DNA of 61,080 nt. It comes from a virus (lineage: Duplodnaviria; Caudoviricetes). Positions 1-61,080 of the stretch are shown in pieces. The stretch lies in IMG/VR virus record IMGVR_UViG_3300002092_001354, positions 1-61,080 of that record; one strand, given 5' to 3'. Position 1 is the first letter of the stretch, and the number at the start of each line of letters is the position of its first letter. Both the position numbers and the translations under genes were made by a program. The notes beneath the pieces are model-generated. The model was not told where the DNA came from. It ran no database searches and saw only the letters and a program-made list of their open reading frames with translations.

Positions 1-150
1 AGAAGGATATAAACAAATATCGTCAGGGACTGACGATTACAGACGTGGAGATGAAATAAGACCAACTTCAGTTGGCACAATCGGTGAAACGTCTAAAATT
101 CAGGGGGTTATCCCTGAATCCCAAGAATTAATAATTCTCGGGTAGTTCAA
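1..150 (+). mobile_element. Right end of an IS200/IS605-family (TnpB) element, including the omega-RNA region
   Basis: Two hairpins, TTCAGGG..CCCTGAA (99-118) and CCCAAGAATTA-A-TAATTCTCGGG (120-142), are followed by TAGTTCAA ending at 150. The intact tnpB at the other window edge has the same GGGTAGTTCA end. Confidence 0.75.
2..145 (+). CDS. tnpB: TnpB C-terminal tail (partial, begins before the window)
   Basis: The frame from nt 2 reads EGYKQISSGTDDYRRGDEIRPTSVGTIGETSKIQGVIPESQELIILG*, resembling the post-RuvC-III tail of TnpB. The stop lies at the base of the terminal hairpin. No catalytic motif is inside the window. Confidence 0.65.
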   Translation, partial: EGYKQISSGTDDYRRGDEIRPTSVGTIGETSKIQGVIPESQELIILG

Positions 151-169
151 GATAATAACATTTTAGTAA

Positions 170-1444
170 ATGACAACGAATATTTTAATTAACAACATAT
201 CGGGAGCATCACCATTTAACATTTATTTGTGTGACCCATCAAATATTACCTGTATCTATATTGATACAATACCTTCGTCGTCATTACCTTATAACTTTGA
301 GGTTCCTATTATTATGGGAACTCAAACATCATTTAGTTTAAAAGTTGTTGATAGTAATAGTTGTACGTTTTACCAAACTTTAAATGTTGTAGACACAACA
401 CCATACCAATTCTTGCCAAATGGGTTTTATTTTACAGATGAAGTAAATAACGATACTTTCGCCTACGTATACGGTGAATTTACAGGGTATACTTATAATA
501 ACACTTCAGTTAATCGTTTAGTTAAATTAAATCAAGATTTAACTGTTGATTATTCATTTACTGGTGGTACAGGATTTAATACGGACTTTTACGCATATAA
601 TTCAATAACACAACAACCTGACGGTAAATTAATCGTAACAGGTAATTTCACTGATTATAGCGGTGTCTCATTAAATAGGATTGTTAGATTAAATACCGAT
701 GGTTCAATAGATAACACATTTTCAGTTGGAACAGGATTTAGTAATTTATCATCAGGGTCCGCAGTAGACTCAACAGGTAAAATAGTTATTGTGGGTAGTT
801 TTGGTTCATATAGTGGGGTTTCATCACCAAGAATTATTAGATTAAATACTGACGGAACTATTGATAACACATTTAGTGTCGGTACAGGTTTTAATAATGC
901 TGCAATCGACGTATTAATTAATTCTGACGATACTATGTTTGTTACAGGATACTTTAATTCATATAACGGTACCGCAGTGTCACAAGGAATTACTAAATTA
1001 TTGTCTACAGGAGCAATTGACGTATCATTTAGTGGGGGTATTGGATTTAATACTGGAGTTTATCAACCAAATGGTTTAATGAGAATTTCAGGAGAAACAT
1101 CATTCTACAGTTTTGGATATTTTACAACTTTTGATGGTATAAATGAATTTAAACTTGCCAAATTTTTTGGTGACGGTTCTCTTGACGAATTATTTAATTT
1201 AGGTGAGGTTGGGTTTAACGGTGATATATATTATGGATGTATTATTTGGACAAATAAATTGTTATTAACAGGAGCATTTACTGAATACAACGGTATATCA
1301 TCAAATGGAACTATTATATTAAATTCTGATGGTACGATTTACCAAACATTTGATAATTTATATCAAGGTGTATTTTTTATTGGAAATAAATTATATGGTC
1401 AACAAAGTGGAATACCTATTGAATTAATATTTACATACCCATAA
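170..1444 (+). CDS. Delta-60 (DUF5122-like) repeat beta-propeller protein, probably virion-associated
   Basis: Repeats QPDGKLIVTGNFTDYSG..RIVRLNTDGSIDNTFSVGTGF occur several times. The N-terminal module of about 75 aa resembles ORF 3516. Confidence 0.8.
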   Translation: MTTNILINNISGASPFNIYLCDPSNITCIYIDTIPSSSLPYNFEVPIIMGTQTSFSLKVVDSNSCTFYQTLNVVDTTPYQFLPNGFYFTDEVNNDTFAYVYGEFTGYTYNNTSVNRLVKLNQDLTVDYSFTGGTGFNTDFYAYNSITQQPDGKLIVTGNFTDYSGVSLNRIVRLNTDGSIDNTFSVGTGFSNLSSGSAVDSTGKIVIVGSFGSYSGVSSPRIIRLNTDGTIDNTFSVGTGFNNAAIDVLINSDDTMFVTGYFNSYNGTAVSQGITKLLSTGAIDVSFSGGIGFNTGVYQPNGLMRISGETSFYSFGYFTTFDGINEFKLAKFFGDGSLDELFNLGEVGFNGDIYYGCIIWTNKLLLTGAFTEYNGISSNGTIILNSDGTIYQTFDNLYQGVFFIGNKLYGQQSGIPIELIFTYP

Positions 1445-1468
1445 TCTATAGAAATTAATTAAAATAAT

Positions 1469-3508
1469 ATGCCTTGTAGTTCAATATATTGTATAAATAA
1501 CACCGGTTTAGTTGGAGCCGACGACACCTATATAACAGGTGGAACCCATAATGGTTACACTTATTGGTCGGGACAAACTAATGGGTGGGTGATTTTTTAT
1601 TCAACCGGAACAACTATCCAATGGTGTTTATCAGACACTTTTAGTGGAACTTGTTCATTAGCAGGAAAAACACCTTGTTATAGTGAATGCCCTGATTTAA
1701 ATAACGCTTATTTTAATTCCGGAGTATGTTCAACACCAACACCTACTCCAACACAAAATTGTAGTGTTTTAGATTTTAACGCAATATTTGACTGTGAATT
1801 TATCCCAACACCAACACCAACGCCAACCGCAAGTATCACCCCAACACCAACAATTACTCCAACGGCAACAAACCCTTGTTCTATTATTGGAATTGACGCT
1901 ATCGCCTATAGATTACCTGAAACATTACCATTAATGGTTGACAATAATACCTCATTACAGGTATTTGAACCTTTAACAATTATGAATTGTGGTGTTTCTG
2001 GTGATGTAACATTTAACTTAATTAACGATGATATTGTTTGTAGTAATATTAAAATATTTCAAGATTGTTATAATTCTGAATTATATTATTGTTCTAACGT
2101 AACTCAACTACCCGGAGAATCATTGGGATTATTCCAAGTATACGGAGCTTTAGTCAATAATGAATCTAAATGTATATCATATATAGGTGATAGTGATAAT
2201 AATGTAGATATCAATATAAATCAAATTATTATTAACACAACATCATTTGGAAACGTTAATGATGGTAAATGTATTTTGTGTATAACATATGTGCCACCAT
2301 CACCAACACCAACACCAACTTCAACAGTTACACCTACCGTTACACCAACAATGACGTTGACACCAACAATGACTCCGACACCTGACGCTTCACCAACCCC
2401 TACACCAACAATGACAATGACAATGACGCCAACTATGACTCAAACACCAACTATGACACCAAGTTCAACTCCAAGTTGTTCTAATGATACTCTTGAAAGG
2501 TCTAGCGCTGGCGGTTTTTATCAACCAATGTTTATGTGTAAGGATAATTCAGGAAACTATTTTACCTCAGATAATACTCCATTTATCAAGTATTTTATAA
2601 ATTATTCAAATTCACAACCATTAGTGGGGACTAATGCGTTTAAATTATCTTATAATAACACAACACCAAGCGTAACTGCAGATTCAAATATAGTTTATAA
2701 TTCAACAAATAACAAGTTGTATGTTTTTGCCGGTAGTTACGCTGGTGTATTTGTTTTAGATTTAAATACTTGGGCACCAGGTGTTGTGTCTACATCAACA
2801 ACTAGAATCAATGTAGATTACATATATAATGGTTTCTCTCAACCAACCACTATTGAAGGTATGGTATATAATAGTATTAACAACAGAGTGTATTTTATAA
2901 CAACAATGACTAACCGAAACATTGGTTATATAGATTGTTCAACAAACACAGTCACATATTTAGACACAACACTTTGGGGTATTTATCCCGGTAATATAAG
3001 TTCAATGGTCTATAACCCATTAGTGAACAAAATATATTTAAAAGGTAATACAATGGGGCAATCGTTAAAAATTATTGATTGTCAATCAAATACAGTATCA
3101 ACAATAAGTATAGGTGGCACTACAATTCATTCAATGTCTCTTAAACCAAATACAAACACATTATATATACTTATAACACCAAACATCGTTATCGAATTTA
3201 ATTGTGCAACAAACACTTATATAACTTGGCCATCAACGTCATCACCTAAACCCTTCGGTTTTGAAGGTAACTCAACATATAATATATTTAACGATAAAAT
3301 ATACGTATCTATATCAACAACATCTTACGGTGGGGTATTAATAGTTGATACTATTACTAAAAACATAACAAGTGTTACTAATTGGCCATCTAATCAAATA
3401 GGGTGGGGTATAATTTCAACAAACAACTCTTCTAATAAAATATTTGTTTTTAGCACTGGTTCTGAAGGATACGAATTAAAACAGATTTGTGGGTCACCAC
3501 ACTCATAA
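1469..3508 (+). CDS. Cys-rich fibre/adhesin-like protein with Pro/Thr linkers and a C-terminal YVTN-like beta-propeller
   Basis: PTPTPT linkers; C-terminal repeats YNSTNNKLYV, YNSINNRVYF, YNPLVNKIYL and IIDCQSNTVSTISIG. Confidence 0.6.
   Translation: MPCSSIYCINNTGLVGADDTYITGGTHNGYTYWSGQTNGWVIFYSTGTTIQWCLSDTFSGTCSLAGKTPCYSECPDLNNAYFNSGVCSTPTPTPTQNCSVLDFNAIFDCEFIPTPTPTPTASITPTPTITPTATNPCSIIGIDAIAYRLPETLPLMVDNNTSLQVFEPLTIMNCGVSGDVTFNLINDDIVCSNIKIFQDCYNSELYYCSNVTQLPGESLGLFQVYGALVNNESKCISYIGDSDNNVDININQIIINTTSFGNVNDGKCILCITYVPPSPTPTPTSTVTPTVTPTMTLTPTMTPTPDASPTPTPTMTMTMTPTMTQTPTMTPSSTPSCSNDTLERSSAGGFYQPMFMCKDNSGNYFTSDNTPFIKYFINYSNSQPLVGTNAFKLSYNNTTPSVTADSNIVYNSTNNKLYVFAGSYAGVFVLDLNTWAPGVVSTSTTRINVDYIYNGFSQPTTIEGMVYNSINNRVYFITTMTNRNIGYIDCSTNTVTYLDTTLWGIYPGNISSMVYNPLVNKIYLKGNTMGQSLKIIDCQSNTVSTISIGGTTIHSMSLKPNTNTLYILITPNIVIEFNCATNTYITWPSTSSPKPFGFEGNSTYNIFNDKIYVSISTTSYGGVLIVDTITKNITSVTNWPSNQIGWGIISTNNSSNKIFVFSTGSEGYELKQICGSPHS
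2342..2457 (+). repeat. 116-bp repeat copy A, inverted relative to 14183-14298
   Basis: Manual alignment gives 112/116 identity to the reverse complement of 14183-14298. It encodes [39 protein letters not shown]. Confidence 0.9.
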
Positions 3509-3515
3509 CTAATTT

Positions 3516-3818
3516 ATGACAACAATTGACATCACAAATATTACAGGATTAAATTATCCATATAACATTTATGTCTGTGACATCTATGGTAACAATTGTA
3601 TATTAATTGCAACAGTTTCTACAAATATCCCACCAACTAATACCATATTATTACCACCACCATTTAATATGGCACCATCTGTTGGTATTAAAATAATAAC
3701 ATCCGATGGCTGCGTAAAATTTAAAGTGTTTGACTGTACGGTACCAATATCAAAACAATTTCAAGATTATGAATTTTTTGATTTTATGGATGGTATAAGT
3801 TATGATTTTCAAAATTAA
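3516..3818 (+). CDS. Small Cys-containing putative virion protein (stand-alone N-terminal module)
   Basis: ITNITGLNYPYNIYVCDIYGNNCILIATV aligns with INNISGASPFNIYLCDPSNITCIYIDTI of ORF 170. Confidence 0.6.
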   Translation: MTTIDITNITGLNYPYNIYVCDIYGNNCILIATVSTNIPPTNTILLPPPFNMAPSVGIKIITSDGCVKFKVFDCTVPISKQFQDYEFFDFMDGISYDFQN

Positions 3819-3820
3819 AG

Positions 3821-3827
3821 TATTTAT
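3821..3827 (+). promoter_or_regulatory. TATTTAT promoter-like motif (representative + strand copy)
   Basis: The same motif lies shortly upstream of starts at 5171, 9465 and 11921 (+) and at many - strand starts. Confidence 0.6.
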
Positions 3828-3841
3828 AATAAAAATATAGA

Positions 3842-4810
3842 ATGAGATTAACAGATAGAACTATTGCAACCGGTATAACAAAAGAAGATTTAATACATAT
3901 TGTAATCACGGGTGATACAACACAAAGTCCTGAAGGTTCTTCGTATAAAGCCAAAGTAGGTCAATTACTTGAGTTATATAGTTTGCCTGTACCATTAGTT
4001 AAACTTCAATCATTTTTTCTTGGTGGTGGTTCTGATGTTGTGACTCTAAATCTTGACAATACCGTTGGGAATGATGTAAAGTTAATAAACCCCCCGTCAA
4101 TTACTACACAAGATTTGTCACAAGAACAAATTGACCACGGAGTGTTTGTTGAAATGGTTCAATATAAAATGAAAGGTGGTACACTTAATAACCCTAAAGG
4201 TGGTGGATATATTGTTCAACCTAGAATGGAAGATGATGGTTTTGGTAATATAACCAATGAACTACAAAATAGAATTATGACTTATTATGGTAAAACCATT
4301 AATAATAGAGGTGGTATTCAAACATATTATGACACGCCAGGGTTAACAATACCATTAATCACCCCAAGAATGAATCATTATCAGGTACAAGATATAAATG
4401 AATCAGTCGATTTAACAGATTATTTTAAAGGTAGATATACATATACAAGAATTAAATATTGGAATGGTACAGATGTAGCGTTATCAGATGTACCAGTACC
4501 ATTCACAAATAAATCTAAAAATGTAAATACTAAAATAAAATCAGGTAATAGCGGTACACCTTATCGTCTATGTTATACAGGTAATTTAACCTCGTTATAT
4601 GTGGCCTTTAGATATTTAATGTTTGACCCATATTCTAATAATGGAAAAGGTAAATTTATTGAGGGCCCTTTAAGTAAAACAATTAAGGTAACTAACAAAT
4701 TTTTTCCATTCTTAAAAACACCAACAGATGGTATTTGTACTGTAAATACAGAGTTTACCTCATCAACAAATAATACTTTAATCAGATTTAGTTTTGTAAA
4801 TAATTCTTAA
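3842..4810 (+). CDS. Hypothetical protein, possibly fibre-like
   Basis: 322-aa ORF within the fibre cluster, preceded by TATTTAT. No firm family recognised. Confidence 0.55.
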   Translation: MRLTDRTIATGITKEDLIHIVITGDTTQSPEGSSYKAKVGQLLELYSLPVPLVKLQSFFLGGGSDVVTLNLDNTVGNDVKLINPPSITTQDLSQEQIDHGVFVEMVQYKMKGGTLNNPKGGGYIVQPRMEDDGFGNITNELQNRIMTYYGKTINNRGGIQTYYDTPGLTIPLITPRMNHYQVQDINESVDLTDYFKGRYTYTRIKYWNGTDVALSDVPVPFTNKSKNVNTKIKSGNSGTPYRLCYTGNLTSLYVAFRYLMFDPYSNNGKGKFIEGPLSKTIKVTNKFFPFLKTPTDGICTVNTEFTSSTNNTLIRFSFVNNS

Positions 4811-4815
4811 TATAA

Positions 4816-4908
4816 TTTAGTGCGTTACTCTCAGGAGTAATGATTTTTTAGTGCGTTACTCTCAGGAGTAATGATTTTTTAGTGTGTCACCCCAAGGGGT
4901 GATACTTA
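4816..4908. repeat. Three tandem 31-bp hairpin units between convergent genes
   Basis: TTTAGTGCGTTACTCTCAGGAGTAATGATTT occurs twice exactly (4816-4846, 4847-4877). A diverged third unit, TTTAGTGTGTCACCCCAAGGGGTGATACTTA, still folds. Confidence 0.85.
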
Positions 4909-4911
4909 TTT

Positions 4912-5094
4912 TTATAGAGTTTCGTCTTTTGGTTTTTTACCTAAGTTTTCATATATCCTTAAAAGTTTTAAGGACTCGTAGTAATTTTTTTCAAGACGTT
5001 CCAATTCTTTTTCCGGAACACCTTTGTCACAAGCCAATTCATATAATTCTTTAGCTTCTGTAACAATATTTGATATGGTACTAATAAGTTTCAT
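4912..5094 (-). CDS. Small hypothetical protein (60 aa from MKLISTI)
   Basis: The ATG at 5094 directly follows GATATTTATAGAT. It is the only credible - strand gene in the + block. Confidence 0.6.
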   Translation of the reverse strand: MKLISTISNIVTEAKELYELACDKGVPEKELERLEKNYYESLKLLRIYENLGKKPKDETL

Positions 5095-5197
5095 ATCTAT
5101 AAATATCGCCAATCACACCATTTATTAAAAGTAAATGTCAATTATATTTTAATAAAATCAAACTTTAGATTATTTATAGTAAAATAAGAAATATAAA

Positions 5198-5872
5198 ATG
5201 GTAGGGAATAACATATATTACTTTGAATCTTGTTGTGGAAATGTTCCATCTTTTGGTATATCAAGTGGTGAAACAACAACGCCTTGGACTAATTTTATAA
5301 ATACCGTTGGAAGTACATATGCGGTTGTTATAGATAATGTGTTCTCAGGATGTGTAACATATAGTGGTGTAACATCAACACCATTAGAAGGATTAACAAT
5401 TTACACTCCAAGACCAACTTTTTATGTTTATGATTGTGATGTTTGTATTCAAATATATCCGTGTTTTACCTCACCACCGGTTCATATACCTGTAATAACT
5501 GGACATATAAATGAATGTGGTGTAATTACAATTATGCCGATGCTCGTTGAGTGTATGTCAAGTCCACCATCATCAGCACAATCATCAGATGGTGAAGTTT
5601 CGGTGATAATTTCAGGTGGAACGTCTCCCTATACTATTTATTGGTCTTCATCAACAAATCCAACTATGGGTATTCACCCCGCGTTACATAATTTACCAAA
5701 CGGTACTTATGCCGCAACTGTTGTTGATTATTATGGAGATTTTACTGAAACAGTTTATTGTACAATAAATACTAATAAAGATTGTAATTTTAACGCAACC
5801 ATAACCGAATACATTGTCGATGAATGTATTCCAACCGCAATGTCCGGATACACATTCGATATAACAAATTAA
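5198..5872 (+). CDS. Cys-rich protein with one SprB-like repeat
   Basis: DGEVSVIISGGTSPYTIYWS..NLPNGTYAATVVD. Confidence 0.65.
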   Translation: MVGNNIYYFESCCGNVPSFGISSGETTTPWTNFINTVGSTYAVVIDNVFSGCVTYSGVTSTPLEGLTIYTPRPTFYVYDCDVCIQIYPCFTSPPVHIPVITGHINECGVITIMPMLVECMSSPPSSAQSSDGEVSVIISGGTSPYTIYWSSSTNPTMGIHPALHNLPNGTYAATVVDYYGDFTETVYCTINTNKDCNFNATITEYIVDECIPTAMSGYTFDITN

Positions 5873-5877
5873 TTTAT

Positions 5878-8121
5878 ATGTCTTTTTCAGCTGCAACTTG
5901 TATAACATTTAATGGGTTACCACCATCACCTCAAGTAGGTCCTTTTACAATTTATTATGATAGTGGTCACACTGAAGTTATATTATCTAATGTTAATTTA
6001 TCTGAGTTAACACCACCAAATTGCCCATACATTATTTCAAACATAGATGATGGGACAGAATTTTTTTATTTTAAAGACCAAAACAATTATTGTTTTACAA
6101 TTTCAGTTCAAGATAACGATATTTGTAGTAATTGTAATTTAGGATTATCTCAATATTCCTCAACAACAATAACAAGATTATCTTGTGGTGTTTTAACAGG
6201 GTCTTGTCAAAATATTACGGACTATGTTATTCATTGGTATGGACCAAACGATACAACAACATTAGCATTAACTTCGGGTGGTGGGAATATTTTTTCAGGT
6301 GAATATGAGCACATTCACCCTTTTTTAAATAATAACTCAGTACCTTTACCCGAAGGTGTATATACGCCCGTTATTGAAAAGATAATCTTAAGTGGTTTAA
6401 CTTTTTCAAACACAGGTGGTACTAATAATATTTTAGTGGATTTAAACACTTGTTTACCTTCAACCACCATACAACCATTAACTTGTAGTAATAAAACTAA
6501 TTTTACCAATGAGTTCACAGGATATAATCATTTTATATCGTATGATTTTAACAGTTCAAATTTACCTGTACCTGTTATAATGACATATAAAGTTTCCTCC
6601 TCGACTAAATTTATTGGATGGAAATTTAAAGGTGAAACTAATCCAGATAGAATACAAATTAAATTTAGTGGTGCCTCATATGGTACAAATATTATTGGTT
6701 TAGATGACGTTATAGTTGGAAGTAATCTTACATCATCAAATTTTAACCCAACTGTTTTCCCTAAATCAGCCTCAACATCATATTATTTTACAAAGTTAAC
6801 TTGTTTAACCGGTTTAACCGTTAACGATAATGACAATATTTTAATAACTGTGACACCAGCATCTACAGATACTAAATGGTCGTTATATTCAACTTGTATA
6901 TCTAATTTTGACTGTAACACTTGTTTAACAAGTAATGACTATAAAATAATTGGGTCAACCATTACGGGAATAACAGGTAGTTGTAAATCAACAATTAAAT
7001 TTTCAATATCAGGATGTAACGAAAATATATATAAATCAAGTGATTTATATAAATATTATTTTGACCCGTACAGTATTGATGGTGATTACCAATACGTTAA
7101 TTATACTTTTAGTAACATTAATATAATAGTTGATTACCCCTATATGAACCCACTTCAATTTATTAGTGCAGATTATTTAATTAATCAAAATGTTTGTTAT
7201 GAAATCCCACTGTATACCATAACAAGTTCTTGCACTGGAGACACAAATAACGTTATTTATGAAAAAACTTTTGTTGGTGGTGTGGGGTCAAAAGGTATCT
7301 ATAATATAACAGGTTCATCAACAGTTATATCCTCATACTATAATAGTTGGAGTAATCTTTTAACAAATTATTCAGGTAGTTCGTCATCAACTGATGTGAA
7401 TTATTATAGGTTGTTTTTTATGAACATTCCTGGCAAATTAACATCAAATAATTGTAATGAAAGTCCATCAGTCACTAGAATAGAAGTTCATCCTTCATCA
7501 AAAGTAACTACAGGTATAACAAATAATGGTAGTTATTATTTTAAATTAACTGCAGAAACAATTTCTAATAATTTTTCAGCGGTAACTAATTGTGATATTA
7601 ATTGTCTTTCAAAAAGTAATGGGTTTGTTGATAGAGCAAATGAATCATCAACGGGGACAACATTAGATTACGGTAATTATCGTAGGGAGTTTATATATGA
7701 CCCAACAACAAATAAATACGGGGTTTATTATACTAACGGATTTTATTGGTGTCAAGCAATGAATAAATATAATACAACTATATCCGCACAAACAATTGGT
7801 GGTCTATTCTATACAAATCATTGGACAACAAATACAATACCATATTCAGGTATTAGTAATACATTAATTCCCCCATTTTCAGGTACGCTTTGTAATTACA
7901 ATACTTTAGGAGGTAAAATCACCCCTTATAAAAATTCGTATTATAATGAATACAATTTATTCAATTATTTTATAATAAAACCAAATACATCTGATTTTGA
8001 AATATGGGCATCACCTATTGTTAATTTTAGTGCAAATACAAATTTTAACTCAGCTATTTTAGCTTACAGATATTCCGGAGGAAGTGCAACAACTATTAAT
8101 CCAACATATATTATTACATAA
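5878..8121 (+). CDS. Large Cys/Thr/Ser-rich putative virion fibre protein
   Basis: Likely start MSFSAATC lies 5 nt after the upstream stop. N-terminal GPFTIYY motif is shared with ORF 8124. Confidence 0.6.
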   Translation: MSFSAATCITFNGLPPSPQVGPFTIYYDSGHTEVILSNVNLSELTPPNCPYIISNIDDGTEFFYFKDQNNYCFTISVQDNDICSNCNLGLSQYSSTTITRLSCGVLTGSCQNITDYVIHWYGPNDTTTLALTSGGGNIFSGEYEHIHPFLNNNSVPLPEGVYTPVIEKIILSGLTFSNTGGTNNILVDLNTCLPSTTIQPLTCSNKTNFTNEFTGYNHFISYDFNSSNLPVPVIMTYKVSSSTKFIGWKFKGETNPDRIQIKFSGASYGTNIIGLDDVIVGSNLTSSNFNPTVFPKSASTSYYFTKLTCLTGLTVNDNDNILITVTPASTDTKWSLYSTCISNFDCNTCLTSNDYKIIGSTITGITGSCKSTIKFSISGCNENIYKSSDLYKYYFDPYSIDGDYQYVNYTFSNINIIVDYPYMNPLQFISADYLINQNVCYEIPLYTITSSCTGDTNNVIYEKTFVGGVGSKGIYNITGSSTVISSYYNSWSNLLTNYSGSSSSTDVNYYRLFFMNIPGKLTSNNCNESPSVTRIEVHPSSKVTTGITNNGSYYFKLTAETISNNFSAVTNCDINCLSKSNGFVDRANESSTGTTLDYGNYRREFIYDPTTNKYGVYYTNGFYWCQAMNKYNTTISAQTIGGLFYTNHWTTNTIPYSGISNTLIPPFSGTLCNYNTLGGKITPYKNSYYNEYNLFNYFIIKPNTSDFEIWASPIVNFSANTNFNSAILAYRYSGGSATTINPTYIIT

Positions 8122-8123
8122 TT

Positions 8124-9452
8124 ATGAGTACTACTAAACATTATACTATACAAATAAATGGTGGGTCAACATCACCAGGTCCGTATACCATTTATTATGG
8201 TTCATTCCCTAACCCTCCATTATTTACAGGTTCTATTGTACCCCCTATTTATCCAATAGGAACACCAATAGAATTAGCGGAAAATAAAGGATTAATTGAA
8301 TTACAATTTGGTATAACTGTTGAAGTCCCGTTGTCAACAACTGTTTTATATCTATACAATCAACTTTGCCCTGAAAATACAATTACTTTAGTACCAACTA
8401 ACAATATTGTTTATAAAGATTTTTGTATGTCATTTGAAAATCGTACAATTTATGAAGTTATTCAATTTACTTATGCCGGAATAAACTTGATAAACAATAC
8501 TCCTTATTGGTGGAATAACGTAAATCATAATATTACAATAAAATGGAACGGTTCTAATTGGATATTAAATGGTTATCAACCATATACATCAACTTCGGCA
8601 ACTATACAATCATCTGCGTCTGTCACTTCAAACCCACCAATAAATGGTTGGGACTCATTTGGTTATACTCCAGATGAAAAAGTTAATATTACAACAATAG
8701 AAGATACTTGTCCACCAATATCTCAGAAACAATCTTACCCTGCTAGTATTAACCAACCAACTTGTTTGTGTGATGGTAGTATTTTATTTAACCCTAATTT
8801 AAATAACCCCCCATTCACATATTCAATAAATAATGGTGTTACATATAGTGATTCCCCAATATTTACAAATTTATGTTCAGGAATTTATAGTTTATCTATT
8901 TTAGATTCATTAGGTAATAATTTTAATAAAACAATTACTTTAAATAAACCGACACTTGCAACAACATATACGTTATCTTTGAATACTACACCAACCACTC
9001 AAATTAATAATCCAACAACTATTTCTAAAACTTATGAGACAACTATTTTAGTAACACCGGAACTACCGGATGGTACCACATTATATTTTGATTTTGTACA
9101 TAATAATAGTTTTTACTCAGGGCCATTAAGTGGTACATCAATACTAACAACAGGCACATTATTATATAAAAATGAAATGTCGATTCCATTATCAACAACA
9201 TTTAGTGGTGAATCAACATCAGTTAATACATCACCGGGTTGTCAAAACACAACAATATATCAATATAGTACTTCAGACTCTTGGAATACATTAGAATTAA
9301 CAAATAGCGACATTATAACAATTACCACATCAACTAGAGTAGATAAGACCACATTAGGTCTTTGTGTTGTTGGATATAGTGATGACACATACTCAATTAC
9401 TAACGCTCGTATAGCGGGCTGTGATTGTTGTACAATATTAATTAACACATAA
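8124..9452 (+). CDS. Putative virion protein with an SprB-like repeat
   Basis: QPTCLCDGSI..PPFTYSINNG..FTNLCSGIYSLSILDSLG. Confidence 0.6.
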   Translation: MSTTKHYTIQINGGSTSPGPYTIYYGSFPNPPLFTGSIVPPIYPIGTPIELAENKGLIELQFGITVEVPLSTTVLYLYNQLCPENTITLVPTNNIVYKDFCMSFENRTIYEVIQFTYAGINLINNTPYWWNNVNHNITIKWNGSNWILNGYQPYTSTSATIQSSASVTSNPPINGWDSFGYTPDEKVNITTIEDTCPPISQKQSYPASINQPTCLCDGSILFNPNLNNPPFTYSINNGVTYSDSPIFTNLCSGIYSLSILDSLGNNFNKTITLNKPTLATTYTLSLNTTPTTQINNPTTISKTYETTILVTPELPDGTTLYFDFVHNNSFYSGPLSGTSILTTGTLLYKNEMSIPLSTTFSGESTSVNTSPGCQNTTIYQYSTSDSWNTLELTNSDIITITTSTRVDKTTLGLCVVGYSDDTYSITNARIAGCDCCTILINT

Positions 9453-9476
9453 TCAAAATTATAATATTTATACAGT

Positions 9477-11891
9477 ATGGCATATATACTTAAAAATACA
9501 TCGGGTTTAGTAAATACAAGATTAACTGATACAGGTAGATTAAAACTATCTGAAGGTAATTTTAACATTTCATATTTTCAAATAGGAGATAGTGAGGTGT
9601 CTTACAATACATTATCAAATACTTACAATCAAACTAGAACAAACATATTAGAACCTAATTTTAATTCACAAAATTCTGCTCAGGGACAAACTAATAAACA
9701 AAATGTTAAATATCCTTATTATGTGGATGGAGTAAACGGTAACACTTACGGTATACCATTTATGGCTTCTGAAGTATCCCCAATTTATAATACGGCAGCA
9801 ATTAGAGGTTTTTTCTCAGGTAATACTACGTTAAATACTTGGAGCGCAATTACAACTAATTTATATGTTATTAATTCAAATTATATTGTTGATATGAATT
9901 CTTTAACAGGTGGTACAAAAATTAAAATAATTTTTTCAGGTAATAACTCAAATATGGTTAGATTACCATCTAAAGGAGATTTTATTACCATTTACTATGA
10001 CGGTAATGGTAAAACTGACTATGTGTTAGCACCAACACCATCAACACCTACCCCAACTCCAACACCCACAATAACACCATCTTACGATGCCTGTAAATTA
10101 CCTGACCCATCACCAACACCTTCATCAACTTGTTGTATACCAACACCAACAGGATGTACACCAACACCTGCCCCACAATATGTAATGCCAATAACCAATT
10201 GTTATAGTATGTTGACATATCGAATTGTTGATATTTGTTTAGACGTAATCACATTAGATAGAGTAACACCTGACTTTTCATATATTGCATCAGGTTGTTC
10301 ATATTCGAGAGTATTAGTTTACCCACCAAATATGACATCACTATACGATAGTGTAACACCATTACAACATTGGAACCCTGATGTTATTAATTTTGAATCA
10401 GTTTGTAACACAGACCAATTTGATGTTAAAGTTTGGAATATGAATATTCCCTGGTCGGAGAATCCCGCCGGATTATTTGATGGTCAAAACATTGGATTTA
10501 AAAACTTTACATCGTCAACTTATTTAGGTACAAAAGAATACTTAGGTTATATGACTAGTAGTGGTCAAACTTTTGTTGATAGTAATAAAAACACAATTAC
10601 TGACCAAACATACTATATAGATACTTTTGGAAACAAAATAATTGTAACACCTGAAGACCAAAAAGCTATCGCGATTATTCACTACACAAATCAAACTATT
10701 GATTTTTTCTATGGTGAAAAATTTGCTATGGAACCATATAATACGTTAACACCTAACGATACTACAGGAGACGCTAGAAACTTTAAATTACATATTCCTT
10801 GGCTGATGTGGCATAAATCGCCAACTTGTTGTGTTGGTGAAACATTTTATGTTGACCCACCTAACGATGAGTTTGAGGAATCTAATTTATTAACACCATA
10901 CTACATTCAATCAACTAAAAATAGTGATATGAATGACCCCGGTATTCGTTACTATAATTTATGGGACACATATCCATCTAAAAATAATGAATCAATACCA
11001 AACAGAGTTGGTAAAGTATTTCCTGACCAAAAAATTATAGTAATTGACGATGATGAATTAGTCGCCGCTCTCTCATATAAATCAAATCGTAACTGGACTT
11101 TACCGGCAGCAACAACAACATTAATAACACCAAATACTTGTAATACTGAATCATCTAATATAGGTGTTTTAACAAATCCTAATGAAAGTATGTATGTATC
11201 ATACTTACTTACTAACACGTCGTCAGGAGCAACTAACTCATTACATTGTAATTATTATTCAAATATTGTTGGCCCCTATAATGACTGTAATAATATTGGT
11301 ACACAAAATGTGGCCGTTAGATTCAATGGCGAATTTAATTGTTTAAATCAAATTACTAACACTCCTTTACCTACAGGTTATTTGGCTGACACATTTCAAA
11401 TAATTTGTCAAAAAGTAACAGGTAACACTAGACCAGTGTCTTCTGAATGGAGATTAATTGATTTTACTTCTGACTTAACATCAACAAATGTTAACGGATA
11501 TATTACCCAATCAGGACTTACAGGTAATACATTTATTATCACTAATGATTTATATAATTCAGCAAGTAATAACACATATAACTTAAACGATTATATTGAA
11601 TTACCAACTGAAATATCTAACACAACTCTTAATTTTGGTGATGAGTATTACTTCTATGGTTCATTAGAAACTGATATTCAAGCGACAATTTATGAGATGA
11701 AATATAAAATAAATCTTGGTCAAGCAGAATTCCAAGTATCCTCAAATCCAAGTTGGTCCGCAAACACAAATTCATATATTACCGAAATTGGTCTTTACGA
11801 TGATAATTTCGACCTTATGATTGTATCAAAACTACAATCTCCGGTCTTTAGACAGGGCATACAACAATTCTTATTGAGATTCGATTTTTAA
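9477..11891 (+). CDS. Baseplate/tail-fibre attachment protein (tail-collar fibre-like termini)
   Basis: N-terminal LTDTGRLKL..ISYFQIGDSEV and C-terminal YITEIGLYDDNFDLMIVSKLQSPV resemble the tail-collar fibre (DUF3751-like) fold. Internal Pro/Thr/Cys linker. Confidence 0.55.
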   Translation: MAYILKNTSGLVNTRLTDTGRLKLSEGNFNISYFQIGDSEVSYNTLSNTYNQTRTNILEPNFNSQNSAQGQTNKQNVKYPYYVDGVNGNTYGIPFMASEVSPIYNTAAIRGFFSGNTTLNTWSAITTNLYVINSNYIVDMNSLTGGTKIKIIFSGNNSNMVRLPSKGDFITIYYDGNGKTDYVLAPTPSTPTPTPTPTITPSYDACKLPDPSPTPSSTCCIPTPTGCTPTPAPQYVMPITNCYSMLTYRIVDICLDVITLDRVTPDFSYIASGCSYSRVLVYPPNMTSLYDSVTPLQHWNPDVINFESVCNTDQFDVKVWNMNIPWSENPAGLFDGQNIGFKNFTSSTYLGTKEYLGYMTSSGQTFVDSNKNTITDQTYYIDTFGNKIIVTPEDQKAIAIIHYTNQTIDFFYGEKFAMEPYNTLTPNDTTGDARNFKLHIPWLMWHKSPTCCVGETFYVDPPNDEFEESNLLTPYYIQSTKNSDMNDPGIRYYNLWDTYPSKNNESIPNRVGKVFPDQKIIVIDDDELVAALSYKSNRNWTLPAATTTLITPNTCNTESSNIGVLTNPNESMYVSYLLTNTSSGATNSLHCNYYSNIVGPYNDCNNIGTQNVAVRFNGEFNCLNQITNTPLPTGYLADTFQIICQKVTGNTRPVSSEWRLIDFTSDLTSTNVNGYITQSGLTGNTFIITNDLYNSASNNTYNLNDYIELPTEISNTTLNFGDEYYFYGSLETDIQATIYEMKYKINLGQAEFQVSSNPSWSANTNSYITEIGLYDDNFDLMIVSKLQSPVFRQGIQQFLLRFDF

Positions 11892-11943
11892 AAAAAATAA
11901 CACTTTGATGTAAAGTAATATATTTATATGTAAAGATATAGAT

Positions 11944-12087
11944 ATGACAGGAAAAACAAAAAAAGTAAGACAATCAATAACAATCGATAGTATTATTATC
12001 GAAAAAATTAAAGAAAAACATATTAATTTTTCTTCATTAGTTAATAAACTACTTAAAGAGTATTTTAGTGATGGTAAAAATATGTAA
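11944..12087 (+). CDS. Small ribbon-helix-helix-like DNA-binding protein (47 aa, absent from the ORF track)
   Basis: MTGKTKKVRQSITIDSIIIEKIKEKHINFSSLVNKLLKEYFSDGKNM*. It follows TATTTAT, overlaps the HNH start, and has a paralog at 42151-42312. Confidence 0.7.
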   Translation: MTGKTKKVRQSITIDSIIIEKIKEKHINFSSLVNKLLKEYFSDGKNM

Positions 12088-12868
12088 TAAGTGTTTAATT
12101 GAAAAAAATGTTTCTTGTTTTTATAAAAACAAAAATACCAAAGACGGGCATATCAGCATTTGTAAGGAATGTAGAAAACAAACAGAACAAAAATATTATA
12201 AAAAAAATATTGATAAAATTATAGAATATCGTGAAGGTAAAAAAGAGGAAATGAAAGAGTACTTAAAAGAATATTACCAAACAAATATCGATAAAATAAA
12301 AGAATACCGTAAAAATAATGAAGAAACTCTTAAGTTAAAAAGAAAAGAACATTATTTAAATAATAGAACTAAATTGATTGAAAAATCAAAAAATTACAAT
12401 TCTCAAAATAAAGAAAAAATACAAGAATATAATAAAAAATACCGAGAAGATAATTTAGACAATGAAATAAATAGATGGAAAGAATATTATAATAACAATA
12501 GAGAGACTTTAATTAAACGAAGTAATTATTACTCTAAAGAAAAGAGAAAAAGTTCCCCATTAGAAAAATTAAAACATAATATTAGAAATAGAACTAACGA
12601 ATTTCTTAAATCTAAAAATATTAGGAAAACCAATAAAACATTCAACATTATTGGTTGTTCTCCTGAGTTCTTGAAAGAACACATAGAACAAAAATTTACT
12701 GACGGTATGTCTTGGAATTTAATGGGACAATACATTCACATAGACCACATAATCCCATTATCATCCGCAAAGACCGAAGAAGAACTTTACAAATTATGTT
12801 ATTATACTAACTTACAACCATTATGGGATATAGATAATTTAAAAAAATCCAATAAATTAATTAATTAA
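12071..12868 (+). CDS. HNH homing-endonuclease-like protein
   Basis: N-terminal CxxC..CxxC, Lys/Glu/Tyr-rich helical repeats, and C-terminal HIDHIIPLSSA..YYTNLQPLWDIDNLKKSNK. Confidence 0.85.
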   Translation: MVKICNKCLIEKNVSCFYKNKNTKDGHISICKECRKQTEQKYYKKNIDKIIEYREGKKEEMKEYLKEYYQTNIDKIKEYRKNNEETLKLKRKEHYLNNRTKLIEKSKNYNSQNKEKIQEYNKKYREDNLDNEINRWKEYYNNNRETLIKRSNYYSKEKRKSSPLEKLKHNIRNRTNEFLKSKNIRKTNKTFNIIGCSPEFLKEHIEQKFTDGMSWNLMGQYIHIDHIIPLSSAKTEEELYKLCYYTNLQPLWDIDNLKKSNKLIN

Positions 12869-12873
12869 AAAAA

Positions 12874-13476
12874 ATGATTAGAAATAAATTAAAAGAAAGT
12901 CCTAAAGTTTTGGGTCTTGATGTCTCAACTCGAACAATTGGTGTTGCATTATTTGACATACAAAGTAGAGAATTATTAGAACTAACTCACGTATCACCAA
13001 CACCAAAACCAAAGGAAGATAATAAAATAAAAGAACTACTTCTTAAAGGTGAAATCTTTAGAACCAAACTTTTAGAGTACAAAGATATGGGTATCACTAA
13101 GGTCATTATTGAAGAACCTTTATTAAACTCAAATAATGTCTATACAGTACAAACTCTATTAAGATTTAATACTTTGGTTACAAAAGAAATTTACGACGTT
13201 TTAGGGATAGTCCCTGACTTCATATCAACATATAACTCTCGTAAGTTCGCCTTCCCGGAATTAGTTAAAGAAAATGATAAAGGTAAATTTGTTTTATTTG
13301 GTGGTCTACCAAAAGACATTGATAAGAAACAAATTATATGGGAATTAGTATCTAAAAAAGAACCTCAAATTATGTGGTTATACACAAAGAATAACACTCT
13401 CAAAAAAGAAAACTTTGACCAAACAGACGCTTATTGTTGTGTCTTAGGTCATATGAGACAAGAAAATATTTGGTAA
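12874..13476 (+). CDS. RuvC-like Holliday junction resolvase
   Basis: RNase H-fold acidic motifs VLGLDVSTRTIG, VIIEEP and FDQTDAY. Confidence 0.75.
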   Translation: MIRNKLKESPKVLGLDVSTRTIGVALFDIQSRELLELTHVSPTPKPKEDNKIKELLLKGEIFRTKLLEYKDMGITKVIIEEPLLNSNNVYTVQTLLRFNTLVTKEIYDVLGIVPDFISTYNSRKFAFPELVKENDKGKFVLFGGLPKDIDKKQIIWELVSKKEPQIMWLYTKNNTLKKENFDQTDAYCCVLGHMRQENIW

Positions 13477-13506
13477 AAAATAACCCCCTTAATTGGGGGG
13501 GTTTTA
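13477..13506. terminator. Bidirectional intrinsic terminator at the convergence of the + and - blocks
   Basis: AAAAATAACCCCC-TTAATT-GGGGGGGTTTT hairpin flanked by A and T tracts. Confidence 0.7.
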
Positions 13507-16476
13507 TTTACAGATACCGTTCAATATTAATTTATTATTGTCTTTACCACAACCAACTATATATGAATACTCATAATTGTTAACAACACCAGGGATTGTG
13601 TCATTTATAATAACAGCATTTCCTGAATTATATGTTGTAATGTCTTGAATTAAAGAATAACCATCACCAATAAAGTTCACTCTAATGGTAATTGTATCAC
13701 CCTCAACAATATCATATGTCTGAGAATAAGAGGTTATTAAATTATTATTCCAAGAATAAAGAAGTGCACCATTTAACAATACCTTACCTATCCCCTCACC
13801 TTTACATTTATTTCTATATAGTAAATCTAATTTACATCCTTTAACACCCGGACTACTTAATGATTTAACCATTTCAAGACATTTCTCACAATTATATATG
13901 TTACCATCAATAGTTGTAAAATAATTAACAGTACCCGAATCATAAGTGTTTGGATAAATACCTTGATATTGAGATAATGTTAAACTATCTCCAATTAATT
14001 CCCAACAAGTATTATTTTTTCTTACATCAGTAAACAATATGGTATCACCTAATACCATTCCTTCTATCACTAACATAGATTGAAGAATCACAAGAGACTT
14101 ATCATTTCCACCACACTCTCTATAAGCGTAATATGTCACTAACGGAGATGGTGTTGGTGTTGGTGTATATGTAGGTGTCGCAGTCATAGTTGGCGTTTGA
14201 GTCATAGTTGGTGTCATTGTCATTGTCATTGTTGGTGTAGGGGTTGGTGAAGCGTCTGGTGTCGGAGTCATTGTTGGTGTCAATGTCATTGTTGGTGTTA
14301 ATGTCATTGTTGGTGTTAATGTTGGTGACATACTTGGAACTGGTGTACAATGCTCACAAGAAATGTCATAATCAAGTCTTACCTTAACAATAACGGTTGT
14401 ATTATGTAACGATTCAGGATTACAATTAGTTTTAATATTAATTGTATTATCCGGATAAGTTTCAACATTACCCGCACCAATTTGTGGTGAACTTTCAATT
14501 AATGTTTTAACCCAATAATAAAAATAACTATCTGTTGGGTAATCATTTAATGTATATCCTGTATAAATTACACTAGAAGTAACAAAAGTCCCTGCAGTAA
14601 CACTAAGAGTATAAATCGCACTATTTAACACACAATTTGTAAACCCCGATGTTAAATCATAAAACCCTTCATTTAACATTTCTCGAGGCCCCGTATTAGC
14701 AATTACCGGATTTCTACCTAATGTTAAATCACCACTACAAACACTATAAGAACCAAAACCAGCATATTCGTTAATACCTTTAATAATAATGTCTTTTGTT
14801 TTGGAAAATCCCCCTGAATCTACAACTCTTAGAGTATATGTGCCAGCAGATAAATTATTAATTGTCATACCGGTTTCACCATTTGACCATATGAATTGAA
14901 AAGGTGGTTCTCCATTTAAAACATATGCGGATATACTACCATTAGAATTTATAGCAAAATCACTACTTAATAGATGAAAATCCACCTGTTTTGAGGTTTC
15001 AATAGTAAAAGGAGTTGATTGATAACATTTAGTACTGTCAACCACACTAGCAAGATAATTTCCTGAGGCTAAATTGTTAAAAGCATATGACGTTACCGAT
15101 GTTGTTACTAATTGTGAGTTAATACTATAAGTATATGGTGGTGTTCCACCGCTAGTAATATAAAATGTGACACTACCATTCTCATTTCCACCTGTTGTTC
15201 CGGTAGTTAACACATTTAAACCAAATAGAACGTCATTACTAATAGTATAAGTATTTGAATAAGTACAAGGTCCTAAATCTGTAACATTTAATGTATAAGT
15301 ACCTGACGATAAATTTTGAAATTTCCAAATATTACTATTAACTGTATTTGTTTTTACATTACCGTTGGAATCTGTTAAAGTATAGGTATAAGGAGGAGTC
15401 CCCCCCAATACAGTTATTGGACCTAACACACCTGATAAGTTATTACATTTTGAATTTGTTTTATCAACCGATACACTTGATATTCCCGCAGGTGTTAATA
15501 GTGTTGTCGATGAGGTTGATTTACATAAACCAGCATCAGTAACTTCAACAGTAAAATTACCCGGAGATAAACTTGTAAAAATAACATTTCTATCAAATGT
15601 TATTACTGACTCACCATTAGACGCCAAATAGTAAAATGGTGCCGTACCATCAACAACAACCACACTTACCTCACCATCAGCTGTAAAACAACTTGGTTGA
15701 GTTACATACAATGAACCTATTGACACCGGTTTTACTATATCAACATTAGCACTTTTAGAAACACCACATCCACTACTATCCGTAACTGTAACACTATATG
15801 TTCCCGCAGTTAATCCTGTTAATGAATCCCCTATTTGACCATTTGACCATAAGTAACTATATGGGGGGTTACCCGTTAAACCACTTACAAATATTTTACC
15901 CGAATTTGTTGTACAACCAGCATCATTAACCACAAATAAATTATAATTTATTGTTGTTGAAGTTTTAACTATACAAGTTTCTGACATACCTGTACATCCA
16001 GCACCATCATCCGCAATCACATAATATGTTCCAGCACTTAACGACGTAAATTCCGCAACATTTGAATATGGTGTTGACGATGCAATAAATCCTAAAGTAT
16101 TTTCATATAACGAGAATGTTGCATTTCCGTAAGAATATGTTGTTGATGCTGTTATTGACCCATTATTTAAACCACATAAAGTATCTATATGACTATCTAT
16201 TGTTGTACAAGTACCACTAGAAATTAAAACATTTACAGGTAATACGGTATTAGGAGAACAGCTATCAATTATATTAAATGTATAAGTACCAGCACTTAAA
16301 AATATTTTTTCATATGTGCTCACACCAACACCTAAAGGTATTACATCAGTAATTGGTGCTAACCATTGTATTGTATATGGTGAGGATGACCCTGTTATAT
16401 TTAGAGCAAATCCCCCCGCAAAAGAGTTAGTACAATCACCTGTTATACTAATATTATATGTTAAATTACAAGCCAT
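13504..16476 (-). CDS. SprB-repeat adhesin-like virion protein
   Basis: Multiple repeats such as [31 protein letters not shown], then a Pro/Thr/Met linker and a Cys-rich C-terminal domain. Confidence 0.8.
14183..14298 (-). repeat. 116-bp repeat copy B, inverted relative to 2342-2457
   Basis: 112/116 identical to copy A, encoding the same peptide in the same frame. Confidence 0.9.
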
Positions 16477-16480
16477 TTTA

Positions 16481-19400
16481 TTAAGAGCAACTAATTGTAA
16501 AGTTTATTCCAACGTCTATTTTGATATTCCAACCTAAATCTTTGTTAACACAGTTTGTGTTAAATATTGTAACTGTTGTATTAGTATCATTAAAATAATA
16601 ACCAAGACCTTTTGTGAGTAAACCATCTAAAGAATATCTTAAAGAAGTTTGCCATTTTTGATTAGTTGGTACACTAAAAGTTTCATTAACCGCCGAACCA
16701 CTAAAGAACCAATCACTAATTATTAAATCACCATTAAAGGTAATATTGACATACCAATCAGATATTACACTACTACTAGCACAATCCGCTAATTCATTAT
16801 TTATAGTATAAGAACTAATAACCGAATTTAATACACCATTAAAATTAGACACCTTACCACCAAACGGATAAACATCACATTCTTTTGATTGACGAGGACA
16901 ATCGTGATTATATATTGTGGTAGTTAATTCACACGGTTTACAAACAACCGGAACAAATTGACATCCTCTTTGTCTTCTCCACACAAATTTTTGTCTGTGA
17001 AAGATTGAGTTCTCAAATTTAACACCTGTATTCCAAAGAGTACTTGCGGGTATCATTTGTTCCACTAAACGAATCCAATAATCACCCATACCATTAACAT
17101 ATTGTGTCATAGTTTCATAGGTGAAATTATCATTTGCCACCCCTACAATATTTTCAGATTCTAAATATCTCCAATAGATTGATTGTAGTGTTGGGTAACC
17201 GCTAGTTCCCCCATCAGTCGCAAATTGTCTATTTCTAACATTAATTGTGTTTTTCCAAAATGTTTGAGCAAATTCAAAGAATGATTTATTCTTTGGTTGA
17301 GGATTAATTACCGTCCAATCTATATCACCTTTACTTGGATATATTGAAACCGGATTAGGATTACAATAGGTTGGTTGGACATAATTTAAACCCTCATTCG
17401 GTATTGGAAAATTATATTGATTTGACATATACCAAACATCATATAACAATCCCTGGCTAGGATTTAAAAATAAATCAATATTCTTAACATTTATAACTAA
17501 GTTATCGTTATTAACACTATATGAAGAATCAAAACCCCCATCTAAATTAAGTCGATTACCTATTTCAGTATCAACCCAACTTTTATTATTATCAACAACT
17601 TGTTTTAAATTAAACCCTAATGTTGTGTATGGTAATTGTCTATAAACATTTAAAAAATCTTGACCATAACTAAATGGTGTTAATTTAGTTTGATAGTTAG
17701 GGTTAGACCCTGTAAATACACTATTTGTTAAATCAACTTGTTCCAAAGACCTATGTTTAGGTGTTGATTCAAACCACCCACTACCCATTTGAAAGAAATA
17801 AGAATCCGTATTTGCCGGAGATTTTGGATACCCAAAGTTATCAATAGGATAATCCTGAAGACTCACATTTGAATCACTTAATGTTGTACTTGTTGTAAAT
17901 CCTGTGTACCCACTACCTTGAATTGTAAAAACATATGTTGGGTCTAAAACAGGAATACTTTTTGAGTATGTACCTCCCGAAATATTCGCGAATTGAGAAT
18001 TAAACTCATTTATATTAATTTTTTGGTCAGCCAAATAAATGTATTCATTAAATTCAACTAAAGCATCCGGAGCACCAATCATTCTCATTAATGTTTCAAT
18101 CGATTTTCTAGTCCCTTTAGATTTGAATAAGTAAGCCGAGTTAAGTATTAAATTGTTATAATAATTATAGTTTAATTCATCAGGTGTTTGAGATTGTGAA
18201 ACCCCATCAAATGATGAAGTATCGTTATTTTTTTGACCAAAGATTGAGTTTAAAAAATTATCATTAGATATTGGTGTAATATTTGTCGCCCAACCTAATG
18301 TTTGAGCTAAATTTTTTAATAATTGAGATGGGATATCATTCCCCGTATTATAATTCACCGAATTCATATACGCCAAAGCATTTATGAATTTTTTAGTCTC
18401 ATCAAAACTCCTACCATATATCTGTAAAACTTTTTGTATCTTTTGGTCAACAGTATCAAATTCTCTAAAAGAATCCGTTGTTAAAAATCTTGAAACGAGA
18501 TTTGTTTGGTAACTATCAAAAGATGCACTAATATCATTTAATGTTGTCAAATAAACCGTGAATGAATTTGTTAAAATATCTAAATTCCAAGTACCCATTA
18601 AAGGCCAAGTAACATTTTCATTATTAATATAATATGAACCATCCTCACTTTCCATTGGAACTTTAAACGTGGCTGTATATATTGGAGATATATTTCTATT
18701 CAATAGAAATCGTTGTACCTCATCTAAATCAATACTAAACACACTATTAACCTCGTGGTCATTAGGTCTAACAATAATATTATCGATAGAACTTGTTTGT
18801 CCTGAAAATGGGTTACCATTTACGAAAATTTTAAGAGTTCCTGAAGATGTCGAACTAGTTGGAACAATTTGTTTAACATCATACCCAACACCATTATAAT
18901 ATAATGAATACTTAGCGTATTGAATTGTCATATTACGCAACTCAGATACTTGTATTTCTCTTAATTGTAGATTTCTTGTCGCATTAACAGAAAAATCAAT
19001 ATCAAAAGGATTTCTAATTCTATTAACAATTAAATCAAAATTAGTCTCATTTGTTACCTGATTATAAACTATATTTGTCGCCGTATCACCGGTCACATAG
19101 TTTTCATCCATAAAAGTAACTTCCAAAGCCGCAGGGAATTTACTAATGATAGTCTCAACAGATGTTGAGATTCTTTTAACCATTGACCCGTAAGTTGTAA
19201 AATTAGTGACTTCGGTTAAATCAAAATTAGGATAAACTTTAAAGTTATTTTCAAACACCGATTTTGATTGGTCAACACTTGAAAGTCCCAATCCTTCTAA
19301 ATTTACTGGACTTGAAAATGTTCCTGTAGAAAATGTTCTATTAACCTTTTCAGTTAAAGATGTTGTAAATTCAAAATTACCTTGCGTTAACCCTCCTCCA

Positions 19401-19489
19401 GTAACCAATTGGAATCCAACCGCATTATCTGAAAAAGTACCCGCACCTGTTGCCGGTTGTGGTGGACAAGTAAAATTTTTATTCGCCAT
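16481..19489 (-). CDS. Baseplate wedge protein (P2 gpI / T4 gp7-like domain)
   Basis: [36 protein letters not shown] is the tail protein I-like signature. Confidence 0.65.
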
Positions 19490-20397
19490 TATTGTGTTAT
19501 ATTTGTAAAGTTTTTACTAAAATCAATATTATTCCCTCTATCTTGTCTAACTTCATATAATAAATGATTAAATTGGTCTCTTATTTCATACAAGTTGTAT
19601 TGTTTGTAAATGTTATAACTGTTATCGTAATATGTGTAAATACCGTCATCAATAGATTTAGTTTGATTACCGTAAATACCAATCGCCAATGTTGATATGT
19701 CGTGTTCCGCAATTTCAATATCCAAACTAATAGGATTGAAAAAGGTATTTGTTATTATAACATTTTGATTTGGTTGTCCAATGTAAGGAGTAGCATTAGG
19801 ATTATTTGTTGGTGCCGAAGATGGTGATACCGTACAAAACAATAAATTTGTATTGTTGTTTGTATAACGATATCTAATAGCTTTTTGTGACGAATTTGTT
19901 AAATTTTGAACTACAGGTTCACAAAAAAATGATGATGTAATTAACCTAAAGAAATTAGGTATTTTTGTACCATCTGAATTTAAATATTCTATTCTAAACC
20001 CAACTAATCCTTGACTAACAAATTTGTTTCTATAGTTTGAAGGGACCGAGTTTAAATCAAAAATTAAACCTTTAACATTAGGTAATGAGGATAATACCCC
20101 ACAATCCAATATAGTGGTTCTAATTTGAGCTGGTCTAAGAAATAAGGTATAGATACCTATTTTATTAAATTGTTCAGCAGGCAGTCTTAAATTGTATAAC
20201 CCACCCAATATTTCAATATTAGAGTTAACCCCTGTTGCGTCATTATTGTAATAAGGTGTTAATACAGATAACGCATCCAATTTTGTTAAAACAAAGTTGT
20301 TTGTTTCATCTCTTGTTGGAGTAAAATTTAATATTATCTCCACATCTTCCGGACTTACGTCTGCGGGTCTTATTGTGCCATAGCTAGAAGTTGCCAA
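19489..20397 (-). CDS. Hypothetical structural protein (TTG start)
   Basis: 302-aa ORF coupled to the downstream baseplate gene by a 1-nt overlap. Confidence 0.6.
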   Translation of the reverse strand: MATSSYGTIRPADVSPEDVEIILNFTPTRDETNNFVLTKLDALSVLTPYYNNDATGVNSNIEILGGLYNLRLPAEQFNKIGIYTLFLRPAQIRTTILDCGVLSSLPNVKGLIFDLNSVPSNYRNKFVSQGLVGFRIEYLNSDGTKIPNFFRLITSSFFCEPVVQNLTNSSQKAIRYRYTNNNTNLLFCTVSPSSAPTNNPNATPYIGQPNQNVIITNTFFNPISLDIEIAEHDISTLAIGIYGNQTKSIDDGIYTYYDNSYNIYKQYNLYEIRDQFNHLLYEVRQDRGNNIDFSKNFTNITQ

Positions 20398-20527
20398 ATT
20401 TTTAAGTTATTAATTCGTTTATTGTAATAGAACATTTTGTTCTTTTTTTTATATTTTCTTCTTAAGGGATAAATTCTAATTTTTAATATAATTCTTACTC
20501 ATATTGATAAATATCAAAATAACTAAT

Positions 20528-21694
20528 TTATGTTGTGGCATTTATTATTTGAAAAAATTTATATCCATACTTTTCTAAACTACCAATATTGTTAACTTCA
20601 CCAAGTCGTTCTATACTTTCTAGCGCCGAATTTTTTCCCCGTTCAATGAACACATTGCTTTGTACTTCTGCTTCATCAATTATTCCTAATAATAGCTCAT
20701 TTTTTACAATTGGTTGACAAACTACCGTATCAGTAGTCAAACCTGAGGATTCAGCAATGAAAAGTGTGGTACCATTATTATAATCATAATAGGTAATATC
20801 ATTAATTGTATAGGCAGTATATAACCCATTATCAAATACACCTAAATATCTACCGACAAATCCAGTATTACCGGTTATATCATATGTAGTTACCGAATAA
20901 GGTGTTGGCCCATATTGTTTTAAATCCGTTAATGATGATGTAGTATAACCCGTAATTAAAAAAGGTACCGTTGTGAATTGAACTATATCTTGAGTTGTTG
21001 AATCACAATTACTGTCACCACTAAATATATAATCATAAGGCACTAATATATCTTTCCAATTACCCCCCATAGGAGTAAAAAATGCCTCACCGTTTGGATT
21101 ATCTATTGTTGTTCCTGTAAATGGAAGTTGTACTGTCTTAGTAATTGTATTTGTCCCCCAAGGACTAAGACCTGTTAATGTAATCTGAGTTTCACCTGTT
21201 ATCGTATAATCGTGATGTATTTGAGCGGTTGATGTTATAGGTTCAGGTAATGAACCGTCCCCCCAATCAACCTTATAGGTTGAAAACTGTAAGTATTTCT
21301 TAAATTCAACATCTGATGTATTATAAAAATAAACTCTTTTGGATTCTAAAGTCGTTGCGGAAAATAAAAAGTTTAACATTGTATCTTTCTGTAAAATCAT
21401 ACCATCAAATACTGAATAATATCCAACATCAACCGTATTCTCTGTAAGTAAAATCGGTATAGTTAAACCTGTTAATAACGAACTTCCACCTGTACCACCC
21501 GACAATACACTAGTCATAGATGAATAAACGTAGGTTGAACCTGTCACTTTTATTTCAATCATTTTTGATTTAAGAACACAACATTCCTTAGAATACGATG
21601 TTCCCGTAATAGTGGTACCGTTATAATTAACTTTGAATATATCCCCACTAATCACACCAGGTGAAATCTTTATACTATAATTTTTATCTGTCAT
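20528..21694 (-). CDS. Structural protein with a PKD-like domain
   Basis: YKVDWGDGS..HDY..G..ITLTG motif. Confidence 0.6.
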   Translation of the reverse strand: MTDKNYSIKISPGVISGDIFKVNYNGTTITGTSYSKECCVLKSKMIEIKVTGSTYVYSSMTSVLSGGTGGSSLLTGLTIPILLTENTVDVGYYSVFDGMILQKDTMLNFLFSATTLESKRVYFYNTSDVEFKKYLQFSTYKVDWGDGSLPEPITSTAQIHHDYTITGETQITLTGLSPWGTNTITKTVQLPFTGTTIDNPNGEAFFTPMGGNWKDILVPYDYIFSGDSNCDSTTQDIVQFTTVPFLITGYTTSSLTDLKQYGPTPYSVTTYDITGNTGFVGRYLGVFDNGLYTAYTINDITYYDYNNGTTLFIAESSGLTTDTVVCQPIVKNELLLGIIDEAEVQSNVFIERGKNSALESIERLGEVNNIGSLEKYGYKFFQIINATT

Positions 21695-21696
21695 AA

Positions 21697-22581
21697 TTAA
21701 GGGTTAATATATTCATACCATTTTATGGAATTTGTCGTTCCAACTCTATTACCACCATTATCAAATATTTTATAAGTATAATCAGTATAATCTAACACAA
21801 CTTTATAATAAAAATACTCTTCCGGTTTAAATTGGAATAATGACGGAACTAAAGGTAATACTTGAGGTGTTGTCATCATTTTAACAAAAATCCCTAATCT
21901 AGCATCAAAAAATTTAGCAGTCATATAAAAAGTTTCGGTAGTGTTTGTTAGGTTAGGGTTAATATTTAAAAATTTCTTTTTTCTTAACCAATACAAAAAG
22001 AACCCCTCTTTATCACCAACATAATCTAATTTAAATGATGGTGTTTTAATGTTAACCGGTGGTATTAACGTTGATGTTATACCTGTTACTGTAAATCCTT
22101 GTTGTACCGGTATTATTGTTGTAAAATAATTGGTCTGAGTTGTCGCCGACGTAGTATCGTAAAAATCCAATTTAAAAAATGATTTTGTAAAAGGTTTTGT
22201 ATAATAATATATGTCATAGGTCGTGAATCCTTCGGGTATATAACTTATTTTCCAATCCGACGCAATAGCTGTTGTTATATCTAAGGGTGGGTTTGGAGGA
22301 ACTGTTGGTTGTAAATCACCATTATCATCAGGTAATAACACACTAAAAAAATGAAAATCATATTTAACATCAGTACTACTATTATTACCGTAATCCGCGT
22401 GAGCAAATCTTAAAATTTCAAAATCATCTGCCACGCCTGTAACTCGTTCAACAGCGTATTGTTGATATTCATCAACAGCATCTGTTCTACCTAAAAAATC
22501 CCATTTGATTTCTACAGGTAGATTAATATATTTGTCGTCACCTTTCGGTAATGTAAATTTAAATTTATTATTCACAGCCAT
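21697..22581 (-). CDS. Hypothetical structural protein
   Basis: Likely start MAVNN at 22581, overlapping the upstream stop; lies in the structural operon. Confidence 0.6.
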   Translation of the reverse strand: MAVNNKFKFTLPKGDDKYINLPVEIKWDFLGRTDAVDEYQQYAVERVTGVADDFEILRFAHADYGNNSSTDVKYDFHFFSVLLPDDNGDLQPTVPPNPPLDITTAIASDWKISYIPEGFTTYDIYYYTKPFTKSFFKLDFYDTTSATTQTNYFTTIIPVQQGFTVTGITSTLIPPVNIKTPSFKLDYVGDKEGFFLYWLRKKKFLNINPNLTNTTETFYMTAKFFDARLGIFVKMMTTPQVLPLVPSLFQFKPEEYFYYKVVLDYTDYTYKIFDNGGNRVGTTNSIKWYEYINP

Positions 22582-24400
22582 CGTTTTTAGGTTCCGCCGC
22601 ACCATAAAGTGTTGCGTAATAGTGCATATCGTTCTCTTTATAAGTAGTTCCTTCAGGTATTATTCTAAAAATAAAATTACCATAAGGGTAATGTGTACCA
22701 TTTAAAAATGGATAATCAACACCATTAAGTTCAGCATCTTTAAACCCATATTCATATATGTCTCTCCATATAAAGGAATTATAGGTTGTTGAGAAATATG
22801 AATAATCCGGTATATCAACAGTATTTCTAACATCACCCGTTTCAATATAATCAGAAAAAACTCTTAGTGTCATTTTTCTATGTGGTCTATAATAAAACCC
22901 AAATCGACCATTATTTTTTTTATTATAAAGTGTTTCAGGAACTGTAAATACAGAATCATTATATGTTAATTTATGATAAATTTCACTTATTAATCTCTCT
23001 TTTTGTTCAAAATTATTCCATTCATAAAAATCACCATCAATTGTATCCCCACTTTGGAGTGACCTAACATAATTAAATTGAATAGTTCCTGTATTAGGTG
23101 GTAGTTTAAAATTAGTCCCCACATAATTATCAATGGTAAATGTTGTATTTGATAAAGTATTTTTCCATAAAGTATTAACCACACCATTATTTAGAGGTAA
23201 ATTAAATTCAAAACCTTCTTTTATTTTATCCCCATTATTTAACATTAAACCAAAATAACCTTTCCACATTGTGGTAACATATAATTCACTAATAGGTCTT
23301 TTATGATTATCTCGTAAATTACTAACATCAATATCTTTATTAAAAGATAAAGAATAAGATTTAGAACCTTCTTTATATGAAACTCTACTAACTTTATTTG
23401 GAGTATAACTAGCACTTTCAAATTGTTTTTTATCCCCAAACACATTTTGTTCAAAACCCGCATTAGTTAAAACAGCATCACCAACATTTGTTATTATTTT
23501 ATGTTTAACAACATAATATTCAGATATAGTATCATCAGGGTTTTCATTGTTAATAATTCGTTTAAAATTGCCATAATCATCATCACTAAATGGGTTAGGA
23601 TTAAACCCAATATTATAAATATTAAAAACATATTCATCATATCCTGGTAATCCATTTCCTAAAGAATATACTTGAAAAGTTTCTTCAAAACTACTATTTT
23701 TATCTTTAATTTTAGCGTATTCACCAACAGATAAACCGTGTTTCATTGGACATCTAAATCTAACTACTCGATTTCCATTAACCATTAAATCATTACTATT
23801 ACCATCTGTTATATTTAAAACATACGGTATTCCCTCAGACGCTAAAAATTGATTAGAACTAAATGTTATACTATCATAATAATACAAAGGTTTTCCCGGT
23901 AAATTTAAATAAGGATAACTAATAAAATGATTCCAATTATAAGTGGAAGCACTTTTACTAACAAAATTAACGTGAACCATACCATTACTATCCGGTGTTG
24001 TATATCCTGAAATATTATAATCATTCCTAATAAAATCAAATTCATTATATTGTGGATACCCCTCCCACGATACATTGTCGGAGGTTGTGTCACATTGTTG
24101 AACCGCGTTTGATAACGCATTAGTATAATATAAATTATTTTCTAATGGGGGATAGTACTTAGAAGTACCCGTATACGCATTATCAAAAATTAAATCAAAT
24201 TTACACACAGGTCTAAATACCGTTGATTTTTCTCTCTCATCGTGAAATAATTGAGCTAAATTAATATCTATACTTCTATCAAACTCTTGTAAAGTTTTCG
24301 CTGTTTGAACTAATGGTGTCGGTATCGATAAATTAGTATTCGTAGCGGTTTTATATCGCAACGAACCTAAAACTATTCTTATGTCATCTCTATTACCCAT
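22568..24400 (-). CDS. Hypothetical structural protein
   Basis: 610-aa ORF tightly packed in the baseplate operon. Confidence 0.6.
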   Translation of the reverse strand: MGNRDDIRIVLGSLRYKTATNTNLSIPTPLVQTAKTLQEFDRSIDINLAQLFHDEREKSTVFRPVCKFDLIFDNAYTGTSKYYPPLENNLYYTNALSNAVQQCDTTSDNVSWEGYPQYNEFDFIRNDYNISGYTTPDSNGMVHVNFVSKSASTYNWNHFISYPYLNLPGKPLYYYDSITFSSNQFLASEGIPYVLNITDGNSNDLMVNGNRVVRFRCPMKHGLSVGEYAKIKDKNSSFEETFQVYSLGNGLPGYDEYVFNIYNIGFNPNPFSDDDYGNFKRIINNENPDDTISEYYVVKHKIITNVGDAVLTNAGFEQNVFGDKKQFESASYTPNKVSRVSYKEGSKSYSLSFNKDIDVSNLRDNHKRPISELYVTTMWKGYFGLMLNNGDKIKEGFEFNLPLNNGVVNTLWKNTLSNTTFTIDNYVGTNFKLPPNTGTIQFNYVRSLQSGDTIDGDFYEWNNFEQKERLISEIYHKLTYNDSVFTVPETLYNKKNNGRFGFYYRPHRKMTLRVFSDYIETGDVRNTVDIPDYSYFSTTYNSFIWRDIYEYGFKDAELNGVDYPFLNGTHYPYGNFIFRIIPEGTTYKENDMHYYATLYGAAEPKNDGCE

Positions 24401-24401
24401 A

Positions 24402-27400
24402 TTACGATACTATTGTTTCTGTATTAACCCATTTACTTCTGAACCTATCAAATGAGGACGCACCTCGTTTTAAACCAAAATAAAAATAGAATGGTGCTCC
24501 AACAGTCACTAATTGAACTTCATCAGGGTTTTTTATCCAAGCTGACGGAGCAGCAATTAAATCACCATTACCATCAACTGCGTATATATAACCTTTATCA
24601 TCTGAAACTGTAATTCCATTATTTCTAAAATATCTTGAATTAACATCTAATCTATCTAATGATTGATATTTTGACGAATAAATTTTTACATTTGAATCCC
24701 ACCAGGTATTATTCTCATTACCAAAAATACTTGGAGCACCATCGGCAATAAACCATTGAGATAATGGAACTTCTTGAGAATAAACAGGAAAATTACTAAA
24801 TGCACAAGTTTGGTTAGTAATTAAAGCGTGTGAATCAATAATTGTTCTTTTAGGTGTTACATAATCTCTAATTTGAGTATCTGACGAAAAGAAAATCCCT
24901 ATCTCACCATTACAACCAATAAATATTGGATTTTGTAAATTGTCCGGGTCATTAAAATCAGGATAATTTGTAGCTTGAAACGCGGCAACACCTAATTCAG
25001 AGTTAATAGATATTAATTGAGAATAATCACCATCAAATTTTAAATTATTTCTACTAGCATCTTGTGTAAAGTATGCTAATATATTTATTGAACCAAGTAA
25101 ATTTGTTAAAAAATTATTATCTAAAAATCGACTAATAATAAATAAATTAAGAATTTCATCTACGTGTGAATAACTAGATGAATTTAATTTATTAACTATA
25201 TAACCATCATATTCGTCAGACATCACAAGTTCTTGTAAGAAATAACTTCTTGGTCCTAAATCCATTATAGTTGTTGGAAATTTAATTGCACCTAAGAATT
25301 CTTTAGAACTTCCATCATATTCCGAACATCTATAATAAAAGTTTCGACTACCTTTGTGTTGGATAACAACACTAGTAGGGTAATTATATATTGGTGCGTT
25401 TGGTGGATTAGAAGTAGGTGATGTAAACCCTATTGTATCATATTTGAATGACATAGCATATAAATTACCGTTTACCCAATTATTATTAAAAGTATGCGAA
25501 AAGACATTTCTACAAGCACCTAACATAACCATATTTCTAGCAATCCATTCTGCCATCATTGCCCAATCCTGTATTAAAGATAGAAACATTACCGTTACAA
25601 AATAATAACAACCTCGATTAAATTTTAATTTATTAAGAATTCCTCTTTGTCTATCGTGATTAATTTTAACCTCACCATTACAAGCACCTTTTGGATATCT
25701 TTTTGTTATATCATAACATTCTAAATTAACCGACCCATCACAAGTAAATGTTGAAAATAAACCGTTAATGTGTGTTGAATGTAAATAATCCTCATTTATA
25801 TCTATAGCGGCACCACTACCTTGAGAACCAGTACCACCCTGAGTAGACGATATACCAACAACACCTTTTTCAGGTATTAAATAAACTTGTAAGTTTTCAT
25901 TTTTTTGTAACAACCAAGAATTACAACAATACTCTTGAGGAACTGTCGATGTTGGTAATCTATCCCCTCTCATTATTCTTACTTTACCGGAAATAGTATT
26001 ACTACTAAAATTTAAAGTATTTCCTGTCGAATGGTACGTTGGGGAATAAAAATATGTTTTTAAACTATCATTCATACCTATCACTGGTTTATGATACTCT
26101 GAACTACAAAAAAAAGCGTGACAACATTGACATTCAGAGTAAGCATAATCTAAATACCCATTCATAGACATTATAGAACCTCCTTCAACAATTTCATTTG
26201 GTATATAACCTTGATTATTATTATTAATATCATATTGTACACTAAAATTAAGACGATATAAATCAAAATTATGGTCACATCCATCCCCCCAACATCCAGG
26301 ATTATCATAATAACCACTAGAAAACCCGGGAACTATAGTTCTAGTAAATAAATTATTTGGAGAAACCGATATTCCATTAGGATTAATAACATTAGCCGCA
26401 ACAGAAACAGGTGGATTTGGTGTTGTACCATTAATACAAGCAGGTATAAAATTACCTGAACGTTTATCTAATGATGAATAATAACTAATTAAATTTGAAT
26501 TAAACCCTGTATAACCAGCAGATAAAAAAGTCCAAGTAGGTTGAGGAACCATATTTTCATCATATTGAATAGTATTCCCCGATATATCAAGTGGTTGTGG
26601 TGTAAATGAAAACGAATCGTGATATAATGGAGTATTAGAATAAGATATATCAGTAGCATTTGAATTACCTGCGGTAACACCATTTATTGTAATTTGAGGG
26701 AAATCACTTGATAAATGACTAACATTTTTAAAACCACCCTGAATAGGTATGTTCATTCGACACTTAGTTTTAATTATTATATCATCCTCATTATTATGAC
26801 CAAAAAGTTTACCTAACCCATATTCAATATCAATTTTATCAGTATAAGGGTCAACCCCTCGATTTAATATTACAACACCCATTGAACTACTATATTTTAT
26901 TGAGTCTATAGGTCTTAAATAATAAGATGTTGTGTCAGCATTACCAGTATCAGGGTTATTAGTATAATAAAGATTATGTAATGTGGTTACATTTTTAATA
27001 TATCTTTCATTTAATGAACCAAGTAATGATGTACCGCATAGTGATGTAAATGCACTATAAGTCATACCCGTTATAACTTGAAAATATTCAACATCTGTTG
27101 GATACCTGTAAAGATAATTATATTTAGTATTTCCGGTTAAATTAACAGAATATGTTGGACCATAATTATTTCCTGAACCATTAAAATTTGCGTATGGTAC
27201 ATTTATAGTAGTTTGCCCGGTAAACGTAACTCCTGTAATAGCGTAATTACCTGCTTTATTAAGAATTGGACTATTTGTATTTGGGTCAGAACTATATGAT
27301 GGATTTTGAAAAGAAATCATTTGACCTGAAACATATTTTTTAAGAGTTGCTTTAGGACAAATAATTACAATAGTATTATCATAATGCTTTTTTCCGGGAT

Positions 27401-29675
27401 TACTTTGTGGTTCATATGTTACTCTAACTCGATTAACTCCACCACCAGGATTATTTGACCCACCATCAAAATATTTTGCTTTAACATTAAATAAATTAAT
27501 TCTATCAGCAATAGGTAAACCTGTAGTAATCCAAGTGTGTGTTGGTGAACCTTGTTCATCAGAAGGATAGGGAGCCCCATAACCGGGATTTGCAGTTTGT
27601 CCATCAAATAACCTACCGGTAAATTCACTTTGAATGACCATACGTCTTGTAGAAGAATGTAAATCATAAGTATATGGCGTTGATGAATTATAAATTGTTG
27701 TACCCGTTTTAGGGACTTCCCAAGGCGAAACCGACGATAATTGTAAAATTGGTGACCCCAAAGTAAGTGGTGACGCAGAAAGAGGGTCCGCAGAAATATA
27801 ATCACAAGGAATTAAATCCGCATTACCGGTGTCTAAATCAGCCAAACCGTTATCTTCATCCGGATTTTCATCAACAGGATGACCTTGTTCACACGAACAC
27901 ATATTACAGTCAGGATAAGTTAGTAAAGGCACCGAAATCCCACTTAAATTTATTTTCCATAATTGTATGAAAATATAGAGACAAAGAGCCACAGCAAGTA
28001 AATACGTTATCCCCATTGCTAAAAGACCCCAGTTAAACACTACCCCAAAACCTACGGAAACAAAACCAAGAAAAGCATCTACCGATAATATACCAAAATA
28101 AACAATCATAAATGGGAAGAACGCAACTCTTAATATCCATACAATAAAATAAACTATGTGCATAATAAGGATTAAGGCATAAAATATTGGTGTTAAAATT
28201 ATACTTAAAAATGCGAATAACACATAAAAGAAGTCAAATCTAAAATACCCATCATTTGTTGGATATCTATTATTTTCACTTTCACAGGTATCATCTAATA
28301 TATTTTTAATACCAACAAACCTCTGATAAGCACCTGACCTCCATTCATCAATATATTGTGAAACCGTATATACTTTATTATATTGCATCATATAAAATCT
28401 ATCAGCACAATCAATCGCCTCCTGTATCATTTCAGGATTATTTACATCACCATAATCATCCCAATCAAGACTAAAAGCATATGACTCTTGTTTATCAGTT
28501 CTCCAATCTTTAATATTTGGAACTAAATAATACGCTCTTTTAGTTGACGATGATTCTGATGGAGATTGAGACCATTTAACTTTAAATCTATATTTACCTT
28601 TAGTTGGTATACCTTTAGTTGGGTCAGGTGATAAAACTTGTTCCCCAAATTCATTAGTTATGTAATAATCTAAATTCATTGGGACATCTACCATCCAAGT
28701 TCCTTTTTCATCTATAATAGTACCACCACCTTCTAAACCATACGATTCAAGTATAGGTCGTCCATTACTATCGTGTTGAATAGTTTGTCTAATAGCCAAT
28801 ATTTCACCAGGACCTGTTGTAACATTACATAAAAACCCTGAATCTCTAGTTGGTTTATTATTCGCCCTAATTGCATTACTATCTGTATCTGAAATAATCG
28901 ACCCCATAAAAATAGCTGTAGGTCGTATATCAATATTAGCCTCACCTGTTAAATCAAAATCCGTTCTAGTTATACCCAAGTTACATATCTCAGGTTGACC
29001 CCATAAAGGTTCAATCTCAATAGTTCTTTTAAAACTAACAATTTGAGGTAATTCCCCTAAATTAGTTGACGCCCTAAACTTGGTACCATCAACTTGATTT
29101 TCAGTTGCTCGACCCATCCTAATTAAATCCTGAGGAGATAATGAAAACTCACCAATATCTGATAAATCAATATCCACCACAATTGTATGAGAACCAACGG
29201 GAACACCAAAAATCATATAATCACCACTACTATTAGTAACAGCATTATATTTGTAGTATTTATCGTAAATATCACCAAGAACAGGACTTAACAATACGTC
29301 TCTACGTGTAAAAAAAGTACCAGTTGGTACGTGAGCACTATAAGAAGGTTTGTAAGGTAAAAGATTATATCTATATCCATCATCATTAACATCATACAAA
29401 TTACTGTATGGATAAATATTAGATATTACAGGGTCATTTTTATCAATAGAATCTAATGGAATAAAAACAGATACTTTAGCGTTTGGAAGACCAAAACCAT
29501 TGTTTACACTAACTCTACCCACAACAACACCATAATCGGCACATTGTCGTGTGTAGATATCACTTTGTAGGATTTTTAAGGATAGAATTTCTAAATACTC
29601 GAACTCTTGGTCAATCATCACCTTTAATGAGGTATCTACACCGACGTTAGTTCTTATTCTATAAGAATTTGACAT
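24402..29675 (-). CDS. Very large structural-operon protein with an N-terminal carboxypeptidase-regulatory-like beta-sandwich and an internal multi-pass hydrophobic segment
   Basis: GVVVGRVSVNNGFGLPNAKVSV..VTNSSGDYMIFGVPVGSHTI; apolar stretch of about 95 aa at roughly 27950-28240. Confidence 0.65.
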   Translation of the reverse strand: MSNSYRIRTNVGVDTSLKVMIDQEFEYLEILSLKILQSDIYTRQCADYGVVVGRVSVNNGFGLPNAKVSVFIPLDSIDKNDPVISNIYPYSNLYDVNDDGYRYNLLPYKPSYSAHVPTGTFFTRRDVLLSPVLGDIYDKYYKYNAVTNSSGDYMIFGVPVGSHTIVVDIDLSDIGEFSLSPQDLIRMGRATENQVDGTKFRASTNLGELPQIVSFKRTIEIEPLWGQPEICNLGITRTDFDLTGEANIDIRPTAIFMGSIISDTDSNAIRANNKPTRDSGFLCNVTTGPGEILAIRQTIQHDSNGRPILESYGLEGGGTIIDEKGTWMVDVPMNLDYYITNEFGEQVLSPDPTKGIPTKGKYRFKVKWSQSPSESSSTKRAYYLVPNIKDWRTDKQESYAFSLDWDDYGDVNNPEMIQEAIDCADRFYMMQYNKVYTVSQYIDEWRSGAYQRFVGIKNILDDTCESENNRYPTNDGYFRFDFFYVLFAFLSIILTPIFYALILIMHIVYFIVWILRVAFFPFMIVYFGILSVDAFLGFVSVGFGVVFNWGLLAMGITYLLAVALCLYIFIQLWKINLSGISVPLLTYPDCNMCSCEQGHPVDENPDEDNGLADLDTGNADLIPCDYISADPLSASPLTLGSPILQLSSVSPWEVPKTGTTIYNSSTPYTYDLHSSTRRMVIQSEFTGRLFDGQTANPGYGAPYPSDEQGSPTHTWITTGLPIADRINLFNVKAKYFDGGSNNPGGGVNRVRVTYEPQSNPGKKHYDNTIVIICPKATLKKYVSGQMISFQNPSYSSDPNTNSPILNKAGNYAITGVTFTGQTTINVPYANFNGSGNNYGPTYSVNLTGNTKYNYLYRYPTDVEYFQVITGMTYSAFTSLCGTSLLGSLNERYIKNVTTLHNLYYTNNPDTGNADTTSYYLRPIDSIKYSSSMGVVILNRGVDPYTDKIDIEYGLGKLFGHNNEDDIIIKTKCRMNIPIQGGFKNVSHLSSDFPQITINGVTAGNSNATDISYSNTPLYHDSFSFTPQPLDISGNTIQYDENMVPQPTWTFLSAGYTGFNSNLISYYSSLDKRSGNFIPACINGTTPNPPVSVAANVINPNGISVSPNNLFTRTIVPGFSSGYYDNPGCWGDGCDHNFDLYRLNFSVQYDINNNNQGYIPNEIVEGGSIMSMNGYLDYAYSECQCCHAFFCSSEYHKPVIGMNDSLKTYFYSPTYHSTGNTLNFSSNTISGKVRIMRGDRLPTSTVPQEYCCNSWLLQKNENLQVYLIPEKGVVGISSTQGGTGSQGSGAAIDINEDYLHSTHINGLFSTFTCDGSVNLECYDITKRYPKGACNGEVKINHDRQRGILNKLKFNRGCYYFVTVMFLSLIQDWAMMAEWIARNMVMLGACRNVFSHTFNNNWVNGNLYAMSFKYDTIGFTSPTSNPPNAPIYNYPTSVVIQHKGSRNFYYRCSEYDGSSKEFLGAIKFPTTIMDLGPRSYFLQELVMSDEYDGYIVNKLNSSSYSHVDEILNLFIISRFLDNNFLTNLLGSINILAYFTQDASRNNLKFDGDYSQLISINSELGVAAFQATNYPDFNDPDNLQNPIFIGCNGEIGIFFSSDTQIRDYVTPKRTIIDSHALITNQTCAFSNFPVYSQEVPLSQWFIADGAPSIFGNENNTWWDSNVKIYSSKYQSLDRLDVNSRYFRNNGITVSDDKGYIYAVDGNGDLIAAPSAWIKNPDEVQLVTVGAPFYFYFGLKRGASSFDRFRSKWVNTETIVS

Positions 29676-29747
29676 ATATTATCTTTTTTAATAAATAGTT
29701 TATACACTATTTTTAAAAGATAATTCAGTATTATTTAAAGTGAATTA

Positions 29748-31586
29748 TTATGAGAAATTAACCGTTTTAAGATTTTTAACTCTAATATTGATATCTTTGT
29801 TAGAATATCTGATTTGATAACTCTGAGTTGGTTCCGCATAAATGGTCTCGTCAATCAACTCAATTTGTTTTGTTGTTGGGTCAGAATATCTTTGAGATGT
29901 TTGTGATGATGAATATTGTCCTCCAACATTATTAAAGAATTGTACATCAGAAATCGTAATAACCCCATTCTCATTTTGTAATAATCTTTTCAAATCTGAA
30001 ACATTAACATTTTGACCCATTTGTCTATTTGATGGACTAAAATAATCAGAAACTACTGTTATTAATTGAGATATAACGGTACCTTGATTTTGAGAATTAT
30101 CTAATACAACATCCACATTTACACTTAAATCAATTACGTTAGCACTTTGAACTGAAACATAATCATTTATCATTCGATAATTGGATAGGTAATTAGCAAC
30201 ATTATTTTTTAAAGTGTTTGAAACGACTTCCGTTAATGCTCCGGATTCATCATACGATAACATCTGTACAATGATTTTATTATTTTGTTCAGTTATTGAA
30301 ACCTTTGCAGGTGCTCCATATTGAGACGGCATTGTTCTAATAATTGATTCATAATCATTAACCGTAACCGCTCTATTTTGAGAAGAAAAATTATAAGAAA
30401 CTAAATTTCTCACTTCTTCTGTTGTTGGAAAGTCCGCTCCACCTATAGCCGCAACAACATTTGTACATCTTAATGAGTTAACTACTGTTGTATTCATACT
30501 CTCAGAAGGACCATTAACAAAAAATGATATTGTACCTACTTGAGTAATAGTATTAACCCCTAAGTTACTTCCTGTACCACCACCAACTCTATATTGAACA
30601 AATAGTGTTGTATTTGCTTTCAACGTACTACCTAACCCTAAATTATTTGAATATTTGTTTAAATTTAACGTAAACCCATTTGCCGCAAATTCTCTTAATT
30701 GTTCATCAGCAGATTGATTACCTCCACCAAAAGTCATTTTTAAAAATCCTTCAGGTGTAAATTCTGAAATAAATTTATTACTTGTCTGTACATATTTCCC
30801 AACTTTAATACCAGGACTATCCGACACTTTTGTTGGGTCTTCTATAAAAACTCGGTCTTCAGCTAAAGCTTGAACCTCATACCATTTGTTATCTGTACTT
30901 AAAAATTCTTGAGATGAGGGTACATTACTATACTGTGTCCCATCTTTTAATAAAACTCCTGTAATACCTAATACATTTTTTTCAGGTAAAAACAATTCGT
31001 AAAAAGGTTTAACATCGTTTGGTGTAATAACTTTTTTAAACACTTTAGTCATCCCATTAACAACAGTTTCTCTCTTAGTTATGGTGTAATTTAATATCTT
31101 ATTATTTGAATCAAAATTTGGTATTTTCAGTCTATTTGGATACCCTTCAGAATTAATTGGTGATGCAAAATCAATTTCATACACTGTTTCAAAAACTTGA
31201 CCAGCACCATTGAATTGTGAACCTCTTCTTAATACTCCACAATAACTTAAATCTTCTTTGTCACCATAAACCGGAACCGTTATTGAAAAGTCAACCAAAG
31301 AAACAGATGGTCTCATTCCCGGTATTTTTAATCCGTAAGTTTTTGCGATATTAAATACTGAAGACCTTTGTTGTGCATATTGTAACACTGTCTCCTGAAT
31401 ACTTCTATCAATATTGAATTGTAAGTTATCTGTCACCGCAGCATTAAGGTCTAATAAAACCGAGAATACCGATGCGTCATTAAAATTCTGAACAGTTTCA
31501 GGATAATAAGTTTTAGTGAAATTTATAAGTTCCGTTCTTATTGATTGGAAATCTCTAGTTGTATATGAAATCTTTTTATTAGCCAT
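29748..31586 (-). CDS. Baseplate wedge subunit (T4 gp6 / baseplate J-like)
   Basis: ISYTTRDFQSIRTELI, YRVGGGTGSN and GGADFPTTEEVR..QNRAVTVNDY motifs. Confidence 0.85.
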   Translation of the reverse strand: MANKKISYTTRDFQSIRTELINFTKTYYPETVQNFNDASVFSVLLDLNAAVTDNLQFNIDRSIQETVLQYAQQRSSVFNIAKTYGLKIPGMRPSVSLVDFSITVPVYGDKEDLSYCGVLRRGSQFNGAGQVFETVYEIDFASPINSEGYPNRLKIPNFDSNNKILNYTITKRETVVNGMTKVFKKVITPNDVKPFYELFLPEKNVLGITGVLLKDGTQYSNVPSSQEFLSTDNKWYEVQALAEDRVFIEDPTKVSDSPGIKVGKYVQTSNKFISEFTPEGFLKMTFGGGNQSADEQLREFAANGFTLNLNKYSNNLGLGSTLKANTTLFVQYRVGGGTGSNLGVNTITQVGTISFFVNGPSESMNTTVVNSLRCTNVVAAIGGADFPTTEEVRNLVSYNFSSQNRAVTVNDYESIIRTMPSQYGAPAKVSITEQNNKIIVQMLSYDESGALTEVVSNTLKNNVANYLSNYRMINDYVSVQSANVIDLSVNVDVVLDNSQNQGTVISQLITVVSDYFSPSNRQMGQNVNVSDLKRLLQNENGVITISDVQFFNNVGGQYSSSQTSQRYSDPTTKQIELIDETIYAEPTQSYQIRYSNKDINIRVKNLKTVNFS

Positions 31587-31590
31587 AATA

Positions 31591-32049
31591 TTATATATTA
31601 ATTATTACAAAATCACTAGAATTAAACACATCGTCTGTTATGACATAATCAATTCTAACTTTAGCGGTATGTTCTAATTGAGCAATACCAGGTACTCTAA
31701 AAACTCTATCGTTCTCACCATTAACATAAGACCCTTTATCTTCTTGTCCATCTGATGCCGCTGTTATATTAATACTCGTAAGTATTAAATTTGGCATATA
31801 TAGGTCAACAGCATCACGTATTTCAGATTCTATTTGTGAAAACGTAGGTGCATCCAATGGGTCAAAAAGAAACTCATATAATCTTGTCCCAAAATCAGGT
31901 AAATAATATCTTGTACCTTTTCTAGTTAACAAAAGGTGTATTAAATTATTTCTAATTTCTTTTTCCGTTGTGTTTGATAAATCCAAATATTTCCCCTCAA
32001 AAGAATCTCTGAAAGGAAAAGTTAAACCGTATGTTGTTCCATCTGCCAT
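31591..32049 (-). CDS. Baseplate wedge / sheath initiator (gp25 / GPW family)
   Basis: IRNNLIHLLLTRKGTRYYLPDFGTRLYEFLFDP. Confidence 0.9.
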   Translation of the reverse strand: MADGTTYGLTFPFRDSFEGKYLDLSNTTEKEIRNNLIHLLLTRKGTRYYLPDFGTRLYEFLFDPLDAPTFSQIESEIRDAVDLYMPNLILTSINITAASDGQEDKGSYVNGENDRVFRVPGIAQLEHTAKVRIDYVITDDVFNSSDFVIINI

Positions 32050-32080
32050 AACTATAAATATAGTGTCGTCACTATTTTTT

Positions 32081-33448
32081 ATAAATACCGTTCATTAAAA
32101 CTTATACAAACTTATACAAGTTGTTAATTTCTATAGATTAACTCTATATGGGTGTACGGCAACACCCTCTATTCCATTTGCAAATGCCTTTGGAAATACT
32201 TTTCTGATTATGTTATAACTACCATTTACGTCAGCATTTATTAGCTTACCACTACCTGATTTAAACAAACCACGCTTAATTCTTTTACCTTGATATTCAT
32301 CATGTTTACATATAACTTCATTATCCAAAAAACTACATTTACTTGTATAACTTTCTTCATGTGTTGTTAGATTAATACCATATTTCTCACATTTATATTT
32401 TAACATAAATAACATTTTTTCAAACGGTATCTGAACAAAGTTTTGGTTGTTTACTTTACCTATATTGATTTTTTGTTTCCAAAAATCATTATAACCAACA
32501 ACAATTGTATTTAATTCATTTTCTAAACTGAATTTCATTATTTTATTTGTTGTTTTATGTAAATAATCATTAATTTTATTATTTCGTTTAAATGTTAAAT
32601 TATCTATTTTTTTAGATGAATTAACGCCTTTAGGTAATTCACTTTGATACTTTGCCTTTGTTTTATTATAATATTGGTTAATAGATTTTAATGGTTTGCC
32701 GTTAATTACTAAAGGTTTACAACCTCGTTTATTTGATGTTACTGTCATTAAATTATTTATCCCTAAATCAATTCCACAATATTGATTATTATCAACCTTT
32801 AATTTTTCTTGTTTATAATCATATACTATATTTATTTTATATTTATTATTTTTAATTGGTACAACTTGTATTTCTATTATTTTATTTGTTGTTTTAACTG
32901 ATAATCTCATTTTAAGTGTTGATAAACCAACACCTTTTTTCTTTTTGGTTTCTTTTAATATTGCTGTTTCATAGAATAAAGCGGTGAACTTACCGTTTTT
33001 TGGTAAATATTTAGGTAGATTTGGTTTACCTTTAAATACTTCTTTATTCGTTTTCCATTTCTTAATACAGGTAAAGAATGATTTCCAATTGCCATCAAGT
33101 GTGCGTAGAACACCTCTACTAATTCTAACTGGCAACGCTTTATATTCATCTAAATCTTTTGATATTTTAAACATATCAAATTTAGATAAATAATTACCGT
33201 TATTAATAAATTCATTACGAATAATGTAATTAGCTCTATTATATAGATTTTTACATTTAAACGTAAGTTCATCTAATTCAGATGTTGTATTAAATATATG
33301 TGATTCAGTTAATATCATTTATATTTTAGAGTAATATATTTTGTTACCCTTATTTATAAATATAGTGAAAATTTAAAAAAGTCATTATTTCATAATAAAA
33401 AATAAAAATGTATAATTTTGTCTAATTTTTTATTAACAGATAAATACC
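32081..33448 (-). mobile_element. Non-autonomous TnpB-only element bounded by a 9-bp direct repeat (GGTATTTAT on the - strand)
   Basis: ATAAATACC at 32081-32089 and 33440-33448. No transposase ORF is present. The element sits between the nrdA terminator and gp25. Confidence 0.6.
32131..33318 (-). CDS. tnpB: TnpB RNA-guided endonuclease (rearranged RuvC-II type, no C4 zinc finger)
   Basis: KNLYNRANY, PNLPKY, GIDLGINN, IVVGYN..HEESYTSKC and RIKRGLF..INADVNGSYNI. Confidence 0.9.
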   Translation of the reverse strand: MILTESHIFNTTSELDELTFKCKNLYNRANYIIRNEFINNGNYLSKFDMFKISKDLDEYKALPVRISRGVLRTLDGNWKSFFTCIKKWKTNKEVFKGKPNLPKYLPKNGKFTALFYETAILKETKKKKGVGLSTLKMRLSVKTTNKIIEIQVVPIKNNKYKINIVYDYKQEKLKVDNNQYCGIDLGINNLMTVTSNKRGCKPLVINGKPLKSINQYYNKTKAKYQSELPKGVNSSKKIDNLTFKRNNKINDYLHKTTNKIMKFSLENELNTIVVGYNDFWKQKINIGKVNNQNFVQIPFEKMLFMLKYKCEKYGINLTTHEESYTSKCSFLDNEVICKHDEYQGKRIKRGLFKSGSGKLINADVNGSYNIIRKVFPKAFANGIEGVAVHPYRVNL

Positions 33449-33457
33449 CCCAAAATA

Positions 33458-33484
33458 AAAAATCACGACCGAAGTCGTGATTTA
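33458..33484 (-). terminator. Intrinsic terminator after nrdA
   Basis: The - strand reads AAATCACGAC-TTCG-GTCGTGATTTTTT, a cUUCGg tetraloop followed by a U tract. Confidence 0.85.
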
Positions 33485-33492
33485 TATTCTTA

Positions 33493-35907
33493 TTAAGAAC
33501 CACATCCGAAACATTCAAATTCGGTGTCTGTTGGTTTTTGTGTTAAATCAACGGTTGGTCTTTCAATTGGTTTTGATTGATTAACTTTTGAGATATCCAC
33601 AGCCAAGTGTTTAGCTCCGGTTGATATCGCCTTTGTTCTAACATAATAACAAAGAGTTTTCAATCCTTTACCCCAAGAATGGAAGTGTGATGATGAAATC
33701 TTTGATAATGTTGGGTTAGACATATAGATATTCATTGATTGTGATTGGTCAATGAATGGTGCTCTGTCAGCTGCCATATCAATAAGTTCTCTTTGAGATA
33801 TCTCCCAAATTGTTTTGTATTTTGGAATCAAATGTTCAATTCTTTTAACTTTCTTATTGTAATTTTTATCTTCAGTATCAAGGTAATGATTAAAGTTAAT
33901 ATTTTGAACCGAACCTTCATTCATAATAATTTCATTTTTCAAGTCTTCAGACCAAATACCAATCTTTTCAAAATCAGTAATTAAGTATTTGTTAACAATT
34001 AAGATTTCACCCCCAACTACACGACGATTAAATAAAGCCGAATGTGCCGGTTCTGTCATTTCAAATGAACCTGTAATCTTAGCTGAAGATGCAACCGGCA
34101 TCTGAGCCGTGAATAACGAGTTACAAACCCCGTGATTGGACACTTCTAATTTAAGTGAATCCCAATCCCACATTCTACCTAATCCTTCGTAATCTAATCC
34201 CCACATATCAAATTGGAATATACCTTTTGACATTGGTGAACCTTTAAAGAATTCGTATGGTTTATATTCACCTGATTTACATAATTCCATACTTTCAGTG
34301 ATTGCCGCAAAGTAGATAGTTTCAAAGATTTCTTTATTTAACTTTCTTGCTTCTTCAGATGTGAAGATGTAATCCATTAAATAGAATACGTCTGCAAGTC
34401 CTTGAGTTCCAATAGCTATTGCTCTTTGTTCTAAACCACCTTTTCTACCTTGTTCAGTTGAATAACTGTTAATGTCAACAACTTTGTTAAGTGCTCTAAC
34501 AACTTTTCTAACCTCACCATACAGTAATTTAAAATCAAATTCTCCTTTAACAATGAAGTTTTTCAATACCATAGAAGATAATGTACAGATTGCGGTAGTG
34601 TTCTCATCAGTGTATTGGTAAATCTCATTACATAAGTTAGATTGTTTAATTACACCAATATTTTGATGGTTTGTTTTTTTGTTAGCACTATCTTTAGAAC
34701 ATAAGTAAGGAACTCCGGTCTCAACCTGAGATTCAATAATCTTATTCCAAATTGTTTGTGCTTTCACTTTTTTACCAAGTCCAAGTTCAACCGCTTTGTT
34801 GTAGTTTGCCTCATACTCGTCACCATAAGTTTCCTGTAATGGTTTAATACCTGCTTTAACAATATCGTTAGGACAGAACAAATACCAATCCCCATTATCT
34901 TTAACAGCATTCATAAAGTTGTCCGGTAACCATATAGATGTAAATAAATCTCTTGCTCTCATCTCTTCAGCACCTGTATTCTTTTTGATTTCTAGTAAAT
35001 CAATGATGTCTTTATGCCAAGGTTCAATGTAGATTGCCGCACTACCCGGTCTTCTTCCTTGTTGGTTAAAGAAACGTAATGATTCATTAACTATTTTAAG
35101 ATATTTTAGTAAACCACCCGCAAATCCTCCTGATGAGTTAATACGACTTTCTTTACTACGAATGTTAGACATACATAAACCAATTCCCGCAGCATCCGAA
35201 GAGTAAGTTGAAATATCGTTTAATGTTTGTAACAACCCTTTTCTTGAGTCCCCATTATTGTATTTTAATACACAAGATGCTAGTTGAGGCGTTTTAGTCC
35301 CCGCATTAATCATAATCGGGGTTGCCGGAGAGATAAGTTGATTTGATAATGAATTATAGTATTCAATCGCCTCTTCAAATGACTTAGTCACCCATAGAGC
35401 AACTCTCATATACATATGTTGAGGTCTCTCAATAATTTTACCTTCAGGATTTTTTAACAAATACATTTCTGATAATGATTTCCACGCGAAATAATCAAAA
35501 TTATAATCATTTTCGTGATTTATTACCTTATCAATATTTTCAGAACCATACTCATCAATAGTATCCATTAAAATATCATTAATAATACCATCTTGGTATA
35601 ATCGATACATTGTGTTTGAAAAACTTTCGTCAGTCTCTTTGTGATACGCAGATATTGCAACAGATGAGGCCAATCTTGAGTAATCGTGATGACTTCCGGT
35701 ATATGCCGCAGCAATCTCGTAAACCAATTTATCCAACTCTTTAGTTGTAATAACACCCTCTGTTGGAACCGAAGTAATCACCTTAATGAATACCTCATCA
35801 GCATTTACGTTTAATCCTTTAGCTGCACGTTTAACTCTCTGATATATTTTTTGGGGATTAAACGATACCTCATCACCCCCTCTTTTTCTTATCTTTAATG
35901 ACATCAT
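33493..35907 (-). CDS. nrdA: Ribonucleotide reductase class Ia, alpha subunit with ATP cone
   Basis: N-terminal ATP cone, SPATP..QLASC, QSNLCNEI, ICTLSS, LCYYVRT and C-terminal CFGCGS. Confidence 0.97.
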   Translation of the reverse strand: MMSLKIRKRGGDEVSFNPQKIYQRVKRAAKGLNVNADEVFIKVITSVPTEGVITTKELDKLVYEIAAAYTGSHHDYSRLASSVAISAYHKETDESFSNTMYRLYQDGIINDILMDTIDEYGSENIDKVINHENDYNFDYFAWKSLSEMYLLKNPEGKIIERPQHMYMRVALWVTKSFEEAIEYYNSLSNQLISPATPIMINAGTKTPQLASCVLKYNNGDSRKGLLQTLNDISTYSSDAAGIGLCMSNIRSKESRINSSGGFAGGLLKYLKIVNESLRFFNQQGRRPGSAAIYIEPWHKDIIDLLEIKKNTGAEEMRARDLFTSIWLPDNFMNAVKDNGDWYLFCPNDIVKAGIKPLQETYGDEYEANYNKAVELGLGKKVKAQTIWNKIIESQVETGVPYLCSKDSANKKTNHQNIGVIKQSNLCNEIYQYTDENTTAICTLSSMVLKNFIVKGEFDFKLLYGEVRKVVRALNKVVDINSYSTEQGRKGGLEQRAIAIGTQGLADVFYLMDYIFTSEEARKLNKEIFETIYFAAITESMELCKSGEYKPYEFFKGSPMSKGIFQFDMWGLDYEGLGRMWDWDSLKLEVSNHGVCNSLFTAQMPVASSAKITGSFEMTEPAHSALFNRRVVGGEILIVNKYLITDFEKIGIWSEDLKNEIIMNEGSVQNINFNHYLDTEDKNYNKKVKRIEHLIPKYKTIWEISQRELIDMAADRAPFIDQSQSMNIYMSNPTLSKISSSHFHSWGKGLKTLCYYVRTKAISTGAKHLAVDISKVNQSKPIERPTVDLTQKPTDTEFECFGCGS

Positions 35908-35908
35908 A

Positions 35909-36859
35909 TTAAAAATCGTCTGTAAATGTTAATGACTCACCTAATTTGGCCTTTTGGTACTCCATAGTTCTTGATTCAAAAAAGTTTCCTTTTGTTTCCA
36001 CCGCTATCTGTTCCATAAATTTAAATGGTTGTTCTACGTTAAATTGTTTTTTACAACCAAATTTAACTAATAACCCGTCGGTAACAAATTCAAGATATTG
36101 TTTCATCAAGTTTGAATTCATACCTATTAAAGATACAGGTAATGACTCAGTAATAAACTCTTTTTCAATCTCTAATGCGGACAATAAAATTTCTTTAATT
36201 CTTTTTTCTGTTGGTTTGTTCTCAACGTGATTGTTAATCAAATGGATAGCAAAATCACAGTGTAAATTCTCATCCTTGAAGATAAGACTATTAGCATTAC
36301 ATAATCCTTGCATAATTCCTCTTGATTTCATCCAAAATATGGAACAGAATGAACCTGAGAAGAAGATACCTTCAACCGCAGCAAACGCTACTAATCTTTC
36401 CTGAAACGAAGCATTCTCAATCCAATCAAGTGCCCATTTAGCTTTCTTTTGAACAGCCGGTAATCTATCAATTGCGTGAAAACATTCATCTTTTTCTGTA
36501 TCATCAGATACGTAAGTATCAATCAATAATGAGTACATTAATGAGTGAATATTCTCCATCATAATTTGGAACCCGTAGAAGAACTTTGCCTCAGCATATT
36601 GTACTTCTTTTAAGAAATTTTCAGCTAAATTTTCATTTACAATACCATCAGATGCCGCAAAGAATGCTAATATATTTTTAAGGAAATATCTCTCATTATC
36701 CGATAGGTTTTCCCAATCTCTGATATCGTTAGATAAATCCACTTCTTCTGCTGTCCAAAACGCAGCTTGATGTTGTTTGTAAAACTCCCATATATCGTTA
36801 TGTTCTATGGGAAAAATAACAAATCGGTCGTTATTTGGTTCTAATATTTTTTCTTTCAT
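35909..36859 (-). CDS. nrdB: Ribonucleotide reductase class Ia, beta subunit
   Basis: [31 protein letters not shown] (radical Tyr), [10 protein letters not shown] and DENLHCDF. Confidence 0.97.
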
Positions 36860-36864
36860 TTTAA

Positions 36865-37329
36865 TTAATTTTGTGTTTGTTCTTTTTGTTTTCTTTTGTC
36901 TAATAAATCTTTGATTCTTTGTCTATTTCTTTCTTCGGTTTGTTCTTCTAACCCTAAGAATGTTACCGAACTTTCAGTATCAATCTCTAACATACCGTTA
37001 TCAAATTTACAATTCTCAAATACAACACCATCATCACCAATACGTGATTTTGTGATAGCTATTGTTGCTAGTTTCATTTCTTTTTGTTGTAGTGATTTAG
37101 CCACTGAAATGATTACGTGACCAACCTGTGCTTTTTTAATAGAACCCCCCATTTGGTCGGTTGTTACCACATCAGCGGAAATCGAAGAGTTGTGTGTATA
37201 AATATCATTAGCGTAAAACATATGTGTATCTTCCACCGTAATATCTATTGTGTCTTCCTCACCCACCAATTCGATTGATTCAATTTCATCTAAAATTAAA
37301 TCATCTAAATCCAAATTATTTTTTTTCAT
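36865..37329 (-). CDS. dnaB: Split-intein C fragment (47 aa) fused to the DnaB/gp41 helicase C-terminal part (107 aa)
   Basis: [37 protein letters not shown]|[23 protein letters not shown], with a His-Asn/Ser splice junction at 37189/37188. Confidence 0.92.
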
Positions 37330-37334
37330 ATTTT

Positions 37335-38543
37335 TTATTTTAAAAATTTTAAACATTCATTAATGATATGTTGTTTATTTGTTCTATAATCACATTCTTT
37401 TATTCTTTTTATAAAATAACCTTTTTTAGTCAAATAACCATCCCTATTAATATCTTTTTGTTTTTGAGATTCTTTTGAATGCCAATAATCACCATCAAAT
37501 TCAATTAATTTATTTCCCATTTTAAAGTCGACATTAATTATTGTCATATTTTTTTCCCAAACGTAAAAACAATATTCGTAATTTAGTTCATAAAAAAAAC
37601 ATTTTTCTCTATTTTCGTTATTTAACCTTTCAAATATATTCCAAAACAAATCTTGTGAAATTTTTGAATATCTATCTTTAAAATTAGAAATCTTAGAAAT
37701 CGTAAATTCTTTATACTTAATTGACCCGTTTTTTTCACCATATTTATTTATATAATATTCTTCACTTTGGCCGTATTTAATTCTTTCCACATATTTGTTG
37801 TATCTTTCGGTACCCGTATCTTGACCATATTTTTCAATAAAAATTTTTAAAGTAGTTTTACACATGGAATCACAATATTCTTCCCACTTTTTAACCCCGA
37901 TTTCTTCACCATATGTGTCAATATAGAAAAATAAACTAAACCTATATTTTTGTTTTTCATTTCTTTGAACCCATTTTTTATACCCTTCTTCAATCCCACA
38001 CCTTTTTTGGTATTCAACCAACGTTCTACCATTTCTGTAAGGTCTGATTTTTTTGACTTCCGACATTGTTTTTATTTTACGTCTTAAAGTTTCTTCCCAT
38101 TTTTTTCTACCTTCTATATCACCATATCTCATAATAGCTGGTTTTAAACCATATGAAATTGTTTTTTTGTTTCTTTCTTCCCACCTTTTAGTACCATCTT
38201 CTTCACCGTATTTCTTAATAAAATTATTTTTATCCATTCTAACCTTATCTTTTAAGGTTTCACGTTTTTTATACCAATTATCCCCATACCTAACTTTACA
38301 AGAATATTCACTTATAACATCATTTTTTAGTTTAGTGGTAATAATTTTTAATCTACCAACCCATCTAGTCTCAACAGAATTAATTATAAAGTCTCTGATA
38401 TTTTGTAACCTATTTTTTATTGTTTTGGTATCATAATATGAAAAAACCCTCTCTAATTCATCATACTGTTTTTGAGTGATTAATTTTTTTATATCCTTTA
38501 TTTTCTTATATTTAAGAAATTGTTCAATACTAATTTTACCCAT
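37335..38543 (-). CDS. Free-standing Vsr/DUF559-like homing endonuclease with internal repeats
   Basis: C-terminal VDF..IEFDGDYWH..DINRD..GYFIKRIKE; six YG.E.G..[KR][WY] repeats; lies between the two intein halves. Confidence 0.8.
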   Translation of the reverse strand: MGKISIEQFLKYKKIKDIKKLITQKQYDELERVFSYYDTKTIKNRLQNIRDFIINSVETRWVGRLKIITTKLKNDVISEYSCKVRYGDNWYKKRETLKDKVRMDKNNFIKKYGEEDGTKRWEERNKKTISYGLKPAIMRYGDIEGRKKWEETLRRKIKTMSEVKKIRPYRNGRTLVEYQKRCGIEEGYKKWVQRNEKQKYRFSLFFYIDTYGEEIGVKKWEEYCDSMCKTTLKIFIEKYGQDTGTERYNKYVERIKYGQSEEYYINKYGEKNGSIKYKEFTISKISNFKDRYSKISQDLFWNIFERLNNENREKCFFYELNYEYCFYVWEKNMTIINVDFKMGNKLIEFDGDYWHSKESQKQKDINRDGYLTKKGYFIKRIKECDYRTNKQHIINECLKFLK

Positions 38544-38598
38544 ATTAATTATTTAATAATAAATATCTCAAAAATAAAAAAGTTAGACAGGGACACAA

Positions 38599-39927
38599 TT
38601 ATTTTTTCACATAAAGGTTATCACCAACAGATAATCCACTACTGATTGACATTAAACCTTTTTGGGTTGGGAATTTGTGTTTTGACGATACTTTTATTTC
38701 TTTACCACTTTTAGTTTTTATTTTATAAACAGGTTGTTTTTCAATTGGAAAAACAAAACTAATATTCTTAAAACCATCGTGAGTTAATATTTTATCACCT
38801 ACTTTAACATCTTTTATTTGTATTAAACCTTTGTTTTCAATTTCAACATATGTGTCTAAAGAAACACATCGATTTCCTTGGGTGGCTGTCCATCCAACTA
38901 AATCTAATTCGTGACACATAGATTCGAACCCTCTCATTACAGAACCCTCAGATTTCCATTCGTCCCCCAAGTTTTTATCCGGAACTACACAGTCAATGTA
39001 GTCTAATAATACCATATCAATTTTGTTTCCTTCAGAAATCATTTTTCTAATTTGATTCTTAATTTGCATCATTGTTACAGTATCAGATGGAAGTTTTTTA
39101 AGTATCAATTCATTAGGCATTTTCTCCTTAATTTCTTGAACTTTAACCATTACCTCATCTTTTCTTAAAGACAAATCATCCGGATGGATTTTTGTCCATA
39201 ATGTAATGTGTTTACGTTGGATAATTTTTGGGTTATCCTCAAAGAATATTTGTAAAACATTGTATCCCAAATTAAATGCGTGATTTGAGATTTTTGTCAG
39301 TAAAGTAGATTTACCAACACCTGTTGGTGCTAAAATAACACCGATTTCACCTTTAGCAAGACCACCTTTTAAGAGTCTATCTATACCCGGAATACCCATT
39401 GGTATCGGATGACGATAATCCTCGTTTAAAACATCATCTAAGTTACTGAAAACACTTTCTGTTCCCTTATCGTGTTCTCCAACCTGAAGAGCTTTACTCA
39501 CCATCTCTTCTAATGTGTCATAACTCTCAAATTCACCGGTATCAATGATTTTTTGAGCCTTAACCATTACTTTCTGTAACTCCTGTTGTTTACAGAACTT
39601 CATTGATTTTTCTTGTACAAACTCAGCACCTTCAAGCGTAGACTCCTTAACTTTTGTAAGGGTATCAATAATGATTTTTGCCGCCATAGGTTGTTGTATC
39701 TCAGATTTTGTAATTTGTTCTAGGGTGTCAAAGGTTGGTGTGTGTTCGTATTTTGTGTAATACTCCTTAATCATTTGAATGATTAATTTGAAATATTTAT
39801 TTTCAAAATAACTTGTTTCAATCACATCTATAATAGACCGTGAAAAGTCTTTGTCAATAATGATTTGGTTTAATAATTGTATCTGAAAGGTACTACCTAG
39901 ATACTCGAAATTTTTGTTTGACGCCAT
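38599..39927 (-). CDS. dnaB: DnaB/gp41 replicative helicase N-terminal part (353 aa) fused to split-intein N fragment (89 aa)
   Basis: Walker A APTGVGKST, LLDYIDC, and WTATQGNR|CVSLDTYV..VSSKHKF..LSVGDNLYVKK*. The intein starts at 38868. Confidence 0.93.
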   Translation of the reverse strand: MASNKNFEYLGSTFQIQLLNQIIIDKDFSRSIIDVIETSYFENKYFKLIIQMIKEYYTKYEHTPTFDTLEQITKSEIQQPMAAKIIIDTLTKVKESTLEGAEFVQEKSMKFCKQQELQKVMVKAQKIIDTGEFESYDTLEEMVSKALQVGEHDKGTESVFSNLDDVLNEDYRHPIPMGIPGIDRLLKGGLAKGEIGVILAPTGVGKSTLLTKISNHAFNLGYNVLQIFFEDNPKIIQRKHITLWTKIHPDDLSLRKDEVMVKVQEIKEKMPNELILKKLPSDTVTMMQIKNQIRKMISEGNKIDMVLLDYIDCVVPDKNLGDEWKSEGSVMRGFESMCHELDLVGWTATQGNRCVSLDTYVEIENKGLIQIKDVKVGDKILTHDGFKNISFVFPIEKQPVYKIKTKSGKEIKVSSKHKFPTQKGLMSISSGLSVGDNLYVKK

Positions 39928-39957
39928 ATGTTTTTTCTTTTAGTGTAATAATAAATA

Positions 39958-40410
39958 CTACACACTTAGGGTAACCTCTAGATATTTTTTTGTTAAATTT
40001 TTTGATGAAAAGATGTCAGTCAAGTTCATCAACAAGTTTTTTAGGTGTGGGCGTACATCCACAGTATATCTTACCTTTGGAGGGTATACTTTAGCGTCCA
40101 CCTGTCTATGACAAATTGTCATATCATTTTGTTTGATGAAGATATTAAAATACTCCGGACCATCAATATAAGATGTATCCAAAATAGTTGGATTGTTAAT
40201 AATTTCGTACATATTATCCGTCATATATGTTACGGTTTTCAATGATAATTGAGTCTGAATATCGTCTTTAAATTCACGAAGTAAATCATAAAGTTCTAAT
40301 GAGTTTTTTGCCTCATTGTTGAACTCTCTCACGTTAAAAAATCTCTGTACAATGATGTTATCATTTACCATCATTAAGAATTCTAATTTTACCGAATCTT
40401 GGTCTTTCAT
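39958..40410 (-). CDS. Hypothetical protein
   Basis: 150-aa ORF in the replication operon. Confidence 0.6.
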   Translation of the reverse strand: MKDQDSVKLEFLMMVNDNIIVQRFFNVREFNNEAKNSLELYDLLREFKDDIQTQLSLKTVTYMTDNMYEIINNPTILDTSYIDGPEYFNIFIKQNDMTICHRQVDAKVYPPKVRYTVDVRPHLKNLLMNLTDIFSSKNLTKKYLEVTLSV

Positions 40411-40418
40411 AGTTTTAA

Positions 40419-41420
40419 TTAATTGTTTTTATAATTTCTTTTTTCTTTTCTTGTTAGTTTTAAAAAGGGTCTAACAAAATTAACCCACGCGTCATCCCCC
40501 TTTGGTAGATACTTAAAAAACCCGTCTTCCATCATCATCTTAATAAGACCTCTATGACCCCTTCCATCAGGGTCTAATGTTTCTCTATAATATAATTCAA
40601 CAATCTTTTTAGCATCGTCACTAATTAACGGATTTGACAAATTTATGATTTTTTCGTTAATAACAAAATATTCATCACCATAAACCCCACTCTTAGTCTT
40701 ACCGGATAACAAATTTTGTAGTGTCTTATTATCCTTGTTCTCCTTAAGAAGAATTTCCGCCTTTTCTAAAATATCGGTAAATGAAACCGGCTTTTCAAGT
40801 AGCTCAGGAAAAAACTTAATAAGTGTCTTCTCCCCCAACCCATATATCCCATCAATATTATCCGATTTGTCACCTGATAATATCTTATAAGTTTTAATAT
40901 TTTGATGTGGAAATTCGTAAAACTCACATTTGATTTTACTCCCTAAATGATAAGTTTCTTTGGTTCTTGGATAATATACCGATACCTTATCCGATATAAG
41001 TTGGGTAAGGTCTTTATCCCCCGAATAGATGGTCTTTTGTTCGTTTTCCGAGATTTGGCAGTAGTAAGAAATTAAATCGTCACCTTCGTTATTATCTACG
41101 TTGATTTGTCTTATATAACAGTCCTCCAAGTATTGTTTAATTCTTTCTTTCTGCTCAGTGAAAGATTCATCTATAAAGTCCTCAGTTAATCTTCTTTTTT
41201 CTTTATATTGGGGATAAATAAGTTTTCGGGCGGATGAATTATTATCTCCATCCCACATAACAACAACCTTATCAAAGTTTTGTTCATCTATCAAACGTCT
41301 AATGGTATTTATAAAATGCCATAATCCTCCTATATGTTTAGTACCATTAAAAAAGTCTTTAACACCACTAAAACCAACCTTTAATAGGTAATTCCCATCG
41401 ACCAAAAGTGTTTTAGTCAT
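40419..41420 (-). CDS. 5'-3' exonuclease / T4 RNase H-like flap nuclease
   Basis: LLVDGN, YPQYKEKR, EGDDLI, SGDKDLTQL and GDKSDNIDGIYGLGEKT. Confidence 0.9.
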   Translation of the reverse strand: MTKTLLVDGNYLLKVGFSGVKDFFNGTKHIGGLWHFINTIRRLIDEQNFDKVVVMWDGDNNSSARKLIYPQYKEKRRLTEDFIDESFTEQKERIKQYLEDCYIRQINVDNNEGDDLISYYCQISENEQKTIYSGDKDLTQLISDKVSVYYPRTKETYHLGSKIKCEFYEFPHQNIKTYKILSGDKSDNIDGIYGLGEKTLIKFFPELLEKPVSFTDILEKAEILLKENKDNKTLQNLLSGKTKSGVYGDEYFVINEKIINLSNPLISDDAKKIVELYYRETLDPDGRGHRGLIKMMMEDGFFKYLPKGDDAWVNFVRPFLKLTRKEKRNYKNN

Positions 41421-41441
41421 TTGTTTTGTTTGTATTCGTTA

Positions 41442-42170
41442 CTATAAAATTTTGTTACTCTTTTTCAAATTATCCTCAGCCCATAATGGTTGAAGATTTC
41501 CATAATGACATAACTTATAAAGTTCGTCTTCTGTTTTTGCCGATGATAATGGAATGATGTGGTCAATATGCCACTCACTCCTGTTATCCCAACTCATACC
41601 ATCAGTAAATTGGGTTTCTAAATGTTCTTTTAGAAATTGGGGGGAACATCCTACAATATCAAAAGTTTTGTTAGTTTTGGTAATGTTTCGGGTTTTAAGA
41701 AACGATAAAAGTCTAGACCTCATTACACATTTTAATCTAAAAATAACATCATTTTTTAATCTTAAAGAATGATAAAGATTTCTTTTTACTTTAACTTTCT
41801 CCTTATTTTTTTCTGACCATTCTTTTTTATAAGTTAAAATATTTTCTTTATTCTTCTCATAATATATTTTATACCTGTTTGGGTCTTTTTGGTATCTTTT
41901 TTTTGACCTATCATTATCTTTTATCCTAATAACATCAATATTTTCTTCTCGGTAATTTTTAACTTTTAATAATATTTTTTCCCGGTTATCAACATATTCT
42001 TTTCTTTTTTGGTCTTTTATTTTTTCATCGTTATTATCCTTATATTTTTTCCAAACTAGATAAGAACATTGTTTACATTCAGTTCTAAACCCATCTTTAG
42101 AATCTTTTCTTTTTCTAAAATTAGACAATTCTTTTTCAAGATTACACTTACTACAAACTTTCGTTTCCAT
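41442..42170 (-). CDS. HNH homing-endonuclease-like protein
   Basis: CSKC..CKQC N-terminus; WHIDHIIPLSSA..HYGNLQPLWAEDNLKKSNK. Paralog of 12071-12868. Confidence 0.85.
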   Translation of the reverse strand: METKVCSKCNLEKELSNFRKRKDSKDGFRTECKQCSYLVWKKYKDNNDEKIKDQKRKEYVDNREKILLKVKNYREENIDVIRIKDNDRSKKRYQKDPNRYKIYYEKNKENILTYKKEWSEKNKEKVKVKRNLYHSLRLKNDVIFRLKCVMRSRLLSFLKTRNITKTNKTFDIVGCSPQFLKEHLETQFTDGMSWDNRSEWHIDHIIPLSSAKTEDELYKLCHYGNLQPLWAEDNLKKSNKIL

Positions 42171-42312
42171 TTTTAATATATTCTTTTAATAATTTATTAA
42201 CAAGGGAAGATAAATTTATAGATTTATCTTTAAAGTATTGTGGTAGTTCAGGGTCAAGAGACACCGCCAATTTTACTTTCTTTTTTTCATCTTCAACTTT
42301 TCTTCTTCCCAT
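42151..42312 (-). CDS. Small ribbon-helix-helix-like DNA-binding protein (53 aa, absent from the ORF track)
   Basis: MGRRKVEDEKKKVKLAVSLDPELPQYFKDKSINLSSLVNKLLKEYIKNGNESL*. It follows TATTTAT and overlaps the HNH start. Confidence 0.7.
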   Translation of the reverse strand: MGRRKVEDEKKKVKLAVSLDPELPQYFKDKSINLSSLVNKLLKEYIKNGNESL

Positions 42313-42362
42313 ATTATATAAATATCATCAAATAATTAAAAAGTATAATTATTTATATTTTT

Positions 42363-43352
42363 TTATAAATCAAAATCTTCTTCTTCTGTTTCATCTAAAG
42401 TTATTTCTCCTGTCCCACTAAGAATTGCGTTCCAATAGTTTGCGTATTGTTTTTTATAATTATCTAAAGCAACTTTTGTATCAGAAATATATCCTTGAGG
42501 AACTGCTATTATTTTTCCATCCTTAAAAGCTATTCCTGTTACGTGATTTTTTAATATAGAAATTTTTGTTCTAACAGCGTAAGAGACCGTCCTACCATTT
42601 TTAGTTGCGGTAATATGATTTACACCTGATTTTTTTTGATTACCAAATAGAAAAACTAATGATGATGCTAGATATAATGCTTCTCCACCTTTAGGTTTAA
42701 TTTCCGGTTGACCAAAAGGTCCGTCTGCCAATAAAACCCAAGGTTGGTTGACCACGACTAAAGTATTATAATAAGGATAATCCTCTTTTTTAGATTTAGA
42801 AATTCTAGAATGAATCCCCATACCTATTTTATCCGCTAGCACTTTTGCATTAAACATACCCCCACCTTTTCCATCAAACGTCATTTGACACGGGATACTA
42901 CCGATTGAGTCCCATAAAAATACTATACTATAAGGAATTTCTCCCTTTTCTTGTGAATCTAAAACATCATTAATAAAATCTGTTGCCTGTTCAATAACAT
43001 CAAACGAATCATTAAAGATGAATTGACCATCCCATTCCCCATTTTCATTTTGTTCTGCTTGTAAACCTAATTCAACCGAGTGTTCCCAAGACCATTTTTT
43101 TTCTGTTATTATAAACACGGGTAAATGACCCTTTTTTTGAGCATCAACAGCCGCTAATATCATCGCAGTTGTTTTTGATGAGTTTGAATGTCCCAAGAAC
43201 ATATTAATACCCCCCATTACAGGTCCGGGTAAACCACAAGCATCCATAAAAGCCTCACCGCAGTTATAAAAACTTTCAGGTTTATATTTTGTTTTTGTAG
43301 AGAATTTACCCTTTATATCCTCTAACGAGAATGTTTTCTTTTTAATCGCCAT
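42363..43352 (-). CDS. RecA/UvsX-like recombinase
   Basis: GHSNSSKTT P-loop, VFLWDSIG, VVNQ, KGGEAL and KNHV. Confidence 0.85.
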   Translation of the reverse strand: MAIKKKTFSLEDIKGKFSTKTKYKPESFYNCGEAFMDACGLPGPVMGGINMFLGHSNSSKTTAMILAAVDAQKKGHLPVFIITEKKWSWEHSVELGLQAEQNENGEWDGQFIFNDSFDVIEQATDFINDVLDSQEKGEIPYSIVFLWDSIGSIPCQMTFDGKGGGMFNAKVLADKIGMGIHSRISKSKKEDYPYYNTLVVVNQPWVLLADGPFGQPEIKPKGGEALYLASSLVFLFGNQKKSGVNHITATKNGRTVSYAVRTKISILKNHVTGIAFKDGKIIAVPQGYISDTKVALDNYKKQYANYWNAILSGTGEITLDETEEEDFDL

Positions 43353-43444
43353 ATGTCCAAGTTAATTTAATTTTTTAATTTGTTTAGACAAGTTGGACAC
43401 TAAGTAGGTCTCAGTGTCCAAGTTATATGTCTAAGTTTGTTTGA

Positions 43445-44299
43445 TTAGAACGGCATATCATCTTCCGGTTCATCACCCGCTTGTGGGTCAATTGGTGCTG
43501 ATGGTTTAGAACCACCAAATGACATTTCATCCTCGTCAGAGTTACCATAATCGTAACCACCCTTGTCAGAGTTCCATTTTGGAGTTTCACCTCTTGCAAT
43601 CGCCTCTAAGTATTCAACAGGTTTTTTAGAGTAAACATCTTCCCAAGTTAACTCATCGTTAACCCAACTTTCAGAAAGTTTTGTGTCTTCGTGAATTGGA
43701 GCCGCATCATCATACATAACTGTCTGAATTACCGTGTAAACCGCCCCTTTTGGAGTTTTAGCTTTAGTTAATTCAAGGATAAGGTCTCTCCCTTTTTCAG
43801 GGTCAGCAATATCTCCTTTGTTTCTGTAGATAGGAATGATTTTGTCATAGATACCTTCATTTTTGTAGTTAGATTTAAATCTCCAAAATTTAACACCATC
43901 TTCTTCGTTATCTCTGTCGATAACTTTAACGATGTAAAATTTACGTGATAAGTAATTTGATGCCAATTTTTTATCTTCCTCTTTTCCTGTTGAACGAAGT
44001 TCTTCGTAAACTTCAGTTAAAGGTGAACGTTCATTGTCATTTTTTCCCGGGTCATAAAATTTTTGGAATTTTCCATCAACTTGAATCTCGTGGTACCAAA
44101 CTTCTTTAAATGGTGAAGAACCATCTGTAGTTGGTAAGATTCTTAATCTTCTTTGGCCTTGAGTTTCCTTATCTTGAAGGATTGCCGCGAAGTATTTTTT
44201 CATTCTTTCTTCTTGTGTGAATTTTGAGGTAGAAGAAGTACTACCTTGTTTAGCTTTCTCGTATTGAGCTAAAACTGCGTCTAATGAATTTGTCGCCAT
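43445..44299 (-). CDS. Single-stranded DNA-binding protein (T4 gp32-like)
   Basis: RLRILP..PFKEVWYH, VIDRDNEEDGVKFW, DPEKGRDL and an acidic tail ending DDMPF; adjacent to recA. Confidence 0.75.
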   Translation of the reverse strand: MATNSLDAVLAQYEKAKQGSTSSTSKFTQEERMKKYFAAILQDKETQGQRRLRILPTTDGSSPFKEVWYHEIQVDGKFQKFYDPGKNDNERSPLTEVYEELRSTGKEEDKKLASNYLSRKFYIVKVIDRDNEEDGVKFWRFKSNYKNEGIYDKIIPIYRNKGDIADPEKGRDLILELTKAKTPKGAVYTVIQTVMYDDAAPIHEDTKLSESWVNDELTWEDVYSKKPVEYLEAIARGETPKWNSDKGGYDYGNSDEDEMSFGGSKPSAPIDPQAGDEPEDDMPF

Positions 44300-44328
44300 A
44301 GTGTTTAAAATATTTAAAGGTTTATAAA

Positions 44329-44357
44329 AGTATAAGTGTCAGCCGTGTGTTTGTCAA
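44329..44357 (-). promoter_or_regulatory. Sigma70-type promoter for the replication operon
   Basis: The - strand reads TTGACA-N17-TATACT, ending about 30 nt upstream of the SSB start and just downstream of a terminator. Confidence 0.75.
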
Positions 44358-44367
44358 ATTGTTTTGT

Positions 44368-44394
44368 AAAAAAAAGATGGTCCTAAGACCATCT
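44368..44394 (-). terminator. Intrinsic terminator separating the structural and replication operons
   Basis: The - strand reads AGATGGTC-TTAG-GACCATCTTTTTTTT. Confidence 0.8.
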
Positions 44395-44396
44395 AT

Positions 44397-45068
44397 CTAT
44401 CTTAGTTGTTGAAATGATGATGGTTGTGTTTCGTCACCAAAATTTCTAAATGTTTTTTGTATTTCATTAGGAGAATAATCTTCAACATCGTTCTGAGTTA
44501 AAACATATTCATTTTTTCCTGATTTTTCCATATCATCTTCTTTATCATCAAAGAATTGACTTAATTTTTGATTGAATGGACCTGAATCTAATGTTCTTAA
44601 CTCCAATTTTTCTTGAGGAGTTTTTTCTCTGTATTTTTCAATCTTCATTTCTAAATCGTTTAATTTAGACATAATACCATCCATTTCACCGAGTTTACTT
44701 TCTAAACCATCTAAGTGTTTGAATAAGTTTTCAAAATACTCTTCTTGTTTTTCCTCAACTTTTTTCTGAGAATTAACTAAGTCAGTAATATCCATTTCTT
44801 CAGTATTACCTGATTTTTTTTCATCTTCCCCACCTATTTTTTCAACTTCAGTATCTGTTGTCAAATCAACAGGTTGTGGACCTGCAGGTGCCGCTGGAGC
44901 CGGAGGTACAACATTTGGGTCAGCAGGTGATGCTCCCGGTGCTGGTGGAAGAGCGTTTGGGTCTTCTGCCGGAGGTGGTGGTAATGTAGCCTCTTGTTCC
45001 GTAATATAACCATTAATTGAATTATATCTAGCAATTTCTTCTAAAATTCTATTATCTATTTTTCTCAT
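44397..45068 (-). CDS. Hypothetical acidic protein with a Pro/Ala-rich linker and coiled coil
   Basis: 223-aa ORF with PPPPAEDPNALPPAPGA and a heptad-like LDGLESKLGEMDGIMSKLNDLEMKI. Confidence 0.65.
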   Translation of the reverse strand: MRKIDNRILEEIARYNSINGYITEQEATLPPPPAEDPNALPPAPGASPADPNVVPPAPAAPAGPQPVDLTTDTEVEKIGGEDEKKSGNTEEMDITDLVNSQKKVEEKQEEYFENLFKHLDGLESKLGEMDGIMSKLNDLEMKIEKYREKTPQEKLELRTLDSGPFNQKLSQFFDDKEDDMEKSGKNEYVLTQNDVEDYSPNEIQKTFRNFGDETQPSSFQQLR

Positions 45069-45069
45069 T

Positions 45070-45294
45070 TTATCCGTTTAATAATTGTTTTACACCAGTT
45101 GTTGTTTCAACTTGTATTCTTCTATTTTGATTCATAGTATTGTCAACTCTTTCTATTAGACCATCTTTCATTCTAATTGTGTAACAATCACCTGATTCTA
45201 AATCACATACTTGTTTTGAACCGTTACCCATATCTTTTTCTGTAGTACGAGTTTTTTTACCTAAGTAATTTTCTAATAATGATTTTGTATCCAT
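45070..45294 (-). CDS. Small hypothetical protein
   Basis: 74 aa, preceded by GATATTTAT; contains CDLESGDC. Confidence 0.6.
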   Translation of the reverse strand: MDTKSLLENYLGKKTRTTEKDMGNGSKQVCDLESGDCYTIRMKDGLIERVDNTMNQNRRIQVETTTGVKQLLNG

Positions 45295-45333
45295 AATCTT
45301 TTTTATATATAAATATCTGTTTATTTGTAAATG

Positions 45334-48300
45334 TTAATAAATACCTGCAACCGGATTAAAAACGTTAATTGATTCCTGAACTCTACTTTCAATATTTAAT
45401 ATGTCAGTATCATTCATTTTTGTATACTCATCTTCATTATCCGGAATGCCATTATCCGAATATAATATTAAGAACTTAGTAATTTCTTTAGCGTCCACAC
45501 TTTTAATCATACTAACTCTATTTGTATATCTTTCAATTAAAAAATTAATATGGTCTTTAAAAGTATCAAAGAATACATACGGTGTTTGAACTTTACCATC
45601 GGTAGAATTACTTGAATCACAATAATATTTTTTAATAAAATACTTATCACCTGTTGCACCCCACTTTGATGTCAAATCAGTACCACTATAATTACTCGCT
45701 TTAGTTTGTAGTTTAGAACCGTTTGATGAACTTAGATACATTTTAGCAAAAATAGCATATCTAATTTTATTATTTGTATTATTTGTTGTTATATATGTAA
45801 TAACATCAGAATAATTAACATATGTTGTTAACGGTGTTTCAACAATGTACTTATTATAGTAATTATTTGGTACACAAGTTTGAGTATTATCACTTTTAGT
45901 TCCACTTGGTTTAGTTAATTTATTAACTTTATCAGCAGTTTTTGTTTTAATATTTGTAGTTTTGGTAGTACCTGTTGACGATGCTTTTTCCTTATCAGCC
46001 TTTTCTTGAGCAACTTTATCAATAATTGTTTTTAACAATGTTGTTTTAAGAGATTGTAGATAATTTTCAACTTTAGGTAATGACGCTGTCGGTTGTCTAA
46101 TACCTTCAATAACTGTTTCAAAATGACCGGGATTAATTGTGTGATTAACACTTGTAATCATATATGGACCACTAAACATTGGAACATTTCTTAAATTAAA
46201 ATACATTGTTGGTTGTATTATCGCATTTCCCATCATTATTATTGTACAAGAATAACTTCTGTTTTTATAAACGTTATATAATGAAGTACTTTGTGTTGAA
46301 CCTCCTCTGTTACCGGATTGGTTTGCCATTTGATTAATAACCTCTAAAGATTCCGCTGTTGATTTACCGGGATTTTGGGACACATTAAACCCTTGAAATA
46401 TTGATTGATTTTGTGGTCCAATATCCACATTAAACCCAACCACTTTGTTTGATTTATCCCAATCTTTTTTTCCAATTTGGTTTTCCAATAATGGATTGTC
46501 ACTGGCTCTTCTTAAATCAAACGCGTCATTTCTAAAACGATAATCAACGTTATTTTTTAAATCTAATTGTTCACTTCCTTTTCCACCATAGAAACAAACC
46601 ATTTTTGCCGATGAATTTCTATAATCAACATTTAAAAAAGTACCAAACATTGTGTTAGCAAACTCTAAAGTTCCCTCAGGATTTGGTTTAGCGTTTTTAA
46701 CAGCATCTTGAACATTATAAAAATTAATATATGATGGAATATTCATAACGACAAAATTATTCTCAACTAAGATTGTTTGAACATAATTTAACATATTTGA
46801 CTTAACATTGATATCAGTTAATCTATCTTTTAACTTAATAACATCCACTAATATCTTATCCCCAACGTCACGACTTGCTCTATCCAATAATAAGATATCT
46901 TCAAATAATGTTTTTGTTTTAAAATCATTTCCAGCAATCCATTTATCGTTTGTCGCTTTAAATGACTCCCATAATTCCACTTTACTTTGTGGACTATCTA
47001 ATACACTTGTTGTTTTTTCTTGAGGAGTATCATTAACATTTGGCAACTCTTTTTGGAGTTTAATCATCAGATTATCTAATATCTTTTTGTTGAATGAGTC
47101 TATACCATTTAAATAATTGTTAATTAATATAATGAATTTACTGTAATTTAATGTTGGGTCTTTTAATTTTTGAGTAGCATAGACTTTAATTATTGGGTAT
47201 AAATTAGTTATACTTTCAACAGTAAAAGCAACATTACAATCAATAAAAAAATCGGTTATATATGAACCACTATCTTTATATGTTAATTCAGGTATGTCAG
47301 AAAATCCAACATATGTTCTCAAAGCATTCCAAGCACTTGGATATGTTGTTTGTGATAACGCTAATGTTGTTTGACTTGGTAAACCATTCGGTGTATTAGG
47401 AACATAATAATCCCAAGTAAAAGGTGATGTTATATTGTGTTTTGAAAATGTGTAAAACAACCTTTTGTCAAACCCTCCCGGATTACCATATTTAAACACA
47501 ATATCGTAATTTAAAAATTGCGTTATAAGATTTGATAAATTAGTTAATTGTCTTGTTTGAATATCTGTAACAGTACCATCACTACCTAACCCATTAACTG
47601 TCGGTACAATCATCATACTTGTCATTAATTTTTGAAAATTACTAAATGACTTATCAGTTTCCGTATCCACCTCTGAATCATCTTCATCAAAACTATATAT
47701 TGATTTAGAAAATTCTAAAAATTTAGTTTCAAACTTATCTAATATGTTTTTTTCAAAAACTGAAAACATTTCACTAATATTTGTGTAATCATCACTAACA
47801 CCATTAAACGAATAATTTTGTTGAGCACTTTGACCTGAAAACACTTGTTTTAAGTATTGACTAGGCGTTGGTTTAACTAATTTTGTGTTATCAAAATAAC
47901 CATAGTTTGGTGCCGACCAAAATAATCTAATAGAACCGTTATACATAGATGTATTACCTGTAACTTCAATTTTTATATCTCCATTAGAACTAAAACATTC
48001 ATTAAATGTTTGATTAAATAACGACCCTTGTGATGGTATAATATAGGATGAAACTTTGTCCGGTGTCTTAACTGACACTGACCAGGGTATCACTTTAATA
48101 AATCCATTATCAACACCTTTCCCGTTAATAACACTATCCTCAACACTATTTAATGTTACTCCCCTATTAAACCCATTTTGGATATCTGTATTTGTAAATC
48201 CTGAGTAAACCTCAAACCCTTGATAAAAGACATTAAAATCGTTAATTAATTTTGGGTAAAACCCTGTATTAATTGTTGTAGTATTTACAGACGGAGGAGT

Positions 48301-51300
48301 AAAAAATAACGGAATGGTCGAACTTACAGTATTTTGTAATACAACACTAGTCACACCTGTTTGACCAGGAATTGTGAATGTATATTTTTTAGTTGGGTCC
48401 GAACTAACAGGGTCATAATTTATATTAGCATCAAAATTTTTCCAACAATTATCTAAAATATCCACACCATTATTTGTGTATGTTTTATATCTATTCCATA
48501 TAGACCCTATTTTTAATATCCAAGCGTAAGGCATTTTATGAACAGCACCAAATTTCTTTAATGTTGCAAAAAGGTAATCCAAATCTTTTTGAACACCCCC
48601 TTCGTATGTTTTTGATTTTTCACGTAAAGTCGTTAACGGCAAACTATTTAAAAACAAATATGCTGACGAAACATATGGATATAACTCATTATTCTTAAAT
48701 TTATTAACCCCCTCTTGAATTGAGTTAATAAAATAAGGAGTATTAAACATTGATGTTGTTTGATATGTACTTACACCACCACTATAATTATGATACACAA
48801 TATCTCCCTCAGTTGGTAATTGAACATCGTAAGTTCTTGTACTATAGAAATTACTTAAATTAGTTTTATCCACCACCGGAGTGACAATTGTTTTATAAAC
48901 AAAATTTGTTATTGGTCTATTCGCATCAACTGATTGAGTGTCTGTGAAATTTGAAATAATTTTTTTATTTAAATTGTACGTTAAACCTTTGGTTGTGTTA
49001 AACGCTAATTTATAGTCTAAACTACTACCATTAGCCAATCCACCCTGAATCCATTTTGTATTTGTAAACGGATATGTATCTTCCAAGTCAACATCATTAG
49101 AGGTTGTTGAATTAGTAATATATTGAACCACTAAATTCTCATTATTTAAAGAAACTAATGGTTGGGATATACTCTCGTTTAAGACATCAGAACTAATAAA
49201 TTCAAATCCGGCATTTTCAACAATATTCTTAATATATCCTGTATTAAAAATACCTCGTATGTAGTTTTGCCAGCTTTCACCTATACCTTCATTTGAAATA
49301 TGTTTTAAAACACTTTCAAAATTTGTACCATTAAACCCATACTCTTTTAATTTTTTGATTAAAAATGGATTATCTGTACCTAAACTATTTTTGATGTTAA
49401 TTGTTTCACCGTCCGCAATTATATTTGTAATATTATTTGTATCACCAACATTATTGGTCACTCTACTTAATCTTGAGTAATGAGAACTAAAGAAAACTCT
49501 TTCATATATTTCATAGAAAAATTTAACATCTTCTTTATTATTAAAAACCGCATTACTTATAGGAAATTCAATAGCATTTAATGAAACTCTCTTAGGTTCC
49601 GTTAAACTATTTGATGTTGGTGCCACCGGAGATGGAGGACTTTCTCTTTGTACAAAGGCTCTTAAAAATTCTTCAACAAACTCTATTTCAGGCCAAACAT
49701 CATTTAAAAACCCTTTTGTTTCTCCAATAATATCATTATCTCCAGGATATCTTAACTCATATTTTTCTTGACCATTTTCCCCTGTTGTTTCTTTAATAAC
49801 TTGAGGCCAAGGATAAACAGGTTGATTTACATCATCACCCGAATTTTTATTATCTGCACTTGCTCCCGCAATTTGTTTATTAAAAATAACATTCTTTCTA
49901 ATCTTATTATCTCTTTGTTCCCAAGCCTTTGTGTGAACATCATCCATTAAACGTAAGAAGGCCTCACCGTTAGCAAAAACAACAGCAAGTACATTCCTAA
50001 TTGTCGGAACAAACCCAATACCATTATCTTTACTCTGTAATAATTCAGACAACGCAATGGTCAATTTTTCTTGAATCTCTTCTCTTTTTGTTTTTAAATC
50101 TTTACTAATTTTATCAATCAAATCGATAAATTTACCTGTACCCTCAAAAATAAAATAATCATAATTTATTTGTTTCCCACCATCAGTATTTGTTATGTCT
50201 AAACTATTAAAAATATTATTTTTAATTAAGTCTGATTTAAAATTACTAATATCTAAGTCCGTAGGTTGACTTGATTTTTTTTGAGCTTTATATGATTCAA
50301 CAAAGTCAATATCGTTTGCTTGAACTTGTTTTGTAAATATTTTATATTCAATACTATTTGGTATACTACAAGGGGTTTCCTTACCACTAATAGTATATTT
50401 ACCATTTGTCCCACAAGTTTTATTACCCGCCAATAATGCGTTATACTTATCAAGCAAACCTTTAAGTTTAGTTATCGCATCACTTCTTTTTTGTGATGTG
50501 TTAATTTCTGCTTTAAATGTATAAACTCTTGAACCCCCATTTTTTAAAATAAAAAAATTCTCACTATCCATATAGGTATTAAACCAAGATTGTGGTGTGT
50601 AATAAAACACATTACCTTGATAATCCTGTAAATTACCGTTATATGTGTCTAAATCCGTTAATGGGTCTAAATTTTGTTTAGTAAAGGAATCTAGAATATT
50701 TTTAATAAAATTCTCAATTCTTTCTTTCATTTGCATTAAAGTAATCTCCGGAAAATCATCAGGTATCATACCTTTTGATTTATACTCACTATATAATTCT
50801 CTAATTTTTTGATACCCTCTTTCAACCACTAAATCTTCAACTTTTGATTTTGAACTACCACCTTTAGTTGATTGAACTTTTAATCTTGATTGATACATAT
50901 GTGGGGTAGCCATTAAAGCACCCATAGTAACTTCAGCCAACACAGTATATTTGTAAGTGTAAAAAGTTAAATCTACGTTGAAATTACCATCAGCAGCATT
51001 ATAAGTTGTTGTAAAGTTTTGCAACATTAACCCCAATCTAACCGCTTTACCATAATAACCTTTAATTGTTAAATAAAACAAAGGATATGGTAAATTAAAG
51101 AAGGCCGCGTATGGTGAGTTATCCCCACCTTCAAATAAGGCTCTTCCTTTAATATCAACTAACCTCATAGAGATTGTAGGTAAAAAATCTAACCCTTGAC
51201 GAACATTAATTGAGACAATACCTAATAACCCATTATCAACCGAACCTGCTTTACCATTTGAGTTCATTGTTTGGGTTATATAATAATCATCACTATTATT

Positions 51301-51651
51301 TGGATTCTGTATTGAATTTAGTTTTGGTTGATTAACACCGTTACCCTTAATAGTATCTTTACCTGTTAATTCGTCAGTATATGAATTATCCAATTTACCT
51401 TTATTACCAGGATTTAAAAAATTAATCTTAGCAATAGAGACTGTCCTAATTGAGTCGTTATTTGCAGTACCAATAGCCAACTTAGTTCTTGGTAATAAAT
51501 TACACTCTAAGTTTGCATACATTACCAAATCTTCTTGACGAACATATCTTTCTTTTACATTTTTATCCGCATCAACAACCTTATTTGGGTCTATAATTGT
51601 TATGTTATTGTAATCAAATTCTACTAATATATTTTCTGACCTATCTACCAT
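45334..51651 (-). CDS. Giant baseplate hub protein (gp27 / P2 gpD-like termini)
   Basis: N-terminal LGIVSINV..LVDIKGRALF..FYLTIKGYYG; C-proximal MMGNAIIQPTMYFNL..SGPYMITSVNHTINPGHFETVIEG; follows the LysM-like gene. Confidence 0.65.
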   Translation of the reverse strand: MVDRSENILVEFDYNNITIIDPNKVVDADKNVKERYVRQEDLVMYANLECNLLPRTKLAIGTANNDSIRTVSIAKINFLNPGNKGKLDNSYTDELTGKDTIKGNGVNQPKLNSIQNPNNSDDYYITQTMNSNGKAGSVDNGLLGIVSINVRQGLDFLPTISMRLVDIKGRALFEGGDNSPYAAFFNLPYPLFYLTIKGYYGKAVRLGLMLQNFTTTYNAADGNFNVDLTFYTYKYTVLAEVTMGALMATPHMYQSRLKVQSTKGGSSKSKVEDLVVERGYQKIRELYSEYKSKGMIPDDFPEITLMQMKERIENFIKNILDSFTKQNLDPLTDLDTYNGNLQDYQGNVFYYTPQSWFNTYMDSENFFILKNGGSRVYTFKAEINTSQKRSDAITKLKGLLDKYNALLAGNKTCGTNGKYTISGKETPCSIPNSIEYKIFTKQVQANDIDFVESYKAQKKSSQPTDLDISNFKSDLIKNNIFNSLDITNTDGGKQINYDYFIFEGTGKFIDLIDKISKDLKTKREEIQEKLTIALSELLQSKDNGIGFVPTIRNVLAVVFANGEAFLRLMDDVHTKAWEQRDNKIRKNVIFNKQIAGASADNKNSGDDVNQPVYPWPQVIKETTGENGQEKYELRYPGDNDIIGETKGFLNDVWPEIEFVEEFLRAFVQRESPPSPVAPTSNSLTEPKRVSLNAIEFPISNAVFNNKEDVKFFYEIYERVFFSSHYSRLSRVTNNVGDTNNITNIIADGETINIKNSLGTDNPFLIKKLKEYGFNGTNFESVLKHISNEGIGESWQNYIRGIFNTGYIKNIVENAGFEFISSDVLNESISQPLVSLNNENLVVQYITNSTTSNDVDLEDTYPFTNTKWIQGGLANGSSLDYKLAFNTTKGLTYNLNKKIISNFTDTQSVDANRPITNFVYKTIVTPVVDKTNLSNFYSTRTYDVQLPTEGDIVYHNYSGGVSTYQTTSMFNTPYFINSIQEGVNKFKNNELYPYVSSAYLFLNSLPLTTLREKSKTYEGGVQKDLDYLFATLKKFGAVHKMPYAWILKIGSIWNRYKTYTNNGVDILDNCWKNFDANINYDPVSSDPTKKYTFTIPGQTGVTSVVLQNTVSSTIPLFFTPPSVNTTTINTGFYPKLINDFNVFYQGFEVYSGFTNTDIQNGFNRGVTLNSVEDSVINGKGVDNGFIKVIPWSVSVKTPDKVSSYIIPSQGSLFNQTFNECFSSNGDIKIEVTGNTSMYNGSIRLFWSAPNYGYFDNTKLVKPTPSQYLKQVFSGQSAQQNYSFNGVSDDYTNISEMFSVFEKNILDKFETKFLEFSKSIYSFDEDDSEVDTETDKSFSNFQKLMTSMMIVPTVNGLGSDGTVTDIQTRQLTNLSNLITQFLNYDIVFKYGNPGGFDKRLFYTFSKHNITSPFTWDYYVPNTPNGLPSQTTLALSQTTYPSAWNALRTYVGFSDIPELTYKDSGSYITDFFIDCNVAFTVESITNLYPIIKVYATQKLKDPTLNYSKFIILINNYLNGIDSFNKKILDNLMIKLQKELPNVNDTPQEKTTSVLDSPQSKVELWESFKATNDKWIAGNDFKTKTLFEDILLLDRASRDVGDKILVDVIKLKDRLTDINVKSNMLNYVQTILVENNFVVMNIPSYINFYNVQDAVKNAKPNPEGTLEFANTMFGTFLNVDYRNSSAKMVCFYGGKGSEQLDLKNNVDYRFRNDAFDLRRASDNPLLENQIGKKDWDKSNKVVGFNVDIGPQNQSIFQGFNVSQNPGKSTAESLEVINQMANQSGNRGGSTQSTSLYNVYKNRSYSCTIIMMGNAIIQPTMYFNLRNVPMFSGPYMITSVNHTINPGHFETVIEGIRQPTASLPKVENYLQSLKTTLLKTIIDKVAQEKADKEKASSTGTTKTTNIKTKTADKVNKLTKPSGTKSDNTQTCVPNNYYNKYIVETPLTTYVNYSDVITYITTNNTNNKIRYAIFAKMYLSSSNGSKLQTKASNYSGTDLTSKWGATGDKYFIKKYYCDSSNSTDGKVQTPYVFFDTFKDHINFLIERYTNRVSMIKSVDAKEITKFLILYSDNGIPDNEDEYTKMNDTDILNIESRVQESINVFNPVAGIY

Positions 51652-51967
51652 AATAAAAAAAGTGGTTATCTAATTCGTTTTTATAATCTTGTAGAGAGGC
51701 AACCAAAGGAAATGGGATAGTCAAGATAGCACCATCCGGAATAGACCATTCTTCACACCCATATGCCGTGTTTGCAGCAAGTATTAACCACCCAAATGTA
51801 GGTGAGTTATAGTATTGTTGTGAGATTTTATCCATTCTAGACTGACCTAATTTATAAATGAATCTCTTATCTGTTGATTTATTTGGCAACGGAACGTGGG
51901 GAACAATAGTTTGTTCCCCATTTAATAAAAATTCGTTATACCTGTTGTAATTTTGTCTTCCCACCAT
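51641..51967 (-). CDS. LysM / tail-X-like baseplate protein
   Basis: RMDKISQQYYNSPTFGWLILAAN..IPDGAILTIP. Confidence 0.75.
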   Translation of the reverse strand: MVGRQNYNRYNEFLLNGEQTIVPHVPLPNKSTDKRFIYKLGQSRMDKISQQYYNSPTFGWLILAANTAYGCEEWSIPDGAILTIPFPLVASLQDYKNELDNHFFYYGR

Positions 51968-51969
51968 TT

Positions 51970-54900
51970 TTAATTAAATTGTGTTTTATCTGTCCAAATA
52001 GTTTTATCACCATTGTTGTTACCTTTATATAATAATTGTAAATCAGCACTTTGTTTTGCAATTGTTGTTGGGTTTGGTGTTGTCGTATATGTAAATTTAC
52101 GTGATTTTCCTTTATTGTAATCACTAGTATTAAGATATGTCACATATTCAGCATTTTTCTTAATACTAACATATCGTTTTGATTCCGCATTTAATTCATT
52201 ATCAACCCTATCTTTAAATGTATCACATATTTTATCAAATTGTTTTACTAAACTACTTGGTGACGTTATTTTAGATAATTCACCTGATATAATAGTTGTT
52301 TTAAAACTTTGAAGTTTATTATTATTATTAAAAATTTGAGCCATAACCATAAAGAAACTTTTGTCGCTTAAGTTAGTTTCATCAAAAGATGTAGAACTTG
52401 GTGTAAAACTTCCCGGTTTATCATATGTTTTTCCAGGTATTACTCCCTGTGCCGGATTACTAATAAAATCACCATATTTCATTAATTTAACACCAACTAA
52501 TTGGAAATCTCTCCATAATTCTTCAAATGTGTTTGATGGTGGTCCAGGACTTGATTTGTCAACTTCAGATGTTCCAGAAAGACTATATATTTTAGGACCT
52601 AAATTATTAATAATAACACCATCTGTTAATGTTGTTACTAAATTAACTTTTCTAAACACTTGAACCATTGTTTGTTCTTGTTGAGTTATATTATTACCTA
52701 TTTGAGCAATACCATTACTAAAATCGTTTTTATAGTCATTAATATATTTTTTTAAATTATCTTTAACACGTTTAATAACTGTTTCATCATTATATTGTAA
52801 CGATTTTAACCCGACAATTAATATATTTACACCACTATCAATATCCGCAATAACACCATTGAATAATTCATCAATACTTGGTTGGAAAGATTGTTTACCA
52901 AAAATAGTGACCTTTTGAGTTTGATTTGGTATTGTAAATTCCCCATTAATATATTGTCTTGACTTACACATTAATTGCCAAATTCCATCGTTATAAGATT
53001 TTGTTGTACTTTCAGCTTGATTAACAATGTTAGTATAATAGTCATTAGTAACTTCCAATAATTTATCCATTATTGATTTATAATTAATATTACCCGTATC
53101 CCCATTAGCGTTTGGTATTGTAGTCATTATATCACCAATGGTTGTTCCCGCATCATTTGTTTGTTGATTATTAACATTATTTGAACTAACCGTTGGTTGA
53201 GCACCAACAATCGACTGTACCATTTGAGCGTCTAACGCACTTGTATCTTCTGTTGCCGTCGCTCTATCATCATATATTTCAGTATTAGCATAATAATTGA
53301 ATGATAACGCATTTTGCAATTCTTCAACAGGTTTTGCCAATCCCATACCACCAATCATATCAAAAGCCATTGTCACTTTAGCCAACATCGGTTGAACACC
53401 AATACCTTCAGGATTCATATCAAGAAGTAATGGTTCATAACTAAAACTAACAGTACTTGGAATAATTTTAGTATTATAAAAATCCCCAATTCTCAATACT
53501 AATACCGGTGGAGCCCCAAATGCGGTATTTGACGCATCATTGTATTTTGGTTTACCATCGGTTCCAATAACAGGGATTGTCTCGCCAGGTCTAACACATT
53601 GATTTAAGAATGTTAAACGAGCGTTTAATCCCTCAGGTGTCATAGAGTGAAAGGCTGGGTTAAAATATTTAATTTTATCCTGTATCGAATCATAAACCAT
53701 CGGTGAATTCTCCTTAATAGCCTCAAAATAATCACACTCAGATAACATCTGTCTAATAATTTTTTTAGTAATACCTTCTTTAATTTTTTGTTGTATAGTA
53801 ACAATTGGTTCAACAGGTGGTGTTGTTGTACCTGTTGTTGGTGGAACAATTTTTGGTGGTTCAGGTACTGGTGTTGGTGTTGGAGATGGTGTTACTTTAA
53901 TATTTTGAATTTTAACACGTCTACAAGCCATTGCGTTTACTGAGAAAACTTGAGCAACTTTATTAGTTGATTCGTTAGGTGTGATTTGAGCCTTAATGTC
54001 ATCAGTACAATTGATTTGAGCACCTAAACCTAATGGACTAATAGGTATAGAAATTGTTTCTCCCGCAGCAACAGTGTTTATCGTTAATGATTTATCATCA
54101 ATATATTTTGCTAATGTGTCTGCACCAACAGGAAATGTCTTTAAAAAATTAATAACCGAATCATATCGTCTTTTAGATAAATCCACATTATAACTTTTTG
54201 ACGCCGGAGCAGAAGCCGAGGCAATCATATCAATAACAATTGTTCCTTTTTTATTTTTTAAAATATTAAGAGCGTCCGTAAAGAAGTTTTTCTCTCCCTG
54301 TGTTATAAATTTAAAATTCTCAATAACAACATTTTTAAAAAATTCTGTTGTATTTTTACTACTTGAACCAGGATTAAATATCCCATCAGCCATCGATTGA
54401 TATCTACCAATATTCGTATTATCAACATAAGTGTTGTAATCACTAAGATAAGAAGTACTTGCTTTAGTTTCCCCTTTGTGTGGTGGACCAGGAATGTCAT
54501 TTTCAAAATAAAATGCAAATTCTTTATATCTATTTTGAAAATCCGCAATCGTTGTGTCCTGATTTGTTTGTGGAGTATCTTTATTGTTAATAGTATTATC
54601 ATCACCTTTTTCAGAAACAACAGCCTTAACTTGACTCTCATTTACTTTTGGGTTTGTTAATATTTTTTGATAAGTATATAAATCCTTAACCGGAATTGTA
54701 TTAAATTTTTGAGCTAATTTGTAAATATCGTATTTCACACAACCAGCAAAAAATGAATCCATTATTGAATTGATTCTATCTTTTTTCTGACCTTTTAATT
54801 GTTTTTCCACAATCGTATTCATAATAGAAGGATGGTCAACAATAATCTTCCAACTTAACGTACCACTTCTTCTAGTGTCTTTATATGTGAAAATAGGTTC

Positions 54901-56946
54901 GGGTCTACCTAAAAATGATGTTGGGTTCCAACTCGCAGTACTACTATCAGTAAAAGAAAGTTCATACGGTGGAAACCACATAACTCTACCTCCATTTGGA
55001 CCTTTTTCACAAACCGGTAATTCATCATAAGTGAAACCAGGTTTACTTGATGTTCTCCAAGCCAAGTTCTCAATCGAAAACATATATTTTTTTGCATATC
55101 CACCTTGACCACTACCTAATAAATCAAATGGTTCATCTTTATCAGGAACAATATTTGTTGAGCCCGGATTTCTCATCGGAGCAATATTAAGGTTATACGT
55201 ATTATCTAAAACAGAATTGGTAAATCTTCTCCCTGATGTTGTTATACCATCAGTTTTTTGCAAATCAGCATATGTATAATACGGTGTATCTTTTGTAAAT
55301 ACTCTACAATACTCAACCCCCGCTTCACCACCAGTTGTTTGGTCAGTATAGGATACAACTTGAGACCCTTTAGTCATTTCTTTATAACCATCGTGGAATA
55401 CTTTACTAACTTGGTTAATAGCATTACCAACGTGTTTTAATCTTGAGATACCCTGAACATTATCCGCAGAATTTACCAATCTTTGTGTTTCATCTAAAAT
55501 AGATGTTTCTTTGAATGTTAGGTTTGTGGACTCATCTCTAGTGTAGTTACTACTAATTAGATTAAACCCACCATCCATAGAACCTTGTCCCCCACCAGGT
55601 GTTGCGTGATATCCCGCAGCCCCTTTATATTTTGGTGACACCCAAACAAAATTACCATCAATCCCCCCTTCATCACTTAATGATTTACCAGCCAAACCAA
55701 AATTAAGTAAATCCGAATTCCCTTCAAATAAAATACCTAATTCTGAAGGTCCATATACCGGAGCATCCGTTTGTTGACCAAAAGCGTTTACCGGAACTTG
55801 ATTTGCCGGAGAAGTTATTGACGATGGTTCCGCAGTTTTACTACCAACATAATAACCACCTGTTAAAGTACCATTACTATTTAAAACAGCATCAAATATT
55901 GCTTGACCAACACCTAATATACCACCATATTGGTGATTATATGCCGGTTGATATCTATTATAATCAATATTATTGAATAAGGCCGACCTTTGTCCATTTC
56001 CCGTATTAACTAAGAATATTTCAGAAGGATTTCTTTTTTTATTTAAAATTGGAGATAGTAAACCACCCGTTAATTGGTTCGCAACATTTAACGCATTTGA
56101 GGTTTGAGGTGTTTGACCATTTTTTGTATTATCATCAAAATAATCTCCCGGAATTAATGAGACCGGCCAATACGCTCCGGCTAACTTAGTTACTAAATCA
56201 ACCACCCCAACAATTGGGTTTTCAGGTACTGTAATTGTCCAATCTTTATATATTAAAGGTTGTTGTCCCGAAATAAGTAAACTCGCCTCAAAAGGGTCTT
56301 GTAATGATTGTAAATTAACCATCCCAACCGTATTAATCTGAATTTCTCGATTAATTCTATATTGGAACGATTCTTTTAATTTTTGACTTGCCAATCTAGC
56401 CATATAAGAATCCTGAGATAATGAACCATTGTCTCCTGTTGGATTGTCATTTAATAAAATACTATATGGTGAGTAAGTTGAAGGTACAAAATTTGAATTG
56501 TAAGGTATGTGTAATGGGGAACCTAAAGTACCGTCGTTGGTTATATCAACCATATCATTATAACCTCCAACAGGTCCAAAATAATTACTTACATAAGCAC
56601 TATCAATAAAAAACTCATTTACTAAATCTAATGCTGTATCGTTCGGACTATACTCCCCTTGATTTGAATTTACGGGTAATGGGGCTCCGTTATAATCTAA
56701 AGTTGTATTATAACCACCATTAGGACCAAATTGATTTAATGGATATAATTGTGCAGCAAAAGGGTCATTACCTATTAAATCATTTGGGGAGTCAATAACA
56801 TTATATGAACTCAACACAAGTTCTGTGTCTAAATCTGACGATGAAGGGGTATATACACCTGTAACACCATATGGCGTTAAATTTTTACTTAATAAAGTAT
56901 CTCTAAACGATGATGTAGACGCAAATGATAATGGACTATTTGGCAT
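51970..56946 (-). CDS. Large baseplate / tail-tube-initiator-like protein containing an OmpA-C-like domain
   Basis: WNPTSFLGRPEPIFTY..RSGTLSWKI and PPVLVLRIGDFY (tube-initiator-like), flanking YFEND..ASASA..YNVDLSKRR..CRRVKI; located after the tape measure gene. Confidence 0.6.
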   Translation of the reverse strand: MPNSPLSFASTSSFRDTLLSKNLTPYGVTGVYTPSSSDLDTELVLSSYNVIDSPNDLIGNDPFAAQLYPLNQFGPNGGYNTTLDYNGAPLPVNSNQGEYSPNDTALDLVNEFFIDSAYVSNYFGPVGGYNDMVDITNDGTLGSPLHIPYNSNFVPSTYSPYSILLNDNPTGDNGSLSQDSYMARLASQKLKESFQYRINREIQINTVGMVNLQSLQDPFEASLLISGQQPLIYKDWTITVPENPIVGVVDLVTKLAGAYWPVSLIPGDYFDDNTKNGQTPQTSNALNVANQLTGGLLSPILNKKRNPSEIFLVNTGNGQRSALFNNIDYNRYQPAYNHQYGGILGVGQAIFDAVLNSNGTLTGGYYVGSKTAEPSSITSPANQVPVNAFGQQTDAPVYGPSELGILFEGNSDLLNFGLAGKSLSDEGGIDGNFVWVSPKYKGAAGYHATPGGGQGSMDGGFNLISSNYTRDESTNLTFKETSILDETQRLVNSADNVQGISRLKHVGNAINQVSKVFHDGYKEMTKGSQVVSYTDQTTGGEAGVEYCRVFTKDTPYYTYADLQKTDGITTSGRRFTNSVLDNTYNLNIAPMRNPGSTNIVPDKDEPFDLLGSGQGGYAKKYMFSIENLAWRTSSKPGFTYDELPVCEKGPNGGRVMWFPPYELSFTDSSTASWNPTSFLGRPEPIFTYKDTRRSGTLSWKIIVDHPSIMNTIVEKQLKGQKKDRINSIMDSFFAGCVKYDIYKLAQKFNTIPVKDLYTYQKILTNPKVNESQVKAVVSEKGDDNTINNKDTPQTNQDTTIADFQNRYKEFAFYFENDIPGPPHKGETKASTSYLSDYNTYVDNTNIGRYQSMADGIFNPGSSSKNTTEFFKNVVIENFKFITQGEKNFFTDALNILKNKKGTIVIDMIASASAPASKSYNVDLSKRRYDSVINFLKTFPVGADTLAKYIDDKSLTINTVAAGETISIPISPLGLGAQINCTDDIKAQITPNESTNKVAQVFSVNAMACRRVKIQNIKVTPSPTPTPVPEPPKIVPPTTGTTTPPVEPIVTIQQKIKEGITKKIIRQMLSECDYFEAIKENSPMVYDSIQDKIKYFNPAFHSMTPEGLNARLTFLNQCVRPGETIPVIGTDGKPKYNDASNTAFGAPPVLVLRIGDFYNTKIIPSTVSFSYEPLLLDMNPEGIGVQPMLAKVTMAFDMIGGMGLAKPVEELQNALSFNYYANTEIYDDRATATEDTSALDAQMVQSIVGAQPTVSSNNVNNQQTNDAGTTIGDIMTTIPNANGDTGNINYKSIMDKLLEVTNDYYTNIVNQAESTTKSYNDGIWQLMCKSRQYINGEFTIPNQTQKVTIFGKQSFQPSIDELFNGVIADIDSGVNILIVGLKSLQYNDETVIKRVKDNLKKYINDYKNDFSNGIAQIGNNITQQEQTMVQVFRKVNLVTTLTDGVIINNLGPKIYSLSGTSEVDKSSPGPPSNTFEELWRDFQLVGVKLMKYGDFISNPAQGVIPGKTYDKPGSFTPSSTSFDETNLSDKSFFMVMAQIFNNNNKLQSFKTTIISGELSKITSPSSLVKQFDKICDTFKDRVDNELNAESKRYVSIKKNAEYVTYLNTSDYNKGKSRKFTYTTTPNPTTIAKQSADLQLLYKGNNNGDKTIWTDKTQFN

Positions 56947-56986
56947 ATTTTATTCTTTTATAATAAATAGATTCTCATCTATTTTT

Positions 56987-58858
56987 TTAATGATGATTCA
57001 TTATTTTGTGTGGACTACTTTCGGTTTTAGTAATGGATTGATTAAGTTTAATTTCTTTAATTATCGCCTCTTTAACACCAGTTTTAGTTATTACTTCCAT
57101 AAATTGTTGTTCAGTAATTTTATCACCTGTTACAGTTACATTAAAATTAACATTCATTGTGGATTCTGAACTACCTTGACTTCCACCTGATTTATCTCCC
57201 ATTAAGTTAGTACCACCAACTAATTTCAACTCATCTTGTTTGTGTGTTTCAATTATAAAATCATCAACTTTAAGTTTTTGTGCCCCTGTTGCTGATGTTG
57301 CTTTACTAGATAAACTACTAACACCTAATTTTTTTTCCAACGTACCTATACCCGTATTTAATAGTTGGATAATACCGTTTTGAGATTTCCCTAAATTAAC
57401 CGCCGCAGTACCCGCATTACCCATCGCCTCTGTCCAAGTACTTCCAAACGCGGTTTTAGTATTTTCACTAATTTTAGAAAATGCTGTTGACACATCCGCC
57501 ATTGTTCCTGTACCTTTAGCAAATTTATTTAGAACATCAAAAGCAATATCAGTAGTTTTATCTAAACCTTGACCAATACTTTTAGCACTTAATCCTTTAC
57601 CGCTTGCAACTGTACCTAACCCTTCTATTATTTCTCTTGGTGCCTCTGTAACCGCTTTACCACCTCTACTTCCCGCAATGGCTGCCGGTAGTCTTTTTGA
57701 CATACCTTCTAAAATTCCGGCAATTCTTTCTGAAGTGTTTAATTGACCTTTAGCCAAATCCTCCATACTTTTTGGTTTTGACGCTTCCGCCAACTGTGCA
57801 ATATCATCTTTACTTAACTCTGAAACCGCCTTTTCTTGAGCCTTACCCTCTTTATCTGTAAAATTAACAACATATTGACCACCCTTCATTTCCGCCATAT
57901 TGGCAATCATAGTCTTTTGTTCGTCTGTTGCCGTTGGAAATTTAATTTTTTTCATTTTATCATCCAAATCAGCACTTGCCAACGCCATTTTAGATAATTG
58001 ACCCAATGGTAATCCCATCGCACTTTCAATTTCCCTCATTTGACGTTTAGCACCCGGCATAATTTCAAAACCGGTTCCGTCTTTTTTCAATTGAACAAAT
58101 TGTTGAGACATTTTTGACATCTGATTTTGTAATTCACCAGGGTCGTTTTGTGCCAAGTCCATCATTCTTAATGGGTCTAATAAATCACTTTGAGCAACAC
58201 CTAATCGTTGCATTGACGCCGCCATATTAATAGCCCCTTCAGGGTCAAAAACTTTTTCTGCAAACGCTAACGAATCTTGCATATTAATTCTTAAACTAAC
58301 TGCTTGGGCCGCCATTTTTGCCAATCCTTGAACACCCCCTTCAAAATTATATTTGTTAAGGGATTCCATATTTTGTAACACCTGTCCTGAAACCGCACTT
58401 GCATTAACACCGGACGCTCTCGCAACATTAACAACGTCATTCATTTGTTTGGTTGCGTCATACACAGATATACCAACATCTTTAAATGATTTAGTTATTG
58501 TTGAAGCCTCTTGACCGGAAGCCTTCATTGTCGCATACATATCTTTAAAAGCATCTGTAGATAATACTAAATTTTTACCTAATGTGGTCGAAACACTTTG
58601 TTGAATTTTTACAATATCTTGAAAACCACCACCTAATTCAGTTACATCGGGTATTGCGTTTGCAAGGTTTTGTCTAATTGCCGCAACCGCCTCTCTACTA
58701 GCACCAAACGTACCTAATACTTTAGCCGCACCATCATCAACTTGTTTTAATGTCTCTAAAATAACAGCAGGGTTAAAATTATCGGTAAATGCTTTACCTA
58801 ATTCTTTTCCCATTTTTCCCGCCATATCACCTATTCCACCGGTTTCTTCTCCTGCCAT
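56987..58858 (-). CDS. Tape measure protein
   Basis: Helical Ala/Gly/Met/Lys-rich 623-aa protein between the tail chaperone and the hub genes. Confidence 0.7.
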   Translation of the reverse strand: MAGEETGGIGDMAGKMGKELGKAFTDNFNPAVILETLKQVDDGAAKVLGTFGASREAVAAIRQNLANAIPDVTELGGGFQDIVKIQQSVSTTLGKNLVLSTDAFKDMYATMKASGQEASTITKSFKDVGISVYDATKQMNDVVNVARASGVNASAVSGQVLQNMESLNKYNFEGGVQGLAKMAAQAVSLRINMQDSLAFAEKVFDPEGAINMAASMQRLGVAQSDLLDPLRMMDLAQNDPGELQNQMSKMSQQFVQLKKDGTGFEIMPGAKRQMREIESAMGLPLGQLSKMALASADLDDKMKKIKFPTATDEQKTMIANMAEMKGGQYVVNFTDKEGKAQEKAVSELSKDDIAQLAEASKPKSMEDLAKGQLNTSERIAGILEGMSKRLPAAIAGSRGGKAVTEAPREIIEGLGTVASGKGLSAKSIGQGLDKTTDIAFDVLNKFAKGTGTMADVSTAFSKISENTKTAFGSTWTEAMGNAGTAAVNLGKSQNGIIQLLNTGIGTLEKKLGVSSLSSKATSATGAQKLKVDDFIIETHKQDELKLVGGTNLMGDKSGGSQGSSESTMNVNFNVTVTGDKITEQQFMEVITKTGVKEAIIKEIKLNQSITKTESSPHKIMNHH

Positions 58859-58903
58859 AACAAATGTGTTTTATACATAAATACACCAAAGTGTAGTTTT
58901 AAA

Positions 58904-59059
58904 TTACGTCTTTGGTGTATTATCTTCAATTATCCTATCTATAAGGTATTTTCTAACATATGTCGGAATTTGAAAGAATTCAGTATATGAAGTTCTAATA
59001 AATTTCGCCATAAAGTAATATTCTTCAATCAGGAGTTGTCTGTGATTAGAAGAAAGGCC
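58904..59059 (-). CDS. Probable frameshift-accessed C-terminal extension of the tail assembly chaperone
   Basis: The +1 frame reads GLSSNHRQLLIEEYYFMAKFIRTSYTEFFQIPTYVRKYLIDRIIEDNTPKT* and overlaps the upstream ORF at TTT TTT CGG. Confidence 0.6.
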   Translation of the reverse strand, partial: GLSSNHRQLLIEEYYFMAKFIRTSYTEFFQIPTYVRKYLIDRIIEDNTPKT

Positions 59060-59801
59060 GAAAAAACTCCACCCCAAACGATATCTCAAATGATATCTTT
59101 TCTCCTGATGGGGCGATTGCGGCTCTCGTTAATTCTAACGATGGTTGGTTATCTCTAATAAATTTACGGATATATTTTGAATCCATAATTGGTAAGGTAC
59201 TTACAAATATAGCAATATTTGATTTATCGGAATCACCATTAACTTCCACAATATGTTTCATTAATCTTAGAGTTACAATTGGTGCTACTCTACCAACAGG
59301 ATATGTGTCAACTATCGCACTTATCTCCAAAGTATCTGCGTATGTTAATGGTCTTAATTTAACCGTAACACCTGATTTTGGTAATACAGTAGTAAACAAA
59401 CCATTCTCATCCGGTTTAACCTCAGTTTTTCTAATATCTAACTCATCCAAAATAACTGAATGTGAAAAAGGTTTTTTTGTTTGAGGGTCAGTTAAACTTA
59501 CAGTATATTCAGGTCCAAAAGATGTATTTCTTAAAAATAATAAAATCGCTTCAACATCCCCATCAATTAACTCCTCCGGTCTTAAATCGTGTTCATATAT
59601 TTTATTTCTAAGTAATGACATAATAATATTATCATTAGTTCCTTGACCCGACATTAACGAGTTTTCATCTGTTGCCGTTAAATAACCTACTTTTACTGAT
59701 TTCTTTTTTGATTTATAAAAAATCCCACCTGAAGGTAATTGTACAACATCGTGTGGTAAATTGAAATTTTCGGTTCCAGCATTTACAATATCTTGTTCCA
59801 T
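59046..59801 (-). CDS. Tail / baseplate hub assembly chaperone (T4 gp26-like)
   Basis: VQLPSGG..YLTATDE..GDVEAILLFLR..FGPEY, LPKSG.TVKLRPLT, ending EFFRPFF; immediately upstream of the tape measure gene. Confidence 0.75.
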   Translation of the reverse strand: MEQDIVNAGTENFNLPHDVVQLPSGGIFYKSKKKSVKVGYLTATDENSLMSGQGTNDNIIMSLLRNKIYEHDLRPEELIDGDVEAILLFLRNTSFGPEYTVSLTDPQTKKPFSHSVILDELDIRKTEVKPDENGLFTTVLPKSGVTVKLRPLTYADTLEISAIVDTYPVGRVAPIVTLRLMKHIVEVNGDSDKSNIAIFVSTLPIMDSKYIRKFIRDNQPSLELTRAAIAPSGEKISFEISFGVEFFRPFF

Positions 59802-59851
59802 ATAATTTTGTTTTTATTATAAATGATACGACATATATTTTCAATATAAAT

Positions 59852-59883
59852 AAAAAACCCCACATAATTAAATGTGGGGGTTT
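59852..59883 (-). terminator. Intrinsic terminator
   Basis: The + strand reads AAAAAACCCCACAT-AATTAA-ATGTGGGG, giving a hairpin plus U tract on the - strand. Confidence 0.75.
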
Positions 59884-60073
59884 AAATAATCAACAACTTT
59901 TCTTTTAAATCGGATATAATCCATTCAGGTCTTTCATTAATATCTTTTTCCCAATAACGAAGTAAAACCATATTATCATTAAAACATAATTCATCTTTAT
60001 ATTTATCGTTTTTTTTTGTTAATTTTTGAGTTTCATAAATAACTTCATTATGTTTTGAATCAGGATTACAATG
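59882..60073 (-). pseudogene. 3' fragment of a Vsr/DUF559-like endonuclease gene interrupted by the TnpB element
   Basis: An open frame begins exactly at the element end and has no start codon at the junction: HCNPDSKH..QKLTKKNDKYKDELC..VLLRYWEKDINERPEWIISDLKEKLLII*. Confidence 0.7.
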
Positions 60074-61080
60074 GTGAACTACCCACCCACGCCAAATGCG
60101 ATGGGTTGGGCTTCAAGGGTTAACGCTCCCACTAATGTAGGCAACTTACCTTGATTTTTAAGAGTGTGTTCCCCACTCAAATAATTTTTAAGAGCAAATG
60201 ATTTAATATTTATGGAAGCATTAACATCTCGGTCTAACACAGTAGAACACCTACCACAAGTCCATTCACGGTCTTTAAGTGTCAGTTCTTTGTTGATAGT
60301 TCCACAACAAGAGCAGGTTTTTGATGATGGTGCAAAACGCCCTATTCGTAGAATGTTTTTACCATACCAATCAGCTTTGTACTCCAACATAGTTACAAAT
60401 GTTGACCAGCTTACATCTGATATTGCTTGTGATAAATTGTGGTTTTTCACCATATTACTTACCGCCAAATCCTCTAAACAAATCGTTTGGTTCTCACGAA
60501 TTAATTTAGTTGATATTTTATGTAAAAAATCTTTGCGTTTATTTACCACCTTTTCGTGTAGTAAAGCAAGGCGTTGTTTAGTACGCTTTCCTTTATTTTT
60601 TGAATATTTACGTTGTATATATTTTAATTTAGATTGTGCTTTTCGTAAGTTCTTAGGGTTTTCAAATACTTCTCCATCGGAAGTTATAGCAAAATCTTTA
60701 ATTCCTAAGTCAATACCAATAGTTGCGTTTTCGGTTATTGGTGCTTTAGTTGGTATTTCAGTATTAGTATCTACCAATATCGAAATAAAATATTTTCCTG
60801 TTGGAGTAACGCTTATGGTAGCACTTTTAATTGTCCCTTTAATTTCACGATGCAAAACAATATTAATCCCTTCTTTGAATTTCGGAATAATCAAAAGGTT
60901 GTTTTCAACTATTACATTTTGTGGTATCGAAAAAGATTGTTTACCTCGATGCTTTGATTTGAACTTAGGAAAACCTGCACCTTTAAAAAACTTCTTAAAA
61001 GCAATATCCATATTTTGTATAGATTGCTGTAAAGATTGGCTATTTACTTCTTTTAACCACTCACATTCTTTTTTAAGGTC
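60074..61080 (-). mobile_element. IS200/IS605-family element (right part; left end outside the window)
   Basis: tnpB followed by the subterminal hairpin GCCCAACCCATCGC-ATTTG-GCGTGGGTGGGT and the end AGTTCAC. Confidence 0.8.
60079..61080 (-). CDS. tnpB: TnpB RNA-guided endonuclease, canonical type (5' end truncated by the window)
   Basis: The frame is open to the window edge (DLKKECEWLKEVNSQSLQQ..). GFPKFK, GIDLGIK, CLEDL, SSKTCSCCG..WTCGRC and DRDVNASINI give an intact D-E-D triad and zinc finger. Confidence 0.95.
   Translation of the reverse strand, partial: DLKKECEWLKEVNSQSLQQSIQNMDIAFKKFFKGAGFPKFKSKHRGKQSFSIPQNVIVENNLLIIPKFKEGINIVLHREIKGTIKSATISVTPTGKYFISILVDTNTEIPTKAPITENATIGIDLGIKDFAITSDGEVFENPKNLRKAQSKLKYIQRKYSKNKGKRTKQRLALLHEKVVNKRKDFLHKISTKLIRENQTICLEDLAVSNMVKNHNLSQAISDVSWSTFVTMLEYKADWYGKNILRIGRFAPSSKTCSCCGTINKELTLKDREWTCGRCSTVLDRDVNASINIKSFALKNYLSGEHTLKNQGKLPTLVGALTLEAQPIAFGVGG

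What the first reader, a model, noticed from the sequence alone, without database searches (positions are those of the whole stretch)
2342..14298. In-frame 116-bp inverted repeat joining two convergent fibre genes: candidate domain-swapping inversion
Seen: 2342-2457 (+, in ORF 1469) and 14183-14298 (-, in ORF 13504) match at 112/116 nt. All four differences are synonymous, and the match includes the non-repetitive PDAS and TQT codons. In both genes the repeat sits just before the C-terminal domain. Other Pro/Thr linkers in the window do not share this sequence. Inference: a crossover would invert about 11.8 kb and swap in frame the beta-propeller tip of ORF 1469 with the Cys-rich tip of the SprB-repeat protein. 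This would resemble Mu Gin/P1 Cin fibre switching, but with a low-complexity linker as the recombination site and no invertase in the window. The phage has its own RecA-like and RuvC-like genes, and several internal genes carry their own promoter motif. Recent gene conversion is the simpler alternative.
Basis: partly seen in the sequence, partly recalled or inferred. Interest (0 to 1): 0.8.

Follow-up and report, generated by a model that had tools for sequence, protein, structure and literature searches.

The report
Linker repeat swaps phage fibre tips
Two tail-fibre-like genes of an uncultured freshwater phage share a near-identical stretch in their flexible linkers, and related phages show that recombination at these same linkers flips the DNA between the genes and swaps their tips, with no flipping enzyme found in the partial genomes available.

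Summary
Positions 2342-2457 (+) and 14183-14298 (-) match at 112/116 nt. Both arms are in frame, all four differences are silent, and the record holds only these two copies. Codon bias cannot explain the match.

The arms lie in the Pro/Thr linkers of two convergent receptor-binding-type genes. Gene A is a conserved N-terminal part plus a variable tip. Gene S is a SprB-repeat shaft plus a Cys-rich tip. Both sit at the end of a T4-like baseplate operon.

The predicted inversion exists in nature. Related records G010 and G001/G002 differ by an inversion of the whole inter-linker block. Both breakpoints lie inside the two linkers, and the tips are exchanged reciprocally and in frame. Across about 50 relatives the block's orientation changed at least 3 times (5-6 by parsimony).

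No serine or tyrosine recombinase was found, but all records searched are partial. A UvsX-like recombinase and a gp32-like protein are present.

The long repeat is peculiar to this window: 200 bits against 24-70 bits in 15 relatives. I read it as a gene-conversion tract at a homologous-recombination hot spot, not a programmed Gin/Cin-type switch.

Whether both isomers coexist in this phage population could not be tested, because only k=31 contigs were available. This is a new variant of known kinds. Interest is moderate to high.

The parts
1469..3508 (+). Gene A (679 aa). Conserved Cys-rich N-terminal part (aa 1-272), Pro/Thr linker (aa 273-335, nt 2285-2473), variable C-terminal tip (nt 2474-3508; possibly a beta-propeller).
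   Evidence: The N-terminal part is conserved in 23 viral and 80 metagenome loci, while the tip is not. Eight database relatives have the same N-terminus plus tip. Propeller support is weak.
2342..2457 (+). Repeat arm 1 (116 nt, 38 codons, frame 0 of gene A; aa 292-329).
14183..14298 (-). Repeat arm 2 (116 nt, 38 codons, frame 0 of gene S; aa 727-764). 112/116 identical to arm 1.
13504..16476 (-). Gene S (990 aa). SprB-repeat shaft (aa 1-about 712), Pro/Thr linker (aa 718-781, nt 14134-14325), Cys-rich two-subdomain tip (nt 13507-14142).
   Evidence: (SprB E 6e-19). Tip model pLDDT 89.6, with no clear PDB match. It is the last gene of the minus-strand operon that holds gp6/gp25/baseplate-J-like genes.
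2458..14182 (.). Segment that a crossover between the arms would invert (11,725 nt). It holds the tip of A, genes 3516-13476, the bidirectional terminator and the tip of S.
   Evidence: 11,725 nt between the arms. The homologous block is inverted in G001/G002 relative to G010.
3516..3818 (+). Small 'adaptor' gene B (100 aa). In relatives its first about 75 residues head proteins of 99-641 aa with their own tips.
5198..11891 (+). Conserved internal genes (5198-5872 with a SprB repeat, 5824-8121, 8124-9452, 9477-11891). Function unknown; they travel with the block in all relatives.
12874..13476 (+). Most conserved internal gene (about 70-94% aa identity across relatives). Weak RuvC-like resolvase match.
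   Evidence: (phrog_159, E 1.2e-5). No PDB sequence match.
13482..13503 (.). Bidirectional intrinsic-terminator-like hairpin in the 27-nt gap between convergent genes 12874-13476 and S. It lies inside the invertible segment, so it would sit between convergent genes in either orientation.
42363..43352 (-). UvsX/RecA-like recombinase, the presumed catalyst of linker-linker recombination.
   Evidence: phrog_97, E 2.8e-11; RecA chains, E 9e-8.
43445..44299 (-). gp32-like single-strand DNA-binding protein.
   Evidence: (PF08804, E 5.5e-12).

Best explanation
The 116-nt inverted repeat is a gene-conversion tract between the Pro/Thr linkers of two convergent receptor-binding-type genes of a T4-like freshwater phage.

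In this phage clade the linkers are low-complexity (ACN-CCN)n DNA with a shared TP(G/D)(A/L)S core. They act as patches of homology for the phage's own homologous-recombination machinery (UvsX-like recombinase, gp32-like protein, resolvase-like genes).

Recombination between two inverted linkers can end in two ways. Without a crossover it copies one linker into the other, which is what the window shows. With a crossover it inverts the whole block of about 10-12 kb and exchanges the two C-terminal tips reciprocally and in frame, which is what G001/G002 show against G010.

What is shown: the repeat, its DNA-level common origin, the natural inversion isomers with breakpoints in the linkers, and repeated orientation changes in the clade.

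What is inferred: that homologous recombination is the mechanism, that the window's repeat arose by conversion, and that A and S are virion fibres.

The repeat makes this phage more prone to the inversion than its relatives. I do not read it as a programmed switch.
For: (1) The repeat is real, exists in two copies and goes beyond codon bias.
(2) It is peculiar to the window. The best within-genome A-by-S linker match is 200 bits here and 24-70 bits in 15 related records. That range lies inside the cross-genome linker background of 24-72 bits.
(3) A reciprocal crossover alone cannot make two linkers identical; a conversion tract can (inference).
(4) G010 against G001: G010 557-1768 equals G001 3083-4300 in direct orientation. 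G010 1686-2749, 4899-6583, 8334-12457 and 12465-13200 match G001 in inverted orientation. G010 13108-15940 is direct again. The junction overlaps of 83 and 93 nt are the two linkers.
(5) At gene level, G001_A nt 1-926 resembles G010_A and nt 835-1564 resembles G010_S (linker nt 823-909). G001_S nt 1-2316 resembles G010_S and nt 2143-3006 resembles G010_A (linker nt 2131-2358).
(6) The Fib_succ_major tip sits on the A scaffold in G010 and on the S scaffold in G001. The Cys-rich tip does the reverse.
(7) G001 and G002 are two separate records with the same arrangement.
(8) Orientation states were 32 same and 20 opposite among 52 scorable rows out of 74 distinct. The fewest changes were 6 on the A_N tree and 5 on a second marker. 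At least 3 are forced by well-supported branches in both trees.
(9) No PF00239 or PF00589 recombinase was found in G000, G001, G004, G010 or G011.
(10) A UvsX-like gene and a gp32-like gene are present.
(11) T4-type recombination needs only small (<50 bp) patches of homology (passage in PMC2839356, which cites Singer 1982).
(12) Parental pairings hold in all close protein relatives: 8 of 8 propeller-tip relatives sit on an A-type N-terminus. P0001 is found on 17 contigs, and no hybrid of about 555 aa appears among the 120 listed hits.
Against: - No direct observation of conversion, and no DNA of the nearest relatives (74-85% in A_N) to date it or tell its direction.
- The four silent differences (4 of 28 four-fold sites, about 14%) show the tract is not very recent. 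All four avoid amino-acid changes (about 0.003 by chance, my arithmetic), which could hint at selection on the shared stretch.
- All records searched for recombinases are fragments (14-32% complete), so an invertase elsewhere is not excluded.
- Coexisting isomers were not testable: the Logan contigs break exactly at the shared 44-mer.
- The inversion isomers G010 and G001 are 76-89% identical, so they document an evolutionary event, not a rate.
- The breakpoints of the other inverted lineages (class III and the L078 type) were not resolved to linkers.
Confidence: 0.68

Rival explanations
1. Active recombinase-free flip-flop. In this phage the 116-nt repeat is used often enough by homologous recombination that both orientations coexist in a population. 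Virions would then carry either pairing (A scaffold with propeller and S shaft with Cys tip, or the reverse), and the shared stretch would be kept by selection or recurrent conversion.
For: - The homology (116 nt, 44-nt perfect core) is in the range that T4-type recombination uses (passage in PMC2839356).
- Both products would be in frame.
- The bidirectional terminator moves with the segment.
- The inverted gene order is that of the natural records G001/G002.
- All 4 differences are silent.
- A preprint reports coexisting isomers of an IR-flanked region of about 30 kb in cyanophages without a known recombinase (bioRxiv 10.64898/2026.02.14.705889, passages read).
Against: - No hybrid junction was seen, and no strand-changing joint is listed, although contigs cannot phase the repeat.
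- No hybrid protein of about 555 aa appears in the gene-call database, whereas the parental A is on 17 contigs.
- The shared 44-mer was not found in other held contigs (near-identical records are left out by the tools).
- Frequent exchange should erase the 4 differences.
- The swap is reciprocal, so the tip repertoire does not change and the benefit of switching is unclear.
- Relatives lack long repeats.
Confidence: 0.2
2. Site-specific inversion by a Gin/Cin/Hin-type or tyrosine invertase encoded elsewhere in the genome, with crossover sites hidden in the linkers.
For: The outcome (in-frame exchange of fibre C-termini by inversion) resembles the Mu G and P1 C segments (recalled; also described in the introduction of the preprint read). 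The window is only about 21% of the genome.
Against: - No resolvase or integrase family hit among the 38 window ORFs or in six-frame searches of 5 related records.
- The breakpoint overlaps in G010/G001 are 83-93 nt of ordinary homology.
- The arms are long coding homology, not short sites.
- Two complete genes exchange tips, rather than one constant part choosing between cassettes.
Confidence: 0.04
3. No recombination at all. The similarity would be convergence of low-complexity linkers under the same codon bias, or an assembly artefact (collapsed or chimeric repeat).
For: Pro/Thr linkers are repetitive, and short-read assemblies break at them.
Against: - 34 of 38 codons are identical, against a maximum of 32 in 200,000 codon-bias simulations.
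- Rare codons are shared.
- Other linkers score 26 bits or less.
- The four copy-specific differences, and contigs from four runs that reach the shared 44-mer from all four flanks at similar depth, argue against a collapse. The 44-nt node has depth 461 against about 270 on the flanks in X3.
- Both gene architectures are those of the orthologues.
Confidence: 0.03

Closest known systems
Invertible tail-fibre segments with serine invertases (Mu G/Gin, P1 C/Cin, e14 P/Pin, p15B Min). Recalled; Mu is also summarised in the preprint read.
   Same: A DNA inversion whose crossover lies inside a fibre gene and fuses a constant N-terminal part in frame to a different C-terminal, receptor-binding part.
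   Different: - No invertase was found.
- The arms are 116 nt of coding homology in a low-complexity linker, not short dedicated sites.
- Two complete, convergent genes swap tips reciprocally, so both tips stay encoded. In Mu and P1 one of two cassettes is silent.
- Population-level switching is not shown here.
Recombination at conserved motifs in the T-even distal fibre locus (gp37/gp38 glycine-rich motifs). PMC3157838, abstract and passages read. Tetart et al. 1998 was seen only as a title in that reference list.
   Same: Modular adhesins in which short conserved stretches between variable parts serve as homology for swapping specificity domains by the phage's own recombination system.
   Different: There the exchange is between co-infecting genomes in direct orientation. 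Here the two partners lie in one genome in inverted orientation, so the exchange is intragenomic and inverts about 10-12 kb. The motif is a Pro/Thr linker.
Genomic isomerism in Anabaena cyanophages (bioRxiv 10.64898/2026.02.14.705889; abstract and passages read).
   Same: A large segment flanked by inverted repeats, opposite orientations among related phages, and no dedicated recombinase identified.
   Different: Those repeats are 400-700 nt around about 30 kb. Both isomers were shown to coexist by PCR and read mapping. In the passages I read, no in-frame exchange of fibre-gene domains is described.
Module inversion at repeat regions in Campylobacter group II T4-like phages CP21 against CP220/CPt10 (PMC4546147; abstract and passages read).
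   Same: Related T4-like phages differ by inversion of large modules bounded by repeats, attributed to recombination between the repeats.
   Different: The repeats there are 1-2.9 kb and mostly extragenic. The paper states that gene integrity is not affected. Here the breakpoints are inside two genes and recombine their products.
PeSL cassettes mediating modular shuffling in T4-type phages (PMC2839356; passages read).
   Same: Short conserved sequences scattered in one genome act as recombination sites for the efficient T4-type recombination system.
   Different: PeSLs are intergenic regulatory stem-loops that give insertions, deletions and mini-circles. Here the sites are coding linkers, and the product is an inversion with protein chimeras.

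Membership tests
Site-specific invertase fibre switch (Gin/Cin/Pin/Min type) | Serine (or tyrosine) recombinase gene in or beside the invertible segment | tested here: not met
   No PF00239 or PF00589 hit among 38 window ORFs. None in six-frame searches of G000, G001, G004, G010 and G011. All of these records are 14-32% complete, so absence from the whole genome is not shown.
Site-specific invertase fibre switch (Gin/Cin/Pin/Min type) | Short dedicated crossover sites at the segment ends | not tested
   The arms are 116 nt of coding homology. I did not scan for gix/cix-like consensus sites, which I would have had to recall from memory.
Site-specific invertase fibre switch (Gin/Cin/Pin/Min type) | One constant N-terminal part that alternates between mutually exclusive C-terminal cassettes | tested here: not met
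   Two complete convergent genes, each with its own N-terminal part and tip. The exchange seen in relatives is reciprocal.
Site-specific invertase fibre switch (Gin/Cin/Pin/Min type) | Both orientations present in one population | tested here: inconclusive
   Only Logan k=31 contigs could be laid. They end at the shared 44-mer and cannot link flanks.
Homologous-recombination inversion between inverted repeats (genomic isomers) | Segment bounded by inverted repeats of ordinary sequence homology | tested here: met
   116 nt at 96.6%, 11,725 nt apart.
Homologous-recombination inversion between inverted repeats (genomic isomers) | Relatives with the segment in opposite orientation and breakpoints at the repeat positions | tested here: met
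   G010 against G001/G002. At least 3 orientation changes in the clade.
Homologous-recombination inversion between inverted repeats (genomic isomers) | Recombination machinery available | tested here: met
   UvsX/RecA-like gene, gp32-like gene, and EndoVII-like and weakly RuvC-like genes. Their activity was not tested.
Homologous-recombination inversion between inverted repeats (genomic isomers) | Isomers coexist within a population | tested here: inconclusive
   (contigs only). No hybrid protein among the 120 listed hits.
Modular phage receptor-binding proteins exchanging tips at conserved junctions | Conserved N-terminal part with unrelated C-terminal tips among close relatives | tested here: met
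   A_N relatives at 74-85% identity have lengths of 407-901 aa and other tips. S shafts carry Cys-rich, PEBP or Fib_succ_major tips.
Modular phage receptor-binding proteins exchanging tips at conserved junctions | Conserved sequence at the junction | tested here: met
   Pro/Thr linkers with a TP(G/D)(A/L)S core occur in both families.
Modular phage receptor-binding proteins exchanging tips at conserved junctions | Proteins are virion fibres that bind the host | not testable with these tools
   Only context is available: S closes the operon with gp6/gp25/baseplate-J-like genes. The S tip model has weak resemblance to adhesin-type beta-sandwiches (TM 0.37 or less).

The most novel reading that the evidence does not exclude
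In a whole clade of uncultured freshwater T4-like phages, Pro/Thr linkers with a conserved PG/DAS core serve as natural splice points for receptor-binding tips. In this phage the linkers have been homogenised over 116 nt, so the phage's own homologous recombination would flip the 11.7-kb module at measurable frequency. That would be a recombinase-free, shufflon-like device that remounts two tips on a short and a long scaffold within a clonal population.
Probability: 0.2. Interest if true: 0.85.

Novelty: new variant of a known kind. Interest (0 to 1): 0.68.

Why it matters
Tip exchange between phage fibre genes is normally thought to need either a dedicated invertase with silent cassettes or co-infection with another phage. 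Here two expressed genes in one genome exchange tips by an ordinary inversion at a low-complexity linker. The comparative data show this happened in nature, and more than once.

This gives three things:
- a simple intragenomic route to new scaffold-tip combinations;
- an explanation for why the orientation of this module is so unstable in the clade;
- natural, frame-preserving junctions that mark where such proteins tolerate recombination.

It also offers a testable case (runs X1-X4, one at about 270-fold depth) for whether homology of about 100 nt is enough for standing inversion polymorphism in a T4-like phage.

My four literature searches found no description of a linker-mediated, invertase-free, in-frame reciprocal tip swap. 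The library lacks most subscription journals, so this is not proof that none is in print.

Tried and rejected
- Reads. The look-up of sequencing runs gave 4 near-complete holders, possibly the source samples, and one 44% holder. All are kept as Logan contigs. Read laying on 1-17000 (X1, X3, X4, X5) showed contigs that stop at the shared 44-mer, which appears as a separate 44-nt node. The listed joints were short-sided 'skips' between Pro/Thr stretches. No strand-changing joint was listed, and 6 joints were not shown. This neither supports nor excludes hybrid junctions.
- The exact 44-mer was searched in metagenome contigs and viral contigs and gave 0 hits. The tools leave out the window's own and near-identical records.
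- Single-protein locus searches with the two tips in viral contigs gave no relatives.
- megablast of 1-20000 against cultured phages gave nothing. tblastn of gene 9477 gave nothing. Gene S gave one weak hit to an uncultured 642-kb phage.
- Concerted evolution of A and S linkers in general was rejected. Within-genome scores of the 15 relatives are not above cross-genome scores.
- Class III relatives (G005, G014, L018-20, L024 and others). I tested whether the tip of gene B came from S. It did not; it is an unrelated repeat domain. Those breakpoints remain unresolved.
- Promoter claims. Sigma-70-like sites numbered 116 against 113 expected. TATAAATA occurred 21 times against 20.5 expected. Neither is a signal.
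- Structure. The S tip model is good, but Foldseek against the PDB gave only weak beta-sandwich matches. The full-length A job was not finished when I stopped. The Atlas gave only leads of 0.80 or less.
- Earlier scan notes have nothing on this genome.

Full report
**1. The observation**

Positions 2342-2457 (+) and the reverse complement of 14183-14298 agree at 112 of 116 bases. The four differences (2356, 2383, 2428, 2446) are all at third codon positions. Both arms begin at codon position 1 of their ORFs and encode the same 38 residues.

The repeat finder extends the pair to 145 nt at 90%. The longest perfect run is 44 nt (2384-2427). The 61,080-nt record is the whole IMG/VR entry, which CheckV estimates at about 21% of a genome. 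It holds only these two copies.

The other Pro/Thr stretches of the window share at most 17-20 nt (26 bits or less) with the repeat. Given the identical peptide and the two genes' own codon usage, 20.7 identical codons are expected. The maximum in 200,000 simulations was 32; 34 of 38 are observed. The match is therefore DNA-level common descent, not low complexity.

**2. The genes**

The window is a fragment of a large T4-like myovirus with about 30% G+C. Its genes include:
- gp6/baseplate-J-like, gp25-like and baseplate-hub-like genes;
- class I ribonucleotide reductase;
- a DnaB-like helicase with intein pieces;
- a UvsX-like recombinase and a gp32-like protein;
- two TnpB genes.

Gene S (13504-16476, minus strand) closes the long minus-strand operon that holds the baseplate genes. 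It has SprB repeats (E 6e-19), a 64-residue Pro/Thr linker and a Cys-rich tip. My model of the tip is confident (pLDDT 89.6) but has no clear PDB counterpart.

Gene A (1469-3508, plus strand) has a conserved Cys-rich N-terminal part of 272 residues, a 63-residue linker and a 344-residue tip. The propeller nature of that tip is only weakly supported. The structure job did not finish.

The two genes converge on a block of genes (3516-13476) and on a bidirectional terminator-like hairpin at 13482-13503. That A and S are virion fibres is an inference from context and architecture. No cultured relative exists in the phage collection. Freshwater and lake metagenomes hold the sequence.

**3. Reads**

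The only run data served were Logan k=31 contigs. In all four runs laid, the contigs end exactly at the shared 44-mer. In X3 that 44-mer is a separate 44-nt node at depth 461, against about 270 on the flanks.

Such contigs cannot say which flank is joined to which, and a crossover within the 44-mer creates no new 31-mer. This test is uninformative. Searches for the 44-mer in the held collections found nothing, but near-identical records are withheld by the tools.

**4. Relatives: the predicted inversion exists**

Both gene families keep the same plan in the protein database. Eight relatives of the A tip (45-73% identity) all carry it on an A-type N-terminus. S relatives carry a Cys-rich tip, or PEBP or Fib_succ_major domains, behind a Pro/Thr linker. 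Linkers of both families share a TP(G/D)(A/L)S core.

A profile of family A found 23 viral loci and 80 metagenome loci in which only the N-terminal part matches. The tip is variable even among the closest relatives: those at 74-85% identity have lengths of 407-901 aa.

I fetched the whole module from 15 viral records. Counting the window, 12 of 16 have the window's order: A, then the internal genes, then S converging on them. G001 and G002 have the internal genes inverted. G005 and G014 show a third arrangement.

G010 (window-like) and G001 are sister taxa on the A_N tree (SH-aLRT 99) and 76-89% identical in DNA. Their comparison is collinear outside the linkers and inverted between them, and the two junction overlaps (83 and 93 nt) are the two linkers.

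At gene level:
- G001_A is the G010_A N-terminus joined to the G010_S tip, with the switch inside linker nt 823-909.
- G001_S is the G010_S shaft joined to the G010_A tip, with the switch inside linker nt 2131-2358 (proteins; four-way alignment).

Pfam places Fib_succ_major on the A scaffold in G010 (aa 344-482) and on the S scaffold in G001 (aa 785-923). It appears in two separate records, G001 and G002, whose own linkers share only 47 nt at 83%. A mis-assembly at a repeat is therefore unlikely.

**5. How often**

I scored the orientation of the internal block relative to A in all loci that reach an internal gene. Of 104 sources, 95 had an A_N match of at least 200 aa, and 74 of these were distinct. 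Of the 74, 52 were scorable: 32 same and 20 opposite.

On a quick maximum-likelihood tree of A_N the states need at least 6 changes, 3 of them forced by branches with support of 95 or more. None of 500 shuffles did as well. A second marker inside the block (gene 12874 plus the start of gene 9477) had 44 rows, 29 distinct. It needs 5 changes, again with at least 3 forced.

The breakpoints of the other inverted lineages were not resolved. In some of them S ends exactly where the linker would start, and one test of a simple B-by-S swap failed.

**6. What the window's repeat is**

The best A-by-S linker match within a genome is 200 bits in the window and 24-70 bits in the 15 relatives. That is no better than between genomes (24-72 bits). 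Linkers are therefore not generally homogenised, and the long repeat is a peculiarity of this phage.

A reciprocal crossover cannot make two linkers alike; a non-reciprocal copy can. I read the 116 nt as a gene-conversion tract. Its four silent differences amount to 4 of 28 four-fold sites (residue counts), so it is not brand-new.

The window's pairings are those of all its closer protein relatives. No hybrid of the predicted sizes turned up. Those sizes are 555 aa for the A N-terminus with the Cys tip and 1114 aa for the S shaft with the A tip (my arithmetic). Both length ranges were covered. The parental A is on 17 contigs.

**7. Mechanism**

T4-type phages recombine very actively and need only small patches of homology (passage in PMC2839356, citing Singer 1982). 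This phage has a UvsX-like gene and a gp32-like gene. No serine or tyrosine recombinase was found in the window or in four related records, all of which are partial.

The most likely mechanism is ordinary homologous recombination between inverted linkers. Non-crossover outcomes give conversion, as in the window. Crossovers give inversion with a tip swap, as in G001/G002.

The swap is reciprocal, so both tips remain encoded in either orientation. The terminator stays between convergent genes, and the inverted order puts the internal genes downstream of S, as in G001. Both forms should therefore be viable. This fits repeated fixation, but it gives less reason for a programmed on/off switch than in Mu or P1.

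**8. Comparison and novelty**

The outcome resembles Gin/Cin systems, but three defining features of those systems are not met or not shown (see the membership table). The logic resembles three other systems:
- recombination at conserved motifs in T-even gp37/gp38 (PMC3157838, passages);
- repeat-bounded module inversion in Campylobacter T4-like phages (PMC4546147, passages);
- the IR-flanked genomic isomers of Anabaena cyanophages (preprint, passages).

What is new is the combination. The homology is a coding low-complexity linker, the partners are two expressed genes in one genome, and the inversion produces reciprocal protein chimeras.

Four literature searches found no such description, but the library lacks most subscription journals. 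Earlier notes of this scan describe recombinase-less inverted coding repeats in other phages' fibre genes as untested ideas.

**9. Verdict**

The inversion mechanism is real at the evolutionary scale and lies at these linkers. A programmed or currently active switch in this phage is unproven (about 0.2).
- Novelty: a new variant of known kinds.
- Interest: 0.68.

Noticed in passing
window 4816-4908: Three tandem 31-nt units (two identical, one at 68%) lie directly after gene 3842-4810. Each folds as a terminator-like hairpin followed by a T run. Logan contigs of several runs also break here.
   Followed up: partly
window 170-1444: The first about 66 residues match an ORF of about 80 aa that stands alone upstream of gene A in the relatives. 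In the window this small 'adaptor' carries a DUF5122 / delta-60-repeat propeller. This is another adaptor-plus-tip gene in the same neighbourhood. It is weakly similar to gene 3516-3818.
   Followed up: partly
window 36865-39927: The DnaB-like helicase region is spread over three ORFs, with Hint/intein-splicing matches at the end of the first and the start of the third. A DUF559/MTES_1575 endonuclease-like ORF lies between them. This may be an intein with a nested or free-standing endonuclease.
   Followed up: no
window 32131-33318 and 60079-61011: Two TnpB-type genes (OrfB_IS605 plus a Cas12f1-like TNB domain). One sits between the gp25-like baseplate gene and the ribonucleotide reductase genes.
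   Followed up: no
window 12068-12868: An EndoVII/HNH-like ORF lies between genes 9477 and 12874 only in the window. In relatives its homologues lie upstream of gene A on the other strand. This suggests a mobile homing-type gene.
   Followed up: partly
L021-L025, L045-L049 (homologues of window 9477-11891): In one subclade the homologue of gene 9477 is 1069-1174 aa. It matches in two pieces separated by about 800-900 nt, which points to an inserted element or domain.
   Followed up: no
window 14308-14325 (run X4): One low-depth contig (3.9 against about 8) joins 14325 back to 14308 with 12 other letters between (table 5c). This may be a length variant of the 18-nt unit in the S linker within the natural population.
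   Followed up: no
L039 (G005) 1919-4060, L048 (G014) 438-2579, L078 10474-12612, L117 8164-10374: In several relatives with the block in the opposite orientation, the SprB-repeat gene ends exactly where the linker would begin. It has no linker and no tip, and it is followed co-directionally by the internal genes.
   Followed up: partly
proteins P0003/P0004/P0008 against P0049/P0047/P0032/P0030: A-family and SprB/PEBP-family proteins from the database share identical linker peptides of 16-19 residues. It is unknown whether any pair comes from one genome. This could be smaller conversion tracts in other phages.
   Followed up: no
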